Origin: Octopus sinensis
Lineage: Eukaryota
DNA: 64,000 nucleotides
NCBI RefSeq assembly: GCF_006345805.1
Contig: NC_043018.1
Location: 5,704,001 to 5,768,000 of the forward strand
Direction: 5' to 3'
Positions 1-64,000 of the stretch are shown here, one piece after another. The stretch's first letter is position 1; every line of letters begins with the position of its first letter. The notes below the pieces were generated by a model. It was not told the DNA's origin. It saw nothing but the letters and a program-made list of their open reading frames with translations, and searched no databases. The translations under genes were made by a program, and so were the position numbers.

Positions 1-143
1 TGGATAACATCAGTGGCGTGGAGAGGAGAGGCTGGTATGCATGGCGACTGCTAGCCTTCCACAAACAATCTTACCCTGACTTGTGCCTCGGAGGGTAACT
101 TTCTAAGTGCAATCCAATGGTCATTCATGACCGAAGGGGGTCT
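1..143 (+). mobile_element. 3' part of tRNA-derived SINE family D
   Basis: Matches the 3' half of the fuller copies at 39570-39880 and 56385-56720 (...gtgcaatcccatggtcattcatgaccgaagggggtc). Confidence 0.75.
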
Positions 144-578
144 CCTCCTATATATGCGAAAATGTATATATGTATATATTTATATGTGTATGTGAAAGTG
201 TATATTGTATATATCTATATGTGTGTGAATGTGTATATATTTATATATGTATGTGAATGTGTATATATGTATATTCATATGTGTGTGAATGTGTATATAT
301 GTATGTATTTAGATGTGTGTGTAAATGTGTATCACTGTCATTTAACGTCCACTTTCCATACTGGCATGGGGACAGTTTGATTGAGGTCTGGCAAGCCGGG
401 AGGCCACACCAGGCTCCAATCCGATCTGGCAGTGTATATATGTATATATGTGTGTAAATGTGTATACATGTATATATTTATGTGTGTGTAAATGTGTAAA
501 TATGTATATATTTATATATGTGTGTGAATGTGTATATATGTATGTATTTATGTGTGTATGAATGAGTATATATGTATT

Positions 579-785
579 CTTGTTTCAGTCATTTGACTGT
601 GGCCATGCTGGAGTACCACCTTTAGTCAAGCAAATCGACCCCAGGACTTATTCTTTGTAAACCTAGAACTTATTCTATCAGTCTCTTTTGCCGAAATGCT
701 AAGTTATGGGAACATAAGCGCACCAGTTTCAGTTATCAAGCAATTTTGTGGGGGAAAAACACAGACACACGAACATATATATGCA
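579..785 (-). mobile_element. SINE family B, 3' half (5' half at about 3560-3690; separated by the 867-3549 block)
   Basis: Matches the family B end cttgtttcagtcatttgactg..ggccatgctggag found many times in the window. Confidence 0.75.
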
Positions 786-866
786 ACAATGGTGCATCAG
801 CATAGCTGCAGCACTGAGCCGAAACTACAGAAAAAAATAACATATGTAAATATATATATATATATA

Positions 867-1817
867 TTGATTCCGAATTCCTTTTGCCAAGACTGTCCGT
901 AAACGAAGTGATCCCAAGATAAGAAATCCTTGAACTTTAATTCATCCCGTATTTCTATTTATTATTATTATTTATTAATTATTATTATTCTGATCCCCCT
1001 AGACGCCACTCTGTTTACTATTTCAGCCTCGCCTCGTTTTTGCATATTCTGTATAATTCACTAGTTATCGTTATAGATATTTAAGATCTATTCTCCCTTA
1101 CAGGGCTGATAGAAATTGGCTGCCGATTCTTCGCGCCCTTCTCTCCCCCTCTTTTTACATTGTCTGTCTGGACTCCTATGCATACTTAAGCTAGTAACCT
1201 GCCTCATTCTTGATTCCGAATTCCTTTTGCCAAGACTGTCCGTAAACGAAGTGATCCCAAGATAAGAAATCCTTGAACTTTAATTCATCCCGTATTCTAT
1301 TTATTATTATTATTTATTAATTATTATTATTCTGATCCTCCTAGACGCCACTCTGTTTACTATTTCAGCCTCGCCTCGTTTTTGCATATTCTGTATAATT
1401 CACTAGTTATCGTATAGATATTTAAGATCTATTCTCCCTTACAGGGCTGATAGAAATTGGCTGCCGATTCTTCGCGCCTTCTCTCCCCCTCTTTTTACAT
1501 TGTCTGTCTGGACTCCATGCATACTTAAGCTAGTAACCTGCCTCATTCTTGATTCCGAATTCCTTTTGCCAAGACTGTCCGTAAACGAAGTGATCCCAAG
1601 ATAAGAAATCCTTGAACTTTAATTCATCCCGTATTTCTATTTATTATTATTATTTATTAATTATTATTATTCTGATCCCCCAAGACGCCACTCTGTTTAC
1701 TATTTCAGCCTCGCCTCGTTTTTGCATATTCTGTATAATTCACTAGTTATCGTTATAGATATTTAAGATCTATTCTCCCTTACAGGGCTGATAGAAGTTG
1801 GCTGCCGATTCTTCGCG
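867..1817 (+). repeat. Tandem array of a ~341-bp unit, about 2.8 copies (array Z)
   Basis: Unit start ttgattccgaattcc at 867, 1210 and 1549. Copies nearly identical apart from 1-bp indels. Third copy breaks at TCTTCGCG. Confidence 0.95.
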
Positions 1818-3549
1818 GCGCGCCCGCCCTACCCACCCCCACCACCAATACCGAATATCTCTATTTGCTCCAACTATACCGGATGTCGTTTCTCCCACCA
1901 CCATTATAGGTGTCTACTCTTTGAACCCCCCTCTTCAATACGCTATTTCACCATGCATTACCCCTCTCTCGATATCCTACGTTCTACTTGCCTAGAACCT
2001 GTCCTCTGAACCACCCCTCCCACTGGTGTTCCCCTATATTTCTGCACCCCCCACCACCATTATAGGTGTCTACTCTTTGAACCCCCCTCTTCAATACGCT
2101 ATTTCACCATGCATTACCCCTCTCTCGATATCCTACGTTCTACTTGCCTAGAACCTGTCCTCTGAACCACCCCTCCCACTGGTGCTCCCCTATATTCTGC
2201 ACCCCCCCCCACCACCATTATAGGTGTCTACTCTTTGAACCCCCCTCTTCAATACGCTATTTCACCATGCATTACCCCTCTCTCGATATCCTACGTTCTA
2301 CTTGCCTAGAACCTGTCCTCTGAACCACCCCTCCCACTGGTGCTCCCATATATTTCTGCACCCCCCCACTACCATTATAGGTGTCTACTCTTTGAACCCC
2401 CCTCTTCAATACGCTATTTACCATGCATTACCCCTCTCTCGATATCCTACGTTCTACTTGCCTAGAACTGTCCTCTGAACCACCCCTCCCACTGGTGCTC
2501 CCCTATATTTCTGCACACCCCCACCACCATATAGGTGTCTACTATTTGAAGCCCCCTCTTCAATACGCTATTCACCATGCATTACCCCTCTCTCGATATC
2601 CTACGTTCTACTTGCCTAGAACCTGTCCTCTGAACCACCCCTCCCACTGGTGTTCCCCTATATTTCTGCACCCCCCACCACCATTATAGGTGTCTACTCT
2701 TTGAACCCCCCTCTTCAATACGCTATTTCACCATGCATTACCCCTCTCTCGATATCCTACGTTCTACTTGCCTAGAACCTGTCCTCTGAACCACCCCTCC
2801 CACTGGTGCTCCCCTATATTCTGCACCCCCCCCCACCACCATTATAGGTGTCTACTCTTTGAACCCCCCTCTTCAATACGCTATTTCACCATGCATTACC
2901 CCTCTCTCGATATCCTACGTTCTACTTGCCTAGAACCTGTCCTCTGAACCACCCCTCCCACTGGTGCTCCCATATATTTCTGCACCCCCCCACTACCATT
3001 ATAGGTGTCTACTCTTTGAACCCCCCTCTTCAATACGCTATTTCACCATGCATTACCCCTCTCTCGATATCCTACGTTCTACTTGCCTAGAACCTGTCCT
3101 CTGAACCACCCCTCCCACTGGTGCTCCCCTATATTTCTGCACACCCCCACCACCATTATAGGTGTCTACTATTTGAAGCCCCCTCTTCAATACGCTATTT
3201 CACCATGCATTACCCCTCTCTCGGTATCCTACGTTCTACTTGCCTAGTACCTGTCCTCTGAACCATCCCTCCCACTGGTGCTCCCCTATATTTCTGCACC
3301 CCCCCCCATAAAAAGCACCATCCGAACGTGGCCGATGCCAGACCCCTCTGGCACCTGTGCAGGTGGCACGTAAAAAACACCCACTACACTCGCGGAGTGG
3401 TTGGCGTTAGGAAGGGCATCCAGCTGTAGAAACATTGCCAGACTAGACTGGAGCCTGGGGCAGTCCCGAGCTCCCCAGACCCCCGGTCGAAACCGTCCAA
3501 CCCGTGCTAGCGCGGAAAACGGACGTTAAATGATGATGATGATGATGAT
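1818..3549 (+). mobile_element. RTE-tailed non-autonomous element: C-rich head + U array + RTE 3' UTR tail ending in (GAT)n
   Basis: Head 1818-1895. Tail 3308-3549 ends ...gcggaaaacggacgttaaa(tga)n. Inverted sister copy at 60798-61295. Confidence 0.8.
1896..3307 (+). repeat. Tandem array of a ~156-bp unit, 9 copies (array U), inside an RTE-tailed element
   Basis: ccattataggtgtctac recurs at about 1901, 2057, 2215, 2372, 2527, 2681, 2839, 2996 and 3153. Confidence 0.95.
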
Positions 3550-3930
3550 ATATATATATATATATGATGGGCTTCTTTCAGCTTCCATCTACCAAATCCA
3601 CTCACAAGACTTTGGTCGGCCCAAGGCTATAGAAGACACTTGCCCAAGGTACCACACAGTAAGACTGAACCTGGAACCATGTGGTTGATATATGTGACAG
3701 TGTATATATATGTATACATTTATATATGCATTTGTGTATAACATTATCTGGACATCACGTGATCATTGTAAAAATGAGCATCACCAGTCTTCAGTGAAAA
3801 ACATGTCTGGCCAAGGAGAAATACCACCTTACTTAGACACAGGTGAAGGTTGGCAGCAGGAAGAGCATCGAGCCATTGAAAAACCTGCCTCAACAAATTT
3901 CATGTAACCCATGCAAACATGAGAAAATGG

Positions 3931-4335
3931 GAATCTTTTCGGTTTGAACGGCAGTTTTTAACATAATTTCTAGGTAACTAAACACTTTTAAATTTTGTAT
4001 ACTGGTAGAATGTGTTTATAAAACATCTTTTTCTCTTGGCTTTATTGAGAAAATTCTATAGTTTGTAAGATATTTGTTGTTTTTTTTTCCTTCAATTTCA
4101 ACCAATCAGCAACGTCTATTGAGGTAAAAAACATTCTGTGCCATATGAATATGTCCCTCGTTTAAGAAACAGATTGGGTTTTGTGAAGAAAAAAAGATAC
4201 CCTCCCCCCCACCCATAACTAACCCTAACCCTAAAACAGATTGAAATGCAATAGATCGATACTAGGGTCATAAGTGTGGGTGATAATTTCATATGACACT
4301 GCTAGAAAAAACTGCCGTTCAAACTGAAAAGATCC
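3931..4335. mobile_element. ~405-bp TIR element (MITE) with internal TAACCC repeats, nested in an RTE 3' end
   Basis: TIR g(g/a)atcttttcggtttgaacggcagttttt / aaaaactgccgttcaaactgaaaagatcc. Probable 8-bp TSD gaaaatgg/gtaaatgg. Second copy at 19594-20008. Confidence 0.85.
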
Positions 4336-4864
4336 GTAAATGGACTTTCAAATAGATGATGATGATGATAGACATATGTTTCATTAAACAAAGATGTTTA
4401 GAAGAGAAATGGCTGACATGAAACTGCTACAATGACACAACAATAAATCATTCTCGTCTTCCTATCAATATTGTATAAAATAAACTTTTATAGGTTCATA
4501 AAACAAAAACGATACACTTTTTTAAAAAGAAAAATAGTAATTAATAGCAACAGAGATGACATGGGACCAAGAGACTTCTGGTAGTTTGCTGTGCTAGAGT
4601 AGACGTGTCAAACTAATTAAAATCATGGCTGTCTTTATACATACAGGCAAGTCCCCAGCATCTCTCTTGAGTCGAGTGATCCTAATCGTGTGCGTTCATG
4701 GATGTTGGTGCCACGTAAAAAAACGCCTGTGGCAGTGCCACGTTAAAGCACGCAGTACACTCTGTAAAGTGAGTGACATTAGGATAGGCATTCAGCTGTA
4801 GAAACCATGCCAAAACAGACACAGAGTTTGGGCAGCTCTCTTCAGCAAGCCAACTCCTGTCAAA

Positions 4865-5095
4865 CCTATTTCTTTACTACCCACAAGGGGCTAAACACAG
4901 AGAGCACAAACAAGGACAGACAAACGGATTAAGTCGATTATATCGACCCCAGTGCGTAACTGGTACTTATTTAATCAACCCCGAAAGGATGAAAGGCAAA
5001 GTCAACCTCAGCGGAATTTGAACTCAGAACGTAATGGCAGACGAAATACAGCTACGCATATCGCCCGGCATGCTAAATGTTTCTACCAGCTCATC
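4865..5095 (-). mobile_element. tRNA-derived SINE family A monomer, nested in an RTE 3' end
   Basis: Reverse complement of the family A consensus (ggcgagctggcagaa..ttctgagttcaaattccgcc..gcctttcatcctttcggggtcga..aagaaatagg). Confidence 0.85.
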
Positions 5096-5279
5096 GCCTG
5101 TCAAACCATCCAACCCATGCCAGCATGGAAAGTGGACTTTAAATGATGATGATGACACAAATATACACATATTCAGACACAGGTACACACATAAGTACAA
5201 GCTTACAAACACATACATATTTAAACACATATACACTTAAATACATGCACACGCATAAATATACACACACAAACACATA

Positions 5280-5895
5280 TTTAACTCGTTAGCATTTAAA
5301 CCGGTCACATCCAGCCAAAATATTCCATCTGTTTTAAGTTCAAACTGGCCAAATCTGATATCTCATACATACCATACAATGTCATTTTTGAACATAAATC
5401 GCATCATCGAAATCTCAAAGTTACAAGATGAAGCATGATTAATTCAACACAATGTGAATAAATACGCATCACATTCGACAGAATAATTTGAATGCTAAAG
5501 GATTACTGTCCATTTTTTTCATGCTTGCATGGGTCAGATCGAATTTGCTGTGGCAGATTTTCTACGGATGGATGCCCTCTCTGTCACCAACCTGTTTCTA
5601 TGTGAGGTAATGTTTCCCCATGACCAGACAAGTTTTTCGAGGAAGACAAGATACAAGTGACATTGCTTAACACTTTAGCACCCAGATTTCTTTGTCAAAC
5701 ATAATACAAATTAATCCACAGGGTTTTGAATTAATCATGCATTATATTGTAGCTTCAAGATTTCAATTCTGTGTTTGTATATTTTTAGAATGACATTGTG
5801 GGTTAAGCATGAGAGGGTGAATCTGGTCAGTTTTAACAGAAAACAAGTAGAATATTTGGGCCATATATGTGCGGATTAAATGCCAAAGGGATAAA
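5280..5895. mobile_element. Two ~220-bp piggyBac-like MITE copies (5280-5500, 5670-5895)
   Basis: Degenerate matches to the TTAA|CCCTT..AAGGG|TTAA copy at 56084-56307. Confidence 0.55.
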
Positions 5896-6018
5896 TCACA
5901 CTTTGAAGTGTAAAAAAACCAATGGAAAGGACACAATAGATACCCCTAAAAAAATATAACTGGAATGCCTTAGATCACAATCTGTTCCATCAAGATTAAC
6001 CTGGGGTTAAACAACAAC

Positions 6019-6415
6019 TCTTTTACTTGTTTCAGTCATTTGACTGTGGCCATGCTAGAGCACCGCTTTTAGTCGACCAAATCAACCACAGGACTTATTC
6101 TTTGGAAGCCTAGTACTTATTCTATCGGTCTCTTTTGCCGAGCTGCTAAGTTACGGGGACATAAACACACCAGCATCGGTTGTCAAGCGATGTTGGGGAG
6201 ACAAATACAGACACACAAACATACACATACATATATATATATATGCACATACATATATACGACAGGCTTCTTTCAGTTTCCGTCTACCAAATCCACTCAC
6301 AAGGCTTTGGTCGGCCCAAGGCTATAGTAGAAGACACTTGCCCAAGGTGCCACACAGTGGGACTGACCCCAGAACCATGTGATTCGTTAGCAAGCTATTT
6401 ATCACACAGCCCCTC
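6019..6415 (-). mobile_element. SINE family B, near full length
   Basis: tRNA-like head, CORE-like ccttgggcaagtgtctt block, internal (TA/TG)n and a gagtaaaa tail. Confidence 0.85.
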
Positions 6416-7369
6416 CTACGCCCGCCTGATGAAGAAATCTTTGTCTACGAAAATTGATACCCAAGTTTATCCCTGTTATCATTTAATTAACACACTATGA
6501 ACATGATAGAGTGACAGATGTTATTTATTACATTGTTGATTGTAATGCACACAGGAAGAGGCTAACTTCTCTTCGCATTGCACTTCAAACAGAGATGAAA
6601 AGAATAAGAAAAAATTACACGAGACAGCCTCAAGAAACCCAACACACATGATTACAAATGAAGTCAATGGTCATTCATTAAGTGGTCACTATCCTGAGTC
6701 TGCACAGAGTTATAGATAATAAAATAAGCATTATTAACCAACAAGAGAAGCTAGACTAAATGAAATTTAGTGAAGATTGCTGTTCCAAAGGGACAATGAG
6801 AAAGGGTTAGAGAGGGATCAGAGTTTTAAAACATGGCTTCAAAAAGGCTTTCCCCTACCGAATTGTTTTGAAATGTGTGATATGATACAAAAAAAAGAAA
6901 TTGAGAAAATCCTAACCAAAACAGAGAAATTCAAACATATGTGCAACAGCCATTCTGCAAATTCACTGACACTGTTTATAACTAATTGATAATATTTATC
7001 CTTATCATTGATTTATGTCTGCATTCCATACTGGCATGGGTTAGAGAAGTTGTCAGGATCCAAGACAGTTATTATTCGGAATTACTGTTCTCCTGCAAGA
7101 CAGGTTTGGGGATCACATTTTACTCATATGTGACATTTCTGGCATGGTTTCTATGGCTCGGAATTCTTCCTTCTTAACAACAACCTCTTCACAGATTGCA
7201 CAGCATTGATTTTATCCTAACACCAGCAAAAGAGAGATGGATTTCATTGATTAGTGTTAAGCGGTTGTCCCTACATGTGGGTTTGTGGGTCAACTGAATA
7301 AATAATGTACTCAATATCATGCACTGAGTACACTCGTCTTGATTTGTTTTGCAAACTAGAGCGCATGCG

Positions 7370-7405
<36 letters not shown>

Positions 7406-7443
7406 TGTATGCATGCGTTTAATGTTCAATTGTGGTTTAACCA

Positions 7444-8020
7444 TCATCATCATCATTTAACGTCCGCTTTCCATGCTAGCATGGGTTGGACAATTTGACT
7501 GAGGTCTGGCGAACCAGATGGCTGCCCCAGGCTCCAATCTGATCTGGCAGAGTTTCTACAGCTGGATGCCCTTCCTAACACCAACCACTCCAAGAGTGTA
7601 GTGGGTGCTTTTACATGCCACCAGCACGAGGGCCAGTTTGGTGGTACTGGCAACGGCCACGCCCAAATGGTGCTTTTTATGTGCCACCTGCACAGGAGCC
7701 AGTCCAGCGGCACTGGCGACAACCTTGCTCGAATGTTTCGTGTGCCACCAGCATAAGTGCTAGTAAGGCGACGCGGTAACGCTCACGCTCGAATGGTGTG
7801 TTTAACATTTCATCAGCATGAAGGCCAGCTTGTTGCTCTGGCAACGATCTCACTCATATGGTACTCTTAGTGCTCCACTAGCAACGGATGCCAGTCACTG
7901 AGTTTGATTTTGACTTCGATTTCACTTGCCTCAAATGGTCTTCACAAGCAGAGTTTAGTGTCCAATGAAGAAAAGCACGCATAAGTGGACTGGTTACACC
8001 CCTAGCATAGGCCACAAGGT
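7444..8020 (-). mobile_element. 5'-truncated RTE LINE, 3' UTR only (family C)
   Basis: Colinear with the 3' UTR of the ORF-bearing RTE at 17117-18303; (ATC)n tail. Confidence 0.85.
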
Positions 8021-8339
8021 TTTTGCATTCTTATATATGCAAGTGAATTTCGTAGATAGAAACTGAGAGGAAGCCAGTCGCGTGCGTGCGTGTGTGTGTG
8101 TGTGTGTATTCTTATATTTGTTTACCCCACAACCAGTGTTGGTTTGTTTATATCACCATATCTGAGCAATTCAGCAAAAGAAGGCATCTGATGGGGGCCA
8201 ATTTATTACAATGAAAAAAAAAAATTGAAGACGGTGCCCCAGCATGGCTGCATTCCAATGACTGAAACAACAAAAAGAAAGACTTCCACCCATTTTCTCC
8301 CAAATTTGTTTATTTTCTAATTTTTTTTTTGCCAAAAAC

Positions 8340-8750
8340 CCCCGTTTTCAGATACGGAGGTTCCAGAAAATTGCCAAAAATCGGCATTGTTAGATTCCCC
8401 CTCCCCCTAATTCTTCAATTTTGACTTTTTTCCCCAACACTAAACCCCAACCCTAAAACCCTAACCGTAACTACAGAAATGTTTTGAAATTTTTGTCAAA
8501 ATCATTATGTCCGTATTTTTCCGCATATTTAGAAACAAAAATTCTTTAAAAAAATTTTTTACGAAAATTTGGGGAAATTTTTGTTGGAATCATAATCTCC
8601 GTATTTTTCCGCATATTTTGGGGGAAAAAAAGTTCTTAAAAAATTTTTTAAAAGAAGGAAATAGGGGTGGGGAGGGTGGAAATTTTAAAATGCCGATTTT
8701 TGCCAATTTTTTTTTTTTGCAGATTCGTATTCCCCGTAGCCGAAAAGGGG
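8340..8750. mobile_element. Degenerate TIR element with internal TAACCC-like repeats
   Basis: Inverted segments aaaattgccaaaaatcggcatt / aatgccgatttttgccaatttt, with aaccctaaaaccctaacc inside. Confidence 0.45.
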
Positions 8751-9029
8751 GTTAGTGTCAAAAAAAAAATTTTTTTTTAAGGGTAGTTGGGGTGGGGGCT
8801 GAAGTCTTGGTCAACTAAAAGATAAGACACAAAAAAAGGTGTGTGTGTGTGTGTGTTCGGAAACAGAAATACGATGATTAATTAGACAGCACATAAAACA
8901 ATAAACCAGATGTTGGTTGGAACCGATAAAAATAGTAAAATAAACAAAAATATAATTTCAATCAACGATAGCACCTAATTAATTGGTATCAAACATTGGC
9001 AATAGACCAGCAATTTTGAGGAATCTGTT

Positions 9030-9560
9030 TTATCGACCCGAAACGATGAAAGGCAAAGTCGCCCTCAATGGTATTCGAACTTAGAACGTAAAGAGCCGGA
9101 AGAAATGCCGTTATTCATTTCGTCCGACGTACTAACGATTCTGCTCGCTCGCCTTCTTATTTCTTTGTTGCCCACAAGGGGCTAAACACAGAGGGGACAA
9201 ACAAGGACAGACAAAGGGATCAAGTTGATTACATCGACCTCAGTGCGTAACTGGTACTTAATTTATCGACCCCGAAAGGATGAAAGGCAAAGTCGACCTC
9301 GGCGGAATTCGAACTCAGAACGTATGTCTTACAATGATTTCAAATTTTGGTCCAGGCCGAGCAGTCTTTTGGTGGGAGGGGTAAATCGATTACATCGACC
9401 TTAATGCTCAATGATCATTTATTTCATCGACCCCGAAACGATGAAAGGCAAAGTTGAGCTGAGTGGTGTTTGAACTCAGAACGTAAAGCGTCGGAAGAAA
9501 TGGCGTTGAGCAATTTCGTCCGACGCGCTTACGAATTCTGGGAGGTCGCCGCCTTCTTTT
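9030..9560 (-). mobile_element. Cluster of three to four degenerate SINE A-type copies
   Basis: Repeated atcgaccccgaaa(c/g)gatgaaaggcaaagt..gaactcagaacgt blocks. Confidence 0.75.
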
Positions 9561-10929
9561 AATGTCTAAATAATAAACGTACACTTCTCTACAAAAAGGG
9601 TCCAATCGATATATTTCCCCCCCATCGATTTACTGGCATGATCGGAAAACTTCGTTATTTAAATACGGAAGTAAGTTTCAAAACGACTCATTTCTTGATA
9701 ACATATCGATTTGAAAAAAAAAAACGTTTTCTGGAAAAGGAAGTTTATTTAAGTATGTGTCTGTGTGTGTGTATTTTCTTTGCTTCTCATTGTTTATTTT
9801 AGATATAGGTTGTAGATCAAGTTTTATTTATCATCAACTCGGCATTGAGAAAACCGTATAAAACCATAAGTACATACTACCGGTGTGTGCCCACCACCAC
9901 CCGACTTTGTTTCCTCATAACTTTCTGGAAAATGGGTATTTTTTAACGAAATTTTCTACAAATACCTTTCCGATGTTGTAGATTACGATTATATCTGAAT
10001 TTAATGTGAAAAATGTTTTCGGAAGATACAGAGAAGGGAAGCTTTGGTTAATTCATACGCCTTAGCTTTTCTTATTTTATTTTTCTCATGACTTTCCCGG
10101 CGGTTATTTTTTCTCACGAACAACAAGAGGTAGGACAACTTGAAAGAATGTTGCAGTGTTGGCAGCTCATAAATTGACCTCTTCTGGTCCCATATCTCTC
10201 TCAAATATAAAAGCAAAATGCCAAACTAGTCCCAATAATATCAGGGGTATTTCTAAGGCAAATTGAAACTGTATTGCAGCATTAGTTTCCTAGATATTTA
10301 ACTCGTCTGGATCTATATTTCTCAAATATAAAACACAATTTTATGCAGGCGTGGTTGTGTCGGTAAGAAGCTAAACCTAAGACCGCATGATTTCGGGTTC
10401 ATTCCCAAGGTGCGGTACCTTGGGCAAGTGTCTTTTGCTGTCGCCAGGCCAACCAAAGACTTATGGGTGGATTTGGTAATTGGAAACTGAAAAAAGCCTG
10501 TCGCAGCAGAAGTTGATTCAAGGTGACTGTGGATCGGGAGGTGTGAGTCCTGGAAGGAGCAATGCTACAAGGACTCAAAATGGGGCTTGATCCCAGAGTG
10601 GGGGTTAGGTCGCCAGGGTGAAGGTATCAAATTGTTGAAAGACCCGAAACACCGAATGACCCCAGGAAATATTGATTGATGATATATCCGTTTGTATCAC
10701 AAGGACGACGCATGAAAAAAACTGTCCGTGCTTGTCGCCAACACCGCTTGAAAACGGGTATTAGTTTAAGTCCCTGTAACCTAGCCGTTCGGCAAATGAA
10801 GCCGATAGAAGAAGCACCAGACTTTCAAGAAAATAAATTTAAGTGGAGTTAATTTGTTCGACAAAAAAAAAAACCCTGCAAGGCAGTACCCCCAACATTG
10901 AGGTACTATCCAATGTCTGAAATAAATTG

Positions 10930-11086
10930 TAGCTGTGTGGTAAGTAGCTTGCTTACCATCCACATGGTTCCGGGTTCATTCCCACTGCATGGCACCTTGG
11001 GCAAGTGTCTTCTGCTATAGCCCCGGGCCGACCAAAGCCTTGTGAGTGGATTTGGTAAACGGAAACTGAAAGAAGCCCGTCGTATA

Positions 11087-11146
<60 letters not shown>

Positions 11147-11370
11147 ATGCGTGTGTGTGTTTGTGTATCTGTGTTTGTCCCCCTAGCATTGCTTGACAAC
11201 CAATGCTGGTGTGTTTATGTCCCCGTTACTTAGCGGTTCGGCAAAAAAGAGACCGATAGAATAAGTACTGGGCTTACAAAAAAGAATAAGTCCCGGGGTC
11301 GAGTTGCTCGATTAAAGGCGGTGCTCCAGCATGGCCGCAGTCAAATGACTGCAACAAGTAAAAGAGTAAA
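10930..11370 (+). mobile_element. SINE family B, full length (further B fragments at about 10350-10500 and 10720-10915)
   Basis: Complete consensus from gtgtggtaagtagcttgc to aacaagtaaaagagtaaaa. Confidence 0.9.
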
Positions 11371-11404
11371 AATAGAGATATAAAAGCTACGTAAGGGTAC
11401 CCAC

Positions 11405-11533
11405 CTGTTGTTTGGTTCCTTGCTGCAAAGTTGCTTTAAGTTGTTGCTGTTGTTGTTGCTGACAGCTGACGAACACAAGCAACAACTTGAATATTACAAG
11501 CGTAATCCGTATGAATGATCCACCACCGGACAT
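11405..11533 (-). CDS. Candidate first coding exon (43 codons) of an unidentified secreted or membrane protein
   Basis: acaATG start. Open frame MSGGGSFIRITLVIFKLLLVFVSCQQQQQQQLKATLQQGTKQQ has a signal-peptide-like layout and ends at a good phase-0 donor CAG|gtgggt. No downstream exon identified. Confidence 0.42.
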
Positions 11534-11744
11534 TGTCCAAATTCAATCAATGGTTAATTGGTGATAGATATGTTATGCTTTGTATGTGTATACATGTAGG
11601 TAGGTAGGTATATATACGTATACATATACCCGCAAAGATCCGAGTCTTCCAAAGGAAAATAGTTCATGTAATAACATATACAGGTGAATCTGCGTTAAGA
11701 ACGATACATATTTTCTCTTTATACATACATACACAATATAGGTA

Positions 11745-11830
11745 GGTAGAGAGAGAGAGAGAGAGAGGTAGATAGATAGATAGATAGATAGATAGAGAGA
11801 GATATATAGGCAGATAGATTGATAGACATT

Positions 11831-11885
<55 letters not shown>

Positions 11886-11902
11886 GTAGGTAGGTAGGTA
11901 GG

Positions 11903-12001
<99 letters not shown>

Positions 12002-12014
12002 GTAGATAAATAGG

Positions 12015-12082
<68 letters not shown>

Positions 12083-12085
12083 GAG
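11745..12085. repeat. (GATA)n/(GGTA)n microsatellite
   Basis: Direct inspection. Confidence 0.97.
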
Positions 12086-12631
12086 GGGGAAAACTTCGAA
12101 AGAAAAAAGATCAAGAGAAAATGGCTATATATTCATATACATTCTGCATGTTAAAATATGAAAAATAATTTTTTTCTAAATAATTAAGATATAAAATATA
12201 TATTTAGAGAAATAAGAAGCATTTTTTTAAAAAAAATCTCAGAACATTCTCTTGCTATTAGCTAGTTCTTACTATAAATGCCCATGTGTGTATATATGTG
12301 GGTGTGTTTAAACATATGTAGGTATGCATAGATGTTTATATACACATACAGGTGTATATATTGAAGCAGGGCCGTTGAGTTCGTCGAATATTTCCACATG
12401 TCTGTCTATATACATACACATGCGTATATAGCAATCAGTTTAAACCATTATTTCTACACGAGTATATATATTATATACTGGTATATATATATATAATAAG
12501 AAGGAAAAGCTTGGAGCTTGATGTTTCCACATGTCCAAAAGTATTTCGATTTCAGTGTTGTGAATAGGAAACGGAAGTCAGGGGGAAATATAATTCAAAA
12601 TGAGAAGAGACTGAATTGTTGCAAAGTGATT

Positions 12632-13135
12632 GGATAAAAATAGTTTTGTATATTTCTAGAAAATTAAATTATTTTCAGATAATTGCTGGGTTTTTTTTTT
12701 TTTTTTAGAAAAACTCCTCTTTGTATTTTGGAAGTATTTAGAAAATACATTTTAAAGAAAAATTTCTATAAATAGGATAAAATAGTTTTAGGTACTACAA
12801 GCGAACAGTGGTCCAGGTGCGCGCTGCGCGCACTTGCGCATCCTCGCTAGCTAGTTGTAAGTAGTCGATCCTACAATTTTTTTAACTAAGTAAATAAATT
12901 ATTTTTATAAACAAACTAGGGTTAGGGTTAAAAAGTCGTTGGAGGATCGACTACTTACGACTAGTAAGCGCAGATGTGCGAGTTCGCTAGTAGTACCATA
13001 GTTTTATGTATTTTTTTTGCATTTCCAGAAAATTGAATTATTTTCAGATAATTGCTGATTTTTTAGAAAAACTCCACTTTGTATTTTGGAAGTATTTAGA
13101 GAATACATTTTAAAGAAAAATTTCTATAAATTTTT
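12632..13135. repeat. ~150-bp tandem duplication whose second copy is interrupted by the MITE
   Basis: aaatagtttt..ttttcagataattgctg..aatttctataaat occurs twice. Confidence 0.8.
12791..12997. mobile_element. 207-bp MITE with GG-starting TIRs and 9-bp TSD (MULE- or Merlin-like), containing TTAGGG repeats
   Basis: TIR ggtactac(a/t)agcgaac. Perfect TSD atagtttta at 12782-12790 and 12998-13006. Inner inverted repeat ctagttgtaagtagtcgatcct/aggatcgactacttacgactag. Confidence 0.85.
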
Positions 13136-13369
13136 CTAAACATATGTTGTACTTTTTTCTGATGTTCATTTCTTACGGCACCCTTTCGACCATGATAGTG
13201 GTGATGGTGAGGCAAGAGATATATATAGAGAGAGGGGGGAGAGACAGACAGACAGAGAAAAAGAGATAGAGAGAGAGACAGACAGATAAAGGAAAAGAGA
13301 TAGAGAGAGACAGACAGACAGAGGGAAAGAGATAGAGAGATAGATATCTTTTCTTCAACCCGAAACGAA

Positions 13370-13590
13370 AATATGAGTGGATTTGGTAGACGGAAACTGA
13401 AAGAAGCCTGTCATCTATGTGTTTGTGTGTCTGTGTTCCCCTCCCCCAGCATCGCTTGACAACCGTTGATGTGTTTACGTCTCCATAACTTAGCGGTTCG
13501 GCAAAACTGACTGATAGAATAAGTACTAGGCTTACAAAGAATAAGTCCTGGTCGCAGTCAAATGACTGAAACAAGTAAAAGAATAAAAGA
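13370..13590 (+). mobile_element. SINE family B, 3' part
   Basis: Consensus match with an internal deletion. Confidence 0.75.
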
Positions 13591-14012
13591 AAAGAATTAT
13601 ATACATATATGTTTTTTTTTGTTGTTTTTTTTTAATGTAACCCCTTGTGAATCATTGGCGGTTTCTTTCCTCTCTCTTCTTCTATTGGACTTTCCTCTGT
13701 TTCTGAAGAAACCACCTTTCTTTCCTTCTCTGAGCGTCTGCTAATACTTTACAAGTTCCACGTCCGCGCGTTGTTTTTTTTTGTGTTTGTTTTTCGTTTT
13801 TTTTGGGCGGGGGATTTACTATATATATATATATATATGTATAATTGATATAAGATAAAATTTTTTCGGGAAAAAATTTTTATCAATGACCAGCATATCA
13901 AAAATTGCCTTTAAAGGTAAAATTTATATTTGGGGTACTTAAGTCTGCTCGGGACTTGGTGCTTGCTTCTTCCGTGGGTATGAATAAGTATTTCATTTAT
14001 ATCTCGGGTATG

Positions 14013-14071
14013 TGCTGCTGAAGAGGGGAAAATTTCTTGTGAATTAACCCCGAAATTGGACCAATACGGTA
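14013..14071 (+). ncRNA. Candidate type I hammerhead ribozyme
   Basis: Helix I TGCTG/CGGTA (2 GU pairs); core CTGAAGA; helix II GGGG..CCCC; GAAA; near-palindromic helix III ATTGG-A-CCAAT; AUA triplet. Confidence 0.6.
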
Positions 14072-14196
14072 ATAACGAATTTTTTAGAGATTTCTATCGG
14101 TTTGTTTCGAGACGCATAAATTTAATGGTTATCGACAATTTTTTGTTTTCGCCGTATCTGGCATTAGAATTTTTCTTCTGCCCTTATCTTGTAAAT

Positions 14197-14276
<80 letters not shown>

Positions 14277-14623
14277 AGAGATGGATAGATAGATAAGTTA
14301 GAGATTAAGCAACCATCTCAGAGATAGTGAATATCCTAGTTACTACTTGATGCATATCTACGTATTTATATCCAAGTGTTTACTATTGCAGTTGAATACT
14401 AGGTAAGGGTGGGGGTAAAAGAGAAATTTACCCAGAATTTATAAGGCAAATAAGAAAATAAGAGTAGTCCTGGGTTTAGCCCAATTGCATGGCATCCTGA
14501 GCCAGTCTTCAATTGTAGCCCTGGGTCAATCAAAGCCATGCAAGTTTATTTCAGCCCTTCACCTGTGCTGCCTCCATGAGACCCAAAGTTCAAAGGGTGC
14601 TTTTTTCTTATTTGCCTTATATA

Positions 14624-14667
<44 letters not shown>

Positions 14668-14835
14668 AAAGTAAGATAGGGGTTATGGGTGTAACTCACT
14701 ATGGGATAGTATTTATCCAATATACTGTTGGTAAAGTACCCAGATTCTTAATACATAAATATTTTTAATTGCAATGCAATTAACTCATTCATTGTATTAA
14801 ACGCGTGAAGGTAAAGAAATATTTTTACTGTAAAT

Positions 14836-15088
14836 TTATAATACGAATAAGAAAATGGAGAAACAAATTTAGTTTGTTCATCAACTTTCAGATATAATAA
14901 TGTTATTATATTATGACTTTCATAATTTCTATTCTTATCTTATATCTTATATGTATTGAATTATAAGATGCATATTTATACTATTAAGGTTCTCATTTTG
15001 TTAAATGAATAAATAATCCAACATTATAATATCTGTAAGTTGATGAACAAACTAAATTTGTTTCTCCATTTTCTTATTTGTATTATAT
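14836..15088. repeat. Inverted repeat, ~69-bp arms and ~115-bp spacer
   Basis: ataagaaaatggagaaacaaatttagtttgttcatcaact / agttgatgaacaaactaaatttgtttctccattttcttat. Confidence 0.85.
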
Positions 15089-15102
15089 ATATATGTGTGT
15101 GT

Positions 15103-15147
<45 letters not shown>

Positions 15148-15407
15148 TACTTCTAATATAAGGATAAAATTTTAATTGCTTTAACACTCATTTTTCATGC
15201 TTGCATGGGTCAGATGGAATTTGTTGATTCAGATAAAATTTGACTGGATGCCCTTCCTGCCACCACCTGTTTCTAAGCAAACTAGTATTTTCCCCATGCC
15301 TTAGCATGTTTTCACAGAAGACTGGGAATGAAGAACGCTGCCTGCATAAAAATGACACTCAATTACTTGTCAAGACATACACACACACACACACATGTAT
15401 ATTTCAT

Positions 15408-16260
15408 CATCATCATCGTTTAACGTCCGTTTTCCGTGCTAGCAAAGGTTGGATGGTTCAACCAGGATCTGGGAAGCCAGGAGGCTGCACCAGACTCCAG
15501 TCTGATCTAGCAGTGTTTCTACAGCTGGATGCCCTTCCTAACGCCAGCCACTCCGTGAGTGTAGTGGGTGCTTTTTACGTGCCACTAGCACAGATGCCAG
15601 GGGAGGCTGGCAGCGGCCACGATCAGTTGGTGCGTTTTACGTGCCACCGGCACAGAAGCCAGTCAAGGTGGTGCTGGCATCGACCACATTCGGATGGTGC
15701 TTTTTACGTATCACCAGCACAGGTATCGTAACTACAATTTCCATTTGATATTTATTTTGATATTGATGTACTTGACTCAATAGGTCTCCTCAAGCACAGC
15801 AGGTCACCCTACGATCCAAGGTAAGAAATATAGAAATATATTCTGTAATCCAAGGTACTTTGGATGGGCTGGGGCCATGCGAAACTGGTGCAGGAAGCAG
15901 CCCGGGTCTTTGCAGTCACAGCATATCTCCAGAGATCTCGGTCGTTCATCATTGCCAATCATCATCATCAACATCATTTAACATCTGTTTTCCATGCTGG
16001 CATGGGTTGGACAGTTTGCTCAAGGTTACAATCTGATTTGGCATGGTCTCTACAGCTTCATGCTATTTCCTAACACCAACTTTTTAAGTGCCTTTTAAGT
16101 GTCACTGGCACAGTTGCCAGTTACAAAACACCAGCACCAACCATGACTGTGATCCCACTTGGCTTGCTATACTGCCAAAGTTCTCAGTCACTCGTCACTG
16201 CCTCCATGGGGCCCAAAATTCAAAGGGCGCTTCTTTTTACATGCCACCAGCACAGGTGAA
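15408..16260 (-). mobile_element. Two adjacent RTE 3' fragments (family C subfamilies)
   Basis: (ATC)n tails at about 15408 and 15960. First copy includes the ORF end DRDLWRYAVTAKTR. Confidence 0.75.
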
Positions 16261-16304
16261 GGGCTGAAATAAACTTGCAGGGCTTTGATTGACCCAGGGA
16301 TACT

Positions 16305-16482
16305 CTTTTACTTGTTTCAGTCATTTGACTGTGACCATGCAGGAGCACCGCCTTTTAGTTGAGCAAATCGACCCCAGGACTTATTCTTTGTAAACCTAGT
16401 ACTTATTCTATCAGTCTTTTTTGGTTGTCAAGCGATGTTGGTGGGGACAAATACAGACACACAAACATATACACACACATAC

Positions 16483-16519
<37 letters not shown>

Positions 16520-16685
16520 ATACACACATATATATACGACAGGCTTCTTTCAATTTCCATCTACCAAATCCACTCACAAGGCTTTGGTCGGCCCGAGGTT
16601 ATAGTAGAAGACACTATCCCAAGGTGCCATGCAGTGGGACTGAATCCGGAACCATGTGGTTCGTAAGCAAGCTACTTACCACATG
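16305..16685 (-). mobile_element. SINE family B
   Basis: Consensus match. Confidence 0.85.
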
Positions 16686-17116
16686 GGCCAGTGTATTTAT
16701 ATATATATATCTTTTCTACTCTAGGCTCAAGGCCTGAAATTTTGGGGGAAGGAGCCAAGTCAATTATATCGACCCCAGTATGTAATTGGTATTTAATTTA
16801 TTGACCATGAAAGGGTGAAAGGCAAAGTTGAACTCGGTGGAATTTGAACTCAGAATGTAAAGACAGACACATACATATACACACAATTATGGCAAAGGTA
16901 AACAATATGCACTCCCTAGTGTTTAGGGTTAGGGTTACACCGAAAATGGGTGCTGTGCATATTCTTTATCTTCACCCACAATTATATAATATATATTTAT
17001 GTTATAGAAATATATTCAATGAGAGAGAGAGTGAGAGAGAGAAAAAGAGATACATAGACCCATATATCTATAAACATGTGTGCGCATGTATTCATGTACA
17101 TATATATATATATATA

Positions 17117-18303
17117 TCATCATCATCATCATCGTTTAACGTCCGCTTTCCATGCTAGCATGAGTTGGACGATTTGACTGAGGACTGGCGAACCAGATGG
17201 CCGCACCAGGCTCCAATCTTGATCTGGCAGAGTTTCAACAGCTGGATGCCCTTCCTAACGCCAACCACTCCAAGAGTGTAGTGGGTGCTTTTATGTGCTA
17301 CTGGCACGAGGGCCAGTCAGGCGGTACTGGCAACGCCCACGTTCAAATGGTGTTTTTTTACGTGCCACCGGCACAGGAACCAGTCTAGTGGCATTGGCAA
17401 CGACCTCGCTCGAATGTTTTCCACGTGCCAGTAAGGCAACGCTGGTAACGATCACGCTTGAATGGTGCATTTTACGTGCCACCGGCATGGAAGCCAGAGC
17501 TAATGCTCTGGCAATGATCGTTCTTGGATGGTGCTCTTAGCACTCCACTAGCACAGAAGCCAGTCATCGAATTTGATTTCGATTTCAACTTCACTTGCCT
17601 CAACAGGTCTTCACAAGCAGAGTTTAGTATCCAATGAAGGAAAGGTATGCATAAGTGGGCTAGTTACACCCCTGGCATAGGCCACGCAGTTATGGTCTCA
17701 TTTGGCTTGCCAGGTCTTCTCAAGCGCAGCATATTTCCAAAAGTCTCAGTCACCAGTCATTGCCTCGGTGAGGCCTAATGTTTGAAGGTCTTGCTTCACC
17801 ACTTCATCTCAGGTCTTCCTGGGTCTACCTCTTCCACAGGTTCCCTCAACCACTAGGGTGTGGCACTTTTTCACACAGCTATCCTCATCCATTCTCGCCA
17901 CATGACCATACCAGCACAGTTGTCTCTCTTGCACACTACACCTGATGCTTTTCTCTCAAGGTACTTACACTCTGTCGAGTATGCACGCTGACATTACACA
18001 TCCACCGGATCATACTGGTTTCATTCCTTGTGAGCTTACGCATGTCCTCAGCAGTCATGACCCATTTTTCACTGCCATGTAGCATGGCTGTTCATACACA
18101 TGCATCATACAGTCTACCTTTCACTCTGAGCGAGAGGCCTTTTGTCACCAGCAGAGGCAAGAGCCCTCTGAACTTTGCCCAGACTATTCTTATTCTAGCA
18201 GCTACACTTTCAGCACACCCTCCCCCGCTACTGACGGGGTCACCTAGGTAACAGAAGCTATCAGCTACTTCTAGTTTTTCTCCCTGGAATGTAACAGAAA
18301 TCG
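17117..18303 (-). mobile_element. 5'-truncated RTE-clade LINE: degenerate ORF C-terminus (about 17698-18303) plus ~580-bp 3' UTR
   Basis: EKLEVADSFCYLGD..GGGCAESVAARIRIVWAKFRGLLPLL..KGRLYDACV..MLHGSEKW..WYGHVARM..GRGRP, stop at 17698-17700, then the 3' UTR shared by all family C copies and a (GAT)n tail. Confidence 0.9.
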
Positions 18304-18308
18304 TTCTT

Positions 18309-18374
<66 letters not shown>

Positions 18375-18377
<3 letters not shown>

Positions 18378-18637
18378 TGCTGTGTCTGGGGAGAGTCACT
18401 CTCTTCTAGTGCACTACAACTCAACACACTCACCAGTAAAACTTCCACCCATTTTCCCCTTATTCCTCCAAAATTCCTACTGTGTCCTGCAACCCCTTCA
18501 GTCAAAACTACTGAAAAGGTTGCAAGACGCAACAAAAATTTTAGAAAAATAAAAAAGAAATAAGTGGAAACTCCACCGGTGGACGTGTTAAACCACAAAG
18601 TACCAAAAGAGAATGACTCTCCCCAGACACAACAGTA
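18375..18637. mobile_element. ~260-bp MITE with ~29-bp TIRs at a TA site
   Basis: tactgctgtgtctggggagagtcactctc / gagaatgactctccccagacacaacagta. Confidence 0.8.
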
Positions 18638-18789
18638 TATGCTGTTGTGTCTGGGAACAAACTCACCTAAAGAATCTTGTAAACCAAATCCAAAAACGAA
18701 ATATATTGGGTTGTCTGGAAAGTTTGTGCTGATTTTTAAAGGAAAGAAAAAGGTCAATAAATACTTGCCATTACATTTTTAATCAACCA

Positions 18790-19041
18790 AATATGAACCA
18801 TTTTGTTGCACAATGCGTCTCCATCTTCCCAGAATTGAGATGGTTTCATGGCAAAGAATTCATCAAGGTATCTTTTTACGTCATCCAAGGAATTGAAATT
18901 TTTACCATTAACAATATTCTGCAGAGACCTGAATAAGTGGAAATCCAAAGGAGCAATATCTGGGGAATATGGAGGGTGGGATAACACATCCCAGCCGAGC
19001 TGCAGCAATTTTTGTCTGGTTCCCAAAGCATCAAGTACCAA
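18790..19041 (-). mobile_element. mariner transposase C-terminal fragment
   Basis: LGWDVLSHPPYSPDIAPLDFHLFRSLQN..GKNF..FFA.K..FWEDG contains the mariner YSPDLAPSD motif. Confidence 0.9.
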
Positions 19042-19593
19042 AAATGAACTTTCTTATCTTCCATTTTAAAGGGTTACAGAATTAACACAGATTATAGGAA
19101 CATAAATCTTCTTCCATAAAACTTAGCAGTTCAGCAAAAGTGACCGATAGAATAAGTACTAGGCTTACAAAGACTAAGCCCTGGGGTTGATTTGCTCGAC
19201 TAAAAGGTGGTGCTCCAGCATAGCCACAGTTAAATGACTGAAACAAGTAAAAGAGAGATCTGTAAAAGATCAGTAGTTGCCCACACATGCCAGTTTTCCT
19301 TCTTCAAACTGCCGATGTAGACCATGGGAAAGGCAAGGGCCGATACAGCATGGCACCAGTGTCTTTGGCAACTTACTTCTACAGCTGAGTGAAATGGAGC
19401 AACATGAAATAAAGTGTCTTGCTCAAGAACATAATGTACTGCCGGGTCCGAAAATCAAACCAACAACTTTACAATTGTAAGCGCAACCTTCTAACCATGC
19501 ACCTACACACACACACACACACACACACATACATACATGCGACAGACTTCCACACAGTTTCCGTCAACAACCAAATTATAGAATTATAGAATT

Positions 19594-20008
19594 GGATCTT
19601 TTCGGTTTGAACGGCAGTTTTTTCTAGCGGTGTCATATGAAATTGTCCCCCATAATTATGACCCTAGTATCAATCTATTGCATTTCAATCTGTTTTAGGG
19701 TTAGGATTAGGTATGAGGGAAAGGGTATCTTTTTTTCTTCAGAAATGTAAATAAACCCAATGTTTCTTAAACGAGGGACATATACATACGGCACAGAATG
19801 TTTTTACCTCAATAGACGTCATTGATTGGTTGAAATTGCAGAAATTGAAGAAAAAAACAACAAATATCTTACAAACTATAGAATTTTCTCAATAAAACCA
19901 AGAGAAAAAGATGTTTTATAAACACATTCTACCAGTATACGAAGTTTACAAGTGTTTAGTTACGTGGAAATTATTTTAAAAAAACTGCCGGTCAAACCGA
20001 AAAGCTCC
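19594..20008. mobile_element. Second copy of the ~410-bp TAACCC-containing MITE, opposite orientation
   Basis: TIR ggatcttttcggtttgaacggcagtttttt / aaaactgccggtcaaaccgaaaagctcc. Body is the reverse complement of 3931-4335. Confidence 0.85.
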
Positions 20009-21641
20009 TAATGTACTGTCTGGTCCGAGAATCAAACTCACAACTTTACAATTGTAAGCACAACCTTCTAACCACTAAACCACACACATACATGCGATAA
20101 GGCTTCCACACAGTTTCCGTCAACAACCAAATTATAGAATTATAGAATTTTTGGAGATTTCTCTTTTGTTCTTATTATTTCCTTTGCCATATAACTTATA
20201 TCATCTGACAACATTCGAGTTGAACGGCTAGACTCACGTGTTTTCTACATTATTATCCTCATGTGATCGATCAAAATCCGATGATTTCCTATTACCACTC
20301 GTCAAACACAGATCTTTAACCTTTATCTCTCAATCATCTTAAATCATTAATTCTTCTACTGGACATCATAAAATATATTTAATATTGCACTTCCAAAGTT
20401 ACACGAATACTTTTATTTACAAGCCTGTATGATAGAAATTATCTATCAGGCCTTGTTTGTAAAGAAAAAAAGGCTTTGTTCAACGAAATTAAGTTTTGTT
20501 GTTTATTTTTTCTCCAATAACAAAACTTTGACGATAAAAGATAAAAATGCTTAGAAACATTTTAGTCACTAAAAAAAATTGTAAATATTGAAAAAGTTGC
20601 AAGACGCAACGAAAATTTCAAGAAAATAAAAATAAGAATTTGTAAATTGCTTCTGTGTAAATAAATCGACAGTAAGTTGGACGACATAACAACAAAACAA
20701 GTAATTCATCGTTAGGTTAAGATTGACCTACATTTGAAACTATGTAACTAAAAATAAGAAGAAATGAATATTATATAAAGCTAGTAATAATAGACGTAGC
20801 GGGAAGTTGCACCATCAAATTTCTTGATAGATCTAAAGTTTTGGTGGTACTTGGTTGACCATTTATTGGGGGTGAGATAGGTATGCAATGAATACAAGAA
20901 GAATCAGGTTTCGATTCCTGAGCAAATAAAATATGTTGTTAGTAAATAAATTACGATTAGAGTTTAGATAATAGAATTTGTATGAGTTATTGTAGGTTGT
21001 GATGTGGTTGGTGTTTAGCCCAGGGGGGTCTGCTCTGAATGAGTTGAACTATATTCAAAGGCGTCCTAGCCGTGACCAGCCTGTGTAGGTTTACTTTCTT
21101 TATCTAGAATAACATGGTTAAATGAATCACTTTATTTTTTTTTTTAAAAAGATGGCAAGGTAAATTTTAGAGAATTTAGTTGCTATTTCTCGCATGTTGA
21201 GTGACTTTGTAGAGGTTCTCTTGTTGAAAGTTAAATGAATGTGTGTGTGTGTTGTGATTACGTTAAAGTAAGGTGTTAGTTAAAGCGGGTGTATTTTTAT
21301 AGTTTTCAGTAACAGGTTGTAAATGTATAATTAACTTTTCTGTTTTATTTTGACAAGAAAAGTTGCAATGTGATTGTTTATCGAATATAAACAAGCATAA
21401 AATAAATGATTATTTTCATATTCCTCACGCACACACATGCACGCGCATAATATACAGAAGATTCGAAATATGACGTGGCGGTTGACCCAGTGGCCAAAAC
21501 GTTCGGCTAATCATGTGTACCGTATGTGTGTATCAGAAAATTAAATGACAAAGGAAATAGACAATTATCTTATGAATTCCATTAGCTTACAGCTGTTTCT
21601 ACTCGAAGATGCTGTCGACTCATAGTAGAGCGCTAGATATA

Positions 21642-22146
21642 TCTATATATATAAAACTCTAGTTGTGTGAGTGTCTGTCCCCTTCGATTTAGATTCCTAA
21701 CTCCTCCCACACTTTGCGGTGCAGTTTAACCAAATTCGGGTATCTTATAGTCGTGATTCATATCGAGCCCGTCTGACTATTAGCGCGCGTCAACGATGAG
21801 TCTACGATTTTAAAAATAATTTAACATCATTTTTTATTCCATTTTAATGCATAAAACGCATCGTATGTCGATGGCGGCGGAGTTGGCGTCCACGCTCACA
21901 GCTGCACCTGTTTGCTTCTCCCCCTTCCCTCCCTCGTGAAGCTGTGGGGAAGGGAGTGTAAAGAAATCAACGTCGTAATGCGTTGTGAAGAAACCAGCGT
22001 TCTTTTAGAACAACGACTTCATGGCTTGAAGACACCAAAACAAAAATGGCTAAGAAAGCCCGAATTTATAAGGGAAGTAACTCTCTAAAAATGCTTATAT
22101 AGTTATTTCCCTTACAAACCCGAGCAACGCCGGGCGATACTGCTAG
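21642..22146 (+). mobile_element. Non-autonomous Helitron, copy 1
   Basis: A|TC 5' end (tctatatatataaaac), subterminal GC hairpin cccgagcaacgccggg and CTAG 3' end. Confidence 0.88.
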
Positions 22147-22538
22147 TCTATATATATAAAACTGTAGTTGTGTGAGTGTCTGTCTCCTACGATTTAGATT
22201 CCTAACAACTCCCACATTTTGCGGTGCAGTGTAACCAAAAGCGGGTATCTTATAGTCGTGATTCATATCGAGCCCTTCTGGGTATTAGCGCGCGTCTGCG
22301 ATGAGTCTACGATTTTAAAAATAATTTACCATCATTTTTTTCCATTTTAATGCATTTTTTCGCTATTATATAAGGGAAGCAACTCTCTAAAAATGCCTAC
22401 GATGAGTCAACGATTTAAAAAAAAATTTACCATAATTTTTTTCCATTTTTTTTTGCTATTTTTTTGCTATAACTCTCTAAAAATGCTTATATAGTTATTT
22501 CCCTTACAAACCCGAGCAACGCCGCGCGATACTGCTAG
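22147..22538 (+). mobile_element. Non-autonomous Helitron, copy 2, head-to-tail with copy 1
   Basis: Exact CTAG|TC junction at 22146/22147, same termini, followed by T. Confidence 0.88.
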
Positions 22539-22656
22539 TATATATATATATAGTCAATAATAATAAGGGTAAAATTAATTAATTAGTAATTAATAATTTG
22601 ACCAAGCAGTGTTCAGTATGTAAAAGGACCATTTACAGTAAATTTAAACATTACTT

Positions 22657-22768
22657 TATATAATTAGGGTTCAGCAAAAAAATTTACTTTGCCACACACC
22701 GAACTTTTAGAAATAGCAGCCAAAGTGTGTGGTAAAGTAAATTTTTTTGCTGAACCCTAATTATATAT
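22657..22768. repeat. Fold-back palindrome, ~43-bp arms
   Basis: tataattagggttcagcaaaaaaatttactttgccacacac / gtgtgtggtaaagtaaatttttttgctgaaccctaattata. Confidence 0.9.
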
Positions 22769-23019
22769 CTCTCTTTTTCTCTTTTACTTGTTTCAGTCAT
22801 TTGAACTGCGGCCATGCTGGAGCACCGCCTTTAATCGAGCAACTCGACCCCGGGACTTATTCTTTTGTAAGCCCAGTACTTATTCTATCGGTCTCTTTTG
22901 CCGAACCGCTAAGTGACATATATATATATATGTATGTATGTATGTATATATATATATTCTCTTATATGTTTCTGTCCAATGACTGTGGCTATGCTAAAAA
23001 ATAAATGCGCCCTTTTAAA

Positions 23020-23250
23020 GCCTAGCCAGGCTCATGGGCCCTGCTTCCTGGTTTCAATGAAGTATGTGTTCCCCAGCTGGACGAGACGCCAGTCCATCGC
23101 AGCGTTACTCATTTTTGCCAGCTGAGTGGACTGGAGCAACGTGAAATGAAGTGTTTTGCTCAAGAACACAACGCGTCGCCCGGTCCAGGAATCGAAACCA
23201 CAAACCTACGATCATGGTGCTGACAGCCTAACCACTAAGCCACGCGCCTC
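23020..23250 (-). mobile_element. tRNA-derived SINE related to family D
   Basis: Minus strand reads ggcgcgtggcttagtggttagg..ggtttcgattcctggaccggg..ttcttgagcaaaacacttcatttc. Confidence 0.7.
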
Positions 23251-24389
23251 CACACACACGTGTACAGGTAGATAGACAGACAGACAGGTAGATAGATAGA
23301 TAGATAGATAGATAGACACACATACAATGTACGAGTATATATATGTGTATATGTATGAATGTATACACACACACACATACCACATGTGCATGCTAAATAA
23401 GCTTTGCATGTGTGTGTGTGTGTGTGTGCACGTACGCGTGTTGAATCATTACTGTAGTGTTAACAACGGTTCGTTTCGTTGCTATCATACCCGACATAGC
23501 ATATCTACAGGGTTGTTTTTTTTCTCTTTTAGCCACTCTTGTCAGATTAAACGACGATTGTAAGTAATTCCGTCTGTACAATATTATGATTTATACAGAC
23601 AATTAAAAGAGAGAAACAGCTGTATAGATTCTTCGACACTTTTGCGGGGAGTCGAACATCAACCACAAACAAGCATGTGACTTGACAACATGTACCATAC
23701 CGACTACACCCAGCGGAATAGTCAGGATGAGACAGCTTGTGTGTGTGTGAGAGAGAGAGAGAGACAGAGAGAGAGAGAGAGACGGTGCGCCTACACGTGG
23801 TTGGCATTAATTACAGCTGAGTAGAGTAAAAAATTAAGTGCCTCGCTCTCACACACAATGTGATACGCTTGTTCCTAGAAATGAACACCTATGTGTGTGT
23901 GTGTATGTGTGCGTGCGTGTGTGTGTGTATGTGTGCGTGCGTGTGTGTGTGTATGTGTGTGTGTGTGTGTGTATGTGTGCGTGCGTGTGTGTGTGCATGA
24001 GTGTGTGGTATTAATTGCAGCTGTGTAGACTAAAAAATGAAGCGCCTCGCTCTCAGAAAACAATGTGCCACGCTCATGAACACCTGGCCTTACTTATTAC
24101 TATGAACCCTCACTGTGTGTGTGTGTATGTGTGTGTGTGTGCATGAGTGTGTATTACTCTTTATACTCTTTTACTTGTTTCAGTCATTTGACTGCGGCCA
24201 TGTTGGAGCACCGCCTTTAGTCGAGCAAATCGACCCCGGGACTTATTCTTTGTAAGCCCAGTACTTATTCTATCGGTCTCTTTTGCCGAACCGCTGGTGG
24301 TATTTTTGCTTTGGAATGGATCTCGAAGCACATATTAATAAATAATCTTTTCAGTTATAAGCACATGGCCAGCAATTTTGGCTTGACAA

Positions 24390-25654
24390 AATTTTGGAAG
24401 CAGGAGAGGTTGAAAAGGCCTCCCTAGCAGATATTCGGGCATTCCTCAGAAAGGAGCTCCTGATGCTGATGAAAATTGGGACCCAAAGAAGGAGACGAAA
24501 GGGGAGGACAAGGGAGAGAGACCTGCGTCCCTGGCTAACCCCCACAAATTGATAAAGCAGCTCCTCGGTCAGAAGACGACCGGTCGATTGGCTTGTTCCA
24601 AGGAGTATCTACCAGTGTTTAGAACGACAGTGGTAGATACCAACCACTGAACTCGTGCAAGGCATTTATAACGTCACTTCAACCAACATCATCATTGTTC
24701 GACCGTGGTCGAGACAATGGAATTTACCATGCTACGCCAGACTTCACGATCCATCATGTCATTACGGAGGTCTTGTTGCTGGATGCCTGTATCCCCGGAG
24801 ATTACATCAGGGAAGGAGAGTGTGTGCCCTCTGGTATTGCGAGTAGATGGCTTCCAGAGGAGAAGAGTAGAAATTACCTCGTTTTCAGCTCTACAACAAT
24901 GTCCAGCAAACTGGACTCTTCTACCTTTCACAAGAGATGATACAGGTGGTAATTTCCCATATATTTGTACTTTGGTTGGGTGACACTTCCACGAGAGATT
25001 TTGAGCTCTCATAAGGAGGCAAGTGTAAGTTCCATCCAACCGCCTCTCAAGCTTCTTTGATAACGTCCAGGTTTCTGAGCCATATAGTGGAATTCAATTT
25101 GGAGGAACCTTGCTTGAAAGAACTAAAAGCGGTAGTAAGAAGAGTAAGATCTAACTCAGATTTGGGTCCGAGTGGAATCCTATACAAGGTCTATAAGAAC
25201 TGCCCAAAGTTACTCTATTGGCTGCAGGATGCCCTGAAGATAATCTGAGAAGAGGAGAGGTCGCACGTGTGGAGATATGCTGAAGTGATATACATACCCA
25301 AAGGGAGAGAACTGAGAATATCGACCAATTTTGCATTATCCCTTTGTTGAGAATGGAGTGCGAGATTTTCTTCGGCATTGTATTTGAGAGACTCGCCAAC
25401 TTTCTGCTCAGCAATAATTACATCGACATTCGGCATGTCAGTACAGACGTGGGACACATCGACAGTCTCTAGTTGCCTTGAACACAAAGCTGTGATAATC
25501 CTGCTCATTAGGGAGACACAAAAAGAAAAGGGGGAACTTGGTTGTGTTGCGGCTGAACCTGGCCAACGCCTCTACCTCGATCCCACATAAACTGGTTGAA
25601 TTTGTACTAGAGAGAGGAGAAGCGTGAAGGAGAGAGAAACAGAAATAGACAGAC

Positions 25655-25685
<31 letters not shown>

Positions 25686-25686
25686 G

Positions 25687-25749
<63 letters not shown>

Positions 25750-26310
25750 ATGTATCCAGAAGATAAAAGACTAAGTTGAGGGTTTACTCTGACCATCTGA
25801 CATTAGGTTTGCACCAACCAGAAATGGGAACGATCACTGGGTGCAACTTCTTGGTCAAGTCAGTTGAGGAGATGGTGCTGGGGTATCTTGCGCTTGACAA
25901 AACTAAGGCAAACCACCCATCTGAGCCTTCATCGATGAGCTCACAGTCCAAAGAGCTAAATGGACCCTCGGGACAGTAGAGAGCTGGCAGAAACGTGAGC
26001 ACGCCGGGCAAAATGCGTAGCCGTATTTCGTCTGCCGTTACGTTCTGAGTTCAAATTCCGCCGAGGTCGACTTTGCCTTTCATCCTTTCGGGGTCGATTA
26101 AATAAGTACCAGTTAAACACTGAGGTCGATATAATCGACTTAATCCGTTTGTCTGCCCTTGTACAGACGTGGGACACATCTAGACACAGTCTCTAGACAC
26201 ATCAACAGTCTCTCTGCGTTTAGCCCCTTGTGGGTAGTAAAGAAATAGGTATGGGCTGGGATGAGATTCAAACTTGCAAAATCCCCACTTGCATGTTTTG
26301 AAGAACCCCA
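24390..26310 (+). mobile_element. Fragmented HERO-like (RLE non-LTR) retrotransposon RT relic, interrupted by an RTE fragment, microsatellites and SINE A
   Basis: Colinear degenerate blocks: ANPHKLIKQLLGQKTTGRLACSKE; GPSGILYKVYKNCPKLL; RRGEVARVWRYAEVIYIPK; CLEHK..LIRETQKEKG; LANASTSIPHKLVE; MGTITGC..LVKS; PPI*AFIDELT (FMDD equivalent); WAGMRFKLAKS. Family assignment is from recalled HERO motifs. Confidence 0.75.
24688..25085 (-). mobile_element. RTE-clade LINE 3' fragment inserted antisense into the HERO relic
   Basis: YGSETWTLSKKLERRLDGTYT..RRVQFAGHCCR..LLLWKP..MMDREVWR..STTVEQ, (GAT)n tail. Same family as 40443-40875. Confidence 0.88.
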
Positions 26311-26489
26311 TCCTGAAACCCCAGAAATATTACTAATAATGCAACCCATAGTACCCATAAAGATTATCTTAGAGCGTGTTATTACACAAGGGACAGGTTT
26401 ACAGTTACCACAACACAATCGTAATACCAACAATATTCTATCTACTACACATATGCATGATCTAAAATGTGTGTGTGTGTCTGTTTATG

Positions 26490-26910
26490 CATATATATTT
26501 CTTTACTGCCCACAAGGGGCCAAACATAGAGGGGACAAACAAGGACAAACAAAGGGATTAAGTCAATTACATCGACCCCAGTGCGAAACTGGTACTTTAT
26601 TTATCGACCCCGAAAGGATGAAAGGCAAACTTGACCTCGGAGGAATTTGAACTCAGAACGTAACGACAGACGAAATGCCTATTTCTTTATTGCCTACAAG
26701 GGGCTAAACACAGAGAGGACTAACAAGGGCAGACAAAGGGATTAAGTCGATTATATCGACCCCAGTGCGTAACTGGTACTTATTTAATCGACCCCGAAAG
26801 GATGAAAGGCAAAGTCGACCTCGGCGGAATTTGAACTCAGAACGTAGCGGCAGACGAAATACCGCTAAGCATTTCGCCCGGCGCGCTAACGTTTCTGCCA
26901 GCTCGCCGCC
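26490..26910 (-). mobile_element. SINE A dimer
   Basis: Two bodies joined at aaagaaatag|gcatttc, one tRNA-like head. Confidence 0.85.
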
Positions 26911-27269
26911 TTTATGCATATACGTGATCCAGTACATATCCTCAGATAAAATATCAATTAAATATTATTAATCCGTACGTTGGTCGTTTAATCATGTGTT
27001 ATAGATTGAATATGTGCAACGTCTGCATCGAAACGCATGAGACACAAGGGAAATAATCATTATTGTAATTCCTAAATAATTACATCCCTTTACCCACTTA
27101 ATTGGTTTCAAATTTTGGCACAGGGCCAGCTATTTGGGGGAGAGAGTGAGACGATTACATCCACCCCACTGTTTATCTGTCCCTGAAAGGAAAAAAAAGG
27201 CAAAGTCAAATTCTACAGAATACCCTCTATTGCTATGACAACTGCAACACCATAACCTCGTTGTTGTTG

Positions 27270-27337
<68 letters not shown>

Positions 27338-27429
27338 CACATCCAACGACATACAATCTCTTTCGTATCAATAAAACTATATAAAAACTATAATTACACA
27401 CCCTCTTTTTTTTTACTGCAACTATACAC

Positions 27430-27723
27430 ACACACTCATATGGCACAGAGGGAGATACATATATGTACACATATATGTACATATATGTACACATAAATAT
27501 ACATACATGTGTATGTATATTTATATATGTATATATATATATGTGTGTGTGTATGTATATTTATATATGTATATATGTATGTATATATATATATATGGGT
27601 GTACATGTATGCACATGGGTGTATACATGTATGGATGTACATGTATACACATGTATGTATGTGTGTGTGTGTGTACGTGTATACATGTACACCCATGTAT
27701 ATGTATGTGTACACATGTATATA

Positions 27724-27755
<32 letters not shown>

Positions 27756-27904
27756 CATTCATATATATATTACACACACAAATTGTATGTATATATGTGG
27801 GTATATATATATATTTACACATGCATGTATATTTATACACACACACACACACACATATACATATATATATATATATATATACGGAGAGAGAGAGAGAGAG
27901 AGGG

Positions 27905-27954
<50 letters not shown>

Positions 27955-27955
27955 C
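27430..27955. repeat. Compound (TA/TG/CA/GA)n microsatellite
   Basis: Direct inspection. Confidence 0.95.
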
Positions 27956-28619
27956 TACAGCATGGCCACAGTTCTCGAGCCGAAACTAGTAAAAGAATGT
28001 ATATAGTCAATAAAGCGGGTCGTATCTGGTGTAGCTGCGATAGTGAAAGTAAGAGGGTGTGTCTATCTAATGCGATACATTCAGCGGAAGTAGTATCTTA
28101 TAAAAAAAAAAGTAATCAGCAGCAAATGTAGTTTACACTTCCAATGAAACAGAGAAACTACTTTAGGCGAACAGAGAAAAAAAAAAGAAAAAAAAAAGCT
28201 AACTCTATTTGATAATACTTCGGAAAGAAAGCAGATACAGGGGGGAAAAAATACCTAACTCAGCCTAAGATGGTTAAAAGTCCGTGTGAATCTAGTCAGA
28301 AGAGGAAAGGCAGGAGACAGTAATGTTTGCCATTGTCCAGAGCTTGATGTCCTTAAACATCATCACTTATGTTATTGTCAAATCCATCCCAGTTTTTTAA
28401 AGTATTTCTAGGTATGTATAACAAATATTGGTATTTTTTTAGGGACATTGGAGGTTACTGTTGTCTTCTGTGTTGGTTCAGTAACCTGTTGTATGTATTA
28501 ATTTATTTATCTCTTTATTTGTGTGTTTGTATGTTTTGCTATTAGACGAATATTTTTGTTTGTGTGTGATTATACCTACCTATCTGTACATCTATCTAGC
28601 CATCAATTCACCTAGCTAT

Positions 28620-31600
28620 GTTACTGTGTTTGTATCGTGTGTGTCTATATATATTTATATATTTTTATAGATTATATATGTATATTTATATATTTTTTAC
28701 ATATATCTTTATATGTTTGTATAAATATATATTTGGTGTGATTGATCATATAGAGTATATATATGGATCTATATATATATGTATATATATATTTATAGAT
28801 ATATATATTATAGTATATAGTATTATTATATTTATATGTATATATATAGTTATATGTATATATAGTATATTAATGTATATATATAGTATTTATATGTTAT
28901 AGATAGAGGGTATATATATTGATGGTATATATAGAATATTTTATATATTATATGTATATATATATATATATTTATATGTATAGATATAGGAGTTAGATGT
29001 ATAGTATATATGTATATTATATAGTGATATGGTTATAGATATATATATATATATATTATAGATATAGTTTAAGATAGTATATATATATTTATATGGATAT
29101 TATATTATATTGATATATATGGATATATATATTTATATATATATGAATATAGGATATTTATGATATAGTGTATATATATGTATATATATATGTATATATA
29201 TATTATAGATTAGATGTATATTGTAGTATTTATATATATGTATATATTTGATTATATATATGTATATATATATTTATATATATATGTATTATATTAGATG
29301 TATATAATATGTATATATAGTATGTTATATATATGTAATATTATGTATGTATATAGATAATATATAGATATGTATATATATAGGTATATATATAAGGGTA
29401 TATATATATAATATATAAGGTATATATATATTGTATATATATGTATATATATTTTATATATATATGGATATTATATTTATAGATATATGTAGTGGATATA
29501 TATATATATAGGATATATGTTATATATATATTTATATATATATGTATAGATAATTATATATAGTTACTAGATATATTTATATATATGTATAGGATATATT
29601 GTTACATATATGTAGATAATATGTTATATATATGTATATATAGATATATATATTGTATATATATTGTATAGAGATAGTATGATAGAGGTATATATATATT
29701 TATATAGATGTAGAGTTATTATATGTATATTCTATATATGTAGATATATATATATATATATGGATTATTTATATATATGTATATATAGATTTAATATATG
29801 ATATTTAATATGTATATGCATAGATTGTAATATAAGAGGTATATTTATTATATGTATATATATATTTAATATAGGTATGTTATAGATGTATATATATATT
29901 TATATATATGTATATATTTATTTATATATAGGATATTTACTATATAGGTATATTTATTTATAGTAGTGAGATTTATATATATGTATATAGATTTATTATT
30001 TTATATATGTAGATATCTATGTATATATATATGTATATATATGTATATATATTTTATATATATGTTATATATATTTATATATATGGTATATATAATTTAT
30101 ATATATGTATATATATATTATATATATGTATATATAGTATTTTATATATATGTATATATATATTGATATATATGTATATATATATTTATATATATATGTA
30201 TATATATATTATATATATGTATATATAGATATTTATATATATTGTAGTATATCTTATAAGATATTATATATATATTTATATATATGTTAGATATATATAT
30301 TTATATGTATATATATATTTATATATATAGATATACAAATATTATATATGTATATATATATTGTATATTTATATATATACTTATACATATATAATATGTA
30401 TATATATATTATATAATATATACATATATATATATGTATATATATATTTATATATATGTATATATATATTTATATATATATCTTATACATATATTTAGAT
30501 AGATGTATATATATATTTATATATATATAATATACATATATATGTATATATATATTTAGATATAGTATATATATAGATTATATATAGATTATAATATATA
30601 CATATATATATATGTATATATATGATTATTATATAGTATTATATATATTTATATATATGTATAGAGATATATATATATATACATATTATGTATATATTAT
30701 TTATATATATGTATATATATATTTATATATAATATATATACATAATATCTATGTATATATATATTTATATATATGTATAGATATATGTATATATATATGA
30801 TATATATATTTATATATATGTATTATATATTTATATATATGTATAGATATATTTATATATATGTATAGATATATTTATATTATATATACATGTATTATAT
30901 AGTGTATATATATATTTATACATGGATATATATATATGTATATATATATTTATATATAGGTATATATATAGATATATATATATACATAGATATATATGAT
31001 ATGTGTATTAGAGATTTATACAGGTATATATATTATGTATTATATAATTTATATATATGTATATATCTATGTATATATATGTATATAATATTATATGTAT
31101 ATATATATTTAATATAATATATATATATTAAATATATATATAGTATATATCTATATATATGTATATGTATATTTATATATATGTAATATATAGATATATA
31201 TAGTAGATTGTATATTATTAGTATATATGTATTATATAGAGATAATATATATATATATGTATTATGGATATTTATATATATGTATATATATAATATATAT
31301 ATATATATGTATATGTATATTTATATATATGTATATATATATGTATATATGTATATATATATGTAATATATATATTTATATATGTATATATTATATATAT
31401 ATGTATATATATATTTAATATAGTATATATATATGTATATATATGGATATATAATTTATATATGTATATATATATTTATATATATATATTTATATATATG
31501 TATATATATATATTTATATGTATATATATATATTTATATGTATATATATATATTTATATATATGTATATATATATTATATATATTTATATTATATTTTTA

Positions 31601-34285
31601 TATTATATATATATTTATATGTATATATATATATTTAATATATGTATATATATATATTATATATATGTATATCTATATATTTATATATATGTATATATAT
31701 ATAGTTATATGTATATATTATATTTATATATATATATGTATATATATTATATATATGTATATATATTTTATATATATGTATATATATTATATATATGTAT
31801 ATATATATATATATATGTATTATATTTATATATATGTATATATATATTTATATATATGTATATATATATTTATATATATGTATATATATATTTATATATA
31901 TGTATATATATATTTTATTATATGTATATGTATATTTATATATATGTATATGTATATTTATATATATGTATATGTATATTTATATATATGTATATGTATA
32001 TTTATATATATGTATATATATATTTATATATATGTATATATATATTTATATATATGTATATGTATATTTATATATATGTATATATATATTTATATATATG
32101 TATATATATATTATATATATGTATATATATATTTATATATATTGATATATATTTATATATATGTATATGTATATTTATATATATGTATATGTATATTTAT
32201 ATATATGTATATTATGTATATGTATATTTATATATTGTATAGTATATTTATATATATGTATATGTTATATTATATATATGTATATGTATATTTATATATA
32301 TGTATATGTATTATTTATATATATGTATATGTATATTATATATATGTATATGTTATTTATATATGTATATATTATTTATATATATGTATATGTATATTTA
32401 TATATATGTATATGTATATTTATATATGTATATGTATATTTATATATATGTATATGTATATTTATATATATGTATATGTATATTTATATATATGTATATG
32501 TATATTTATATATATGTATATGTATATTTATATATGTATATGTATATGTATATTTATATATATGTATATGTATATTTATATATATGTATATGTATATATA
32601 TATATGTATATGTATATTTTATATATATGTTATGTATATTTATATATATGTATATGTATATGTTTATAATATGTATATGTATATTTATATATATGTATAT
32701 GTTATTTATATATGTATACATGTATATTTATAATAGTATATTTATATATATGTATAATGTATATTTATATATAGTATACATGTATATTTATATATGTATT
32801 TATATTATATATATATATAGTAGGTATGTATATATTATATATGTGTATATTTATAAATATACATATATATATTCATATACACATATATATTTGTATATAT
32901 ATACATATATTTAAATATGTATATATATATCTAAATATGTATATATATATTTATATATGTATATATATGTGTGTGTGTGTGTGTGTGAATGTATATATAT
33001 GTGTGTGTATATATATACATATATGTGTGTGTGTATGTATATATATATATATGTGTTTATGTATATATATATATGTGTTTATGTATATATATATATGTGT
33101 TTATGTATATATATATATATGTGTTTATGTATATATATATATGTGTTTATGTATATAATATATGTGTTATGTTATATTATATATATGTGTTTATGTATAT
33201 ATATATATGTGTTTATGTATATATATATATATGTGTTTATGTATATATATATATATGTGTTTATGTATATATATATGTGTTTATGTATATATATATATAT
33301 GTGTTTATGTATATATATATATATGTGTATGTATAATATATGTGTTTATGTATATATATATATATATGTGTTTATGTATATATTATAATGTGTTTTGTAT
33401 ATATATATATATAGTGTTTATGTATATATATGTGTTTATGTATATATTGGTGTGTATATTTATGTGTGTGTGTATTTTTATGTGTGTGTGTTGGTATATT
33501 TATGTGTCTATATTTTTATGTGTGTGTGTGTATATTTTTATGGTGTGTGTGTATTTATATATGTGTTGTGTGTGTATATTAATATGTATATATGTGTGTG
33601 TGTGTATATTTTTATTATGTAATAGGTGTGTGTGTGTATTTATATATGTATATATGGGTGTGTAATTTATATATGTATATATGTGTGTGTGTATTTTATA
33701 TATGTATATGTGTGTGTGATATTTATATATGTATATGTATAGTGTTTGTTTTTTTGTGTGTATATTTATAATGTATATGTTGGTGTATATTTATATGTAT
33801 ATGTATATGTGTGTGTATATATATATATGTATATATGTGTGTGTGTGATGTGTATATTTATATATGTATATGTGTGTGTGTATATTTATATATGTATATA
33901 TGTGTGTGTGTGTATATTTATATATGTATATATGTGTGTGTGTATATTTATATATGTATATATGTGTGTGTGTATATTTATATATGTATATATATGTGTG
34001 TGTATGTATATTTATATATGTATATATATATATGTGTGTATGTATATATATATATGTATATATGTGTGTATGTATGTAGTATGTATGGTGTATGTATGTA
34101 TATATGTATGTGTGTATGTATGTATATATGTATATATATGTATATATATATATGTATATTTATGTGTATATATATGTGTATTATATTATGTATATGTATA
34201 TATTAGTGTATATTATATATGTATATATTTATGTATATATATATATGTATATATTATGTATTATATATATATGTATATATTTATG

Positions 34286-34317
<32 letters not shown>

Positions 34318-35100
34318 GATATATATATGATATATTTATATATGTTTTAAGTTTATATATTATATTAGGTATATATATATATGTATATATATATATGTAT
34401 ATATTTATGTATATATATATGTATATATTTATGTATATATGATTGATTGATTCTAGTTTCAGCTCACGAGCTGTGGCCATGCTGGGGCACCGCCATATAT
34501 ATATTTATATATGTATGTATATATATATTGATGTATGTATATATATATTGATGTATGTATATATATATTGATATATGTATATATATATATATATTTATAT
34601 ATGTATGTATATTGATATATATATATATGTATATTGATATATATATGTATGTATATTGATATATATATGTATGTATATTGATATATATATGTATGTATAT
34701 TGATATATATATGTATGTATATTGATATATGTATGTATATGTATATTGATATATGTATGTATATGTATATTGATATATGTATGTATATGTATATTGATAT
34801 ATGTATGTATATGTATATTGATATATGTATGTATATATATATTGATATATGTATGTATATATATATTGATATATGTATGTATATATATATATTTATATGT
34901 GTGTATATATTGATATATGTATGTATATATATATTTATATGTGTGTATATATTTATATATGTATGTATATATATATTTATATGTGGTATATATTTATATA
35001 TGTATGTATATATATTTAGATATATATATATTTGTATATATATATTTATACATGTATATATGTGTGTGTGTGTGTATATATATGTATGTGTGTGTGTTGT
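28620..35100. repeat. ~6.5-kb AT-rich low-complexity/minisatellite field
   Basis: Continuous TA-based sequence with sub-arrays such as tatatttatatatatgtatatg, tgtgtttatgtatatatata and attgatatatatgtatgtat. Confidence 0.97.
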
Positions 35101-35534
35101 GTGTTGTAAATATGTGTTGCTCAGTGTATGCGGGCAAGTTAGCATCTATCTGTCTGTCTGTCTGTCTATCTGTCTATCATCGTTATACACATATATCTCT
35201 GTGTGTGTATAGCATACATGTATGCATTACTGAATAGAAACTCATTTTTCTTTCCATCGAACACAAGGTTTATATACAATTCTGTCGCTCTTTCTCTGTC
35301 TGACTCTCCTCTTCGCCCTTAACAATACACAATTATTAAAATTCCACACACTTGTAACAACAGATGGGTACCGAGCACTTTAGCTCGAAAACAAACGTGT
35401 ATAGATGCTTGTGTGTGTGTGTACACGGGGAGTGGAATCTGTGCTTCTCTCATCAATGAAAAAGGCATGAACGACGATGAATTGCTCTTTGAAAAATGTC
35501 TCATTCTGCTGTTCCTAACCAAGAATTAGTTTTG

Positions 35535-35585
<51 letters not shown>

Positions 35586-36034
35586 CCATGCATACCTATA
35601 CGAGAAAATAAACAAACGAAAGCACTCAATACATTTTATTAGAGTTTCGTATATTTAATAACAGTTTGATTTCAGCATCATTCACAGTTACTTAGTGTTC
35701 CGTGGGCGTAAATCCATTTCATCATATATACATATATATCTATATATATACATACATACATATAAAACACACTCTCACACGTAAGCGGTGCTCCAGCGTG
35801 GGTTTTCGTCTTATTCAATACTTTTAAACAAATTAACGAGCATTTGTTCAATATTATTTTTTGTCCTATTTCGTTCCGAGTCCAAAAATTAAATTCCGTT
35901 TTTGTTTTAAATAAGTCACCATATCGATTACCCACTCCCTCTCAAAATTATTGGACTTTATACCTAAATTTGAAACATTATAATAATAACAATAATAATA
36001 ATAATAATTATTATTATTATTGTTATTATTATTA

Positions 36035-37245
36035 AGGTGGCGAGCTGGCAGAATTGTTAGCATTCTGGGCGAAATGCTTAGTGGTATTTTTCGCCCGTCA
36101 TTACGTTCTGAGTTCAAATTCCGCTCAGGTCAGTCAACTTTGTCTTTCATTCTCTCGGGGTTGATAAAATGTGTATCAGTCGATCACGGGTGAGGAAAGG
36201 GGGTCGATGTGATCGATTTACCTCCTCCCCAAAATTACTGGCCTTGTTCCAAAATTTGAGAACTTTATTGACTGGCAGAATCGTTAGCATGTCAGAAGAA
36301 ATATCATGTGACATCATTCTCTCCGGCTCATTGCGTTCACAGTTCAAATCCCAACGTAAACTTTTGTCATGCATTCCCTCTGGTGTGGTGGTGGTGGTGG
36401 TGGTGGTGAGGTCAATAAAATAAACTATTAGTGCTCAACGGGTACTTAATTTAAGAGTTGATGTTAATGACTTATACCCTTACCTCAAAATTGCTAGCCT
36501 TGTCGTCTGTACCTTCAGGATTGATAAATTAAGTACCAGTTGAACACTGGGTTCGATGTAATCGATTTAAACCCCCACCACCACCCCTCGCAGAATTTCA
36601 AGCTTTGTGCGTAAAGTAGAAAGATTTACTGTTACTTAGGCACCGAGCTGGCAGAATCGTTAGCACGCCGGGTGAAATGCCTAGCAGTATTTCGTCAGAC
36701 GCTGCGTTCTGAGTTCAAATTCTGCCGAGATCAACTTTGCCTTTCATCCTATCGGGGTCGATTAAATAAGTACCAGTCATGCACTAGGGTCGTTATAATC
36801 GACTTAATCCCTTTGTCTGTCCTTGTTTGTTCCTTCTGTGTTTAGCTCCTTGTGGTTAGTAAAGAAATAGGTATTTCGTCAGCCGCTACGTTCTGAGTTC
36901 AAATTCCGCCGATGTTGACTTTGCCTTTCATCCTTTTGGGGGTTGATAAATTAAGTACCAGTTACACACTGGGGTCAGTGTAATCGACTTAATCCCCCTG
37001 TCTGTCCCCTCTGTGTTTAGCCCCTTGTGGGCAATAAAGAAATATGAGTCGTTAGCATGCAGGGCAAAATACTTAGTGGCATTTTGTCTGCCCTCTCGTT
37101 CTGAGTTCAAATTCTACCAAGGCCAACTCTGCCTTTCAATCTTTCAGGGACAATAAAATAAGTACCGGTTGAGCACTAGGATCAATATAATCAACTTACT
37201 CCACTCCTTCTGAACTTGCTGGCCTCATGCCAACATTTGAAACCA
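36035..37245 (+). mobile_element. Cluster of SINE A copies including a multimer at about 36640-37020
   Basis: Repeated ggcgagctggcagaa heads and ttctgagttcaaatt B-box. Junction aaagaaatag|gtatttcgtc at about 36868. Confidence 0.8.
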
Positions 37246-37603
37246 TTATTACCTCCACCTTAGCAAAAGCGGAGGTATTGTTTCCAGTAGTATTTATTTG
37301 TTTGTCTGTGTACAAGATATCTAAAGAACCACTTTATGGATTTGGTTGAAACTTTCAGGGATGTTTGACCTCGTAACTGGCATGAACTGGTTAGATTTTT
37401 GGAATCGATCTGGTACCAGACAAGGATTCTGGATTATTTTTCCAGTTTTTGAGAGCAGTCGGGTTCATTTTTAGTATTTTCGTTTGTGAGAGCTGTCGAG
37501 TTTATTTCAGATATTCTCATTTTAAAAATCATCTCCGGCTAATCATTGAGAGGGCGTTGGTGTTGCCTTGGTGGAGTTTTGCACTCTTTTAAGTGCTCTT
37601 GTT
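37246..37603 (+). mobile_element. Helentron-associated (HINE/DINE-1-like) non-autonomous element
   Basis: ttattacctccacc start, sub-terminal inverted ccttggtggag, gtttgtctg microsatellite, 3' hairpin gcactct..aagtgc, T-rich flank. Confidence 0.55.
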
Positions 37604-37864
37604 ATTATTTTAAGTTTGTTAGCTGACAGAATCGTTAGCACACCATACAAAATGCAATCCATTGCAGGGTTAATCATTTTTGCCAGCCGAGTGAACTGGA
37701 GCAATGTGAAACAGTGTTTTGCTCAAAAACACATGTTGCCTGGTCGAGGAATCAAAATCACAGTCACATGATCATGTGTCCAACACACTAGCAACTTAGC
37801 CATGTGCCTCTACACCCTCAAGTTACCGGAAGATGATTTGCATAAGTGGTACAGAGGATTAGAG

Positions 37865-38100
37865 AAGGCGGCGAGCTGGCAGAAACTTTAGCACGCTGGG
37901 CGAAATGGTTAGCGGTATTTCATCTGCCGCTGCGTTCTGAGTTCAAATTCCTCCAAGGTCAACTTTGCCTTTCATCCTATCGGGGTTGATAAATTAAGTA
38001 CCAGTTATGCACTGGGGTTGATGTAATCGACTTAATCCGTTTGTCTGTCCTTGTTTGTCCCCTCTGTGTTTGGTCCCTTGTGGATAGTAAAGAAATAGGT
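37865..38100 (+). mobile_element. SINE A monomer, full length
   Basis: Complete consensus. Confidence 0.9.
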
Positions 38101-38286
38101 ACAGAGGATAGGATAGGGCAAATGGATAGGTAAGTTTGTGAGTGCAAAAAGGGAGTGGATGATAGAGGGGAGGGGAATGCAGTAAGTGGTTAACATGGGT
38201 GGAAGGAGGAGTTGTTGAGTTGTGGGGGAGAGATCTATCAGGGACAGATTGTATGCAAGAGCATAGACATACATGTGTCTTTAGGG

Positions 38287-38616
38287 CAGGACTGGCCAAC
38301 CTGAGGTCTGCAGGTCACATGTGGCCCGCAGACTTTTATCTTGCGGCTTGCTTGATACTTTCTTGAAATAGGTTTATTTAAACAAACATTTTAAAAATTT
38401 TATCAAAGATTAAAGATTGTAATGAAAAGTAAAAAAGAAAGACACTACTGTTTTTGCAACAATAATATTTCATGTTGCATCAATGATCATTCATTCATTA
38501 TTGCAATAATAGCATGAGAAAGCAAAATGCTTTCAATTCTGTCAGTATACAAGTGGTCCTCAAAAACTTTCTGTGACTGAAGTGGTCTGTAATGTAATTT
38601 GAGTTGGTCAGGCCTG
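38287..38616. mobile_element. hAT-type MITE
   Basis: Ends caggactggccaac / gttggtcaggcctg; 8-bp TSD ctttaggg/ctttaagg. Confidence 0.75.
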
Positions 38617-38644
38617 CTTTAAGGCCTTGTTTCTTTTACATGAG

Positions 38645-39115
38645 GCTAACCGGCTTCCGTGCTAGTGGCACATAAAAGGTACCATTCGAGTGTGATCGTT
38701 ACCAGCATTGCCTTACTGGCACTTGTGCCCCATGCTAGTAGGGTGCTAAGAGCACCATCTGAGCGTGATCGTTGCCAGAGTGGCTAACTGGCTTCCGTGC
38801 CAGTGGCATGTAAGAGGCACCATTCGAGTGGGAACGATACCAGCATCGCCTTACTGGCACCTGCACCGTTGGCATGTGTAAAAAGATTCGAGCGAGGTCA
38901 TTGCCAGTACCACCTGAATGGCCCCCGTGCCGGTGGCACGTAAAAGCACCCACTACACTCTCAGAGTGGTTGGCGTTAGGAAGTGCATCCAGCTGTAGAA
39001 ACCCTGCCAGATCAAGACTGGAGCCTGCTGCAGCCATCTGGTTCACCAGCCCTCAGTCAAATCGTCCAACCCATGCTAGCATGGAAAGCGGACGTTAAAC
39101 GATGATGATGATGAT
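38645..39115 (+). mobile_element. RTE 3' UTR fragment (family C)
   Basis: Internal ~65-bp modules and a gcggacgttaaac(gat)n tail. Confidence 0.85.
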
Positions 39116-39569
39116 GGATGGGACTTCTCAAGCGCAGTGTATACAAGTTGGGAAAAGGTAACTGCAAGAGTTATATTTTTAATTCATTGAGAATATTATC
39201 ATTCTTGGATATTCCATGCTTTTCGTATGTAGGCCAATGGAGCTTGCTCTCAAAGAATGTTATCCAAGAGTGGATGCTACTCTCAATTATCCATTGATCA
39301 GTACAGGACAAGAGGACACAAGCTAGCTTAGAAATATTGCAACTTAAGTTAGAATTTGAATTTAGCCATTTACCATTTAAATTGGCCATATCTGGCCCAA
39401 ATATTCTACCTGTTTTATGCTCAAACTGTTAAGATCTGGCCTCTTATGCCTATGCTACAATGCCATTCTAAAAATATACTATCACACCATTGAAATCTCA
39501 AAGCTACAAGCTAATGCATGATTAATTCAAAACAATGTGGATAAATAAGCATTTCATTTAACAGAGAAG

Positions 39570-40190
39570 GTGCATGGCTCAGTGGTTAGAGCTCATAATC
39601 ATGAGGTAGTGAGTTCAATTCCTGGAGTGGGTTGTGTTGTGTTCTTGAGCAAGACACTTTATTTGACATTGCTCCACTCAGCTGTAGAAATGAGTTGTGA
39701 CATCACTGGTGCCAAGCTGTATTGGCCTTTGCCCTTCCCTTGGATAACATTGGTAGTGTGGAGAGTGGAGGCCGGTATGCATGGGCGACTACTGGTCTTA
39801 AATAAACAACCTTGTGACTCGGAGGGTAACTTTCTAGGTGCAATCCCATGGTCATTCATGACTGAAGGGGGTCTTTACCCTTTACTCTATGTACATGTAC
39901 TGGTGTGGAGAGGTGAGATTGGTATGACGGGCAACTGCTAGTCTTCCGTAAACAACCTTGCCTGGACTTGTGCCTCAGCGGGTAACTTTCTAGGTGCAAT
40001 CCCATGGTCATTCATGACTGAAGGGATTCTTTACTCTTGACCTTATATATATATGGTGTGGAAAGAGAAGGCTGGTATACATAGACAACTGCTGGTCTTC
40101 CGTAAACAACCATGCCCAGATTTGTACCTCAGAGGGTAACTTTTCTAAGTGCAATTCCATGCTCATTCATGACCGAAAGGGGTTTATTTT
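39570..40190 (+). mobile_element. SINE family D with two extra tandem copies of its 3' module
   Basis: Head gcatggctcagtggttagagc..gagttcaattcc. Module ending gtcattcatgac(c/t)gaaggg occurs three times. Confidence 0.8.
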
Positions 40191-40442
40191 ACATTTGACA
40201 GAGTAATTTAAATGCTAAAGGGTTAAATTAGTCTTTTGGTTGGGTTTCAGGTAGAAGAAATTAGGGAACAGATCAAAGAGAAGACTAGTATCTGCTTGAA
40301 CTGTATGTTGGTAATATTGTTAAATTTGAAGAGCAGTTTTCTCTCCCCCATCACCACAGCATCTGCTTATGTCCATGTCTTTTATATCTCACCTAATGAT
40401 TTATGCTGAGCTTGGGAAAGATAAATTAAGTGTTGTGCACTT

Positions 40443-40875
40443 TTGGGGAAAGGGAATTTTGTTGTTCAAACTTTCAATGGCTCAGAAACCTGGATGTTAT
40501 CAAAGAAGCTTGAGAGGCGGTTGGATGGAACTTACACTCGCCTCCTTATGAGAGCTCAAAATCTCTTGTGGAAGCATCATCCAACCAAAGTACAACTATA
40601 TGGGAAACTACCACCTGTATCATCTCTTGTGAAAGGTAGAAGAGTCCAGTTTGCCGGACATTGTTGTAGAGCTGAAAACGAGGTAATTTCTACTCTTCTC
40701 CTCTGGAAGCCATCTGCTCGCAATACCAGAGTGCGCACACTCTCCTACCCTAATGTAATCTCCAGGGATACAGGCATCCAGCAACAGAACCTCTGTAATG
40801 CTATGATGGACCGTGAAGTCTGGCGTAACATGGTAAATTCCATTGTCTCGACCACGGTCGAACAATGATGATGAT
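40443..40875 (+). mobile_element. RTE-clade LINE 3' fragment
   Basis: GSETWMLSKKLERRLDGTYTRLL..RRVQFAGHC..DREVWR..TTVEQ* followed by (TGA)n. Confidence 0.88.
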
Positions 40876-42599
40876 GGAGACAGGTGTTCTTAGATATTGG
40901 AGAACTGAAGAGCATGCGATTTCCAGAGGTTTGTGGGTTATAGATTCCAAATCCTTTCTCTTTAATGGGGATAGATTTTTCACTTTTTAATGAGGAAAAC
41001 AGTTGATCTTATTAAAATCACCATTTATCTCCCATTTTTTCAAAGTTAACAGGCTCCTGCTACCCATTTTAACTGTTTTCAGTCAAGTTAAAGCGCCTCA
41101 TCACTCTTTTCCTACTTCTAGATGAGCTCATATTTCTGTATGTTTACAGTCAGCTTGGCTATACAAATGTTTCAGCCACTCCCTTCCATCATAGGCCATT
41201 TTATTTTATAGGGTGCAATTATAGGAAGCTCCATATAGAATTTTCATTGTTGGGGTTGTTAGAGTCTAAAGAGAGTGTATACTTTTACATTTGAATGAAA
41301 CTATAAACAACATATTTTACTTCAGTTTGGATTTCAGCTGTGATATTTTAAAGCTTTCACCTCTTGTCCTGTTCTTGCCAAAGTTTAGTTAATTATTGAA
41401 TATTGGTTTCAAATTTTGGCACAAGTCCAGTAATTTCAGGGAACAGGGTAAGTTGATTAAATCAACCCCAGTCCTCTACTGGTATTTCTTTTACCTACCC
41501 CAAAGTTGACCTCAGTAGAATTTGAACTAAAAGTGTAAAGCTAGACGAATGAAATACCATTAAGCATTTTGTCTGGCATTTTAACGACTCTGTCACTTTG
41601 CTGCCTTAGTTAATATGATGCAAAAAAAAATATAACATAAACACAAAATATAAAAGAAATCAAACAAATTAAGTGTTTAGGTTTGTGCTTAACAAATAGA
41701 GCTAAAAAGGAAAGGAAAAGTCTTTTACATTTCCAGTATACACTCTTCTAAAAAAATTGACAAGAAAAAAATGGAAAACAAAAAATGTTATATTATGATA
41801 TTTTTATTGCTAGTTCACTCTTTTTACAGTTTTTTTTTAGATTTGTGAAAACCTAAAAACTAATTGTTATTCAGACAAAACTTGAAAAGTATGAAAGCTA
41901 AAAAAACTGAATTTTCTCTCAAAAAGTTAAAATTTTATAAATTTATAAATAAAGGTAAATTATATAAAAATGCCAATAAGGAACTCTGGACAGAAGTTAA
42001 TATAAGAGCAGTAGATGGCTTTAATAATCCTTTCTACTATAGGCACATGGCCTGAAATTTTATGAGAGGGGACTAGTTGATTACATTGACCCCAGTGTTT
42101 CACTGGTACTTAATTCATCGACACCAAAAGGATGAAAGGCAAAGTCAACCTCAGCAGAATTTGATCTCAGAACGTTAAGATGGGTGAAATACCCCCTAGT
42201 ATTTTTCCTGGGGTGCTAACTAATCTGCCAGCTCACTCTTTGCTGTACTATGTACCAGATATGAGTCAAACAGTTTGAGGCAAAAGGGGCCTGATCACAT
42301 TCTCAAGAAACACCTTGAAACTGTGAGTCCCCTTGTTAACATGGTGTTTGGAAATGGAAATTTTAGATGTCTGAAAAATGGTCTTAATTTTTTCTAAATA
42401 TGGTTGATATGGACACCACCACCCTCATTTTAATTCTCACTACATTCTGGGGGCTGCAATTCTTCTTATGAAAAATGCTGGTATGATGTATCCTGTATGT
42501 GAATGGAATTATAATTGAACAACTAAGAAACAAGTTAAGTGGTTGGGAATGGTTTGAGTTGAGAGCAGGAACCAATTGCATGTCTTTAAGAATTTGTAT

Positions 42600-42930
42600 T
42601 TCTTTACTACCCACAAGGGGCTAAACACAGAAGGGACAAACAAGGACAGGCAAAGGGATTAAGTCGATTATATCGACCCCAGTGCGTAACTGGTACTTTA
42701 TTTATCGATCCCGAAAGGATGAAAGGCAAAGTCGACCTCGGTGAAATTTGAACTCAGAATGTAAAGACAGACGAAATACCTATTTCTTTATTACCCACAA
42801 GGGACTAAACACAGAGAGGACAAACAAGGACAGACAAATGGATTAAGTCGATTATATCGACCCCAGTGCGTAACTGGTACTTATTTAATTGACCCTGAAA
42901 GGATGAAAGGCAAAGTCGACCTCGGGGCAA
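42600..42930 (-). mobile_element. SINE A tandem bodies (5'-truncated dimer)
   Basis: Junction gaaatac|ctatttc at about 42780. Confidence 0.85.
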
Positions 42931-43589
42931 AAAAACTAGTGAAGTATGTTGTTCTGCTCGTATTTACTTACTTTGATCCCAGTGCGTAACTGGTACTTAT
43001 TGTTTTTTTTTGCTGGATGAAGTTTTACCTTGTGTTTATAAATAATAACAGCTCTATTATTTGAACTGGTGTAAAGTCCAGATAAGATAAATAATCACCC
43101 TAATTTCTATATTTAATGATAATAGGAGTTAAACTTTTTTTTTCTTTCTTTATATATATGTATGAATGTGTGTGTGTGTGTGTTTCTCTCTCTCTCTCTA
43201 ATATATATATTACTTATATATATATACTTATATATATATTATATATATATATATATATATAATATATATATATATTGTATAAGTGTGTCTGTAGATAATA
43301 AAGTACTTTGTTAGTTTGAATACTTTGTATTTATTACACATAAGTTTCCTGATTGTCTGCCTTCGTTATGAATCGGCTGTTGTTGTGAAACCAAGATAAC
43401 TGAACTTTCTCTATTGTCTCAAAACGTGTGTGTGTGTGTGTGCATGGGAGTGCTCTGTGTGTCTGTGCGTGCGTGTGTAGGATGGTTCTATGTCTGTGTG
43501 TTAAAATTAAACTAATGGGGTGACAGAAAAAGTAGTGTGATAGACTAGCATAATTTTGTAACATATTGTTTCTGAGTTACTTTCTTTCT

Positions 43590-43975
43590 CTTTTACTTGT
43601 TTCAGTCATTTGACTGCGGCCATGCTGGAGCACCGCCTTTAGTCGAGTAAATCGACCCCGGGACTTATTCTTTGTAAGCCCAGTACTTATTCTATCGGTC
43701 TCTTTTGCTGAACCGCTAAGTGACAGGGACGTAAACACACCAGCATCAGTTGTCAAGCAATGCTAAGGGGACAAACACAAACATATACACACACATATAT
43801 ATATATATACATATATACGACAGGCTTCTTTCAGTCTCCGTCTACCAAATCCACTCACAAGGCATTAGTCGGCCCGGGGCTATAGCAGAAGACACTTGCC
43901 CAAGATGCCACACAGTGGGACTGAACCTGGAACCATGTGGTTGGTTAGCAAGCTACTTACCACACAGCCACTTCT
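43590..43975 (-). mobile_element. SINE family B, full length
   Basis: Consensus match. Confidence 0.9.
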
Positions 43976-44349
43976 GTGCCAGATTTTTTTTTTCAAAGTT
44001 TTAAGAATACATTTACTATCAGTGAAGGCGTGTGGCTTAGTGGATAAGATGTTCGGCTCACAATCATATCGTCGTGTGTTCAATTCCTGGTGGCATGTTG
44101 TCTCCTTCAGCATGACACTTTATTTCACAATACACCAGTCCACTCAGCTGGTAAATATTAGTTGTACCTGTAACTCATAAGAGCCAGCCTCATAACATTG
44201 TGTCACACTAAATCTCCCTGAAAACTATGTCAAGGGTATGCGTGTCTGTGGAGTACTCAACCACTTGCATGTTAATTTCACGAGCAGGCTGTTCCATTGA
44301 TTGAATCAATGGGAACACTTGTCATTGTAACAGAAAGCGTGTTCAGTAA

Positions 44350-45421
44350 TTATCAGTAATATGCACAATCCATCCATCTTCTCCATCCACTAATCCTGGA
44401 GATGTTTTGGTGGTAGAGTCATCAGACACTCCTCTGTAATGTCCTATCAGAAGTGACCATCATTACACTTTCCGGCCGGAATCCCAAGCATAACCAACTG
44501 AGACTATGGATATCATCAGACCTATTTCTTTTACTACCCACAAGGGGCTAAACACAGAGAGGACAAACAAGGACAGACAAACGGATTAAGTCGATTACAT
44601 CGACCCCAGTGTGTAACTGGTACTTAATTTATCGACCCCGAAAGGATGAAAGGCAAAGTCGACCTCAGCGGAATTTGAACTCAGAACGTAGTGGCAGACA
44701 AAATACCTATTTCTTTACTACCCACAAGGGGCTAAACACAGAGAGGACAAACGGATTAAGTCGATTACATCGACCCCAGTGCGTAACTGGTACTTAATTT
44801 ATCAACCCCGAAAGGATGAAAGGCATAGTCGACCTCAGCAGAATTTGAACTCAGAACGTAACGGCAGACGAAATACGGCTACGCATTTCTTCCGGCGTGC
44901 CAGCTCGCCACCTTATTATGGATATCATCAAACCATCTTGGTGTTGGTCTAATTTTAGGCCTTCTACAATCTGTGAGGGTAGAGCCCTCAAGCACCTCCT
45001 CCATAGGGTCCTATCAGAATTCACCATTATCAGACTTTATGACTGGATTCCCAATCATGACCTATTGAGAATATGGATACCATCAAACCATCTTGCTCTT
45101 GGTCTTGGTCTACCCTTAGTTGGCTCATCTTGAAGAATCTGTTTTGTGATTCTTTTCTGTGACATTTTAATCACATCTGTAGTACTGAAGTTGTCACCTC
45201 TCAATGCATAGAAGTTGCGGTTCGACCTAGAGAGACTCCCTGGTCTTCAGGCTATGCCCTCTGTTGAGTAACATTACTTTAGAGATCCTTGAAAGGAACC
45301 CCGTTTTGGTTGCTTGTATTTGCAATTGTAGTCTTTCGGTCATTCTCCAACATTTATGACCATAGGTAAGGACTGGCACAAAAATCAAATTGAAGATAGC
45401 AAGTTTGGCTTTTTTTACCAA
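44350..45421 (-). mobile_element. RTE (Expander/Rex3-like) LINE 3' relic hosting the SINE A multimer
   Basis: LAIFNLIFVPVLTYGHKCWRMTER..QIQA..FLSRI matches Rex3-type IY.SIYVPTLTYGHE.WVMTER. Confidence 0.75.
44519..44916 (-). mobile_element. SINE A multimer with a single 14-bp TSD
   Basis: TSD tatggatatcatca at 44505-44518 and 44917-44930 encloses the head plus two bodies. Confidence 0.88.
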
Positions 45422-46403
45422 AATCGATAGAATAAGTACTAGGCTTACAAAGAATAAGTCTTGTGGTCGATTTGCTCAACTAAAGGCAGTGCTCCAGCAT
45501 GGCTGCAGTCAATTGACTGAAACAAGTAAAAGAGTATCTCATAACTTAAAAATGTTGATGAAATAAATATTGTTTTATTTTTTAAATTGACACTGTGGGA
45601 TAGGTGTGATAGGTAGGATCTGGTTCATTCAAAAATATAGTAGGCTGAATATTTTGCCCAGATATGGTCAGTTCAATTGCAAAAGGTTTAAAACTTCTCC
45701 CCTGCCTCAGTGATGTTCTACTAAAAAATGCAGAATGCTTTAGGAAGACTTTTTTTTTGAGAGAACCACTCTACTAAATTGTTGTGGTGGAATTATTTTA
45801 TTGTCTCTTGGTTGAATTTGAATGTTAACAGATGGACTGAGATACTAAAAGACACTTGTTTCTACTACTTCACTGACTGAGAAATAAGCATTGGTGAAAC
45901 ATTGGTAGAAATATCGGATAAGATAAAAAAAAAAGTAGTACATGGTTTTTATCAGATTTTGTTTACATTTATAGAAGAATAAAAATTGAAAAGCAAAATA
46001 CAGCTTAATGGTCTTAATTATGAACCAAAATCAATAATTTGTTAAAAGCTGGTTTAGCCATATTTATTTTAAGAGAAACAGAAAAAAGAAACAACAAAAA
46101 AAAAAAATAGATAGAAAGCAGAATGATTTTTTTGATTAAAAATAGACAAAGTTAGCAAGCTGGTAGAAGTCTTCGCATACCAGACAAACTGATAATTGGT
46201 GTTTTGTCGGTCTTGTTCTGAGTTCAAATTTCATTCTTTTGTGGTCAATAAAATAAGTGTGCCAAAATATGAAAGAATTATTAAAACTAGACAAACATAG
46301 GCAGAGGAATAGCTGTGTGGTTAAGCTTGCTTTGCAACCCACACCTGATATACATTGTTGTTTTTGCTTTTGCTTTAATGGAATGGATTCTTGCCTTCAC
46401 ATA

Positions 46404-46621
46404 TAAGGGGGTGCTGAAAAGTTCCTGGTTTTAAGGGTGTTGCAAAAAGTTTGGTTGGAGGTCCCAGCCTTCTGACTCCTTTTACGGGGCTTAAAAAAAC
46501 TGAAGGACCAATGCAATAAGTGTGTGAATTTGAGAAAGGAATATGTTGAATAAAATCATAATTAACTGATTCTCCTGTATTTTCTTTTACCCAAAGCCAG
46601 GAACTTTCCAGCTCCCCTTCA
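46404..46621. mobile_element. mariner-type MITE, 218 bp
   Basis: TA-flanked; TIR taagggggtgctgaaaagttcctgg / ccaggaactttccagctccccttca. Confidence 0.8.
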
Positions 46622-47090
46622 TATCTTTCGTTTTCTTCAAGGGTATTACATATTTTTATGTTAGGGTGGCAAGCTGGCAGACACATTAGCACGCCGGGCG
46701 AAATGCTTAGCGGTATTTTGTCTGTCGCTACGTTCTGAGTTCAAATTCCGCTGAGGTCGAACTGAAGACCTTTTGAGTGATACCATTTTCCCAAATGAAT
46801 AAATAAAATTGAATATTAAGTATTTATGAAATTTTGATTTACTGTCGGGTGACTTTTGGCCAAACCTGAGGATGGATGGATGGATGGATGGGTGGGTGGG
46901 TGTTTCATGTGCATTACTGTCTCCTTGCCCCTGACATTGCACTCTGTAAAAAACATTTCTGGCCTTGGGGAAATATTACCTTACTTAGGAACAGGTGAGA
47001 GTTGCCTTCCTTGGCAACAGGGAGGAAAGGCATCCAGCCACAGAAAATCTGTTTTGGAAAATTCTGTCTGACCCATGCAGACATGAAAAA

Positions 47091-47499
47091 TGCAATGTAT
47101 GAGGGAATTTGGCATCACTTTTGTCTCCAACAATTCGGTGCGACACCAGTGCAGAATCACCTCCAAGACGTCTGCGTTGGCTGGGTCATGCTCTCCATCG
47201 TCAACCAGGAGAATTCATCTACGAAGCAATTGCCCCAGCTCCCCTTCAGGGTTGGCGAAAGCGATGTGGTGGACAACGAAAAACCTGGCTGATGACCGTC
47301 AAGGCTGATCTGGAACCCAACCTAGGCCCCCATGTCTACGGCGTTCACCACTGGAATAGGGAGTGGTTGGAGATCACGCTGTCGTTAGCCTCAAATCGCC
47401 AGGCCTGGTCGGCGTTTGTGAGAGATGCAGCATTGAGGATGAATGAAGCCAGCTCAACCTACCCCGGGTGAATGCTGTCTCAAGACAAGAAAAGAAGAA
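47091..47499 (+). mobile_element. RTE-clade LINE 3' fragment (distinct lineage) with 12-bp TSD, nested in another RTE tail
   Basis: RRLRWLGHALHR..GWRKRCGGQRKTW..DLEP.LGP.VYG..WNREW..LASNRQAW; TSD agacatgaaaaa at 47079-47090 and 47500-47511. Confidence 0.85.
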
Positions 47500-48504
47500 A
47501 GACATGAAAAAGTGGACGTTAAAACAATTATGACGATGATACAGTAATCCATTTGTTTTCCATTTATTTATTGTGTCTTAGATCTAAAAGTCAATAAAGT
47601 AAGAATGAGAATCCCTTGGGAAATTCTCTCCTCCCTACGCCGATATCTGGCCACTTCATTTGACCCTTGAAACTATATACCACATCCTATCAACATGCAA
47701 ACTACAAACCAATGCGTGAGCCTCTACATGGTTGCTCTGCCTGCTAGAAATTGCAGCCAAATTCCCTCATACATTGCATTTAAGCATTTGTGGAAGATTT
47801 GGCTGCTATTTCTATTTGTTACCACCCTGTCTTTATAAGGCTCTACGAATAGATGGACAACACTATTTAGTATCCTATAGTAGATAATATTGCATAGAAC
47901 AACATTATTTAATTTAAGACAGTATAGTATGGCCTGAGAAAGATTTAGCTGCTATTTCTAGCTGTAACCATCCTGTATTTATTAGGATATATATATATAT
48001 ATATATTATTAGGATGATGATAGTACAACGTAAGTTAATGTGTCCATATAAAAAGACACTAGGGTATGATTTGAGGGAGATTTGGCTGCTATTTCTAGTC
48101 ATAGGCTAATTACATGGAGTCTTCCTTATTGCTTCGAGTGCTTAAGAGTTTGTTTTGCTGGAAAACACATAGATGGTGTTTGTGTCCAGAAAGTGTTAAA
48201 ATGGTTTTGTGATTATATTTTCAGAGCTTTACAATATTGTCGTATATTTTTTGACACCTATTAGCAGAGACATACTTTGATTACAAGTATCCACTAAACT
48301 TTATATTGACAGATAGTAACGCAGAGAAGACACTCAGTCAATCCATGTGTGAATTATATGGCCTGGCATAATGGATTATTTGAAATGACAAAGACTTTAT
48401 TACCTTGGAGACCAACACTATAGTGACAGTCGTTAGTGGTAGCTGTCAAACAATTGAGGTTTTTTAGTAACCGATTAGAAGAAATATTAACAATATGTCT
48501 GGCT

Positions 48505-48890
48505 TTATTTACTTGTTTCAGTCATTTGACTGCGGCCATGCTGGAGCACCGCCTTTAGTTGAGCAAATCGACCCCGGGACTTATTCTTTGTAAGCCCAGT
48601 ACTTATTCTATCGGTCTCTTTTGCCGAACACACCAGCATCGGTTGTCAAGCAATGCTAGGGGGACAAACACAGACAAACAAACACATACACACACACATT
48701 TATATATATATATATACATATATATGACAGGCTTCTTTCAGTTTCCGTCTACCAAATCCACTCACAAGGCATTGATCGGCCCGGTGCTATAGCAGAAGAC
48801 ACTTGCCCAAGATGCCACGCAGTGGGACTGAACCCAGAACCATGTGGTTGGTTAGCAAGCTACTTACCACACAGCCACTCCTGCGCCTAT
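48505..48890 (-). mobile_element. SINE family B
   Basis: Consensus match with an internal deletion. Confidence 0.85.
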
Positions 48891-49404
48891 GATATTTTTT
48901 GTAAAATATTTTATGTTATGGAACAGTTAAGTGTCTGGGCATGGCTGAGTGGTAAGAAGTTTGCTTTCCTCTTTCATGGTTCTGGGTTCAGTTCCACTGT
49001 GTGGTGTCTTCTACTATAGCCTCAGGCTGACCAAAGCCTTGTAAGTGGATTTGGTTGACAGAAACTGAAAGAAGCCCATCGTGTTGATTTGTTTACATTC
49101 CTGTAACTTAGTAGTTCTGCTGAAGAGACTGACAGAATAAGAACAAGGCTTTAAAGAAAAAAAAAGACATGTTTTTCATAGAAGGCTGGAAATTTGCAAC
49201 GTTGCTTGTATGAAGGTGATGCTTATTGAAAACTATGTCTAGAAAAGGGTACAGATACACACACCATCACCATCATCATCATTTAGCATCTGCTTTCCAT
49301 ACTGGTATGGGTTAGATAGTTTGACTGCAACTGGCAAGATGTAGAGCTGCACCAAGTTCCAGCTTCGTTTGGTATGGTTTCTATGGTTGGATGCCCCACC
49401 TAAT

Positions 49405-50042
49405 ACCTATTTCTTTATTACCCACCAGGGGCTAAACATAGAGGGGACAAACAAAGACAGACATAGGTATTAAGTCGATTACATCGACCCCAGTACGTAA
49501 CTGGTACTTAATTTATCAACCCCGAAAAAGCACCATCCATACGTGGCCGATGCCAGCACTGCCTTGACTGGCTTCCGTGTCGGTGGCACATAAAAAGCAC
49601 CAACAGTTCGTGGCTGTAGCCAGCCTATCCTGGCACGTAAAAAGCACCATCCATACGTGGCCGATGCCAGTGTTCCCTTGACTGGCTTCTGTGTCGGTGG
49701 CACATAAAAACCACCAACCGATCGTGGTCGTTGCCAGCATCCCCTGGCATGTAAAAAGCACCCACTACACTCACGGAGTGGTTGGCGTTAAGAAGGGCAT
49801 CCAGCTGTAGAAACAATGCCAGATCAGACTGGAGCCTGGTGCAGCCTCCTGGCTTCCCAGACCCCAGTCGAACCGTCCAACCCATGCTAGCATGGAAAGC
49901 GGACGTTAAACGATGATGATGATGATGAAAGGATGAAAGACAAAGTTGACCTCGGCGGAATTTGAACTCACAACTTAACGACAGACGAAATACGGCTATG
50001 CATTTCGCCTGGCGTGCTAACGTTTCTGCCAGCTCGCTGCCT
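49405..50042. mobile_element. SINE A (minus) split by an RTE 3' UTR insertion (plus, about 49528-49926)
   Basis: SINE A breaks at ccccgaaa and resumes at aggatgaaag after the (GAT)n tail. Confidence 0.8.
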
Positions 50043-51210
50043 TAATACCAACTGCTCTAAGAGTGTAATGGGTACTTATTACGCACCACCATCGTGAGTG
50101 CTTTTATGTGCCACTAGCATGGATGGCAGTTACGGGACACTGGCATCAACCACATTTGGAAGAACATCCAACCATAAAAACTATGCCAAAGCAGACACTA
50201 GAGCTTAACATGGTCTTCTGACTTGCCGGTTCCTGACAAAGCATACGACCAATGTCAGCATGAAAAATGGGCATTAAATGATGATCATGATAGACATACA
50301 TGCAATGGTTTTCTTTCAGTTTCCATTTATCAGTTCCTCTCACGGGGATTTGGTCAGCCTGGGGCTATAGTAGAAGATACTTGCTTGCAGTGCCGTCCAG
50401 CAGAACTGAACTCAAGGCGACATAGTTCAGAAGCTTGCTTCTTAACAACACAGCCACATCTGTGCCTCCACACAGCCACATCTGTGCCTCCACACAGCCA
50501 CATCTGTGCCTCCACACAGCTCTACACACATGCACGCATGCACACACACTCACACACACACACACACACACAAGAAAAATCAGGGTAGTCAGGGTGACCA
50601 AATTAACAGGACACCAGACATAAAGTATTTAGTTTTAATAATATTTGTGGGTAAAACTTTATTTTTCAGTCATATGGTGGCAGGGGAATTGATAAAATAA
50701 AAACTCTACCAGCTGTTACTGTCGAGAAAATTCAGCGAGCTGTTCTGAGTTAAGCCAAACAAACGAAGCTTTTGGTCAGAATGTCTAAATATGACTAAAC
50801 TGTCTAAACAAGAACTGAAATTTGGCACTGAAAACATGTTGATGTACCAAATAGAACGAACAGCTTTCTAAAAATTCTTCCATTTGCTCTCATAGTTCAT
50901 AATATTATGGTTTGATGTTATCAGCTATATTGCTTCTTTTTTTTTTTTTTGTTATATATATAATCGACTTTCTGTAAAAATGCAAACAAAAACTATTGAT
51001 TTTTGAAAAAAAAAAATTCTTTTTTTTTATCTTTTATTTATTTTATTTTATTTTATTTATATATATATATTTTTCACTGTTTTCTCCTTTTTCTGCTTCT
51101 TTCCCTTCAAGTATTTTGCTCTGCTACATTTCTTATAAATCATTGTGCTGCTATTCCCATAGGTGACTGGGTTTCAAATGAAAACTGAAAGAAGCCCATC
51201 GTACACACAC

Positions 51211-51472
51211 ATATTGTTGTGTGGACGCCCCCCCCCCAGATGATGAAGTAGGCTAGCCCAATACGTAGATATAGGGAGAGAAGTCTAGACGTCGGAAGTT
51301 GAGTAGAGGTCATCGGAATGTGCGATATAACATTGGCGACGAAGATGAGTTACTGTTATATCGCACGTTCCGATGACCTCAACTCAACTTCTGACGTCCT
51401 AGACTTCTCCCCCTATATTTACATAATGGGCTAGCCTACTTCATCATCTGGGGACATCCACACAACACATAT
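51211..51472. repeat. Fold-back palindrome, ~120-bp arms and 21-nt loop
   Basis: ccagatgatgaagtaggctagccc..gcgatataaca / tgttatatcgc..gggctagcctacttcatcatctgg. Confidence 0.92.
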
Positions 51473-51486
51473 ATTTGATATATTTA

Positions 51487-51718
51487 AAGGTGGCGAGCTG
51501 GCAGAATCATTAGCATGCCGGGCGAAATGCGTAGTCGTATTTCGTCTGCCATAACGTTCTGAGTTCAAATTCCGCCAAAGTCGACTTTGCCTTTCCTCCT
51601 TTCGGGGTTGATAAATTAAGTACCAGTTACGCACTGGGGTCGATGTAATCGACTTAATCTGTTTGTCTGTCCTTGTTTGTCGCCCTCTATGTTTAGCCCC
51701 TGGTGGGTAATAAAGAAA
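51487..51718 (+). mobile_element. SINE A monomer
   Basis: Complete consensus. Confidence 0.9.
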
Positions 51719-51869
51719 CACATATATTTGATATGGTTGCTCCCATCAATTTCGATGTATGAGTGTTTGAAGGCTGAGGGTTTAAAGAAAAAGAGAAAGC
51801 AACTTTATAAAACAACAGAACAAAAGAAGCTGCATCTCTTGTGCGATGTATTCATGAATATAATTTGAG

Positions 51870-52655
51870 TCCGGGAATGGATTTTGCCATGAAGTCACAA
51901 TGTGGAGTCTGATGATTTTGATTTTGCCTACGACTGGACAAATGTGTCTATTGTTTGCAGGGTATAATTCTTTTATTGTTCCGTTTCTTCAACTGAAATT
52001 GTTTTGATCCATCACGACACATTTTATGCCATCAGTCTGGGCAATGACTTTCCCAAGATGTCAAGTTAAGCTGTAGGAATTTTTGTGGCTGCTTCAACTT
52101 ATCCTTCTACCTAAGGATAGGACTTCCTTTACCACGGCATCACGCTACTTGTTAGCCTTGCAAAAGAGTTTTGGGAATTTTTGGTTGTCTTTCATTCAAA
52201 CATGTCCTACCCGTTTGCACTGAATCCTCATCAGCACATAAAAAGCACCATCCGATCGTGGCTGTTTGCCAGCCTCGCCTGGCACCTGTACCGGTGGTAC
52301 GTAAAAAGCACCCACTACACTCATGGAGTGGTTGGCGTTAGGAAGGGCATCCAGCCGTAGAAACACTGCCAGATCAGACTGGGCCTGGTGCAGCCTTCTG
52401 GCTTCCCAGGCCCCAGTTGAACCGTCCAATCCATGCTAGCATGGAAAGCAGACGCTAAACGATGATGATTATGATGATGGTTTGGATCCTGGAGATATAT
52501 TTTTCTAAGATTTGACATTTGATATCTTATCTTGGCATTCTGTATTCCAAGATATTATGCAGACAGCACATGTGAAAGGTTTCAAGTTTCTTTATATGTC
52601 TGTAGTAAGAAGCCCATGGTTCTGCCCCATACAAAAGTGTACTCAAGATTGCTTT
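51870..52655 (-). mobile_element. Old RTE-BovB-like LINE relic, split by a family C RTE tail (about 52230-52478)
   Basis: AILSTLLYGAEPWASYYRHIKKLETFHMCCLHNIL, then KDKLK..SWESH..WHKMC.DG..F and HICP. Confidence 0.65.
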
Positions 52656-52956
52656 TACTCTCTTTTACTTGTTTCAGTCATTTGACTGCAGCCATGCTGG
52701 AGTACCACCTTTAGTCAAGCAGATCAACCCCAGGACTTATTCTTTGTAAGCCCAGTACTTATTCTATTGGTCTCTTTTGCCAAACCACTAAGTTACGAGG
52801 ATGTAAACATACCACCATCGGTTGTCAAGCGATGTTGGGGCGACAAACACAGACACACAAACATATACACACACATACATACATATATATATACACATAT
52901 ATACAACAGGCTTCTTTCAATTTCTGTCTATCAAATCCACTCACAAGGCTTTGGTC

Positions 52957-53056
52957 NNNNNNNNNNNNNNNNNNNNNNNNNNNNNNNNNNNNNNNNNNNN
53001 NNNNNNNNNNNNNNNNNNNNNNNNNNNNNNNNNNNNNNNNNNNNNNNNNNNNNNNN
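52957..53056. other. Assembly gap (100 N)
   Basis: Exactly 100 Ns, typical of a scaffold join of unknown size. Confidence 0.99.
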
Positions 53057-53059
53057 TTT

Positions 53060-53610
53060 AGTGGAGGGGTGGCAGTCGACTAGATTAACCCCAGTAAGCA
53101 ACTGGTACTTCATTTATCAACCCTGAAAGGATGAAAGGCAAAGTCGACCTTGGCGAAATTTGAACTCAGAACATAAAGCCTGATGAAATACCTATTTCTT
53201 TACTACCCACAAGGGGTTAAACACAGAGAGGACAAACAAGGACAGATAAACGGATTAAGTCGATTATATCGACCCCAGTGCTTAACTGGTACTTATTTAA
53301 TCGACCCCGAAAGGATGAAAGGCAAAATCGACCTCAATGGAATTTGAACTCAGAGCGTAAAGACAGTCGAAATACGTATTTCTTTACTACCCACAAGGGG
53401 CTAAACACAGATGGAACAAACAAGGACAGATAAATGGATTAAGTCGATTATATCGACCCCAGTGCGTAACTGGTACTTATTTAATCGACCCCGAAAGGAT
53501 GAAAGGCAAAGTTGACCTCAGCGGAATTTGAACTCAGAACGTAATGGCAGACGAAATACCGCTAAGCATTTCGCCCGGCGTGCTAACGATTCTGCCAGCT
53601 TGCTGCCTTA
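53060..53610 (-). mobile_element. SINE A multimer (head plus about three bodies)
   Basis: Junctions gaaatac(c/g)tatttc at about 53190 and 53378. Confidence 0.88.
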
Positions 53611-53639
53611 GGAGTAGATCACAAATGAGATGGTTGAAT

Positions 53640-54065
53640 TATAACCATATTTTCAGTTGGTCATGCTTGGAGATCCAGTAAGAAAGTATAATGACAGTTG
53701 CTTCTGATAAGACGCTATGGACAAGATGAGTGAGAACTCTGCTCCCTCACCTTCACATGACAAGGTGCATGGCTTGGAGATCAGAGAATCTTTCCTAGTT
53801 GAACTGCTATTTCTCTGCATTGAGAGGTCACAATTCTGGCACTGCAAACATGAGATTAGAATGTTGCAGGAAAAAATTGCAAAATGGATTCTTCGAGCTG
53901 AGACAACTGACAGGAGACCCAGAAGTGACTCAAGAATAACTATATTCTCAGTTGGTCATGCTGGAGAATCCAGCAATAAAGTGTAATGACAATGGTCTCT
54001 GACAGGATCCTATGGAGGAGATGCTTGGGGATTTTACCCCTGCAACCCTTCCAGGAATAGCAGGC
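53640..54065 (+). mobile_element. RTE (Expander/Rex3-like) 3' relic
   Basis: HDKVHGLEIRESFLVELLFLCIERSQ..RM.QE.IAK.IL.A..TDRRPRS matches RDRVRSS.IRE.L.VEPLLL.IERSQLRW. Confidence 0.7.
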
Positions 54066-54180
54066 AGAGAAGATGGCTGGGTTGTTATTCTTATCAAAAT
54101 TAGTGGGTCTCAAATATTCTAAGGATATTGCTGTCACAACCACAACACATAACAGAGCAATAAGAAATGTCAAAGCTTAC

Positions 54181-54324
54181 CCAGAGAGCAGCCCTTCAGG
54201 TCCATAAGGTTCCAGGAGATAGAAGTGGATGGGTTTAGAAGAAGACACTTGCGGAAGAGTAACAGCAACATCTACAGAATGAAGGTTCATTGCGTACAAT
54301 GTCACTGATTGGTTGATGGATAAA
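54181..54324 (-). CDS. HPSE: Heparanase internal coding exon, 144 bp, phase 2/2 (penultimate exon by homology)
   Basis: Long polypyrimidine acceptor tttttcttttttacag| and donor GG|gtaagc. Translation (S)LSINQSVTLYAMNLHSVDVAVTLPQVSSSKPIHFYLLEPYGPEGLLS matches LTLYAINLH...YLLRPLGPHGLLS. Confidence 0.92.
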
Positions 54325-54879
54325 CTGTAAAAAAGAAAAAGAAAAAGAAGAGATTAAATTAATATGTATGAGAATTGATATAAAATAACAGAAATGGATA
54401 ATTATTGTAACCCTTTAGTATTCAGATTATTTTGCTAAAATATAAAATGAATAAAGACTCCCTTTGGTCATGAATGACCATGGGATTGCACCTAGAAAGT
54501 TCCCCTCCGAGGCACAAGTCCAGGCAAGGTTGTTTATGGAAGACCAGCAGCTGCCTAGTCTTACCAGTTTCCCAGGAAGAAAGGGGATGTAGTGTAGATG
54601 GATGCTGACTTTAGGGGAAGGGTTCTTGGTGTATACTAAGCAGGGATCATTTTACTGTGTGTACAGTGTTTTGGTGCACCCATGCCCACAGTAACAGCAT
54701 AGGCATACACATGCATGCATATTTCTGTATGCAAAAAGGGAGATATAAAGAGATCACAAAGTTATGGAAATATATAAAGATAGCATTAAAAAAGTATCTG
54801 TTATAAATACATTGAAGAAATTCGGGGAAGTGAGTGTAGGCGGATTAGCTAGGAAATTATAGCGGAAGGCATTATTATT

Positions 54880-55300
54880 TGTACCTTAAGGTGTTACATA
54901 ATTTGTGCTGACAATTAAAAATAAGATCACTTCGTTCATTAAGGCAGTCGCTGCATTGCATAATAGATAAGACTTCTGTGATGCAGAGATCGCATTTGTT
55001 GTTATAGCTGTTATACAGTTTGGCAGGGGTAAAAATGGACCACTTTAAACAACTGAGTTTTTTTTAGGTTATGAATGAACCTAAATAATGAGGTATTATA
55101 AGTTTTTGTTTGAGATCTAAAGCTAGAATAGTGGTTAGTAATTTGAACTTTGAAGGTGGTGCTGCATGAGCCAATATATACATATTTGGAATCTTTTGTG
55201 GAGACTGTACACTTGTATACTATATGTTTCATGAGGCATTTATTTTCCAAGAGACAAGAGGTGGGGTGTCTACAGCTGCATAGACTTTCAGAGGATGCTA
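54880..55300 (-). mobile_element. Penelope-like element GIY-YIG endonuclease relic inside a heparanase intron
   Basis: CSCRHPTSCLLENKCLMKHIVYKCTV..YVYIGSCSTTFK..NHYSSF..TSL..I..LK; after frameshifts KCDLCITE and LNERSDLIFNCQH. Confidence 0.8.
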
Positions 55301-55555
55301 AGGCAGAGTTTGTGGGATTATGATTACCTGAGGTTAACTCAGTGTTATATTTAGTACAAGCCTTGGTGTTAGGACTGATGTTAGTTGTGGTAGTGAGGGA
55401 ACCATTGGGCAGGATGGGGGTGGGGGTGAGGATCAGAGACCACTGTTGAAAACCACAGAAAAAGAAGAAATAAATGACAACTCATAGATTTACTTGATCA
55501 GGTTGATGTGGAACCAAACAACAACAACCACAAGCGTGAAATGTAGGAATACTAT

Positions 55556-56083
55556 TTTAACCTTCTCCATGCTGTTGTCGAAATTTGTCATCCATGAGTT
55601 TTCTCCCCTGTGGCTGCAGGCACATTTTGTCACCTTTAGAAGGGTGCTTAAAACGAACACACTGCAACATTTATTTCCAGTACTTGAAGCTGTAAACAGG
55701 CTATTTTCAATTCAGAATGAGGTTAAACTTCTGTTTTCTGATGCCATTTTCTTGTTCATATCCTAACCACGAGATAATCAAGCTTTGAAACTGAACTTAG
55801 TTTTTCAGATTTTTTTATCAATTGAAAATGGCCGCTCCTGCATTTGAAGCTTTCTTACAAGAAATCTTGTTTGATTCTGACTAAAATGACAATTTTGAAG
55901 GATATACGCAAGCAGATATCAATGGTGAAACTATTCAAGGTGATGATGAGGACGTAGACTGTGCTTAGAGTTATATTAAGAACGATGTACTGAGCGGATG
56001 CTATCATCCAAGGCTGGCTAATTTAAGGAAAGTACTGGCCCCAAGGAGGTACATTAATGAGGGCCAAATCTTTTGTCTATTCC
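55556..56083 (+). mobile_element. Possible piggyBac 5' end relic
   Basis: Starts TTAA|ccttctcc; carries an acidic N-terminus-like frame MAAPAFEAFLQEILFDSD*NDNFEGY..DDED. Confidence 0.3.
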
Positions 56084-56307
56084 TTAACCCTTTAAGTATT
56101 TAAACCGGCCATATCCGGGCAAAATAGCTAATCTGTTTTATGTTCAAACTGACCAGATCCAGGTTCTCACACCTACCCTACAATGTTATTCTACATTAAT
56201 TACACCATCAAGATCTTGAAGATATGAGATAATGCATGATTAATTCAAATCAATGGGAATCAATAGGCATTATGTTTGATTGAATAATCTGAATGCTAAA
56301 GGGTTAA
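56084..56307 (+). mobile_element. piggyBac-like MITE (other copies at about 39365-39560 and 59190-59410)
   Basis: TTAA|CCCTT...AAGGG|TTAA termini; several homologous copies in the window. Confidence 0.7.
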
Positions 56308-56384
56308 TGCATTACAGAAAAATATTATTTATCCATTCCTTTATTAGTATACCAAAAGAAATTCAAGTCTGTCCACACAATACA

Positions 56385-56720
56385 GGAGCATGGGTCAGGG
56401 GTAAGATCGTCAGGCTCACAGTCATGAAGTAGTGAGTTCGATTCCTGGACTGGGCTATTGTTGTATTCTTGAGCAAGACACTTTATTTCATATTGCTCCA
56501 GTTCACTCAGCTGTAGAAATGAGGTGTGATATCACTGGTGCTAAGCTGTATCGGCCCCTTTGCCTTTCCCTTGGATAACACTGGTGGCGTGGAGAGGGGA
56601 ATCTGGTATGCATCGGCAACTGCTGGTCTTCCATAAACAACCTTGCCCGAACTTGTGCTTCAGAGGGGAACTTTCTAGGTGCAATACCATGGTTATTCAT
56701 GATCAAAGGGGGGTCTTTGC
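56385..56720 (+). mobile_element. SINE family D, full length
   Basis: tRNA-like head with gagttcgattcc B-box, CORE-like tcttgagcaagacac block and family 3' end. Confidence 0.8.
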
Positions 56721-56846
56721 CCTTTTAACTTTACACACAATACAACGAAGGTTATAACAATTTTAAAACAGTAGGTTCTCGTGACTTTTTGTTTCCTCAA
56801 AAATAATACAGTGACAGGGGGAAACTATTCTAGGGACAAATCTAAT

Positions 56847-57075
56847 TCTTTACTACCCACAAGGGGCTAAACACAGAGAGGACAAACAAGGACAGACAAA
56901 TGGATTAAGTTGATTATATCGACCCCAGTGTGTAACTGGTACTTATTTAATCGACTCCAAAAGGATGAAAGGCAAAGTTGACCTCGGCAGAATTTGAACT
57001 CAGAACGTAACGGCAGACAAAATACAGCTATGCATTTCGCCCGGCGTGCTAACGTTTCTGCCAGCTCACTGCCTT
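56847..57075 (-). mobile_element. SINE A monomer about 70 bp from a heparanase donor site
   Basis: Consensus match. Confidence 0.88.
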
Positions 57076-57142
57076 TTGGGGACCACCGCCTTCTAGGGAC
57101 AAATCAGTCTGCTAAAGGTTAACTGTTTTCTGCAGTACTCAC

Positions 57143-57258
57143 CTTTGATCCTTAGAACAATGTGCATAAACACGCAACTTGTGGTCCAAATCTGTGTAGC
57201 TCACCTGAAGAACTTTCTTTCCAACAAGTCTCTTATACAGAAGACTCAGCCAGTAATC
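57143..57258 (-). CDS. HPSE: Heparanase internal coding exon, 116 bp, phase 0/2
   Basis: Acceptor ctttctttcag| and donor AG|gtgagt. Translation DYWLSLLYKRLVGKKVLQVSYTDLDHKLRVYAHCSKDQ matches DYWLSLLFKKLVG...KLRVYLHC. Confidence 0.95.
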
Positions 57259-57299
57259 CTGAAAGAAAGAAAGTAAAACAAAAAAATACATCTTTTTTT

Positions 57300-58290
57300 C
57301 TTTACTAGTTTCAGTCATTAGACTGTGGCCATGCTGGAGCAACGCCTTGAAGAATTTTCGGTCCAATGAACTGACCCCAGTACGTATCTCTCTTTTTTTT
57401 TAAGCCTGATAGTTATTCTATTGGTCTTCTTTTTGCCAAAATGCCAAGTTACAGGGGAAGTAAACACACCAACACTGGTTGTCAGGTGGTGGTGGTGGTG
57501 GTAGTGGTGGGGGACAAACACAGAAACACACACAATGAGCTTCTTTCAGTTTCTGTTTACCTAATCCACTCACTGGACGTTAAATGATGATGGTGCATGT
57601 TATCCTCTTTGACTGACTAGAAATCATTTCTTGAACATGTAGTTTTTTTTTTCTTCTTTCTATCTATTATAGGGAATTTTAAGGAAGGGGTCAAATCAAT
57701 TACACTGACCCCAGTGGTCAGCTGGTACTTATTTTATTGACCCTAAAAAACTGAAAGGCAAAGTTGATCTAAGTGAAATTTGAACTCAGAATGTAAAGAC
57801 ACATGAAATGCTATTAACCCATTTTAACCCAGTTAAATTTTGAAGACAGTTATATAAACAGAGATAAAAAAAAAACATATATATATATAGGAGTGGCTAT
57901 GTGGTAAGTAGCTTGTTTACCAACCACATGGTTCCGGGTTCAGTCCTACTGCGTGGCACCTTGGGCAAGTGTCTTCTACTATAGCCTCGGGCCGACCAAA
58001 GCCTTGTGAGTGGATTTGGTAGACGGAAACTGAAAGAAGACCGTCGTATATATGTATATATATATATATATGTGTGTGTGTGTTTGTGTGTCTGTGTTTG
58101 TCCCCCTAGCATTGCTTGACAACTGATGCTGGTGTGTTTATGTCCCCGTTACTTAGCAGTTCGGCAAAAGAGACCGATAGAATAAGTACTGGGCTTACAA
58201 AAGAATAAGTCCCGGGGTCGAGTTGCTCGATTAAAGGCGGTGCTCCAGCATGGCTGCAGTCAAATGACTGAAACAAGTAAAAGAGTGAAA
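57300..58290. mobile_element. Inverted pair of SINE B copies (minus 57300-57570, plus 57890-58290) in one heparanase intron
   Basis: Consensus matches in opposite orientation. Confidence 0.8.
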
Positions 58291-58566
58291 AGAGAGATAT
58301 GGAAGCGTCCAGTTAACCTTTATTGCAGTCAATAAACCAAATACAATGGTTAAATAAATACAAGCACTATTTTACGTCCAGTTAACCTTTGTTGTAGTAA
58401 ACAAACCAAATACAATTGCCCTCAAATGAGGACAGTTGGTTAAAATGGGTTAAGTATTTTGTCCAGCATGCTGACGATTCTGTCAGTTTGCTGTCTTTAT
58501 TGCAAATGTAATGTAACAGTTGTGTTTGCTAAAGAAACTCCCTAAAGAAAAGAATGGCGTACTCAC

Positions 58567-58681
58567 TGGCCGAGGGTCAAGAGTCCTGAAGTCCAGCAAT
58601 GCGTAACTTCCTTTATAAAATGATTGCCTCATTACCACTTTAGCTCCTTTGCGAGCTGACATTCCAAGCTTGTCCATCCAC
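58567..58681 (-). CDS. HPSE: Heparanase internal coding exon, 115 bp, phase 2/0
   Basis: Acceptor tttaacttccag| and donor CCA|gtgagt. Translation (L)WMDKLGMSARKGAKVVMRQSFYKGSYALLDFRTLDPRP matches heparanase MWLDKLGLSAR.G..VVMRQ. Confidence 0.95.
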
Positions 58682-58709
58682 CTGGAAGTTTAAATTTAAA
58701 AATTATCAT

Positions 58710-59172
58710 AACCCATGGCCTCTACCTGGGATGTAGCCAGCCCACTTATGCATACCTTTCCTTCTTGGGAAACAAAACTCTGCTTGCGAAGACCTGTTGA
58801 GGCAAGTGAAATCGAAATCGCTCAAAAATCAATGGAAATTGTAGTTGTGATACCAGTGCCGGTGGCATGTAAAAGAACCATCTGAATGTGGTCATTGCCA
58901 GCACCGTCCCAACTGGCCTCCATGCCGGTGGCACGGAAAAAGCACCAACCGATCGTGGCCGTTGCCAGCCTCACCTGGTACCTGTGCTGGTGGCATGTAC
59001 CTCACCTGGTACCTGTGCTGGAGTGGTTGGCATTAGGAAGGGCATCCAGCTGTAGAAACACTGTCAGATCAGACTGGGCCTGGTGTAGCCTCCTGGCTTC
59101 CTAGACACCAGTCGAACTGTCCAACCCATGCTAGCATGGAAAGTGGACGTTAAACGATGACGATGATGATGA
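58710..59172 (+). mobile_element. RTE 3' UTR fragment (family C)
   Basis: Colinear with the 17117-17700 UTR; (GAT)n tail. Confidence 0.85.
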
Positions 59173-59515
59173 AAAAGACAGTTTCACTCTTTAGCATTCA
59201 GATTACTCCATCAAATGTATTGCTTATTTATTCACATTGTTTTGAAGTAGTCGTGCGTTATTGCGTGGCTTTGAGATTTCGATGATGTGACTATTTCTTT
59301 AAAGAATGACATTGTAGGGTAAGTGTGAAAAGCTAGATCTGGCTGGTTTGACCATTAAAACAGGTAGAATATTTTGGCCAGATGTGACTGGTTCAAATGC
59401 TACAGAGTTTAAATGAAAAAGCATTATAAGGGAAAACAAGAAAAAAATGACAAATATATTAGAAAGAAAAAAAAAGGAAAAAGCCAACCTGGCATGGCTG
59501 TGTGGTTAAGATATA

Positions 59516-59576
<61 letters not shown>

Positions 59577-59812
59577 TATACTCACAACCACATGGTTCTG
59601 GGTTTAATCCCACTACATGGCATCTTGGGTAGATTTTCCATTAAGGCCTCAGGTTGATATATGCTTTTTGAACAGAATTTGGTGGCTAGAAACTAAGCAG
59701 AAACCCATTATGTACATGTGTGTGTGTGTGTGTGTATACATATATAGATATATATATTATCATTCGTCGTCATATACATGTGTGTGTGTGTGCGTGTGTG
59801 TATATATGCATT

Positions 59813-60056
59813 AAAGAAATAGGGTACTCAGAAATCTGGATGGTTTTATATTTACAGATTTTTATTAATATGTCACATGTTTTTATAAATCCTATATTAG
59901 GGCTTGCATCTACTCTAGTAGACTCTTCACATTCAAATCTGAAGAGTCTACTAAAATAGATACAAGCGCTAATATATAATTTATAAAAACATGTGACATA
60001 TCAATAAAAATCTGTAACCATTAAACCATCCAGATTTCTGAGTACCCTATTTCTTT
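59813..60056. repeat. Fold-back palindrome, ~117-bp arms and 10-nt loop
   Basis: aaagaaatagggtactcagaaatctggatgg..gactcttca / tgaagagtc..ccatccagatttctgagtaccctatttcttt. Confidence 0.92.
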
Positions 60057-60184
60057 TATATATATAATACCTGTACATCACCTCCAAACCTTCTAATATA
60101 TATATCATCATCATCATTTAGCGTTCCGTTTCCATGCCTAAATGATGATGATGATATATATATATAATATATATATATATATAT

Positions 60185-60659
60185 AATTTAAAGGACTGAC
60201 TACTAAAAGTGGACAGTCAATATGCTAGATATAGACGTCAAAATCGCTATTTTTCATGAAGAATGTGTTCTCAAGTAAAAACTCAGCACAAAACCAAAGT
60301 GTAAAAAATAAGCAATACAAATGAAAATATACGAAATATAATTTGCTGAACTCTATGCTTGCAGGACTCCGGTCAAGCGTTTTTGTATCTAGTTCTGGAA
60401 ATTATGTTTGTATACGACAGACTATGCTGATGAGCTTGCAGATTTTCACGTGTCCGTATGCGTGGATATTAACAAGCGAAACTGATCAGTACATAGGTAA
60501 TCGTTATTATTTCGTATATTTTCATTTGTCTTGCTTATTTTTTACACTGGTTTTGTGCTGAGTTTTTACTTGAGATCACATTCTTCGTGGAAAATAGTGA
60601 TTTTGACGTCTATATCTAGCATATTGACCGTTCCACTTTAGTGGTCAGTCCTTTAAATT
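60185..60659. mobile_element. Penelope-like pLTR with an inverted partial copy (~155-bp arms) enclosing the hammerhead
   Basis: 60185-60342 is the reverse complement of 60505-60659; hammerhead in the spacer; left end abuts (TA)n. Confidence 0.75.
60422..60496 (+). ncRNA. Type I hammerhead ribozyme (Penelope-like-element type)
   Basis: Helix I CTATG/CATAG; core CTGATGA; helix II GCTTG..CAAGC; GAAA; palindromic helix III ACTGATCAGT; GUA cleavage triplet (cut after 60491). Confidence 0.8.
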
Positions 60660-60797
60660 TTGTATGTAAAAAATATTTTAATCTGTTATTTCTTTAATAT
60701 GCTAGGCCACTGGTTTTAATTGATTAATATCAATTTCTACCCTATTCAATTTTATATATATGTATATATATATATATATTATATATATATATATATA

Positions 60798-61295
60798 TCA
60801 TCATCATCATCATCATCATGTTTAACGTCCGTTTTCCGCGCTAGCACGGGTTGGACGGTTTCGACCGGGGTCTGGGGAGCTCGCGGACTGCCCCAGGCTC
60901 CAGTCTAGTCTGGCAGTGTTTCTAAGCTGGATGCCCTCCTAACGCCAACACTCCGCGAGTGTAGTGGGTGTTTTTTACGTGCCACTGCACAGGTGCCAGG
61001 AGGGGTATGGCATCGGCCACGTTCGGATGGTGCTTTTTTATGGGGGGGGGTTGCAAAATATAGGGGACGCACCAGTGGGGAGGAGTGGTTCAGAGAAATG
61101 ATGACAGGTTCTAGGCAAGTAGAACGTAGGGATATCGAGGAGAGGGGTAATGCATGGTGAAATAGCGTATTGAAGCGGGGGGTTCGAGAGAGTAGACACC
61201 TATAATGGTGGTGGGAGAGCGACATCCGGTATAGATGGAGCACAAATATAGAGATATCGGTATTGATGGTGGGGGGGTGGGCAGGGTGGGTGCAC
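60798..61295 (-). mobile_element. Sister copy of the RTE-tailed head+U element with a single U module
   Basis: Reverse complement of head 1818-1895, one U unit and tail 3308-3549, including the same CpG-rich tail variants. Confidence 0.85.
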
Positions 61296-61880
61296 CGCGA
61301 AGATACGAAGTTTGATTTTAGACGAATGAAGATAGATAGAGACATTAGATAGATAGAGAAATTTGATAAATAGTTAGACAGATAGAGAAACATAAATAAA
61401 TGGTAACCGAAGTAAGTGAAAATTAAGCATTCAACTTATTGCATCAGGACTAAGCTTGGAGATGAATGAGGAGAGAGGGAGAGAGAGAGAGAGAGAAACA
61501 TGTGTTATAGGGGGACATACTTCAGATGGCGCGAAGATACGAAGTTTGATTTTAGACGAATGAAGATAGATAGATAGATAGAGAATAGATAGATAGAGAA
61601 ATTTGATAAATAGTTAGACAGATAGAGAAAATAAATAAATGGTAACCGAAGTGAAAATTAAGCATTCAACTTATCTGCACTCAGGACTACAGCTTGTAGA
61701 TGAATGAGAGAGTGAGAGAGAGAGAGAGAGAAATATGTGTATTAGAGGGGACATACTCAAGATGGCGCGAAGGATACGAAGTTTGATTTTAGACGAATGA
61801 AGATAGATAGATAGATAGATAGATAAAAGAATTAGATAGATAGAGAAATTGATAAATAGTTAGACAGATAGAGAAACATA
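61296..61880. repeat. Tandem array of a ~235-bp unit, about 2.5 copies (array Y)
   Basis: cgcgaag(g)atacgaagtttgattttagacg at 61296, 61530 and 61766. Confidence 0.9.
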
Positions 61881-61955
61881 AGAGGGAGTAATCCGGCGTA
61901 GATGGGGAAACCAGTGTTACGGTATTGGTGGTGGGGGGAGGGAGGGCGGGCGAAC

Positions 61956-62430
61956 CGCGCTGGGAGAAGATGGGGTTTTAGGCGGCCAGAAGAAGACAGG
62001 ATTGAGATGAAATGCTTTGCGGTGGTGTGAATAAGTTTTTGTGAGTGTGAAAGTTTTTATGCTTCAGCTAGCATTTGCGACGAAAAGACAACGATATGGA
62101 ATACCATAAACAATAAGGCTTGCAAAAACAAAAAAGAGAGGAAACAGGTCGGGAACTTAGTGATGTTTTTCATCCTGCGTATTGGCTAGCTGGTTGTGTG
62201 GAAAGCGGTGAAGGTGAGATATATTACGAGAGAGAGAGAGAGAGAGAGAGACAGTGAAAACAGAGGGAGAACCGACACCACATAGCGAGAGGAGAGAGCG
62301 ACATAGTGACACCGCGCATTGGGAGAAGATGGGGTTTAGGCGGCAGAAAAGAAGACAGGATTGAGATTGAAATGCTTTGCGGTGGTGTGAATAAGTTTTT
62401 GTGAGTGAAAGTTTTTATGCTTCAGTAGCA
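61956..62430. repeat. ~118-bp direct repeat (X) at 61956 and 62313
   Basis: cgcg..gggagaagatggggttt..gacaggattgaga..gcttcag(c)tagca occurs twice. Confidence 0.85.
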
Positions 62431-62492
62431 TATCAGAAATATTAAATTTCTAAATATCTCATAGAGACATGTATGGTGGTGGAGCGATAGAA

Positions 62493-62774
62493 TGGTTGTA
62501 TACTGTCAACCTAACGTGACAGTCCTGTAAGGGAATTTCACCACCACTGTTTAGCCCTAGGAAGCATCAACGCTTCCTGTCAGCTTTGACACATTTCCTG
62601 TGTCCTTATATATTTACAGGCCTAGCTGTTGGGGGTATTTGTCTCCCCTTCGTAAATATATAAGGACACAGGAAATGTCAAGGCTGACAGGAAGCGTCGA
62701 TGCTTCCTAGGGCTATATAGCGGTGGTGAAATTCCCTTACAGGACTGTCACGTTAGGTTGACAGTATACAACCA
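62493..62774. repeat. Fold-back palindrome, ~125-bp arms and ~34-nt loop
   Basis: tggttgtatactgtcaacctaacgtgacagtcctgtaaggg..ccttatatatttac / gtaaatatataagg..cccttacaggactgtcacgttaggttgacagtatacaacca. Confidence 0.93.
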
Positions 62775-62809
<35 letters not shown>

Positions 62810-62851
62810 CAATAGAAAAAATGAAAAATAAACAAGAAAATTAATTCTTAC

Positions 62852-63052
62852 AAGAATCCAGCAATATAAGAGTCAGACAGTCCAGGAGCACCACCGCCAT
62901 AAGCAGAACTGGTCTCACCAAGCCAGAGATCCTTGTCCCTGGAATATTTATGCAGCATTCCAAAAGCAGTGTCCAATTGATCACCAAACTTCTCCATCTC
63001 CCATGTGCTGAGAAATTGCTCAGCATTGGTATTGTGTCCATTTAGGTAATAC
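62852..63052 (-). CDS. HPSE: Heparanase (GH79) internal coding exon, 201 bp, phase 2/2, contains the catalytic nucleophile motif
   Basis: Acceptor ttccattttcaag|G and donor TT|gtaaga. Translation YYLNGHNTNAEQFLSTWEMEKFGDQLDTAFGMLHKYSRDKDLWLGETSSAYGGGAPGLSDSYIAGF matches heparanase HYYLNG...WLGETSSAYGGGAP.LSD.F.AGF. Splices in frame to the next exon. Confidence 0.95.
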
Positions 63053-63099
63053 CTTGAAAATGGAATAATGTATTTTGTTAGTCAAATAACTAAACAGCC

Positions 63100-63130
<31 letters not shown>

Positions 63131-63199
63131 ATTAGGGAGTAAATCCAAACTCACAAGGAAAAATTAGATTTAGGATTAAATCTAATTTTATAGTATAAA

Positions 63200-63380
63200 T
63201 ATATATATTAAATTAGAGATCAAACCACTATTAGGCAAATCAAACAGTGAAAACATAAACCAATACAAAGAAATAAAATGAATTAATAAATATTTTTTTA
63301 TTAATTATTTTATTTCTATGTATTGGTTTATGATTTTCACTGTTTGATTGGCCTAATAGTGGTTTTATCTCTAATTTTAT

Positions 63381-63390
<10 letters not shown>
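63200..63390. repeat. Fold-back palindrome, ~90-bp arms, flanked by (TA)n
   Basis: aattagagatcaaaccactattagg..aattaataaa / tttattaatt..cctaatagtggttttatctctaatt. Confidence 0.9.
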
Positions 63391-63415
<25 letters not shown>

Positions 63416-63744
63416 CAATGTAAATGCTGTCATAAGAATTTCTAAACTCTCGTGAGAAGGTAAAATAATTTTTTGGGAAGAACGGATCTCACAGAAGATG
63501 AAGCTATAAATAAGGGCATGTATATATTAGGTTGAACAACCCCTTTGGATAAAAAAAAAGTCAAAAGGGGCTCCTGGCTCACAAACCCACCATGGCTACA
63601 AGAGATAATGATTCATGTTCCACAGGAAGCCTTCGACTATTTCTATACTAAAGATGTTTTTCAACCTAATATTTATATGCTGTTATTTATAGCTGTATGT
63701 GCTTTGAGATCCACTATCAACCACCCCAAATTATACATACATAC

Positions 63745-64000
63745 ATGCATGCATTCATACATACATACATGATGGCCATCCACTTGTGACTGAGGAAGAC
63801 CATTGCTGACCTTCAGGAACATTGTGCGCTCTAGGACTAACTTATATTTTGCATTTGCGGCTCCGTTGGTGGCTAATGAACCCTGCTCTTGACAAGCATA
63901 CACGACTGCAAACATTGCAGACCAAGCTTTCCCCATTCACTATACGAGCCGTGCGCTTTCGCGCAACTCGCTTAAGTTCTTCATGCTGGATACGTTCTCT
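63745..64000 (-). mobile_element. RTE-BovB-like LINE 3' end with C-terminal zinc knuckle and (ATGT)n tail
   Basis: ERIQHEELKRVARKR..LVCNVCSRVCLSRAGFISHQR, then a short UTR and atgtatgtatg. Confidence 0.75.

What the first reader, a model, noticed from the sequence alone, without database searches (positions are those of the whole stretch)
867..3549. RTE-tailed element whose head is joined to unrelated tandem arrays at one 8-mer (TCTTCGCG)
Seen: the same head + 156-bp U module + young RTE tail occurs here and inverted at 60798-61295. Both copies begin at the same point. Immediately 5' of each lies a tandem array (341-bp Z here, 235-bp Y there). Z and Y share no homology I can see except TCTTCGCGCC, and both arrays break exactly after TCTTCGCG where the head starts. 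The whole Z+head+U+tail block lies between (TA)n tracts that split one SINE B, so it looks like a single insertion. Established: non-LTR RTs such as R2 can jump templates at the RNA 5' end, and rodent L1 swaps tandem 5' monomers. Inference: either homology-guided template jumping onto small, possibly circular templates copied 2-3 times round, or CGCG-specific targeting of arrays, or exchangeable 5' monomer arrays. Any of these would be an unusual array-capturing retroelement.
Basis: partly seen in the sequence, partly recalled or inferred. Interest (0 to 1): 0.8.

Follow-up and report, generated by a model that had tools for sequence, protein, structure and literature searches.

The report
Modular tandem-array retroposon joined at CGCG
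Two young copies of a non-coding, LINE-dependent retroposon are built from unrelated tandem arrays stitched together by an 80-base C-rich linker, always at a CGCG next to a quadruplex-prone tract; it looks like an invertebrate counterpart of primate SVA elements, but two loci cannot prove how the joints are made.

Summary
The window holds three heads, not two.

- **Head position:** the head is an internal linker, not the element's start. Locus 2 reads X–head'–Y–head–U–tail.
- **U module:** U is a 9-copy array with a 4-unit higher-order repeat at locus 1. Locus 2 has one copy.
- **Single insertion:** the joined flanks of locus 1 align in one piece to intact SINE B copies, so 867-3549 arrived as one block.
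- **Module relatedness:** Z, Y, X and U share no significant homology, but all are G-poor on the same strand.
- **Quadruplex motifs:** the heads carry three of the window's five canonical G-quadruplex motifs, on the antisense strand, 4-6 nt from each joint.
- **Known RNAs:** no ribozyme, tRNA or snRNA was found.

Best reading (0.42): an SVA-like composite retroposon whose modules recombine by microhomology-guided template switching.

- **Rivals still open:** in-place expansion and L1-like monomer arrays remain possible.
- **Rivals disfavoured:** targeted insertion into arrays and small circular templates.

No other copies could be fetched, so genome-wide tests remain undone.

The parts
579..850 (+). 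5' half of the interrupted SINE B (target of the locus 1 insertion)
   Evidence: Joined with 3566-3690, it aligns in one HSP to intact copies at 11358-10954, 16311-16661 and 48512-48850.
851..866 (.). (TA)n at the 5' edge of insertion 1; target tract and possible target-site duplication
   Evidence: Read directly. A matching (TA)n lies at 3550-3565.
867..1817 (+). Z array: 340-bp unit x 2.8, ending at ...GATTCTTCGCG. The 5' end falls at an arbitrary phase of the unit.
   Evidence: TRF. Units differ by 0.3-1.1% substitutions. No other copy in the window. G content 13.5%.
1814..1893 (+). Head copy 1: CGCGG, then a C-tract (1823-1840), then a core resembling the start of U, ending in CTCCC
   Evidence: Three-way alignment. 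nhmmer E = 2e-23. Canonical G4 motif on the antisense strand. Among the highest G4Hunter-type scores in the window.
1894..3308 (+). U array: 157-bp unit x 9.0, organised as a 4-unit (~624 bp) higher-order repeat
   Evidence: TRF. u2=u6 and u3=u7 are identical; u4=u8 has 0 substitutions and 2 gap columns; u1~u5~u9. Unit borders are C6-C9 runs.
3309..3530 (+). SINE/LINE-type 3' tail: one ~62-nt module plus two conserved hairpins
   Evidence: About nine further copies in the window at 80-89% identity. Hairpins conserved across 9 copies, with one compensatory pair. Module count.
3531..3549 (+). (TGA)n terminal microsatellite of the tail
   Evidence: Read directly. Every tail copy has the same terminus.
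3566..3690 (+). 3' half of the interrupted SINE B
60798..60820 (-). (ATG)n terminus of locus 2, abutting a (TA)n tract
60821..61038 (-). Tail, copy 2
   Evidence: 0.9% substitutions and 7 one-nt indels against copy 1.
61041..61210 (-). Single U unit, copy 2
   Evidence: 2.6% substitutions.
61211..61299 (-). Head copy 2, with CGCGG at 61299-61295. Its CpGs have decayed (GCGCGCCCG became GTGCACCCA).
   Evidence: G4 motif at 61271-61290.
61296..61881 (-). Y array: 235-bp unit x 2.4. It runs from the 3' end of head' to the CGCG of head 2.
   Evidence: TRF. Junction alignment. G content 7.8%.
61886..61960 (-). Head' (third head), complete from CGCGG to CTCCCTC and followed by Y instead of U
   Evidence: blastn 78%. 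nhmmer E = 4e-18. Alignment. G4 motif at 61933-61950.
61976..62435 (-). X array: 360-bp unit x 1.3. The last unit is cut at GCGCGG(T).
   Evidence: Self-matches 62431-62335 to 62075-61976 and 62040-61954 to 62400-62311. 2.7% substitutions between copies.
62460..62482 (-). Possible fourth, truncated U/head-like start (CCACCACCATACATGTCTCTAT) just 5' of X
   Evidence: Outside the elements, CCACCACCA occurs at only four loci in the window. Weak evidence.

Best explanation
These are two young copies of a non-autonomous, non-coding composite retroposon. A LINE mobilises it through its 3' tail, which has two hairpins and a (TGA)n terminus.

The body is a chain of pyrimidine-rich modules, each prone to forming a tandem array: Z, Y, X and U. 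An ~80-nt head links them. The head consists of CGCGG, a C-tract whose complement is a canonical G-quadruplex motif, a core resembling the start of U, and CTCCC.

Proposed mechanism (inferred):
1. The reverse transcriptase copies tail, then U, then head.
2. The new cDNA ends in ...CCGCG-3'. Folding of the G-rich cDNA just behind it may free that end.
3. The freed end re-anneals to a CGCG in the array of a sibling RNA and continues copying there.
4. At locus 2 this happened twice: head into Y, on through that RNA's own head', then into X.
5. The whole mosaic then integrates into a TA tract.
6. Array copy number changes afterwards, or in the master copy, by slippage at C-runs.

Shown: the anatomy, the three joints, the single-block insertion, the strand bias and the quadruplex motifs.

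Inferred: that the joints were made at the RNA/cDNA stage, that the arrays come from sibling elements, and that the quadruplex plays any part.
For: - **Consistent joints:** three of three heads are preceded by a different array cut at CGCG(G).
- **Motif specificity:** TCTTCGCG occurs nowhere else in 64 kb.
- **Single insertion:** locus 1 is one block inside a SINE B.
- **No nested-insertion signature:** no array sequence lies 3' of either tail.
- **Native-looking Y boundary:** head' is complete, and Y begins within 2 nt of the point where U begins after head. Y therefore behaves as the native array of a head'-bearing sibling.
- **Shared composition:** Z, Y, X, U and head have 8-13.5% G on the sense strand, against 19% for the window. 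Outside the two loci such skew is found at only about 20 short stretches.
- **Quadruplex motifs:** three of the five canonical G4 motifs in the window are in the heads, 4-6 nt from the joints. They are among the highest G4Hunter-type scores in the window.
- **Variable array:** U has 9 copies at one locus and 1 at the other, with a higher-order repeat.
- **Mosaic ancestry:** divergence between the loci rises from 3' to 5' (tail 0.9%, U 2.6%, head 8.9%). This fits a mosaic history rather than uniform decay.
- **Family habit:** relatives with the same tail carry 2-4 tandem ~65-nt modules, so forming arrays is typical of this family.
- **Literature:** template switching by LINE reverse transcriptases is the accepted route for SINE module exchange in molluscs (PMC4758252). 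Template jumping is a measured activity of a non-LTR reverse transcriptase (PMC8857657).
Against: - Only two loci and three joints were seen, and no other copy could be fetched.
- Sibling elements of the form head'-Y(n)-tail or head-Z(n)-tail were not observed.
- A 4-5 nt microhomology is short.
- TCTT before and CC after the CGCG are shared by Z and Y only. The model does not explain this (chance is about 1/4096 if CGCG is taken as given).
- Nothing shows that the head's CGCGG is an RNA 5' end or a preferred switch point.
- DNA-level mechanisms could produce the same joints.
- The link to RTE rests on a short 3' motif shared with a 120-aa ORF fragment. That fragment has no Pfam match or database relative.
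Confidence: 0.42

Rival explanations
1. In-place expansion. The family has one long modular master (...X-head-Y-head-U-tail, with a Z variant). Each array arose where it now sits. A polymerase stalled at the quadruplex-prone tract, and its nascent end slipped back to an upstream CGCG and recopied whatever lay 5' of the head. Nothing was captured.
For: - G4 motifs sit 4-6 nt from every joint, and C-runs sit at every U border.
- A CGCG-to-CGCG slip reproduces the internal Z junction TCTT-CGCG-CCC exactly (sequence).
- The 4-unit block duplication in U is typical of DNA-level array remodelling. SVA VNTR remodelling is attributed to the DNA level in PMC4432496.
Against: - A single slip predicts whole-number copies, with unrelated sequence 5' of the first CGCG. 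X (1.3 copies) and Y (2.4 copies) start at arbitrary phases, so extra events are needed.
- It does not explain why the sequence 5' of the head differs completely between two copies whose tails differ by 0.9%.
Confidence: 0.25
2. L1-style promoter monomers. Z, Y and X are exchangeable 5' monomer arrays that drive transcription. The head is the non-monomeric tether at which the last monomer is always truncated.
For: - The last unit is cut at a fixed point and the first at a variable point.
- Unrelated monomer types sit on closely related bodies.
- This matches the mouse L1 layout of monomers plus tether (PMC9022269).
Against: - Locus 2 has two tiers, array-head-array-head, which a single tether does not predict.
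- The element is non-coding.
- Promoter activity could not be tested.
Confidence: 0.15
3. Targeted insertion plus 5' transduction. A head-U-tail element inserts preferentially at CGCG inside existing genomic arrays. A read-through transcript from the array then moved array and element together.
For: - Microhomology at 5' junctions is known for LINE integration (from my own knowledge, not tested here).
- Both tails abut TA tracts, so the endonuclease does have a target preference.
Against: - No array remnant lies 3' of either tail.
- The observed target is (TA)n, not CGCG.
- All three arrays share the element's G-poor bias on the same strand, which random genomic arrays would not.
- It needs the same coincidence three times.
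Confidence: 0.07
4. Rolling reverse transcription of small circular or self-cleaving RNAs (retrozyme-like), entered from the head's 5' end.
For: - Unit sizes of 235-360 nt are in the range of metazoan retrozyme repeats (from my own knowledge).
- Fixed entry points and arbitrary exit points fit the array phases.
- Rolling-circle reverse transcription does exist in a bacterial defence system (PMC11100668).
Against: - No hammerhead, HDV-like, twister or other ribozyme family matches on either strand at E <= 10.
- G content of 8-13.5% leaves little capacity for paired structure.
- Y abuts a complete head', so its template was linear and carried a head.
Confidence: 0.05
5. Assembly artefact. The arrays or their copy numbers come from mis-assembly.
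For: - The window has a 100-N gap.
- Locus 2 has many 1-nt indels.
- u2-u4 and u6-u8 carry no substitutions.
Against: - Three different arrays join at the same motif at two loci in opposite orientations.
- The arrays are only 0.5-1.4 kb, well within long-read length.
- Units carry their own substitutions.
Confidence: 0.04

Closest known systems
VNTR composite retrotransposons of hominoids (SVA, LAVA, PVA, FVA)
   Same: - Non-autonomous, non-coding and mobilised by a LINE.
- A C-rich 5' linker region, a central tandem array whose copy number differs between copies and shows ordered substructure, and a 3' module that supplies the mobilisation signal.
- Family members share some modules and swap others (PMC4432496, PMC7353768).
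   Different: - No sequence relation to these families.
- Units are 157-360 bp rather than 30-50 bp.
- The sense strand is pyrimidine-rich and G-poor.
- The tail is a stem-loop plus (TGA)n rather than poly(A), so the partner is not L1.
- Several unrelated arrays are chained by a repeated linker.
- PMC4432496 describes VNTR composites as specific to hominoids.
Mouse/rat L1 5' monomer arrays with tether
   Same: - Tandem ~200-bp units at the 5' side.
- The last unit is cut at a fixed point and joined to a non-repeated tether.
- Unrelated monomer types sit on related bodies (PMC9022269).
   Different: - The element here is non-coding.
- The 'tether' occurs twice in one copy, with arrays on both sides.
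- Promoter function is unknown.
Module exchange in mollusc SINEs, and chimeric retrocopies made by template switching or RNA ligation
   Same: - Mosaic elements are assembled from modules at sharp joints.
- A short (~70-80 nt) conserved module is shared by otherwise unrelated elements (LP-SINE heads, PMC4758252).
- Non-LTR reverse transcriptases jump templates (PMC8857657).
- Chimeric RNAs can also form by ligation before reverse transcription (PMC6789731).
   Different: - The partners here are tandem arrays, not small cellular RNAs.
- The same microhomology recurs at each joint.
- The conserved module is internal, not terminal.
Metazoan retrozymes (tandem repeats carrying hammerhead ribozymes that yield circular RNAs)
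   Same: Tandem units of a few hundred nucleotides in an invertebrate genome, linked to retroelement activity (from my own knowledge).
   Different: No hammerhead or any other self-cleaving ribozyme was detected in Z, Y, X, U or head.

Membership tests
Non-LTR, LINE-dependent non-autonomous retroposon (SINE in the broad sense) | A 3' tail shared with a partner LINE, ending in a simple repeat | tested here: inconclusive
   - The tail ends in GGACGTTAAA(TGA)n.
- An ORF fragment at 47109-47471 is followed by GGACGTTAAAACAATTATGACGATGAT.
- That ORF has no Pfam match and no database relative, so the RTE assignment is unverified.
- Nine tail copies share conserved hairpins.
Non-LTR, LINE-dependent non-autonomous retroposon (SINE in the broad sense) | A discrete insertion with a reconstructable empty site or target-site duplication | tested here: met
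   The joined flanks of locus 1 align in one HSP to intact SINE B copies. (TA)n lies on both sides, so the exact duplication cannot be delimited. The boundaries of locus 2 are unresolved.
Non-LTR, LINE-dependent non-autonomous retroposon (SINE in the broad sense) | A head derived from tRNA, 5S, 7SL or snRNA, with a pol III promoter | tested here: not met
   No Rfam family matches in 500-3800 or 60500-62900 at E <= 10, apart from hairpin-type hits outside the element. It is therefore not a classical SINE.
VNTR composite retrotransposons (SVA/LAVA type) | A central tandem array whose copy number varies between copies | tested here: met
   U has 9.0 copies at one locus and 1 at the other, with a 4-unit higher-order repeat.
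VNTR composite retrotransposons (SVA/LAVA type) | The defining modules: (CCCTCT)n, Alu-like region, SINE-R or L1 3' end, poly(A) | tested here: not met
   None is present; the sequence was read directly. The element is an analogue, not a member.
L1-type 5' monomer promoter arrays | Tandem 5' units with the last one cut at a fixed point and joined to a tether | tested here: met
   Three of three arrays end at CGCG(G).
L1-type 5' monomer promoter arrays | Monomers have promoter activity and contain the transcription start | not testable with these tools
   No expression data or eukaryotic promoter model was available.
Retrozymes / ribozyme-bearing tandem repeats | A self-cleaving ribozyme in each unit | tested here: not met
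   Rfam cmscan with relaxed filters, E <= 10, both strands: none found.
Nested insertion into a pre-existing array | The array continues on the 3' side of the inserted element | tested here: not met
   blastn of Z, Y and X units against the window finds no copy 3' of either tail.

The most novel reading that the evidence does not exclude
A family of array-chaining retroposons in an invertebrate. Its short linker encodes a G-quadruplex in the nascent cDNA next to a palindromic CGCG. The quadruplex frees the cDNA end, and the CGCG guides it onto arrays of sibling RNAs. The element therefore serially captures and shuffles whole minisatellite arrays during reverse transcription. That would be a sequence-programmed template-switch site, and an independent, RTE-driven origin of SVA-like composites.
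Probability: 0.25. Interest if true: 0.75.

Novelty: new variant of a known kind. Interest (0 to 1): 0.5.

Why it matters
VNTR-composite retroposons are described as a hominoid speciality (PMC4432496). A structurally analogous family in a mollusc, driven by a different LINE type, would show that this architecture evolves repeatedly.

The recurring joint, CGCG next to a quadruplex-prone tract, is a concrete and testable candidate for a programmed template-switch or slippage site. How LINE and SINE 5' modules and monomer arrays are exchanged is still unexplained, for mouse L1 as well.

Such elements would also spread minisatellites through a genome. This may help explain the very large number of unclassified SINE families reported in Octopus vulgaris (893 recently active families, PMC13282606). 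That the window comes from an octopod is my recollection of its SINEs and was not verified.

Tried and rejected
1. **Fetching more copies failed.**
   - A protein search with the 162-aa ORF spanning Y-head-U-tail found nothing.
   - The neighbouring GH79 heparanase-like exon found only relatives at 55% identity or less, so the source genome and its close relatives are not in that collection.
   - The RTE-like ORF found nothing.
   - Two metagenome scans, one with a U 20-mer and one with a tail 31-mer, found nothing.
   - Sequence strings were not found in the paper library.
2. **Ribozyme, tRNA or snRNA origin of head or array units:** no Rfam match.
3. **Hidden homology among Z, Y, X and U:** none beyond (CT)n. 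Only the start of U against the head core reaches z = 3.5.
4. **Array units ending in degenerate tail sequence:** no similarity.
5. **Nested insertion:** no array remnants 3' of the tails.
6. **Confirming the partner LINE as RTE:** Pfam gave no hit on four LINE C-terminal ORFs, and the fragment at 47109 is 5'-truncated.
7. **Dating locus 2 from array identity (88%):** withdrawn. Most of the differences are 1-nt indels, and substitution divergence is only 0-4%.
8. **A fourth head 5' of X:** only a 23-nt match resembling the start of U, which is too weak to count.
Full report
**What is there**

Locus 1 lies on the plus strand. It reads, in order:
- (TA)n at 851-866;
- the Z array at 867-1817 (340-bp unit, 2.8 copies, 98% matches);
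- an ~80-nt head at 1814/1818-1893;
- the U array at 1894-3308 (157-bp unit, 9.0 copies);
- a 3' tail at 3309-3530, ending in (TGA)n at 3531-3549;
- (TA)n at 3550-3565.

Locus 2 lies on the minus strand. From its 3' end it holds the same tail (61038-60821), one U unit (61210-61041) and the head (61299-61211). The Y array precedes the head (61881-61296; 235-bp unit, 2.4 copies).

Both arrays stop after TCTTCGCG. That 8-mer occurs five times in the 64 kb, all in Z or Y.

A third head lies directly 5' of the Y array. It spans 61960-61886 on the minus strand and is 78% identical to head 1 by blastn (nhmmer E = 4e-18). A third tandem array, X, precedes it at about 62435-61976, with a 360-bp unit and 1.3 copies.

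A profile built from the three heads finds no further copy in the window.

The three junctions align as follows:
- Z: tcttCGCGGcgcgcccgccct
- Y: tcttCGCGGtgcacccaccct
- X: ccagCGCGGttcgcccgccct

Inside the arrays the same sites continue differently: cgcgCCCTTC in Z, cgcgCCATCT in Y and gcgcggTGTCAC in X. The common feature is therefore a 4-5 nt CGCG(G) overlap between the head's 5' end and each array. Only Z and Y share the TCTT.

The head also has a fixed 3' border. U follows head after CTCCC, and Y follows head' within 2 nt of the same point. The head is thus a discrete linker between arrays, not the start of the element. Locus 2 reads X–head'–Y–head–U–tail.

**Single insertion**

The flanks of locus 1, joined in a script, align in one HSP to intact SINE B copies at 11358-10954, 16311-16661 and 48512-48850. 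So 867-3549 entered the central TA tract of that SINE as one block, arrays included.

Neither tail is followed by Z, Y or X sequence. This argues against insertion of a head-U-tail element into an array that was already there.

The 5' limit of locus 2 is unresolved. A foldback with 131-nt arms (62461-62806) lies just upstream.

**Nature of the modules**

- **Homology.** Rotated-unit local alignments with dinucleotide shuffles show no significant similarity among Z, Y, X and U apart from (CT)n runs. The head core does resemble the start of a U unit (31 of 38 positions, z = 3.5).
- **Composition.** All modules are G-poor on the element's sense strand (Z 13.5%, Y 7.8%, X 12.2%, U 10.4%, head 13.2%), against 19% for the window. 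Outside the two loci this skew occurs at only about 20 short stretches of the window. The arrays therefore look like the same kind of sequence as head and U, not like randomly captured genomic repeats.
- **Coding and known RNAs.** There is no long ORF. At E <= 10 Rfam gives no ribozyme, tRNA, 5S, 7SL or snRNA match in either locus.
- **U substructure.** U has a 4-unit higher-order repeat. Units u2=u6 and u3=u7 are identical, u4=u8 shows no substitutions (2 gap columns), and u1~u5~u9. It holds a whole number of units at both loci.

**Quadruplex-prone tracts at the joints**

The canonical motif (G3+N1-7)3G3+ occurs five times in the window. Three of these are in the heads, on the strand antisense to the element, 4-6 nt from the CGCG joints: 1823-1840, 61271-61290 and 61933-61950.

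In a G4Hunter-type scan the three heads (2.16-2.36) are among the highest scores in the window; only 55398-55441 (2.28) is comparable. The U unit borders and the U/tail joint also exceed 1.5. Every module border in the composite is therefore a C-run on the sense strand.

**Age and relatedness**

| Comparison | Substitution divergence |
|---|---|
| Tail, locus 1 vs locus 2 | 0.9% |
| U, locus 1 vs locus 2 | 2.6% |
| Head, locus 1 vs locus 2 | 8.9% (6 of 7 changes are transitions, several at CpG) |
| Z units | 0.3-1.1% |
| Y units | 0-4% |
| X units | 2.7% |

The low percent identities reported for locus 2 come mostly from 1-nt indels, for example 7 in 216 nt of tail. These look like long-read consensus noise. 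Both copies are young. The rise in divergence from 3' to 5' points to a mosaic ancestry rather than uniform decay.

**Family context**

About nine other tails in the window (80-89% identical) belong to ordinary SINE-like elements. Most of those carry 2-4 tandem ~62-66-nt modules ahead of the tail core; loci 1 and 2, and one other copy at 52239, carry one. Tandem multiplication of modules is thus a habit of the whole family.

The tail has two conserved predicted hairpins. One pair changes in a compensatory way, from A-U to G-C, in the two young tails.

A 5'-truncated LINE ORF fragment (47109-47471) is followed by GGACGTTAAAACAATTATGACGATGAT, which resembles the tail terminus GGACGTTAAA(TGA)n. 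I could not confirm that it is an RTE, because it has no Pfam match and no database relative. That RTE elements end in short simple repeats is from my own knowledge.

Both young tails, a truncated tail at 60104-60142 and one ordinary copy (17116-17358) all abut (TA)n. This suggests a TA-tract target preference.

**Interpretation**

The best fit is an SVA-like composite retroposon whose modules are joined by microhomology-guided template switching at the head's CGCGG. The acceptors would be arrays carried by sibling RNAs. This accounts for:
- the fixed entry point and arbitrary exit phase of each array;
- the native-looking head'-Y border;
- the shared strand bias;
- the single-block insertion;
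- the absence of array remnants 3' of the tails.

A role for the nascent cDNA quadruplex in freeing the ...CCGCG-3' end is my inference.

The main rival is in-place expansion by polymerase stalling at the quadruplex tract, with slip-back to an upstream CGCG. It reproduces the internal Z junction exactly. However, it needs extra events to explain the fractional X and Y arrays. It also does not explain why near-identical tails carry unrelated 5' sequence.

L1-like monomer arrays with a tether (PMC9022269) fit the fixed 3' truncation but not the two-tier locus 2. Targeted insertion and circular templates are disfavoured, as set out above.

Template switching as the route for SINE module exchange is the view in the literature (PMC4758252). 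Template jumping is a measured activity of a non-LTR reverse transcriptase (PMC8857657). RNA ligation before reverse transcription is a further known route to chimeras (PMC6789731), and I cannot exclude it.

**Limits**

- There are two loci and three joints in one window.
- No related DNA could be obtained from any collection.
- Frequency, sibling elements, transcription starts, empty alleles and read support are all untested.
- That the window is octopod rests on my recollection of its SINEs.

**Verdict**

The feature is real and regular. It is best filed as a new variant of a known kind, a VNTR-composite non-LTR retroposon with a recurrent and possibly programmed joint. Interest is moderate until a genome-wide census is done.

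Noticed in passing
window 62848-63050 (minus strand): An exon of a GH79 heparanase-like gene (...[26 protein letters not shown], followed by a gtaag donor). The best database relatives are only 55% identical and carry PF03662. Locus 2 lies in the intron that follows, in the same orientation as the gene.
   Followed up: partly
window 62461-62806 and 60176-60668: Two foldback (MITE-like) elements with 131-nt arms (86-87% complementary) flank locus 2. The first gives spurious hits to plant miRNA hairpin models in Rfam.
   Followed up: partly
window 60104-60185: A tail fragment truncated to about 30 nt, bracketed by inverted copies of its own (TGA)n(TA)n terminus. It faces the tail of locus 2 across a foldback. 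This may be a twin-priming or 5'-inversion relic, and it shows repeated hits of this family into one TA tract.
   Followed up: no
window 28646-35061: A 6.4-kb TA-rich, low-complexity tract (TRF period 2, about 70% matches).
   Followed up: no
window 52957-53056: A run of 100 N (an assembly gap) inside a SINE-rich stretch, next to a 184-bp tandem repeat at 53074-53560. That repeat also occurs at 26496-26860.
   Followed up: no
window 15567-15722, 49525-49762, 7614-7803, 17295-17538, 38748-38941, 58871-58997: Ordinary SINE-like elements with the same tail carry 2-4 tandem ~62-66-nt hairpin modules (GCACCAT...GGTGGCACGTAAAAA). Module multiplication is a general trait of this family.
   Followed up: partly
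window 40443-40868 (+) and 24692-25039 (-): Two near-identical LINE C-terminal ORFs (...DREVWR.MVNSIVSTTVEQ). The plus-strand copy runs straight from its stop codon into (TGA)n. This could be an alternative partner LINE for (TGA)n-tailed elements. Pfam gives no match.
   Followed up: partly
window 63836-64000 (minus strand): The end of another LINE ORF, with a Cys/His motif (CNVCSRVCLSRAGFISHQRSRKC), followed by an (ATGT)n-type tail. It belongs to a different LINE family from the one that supplies the tail studied here.
   Followed up: no
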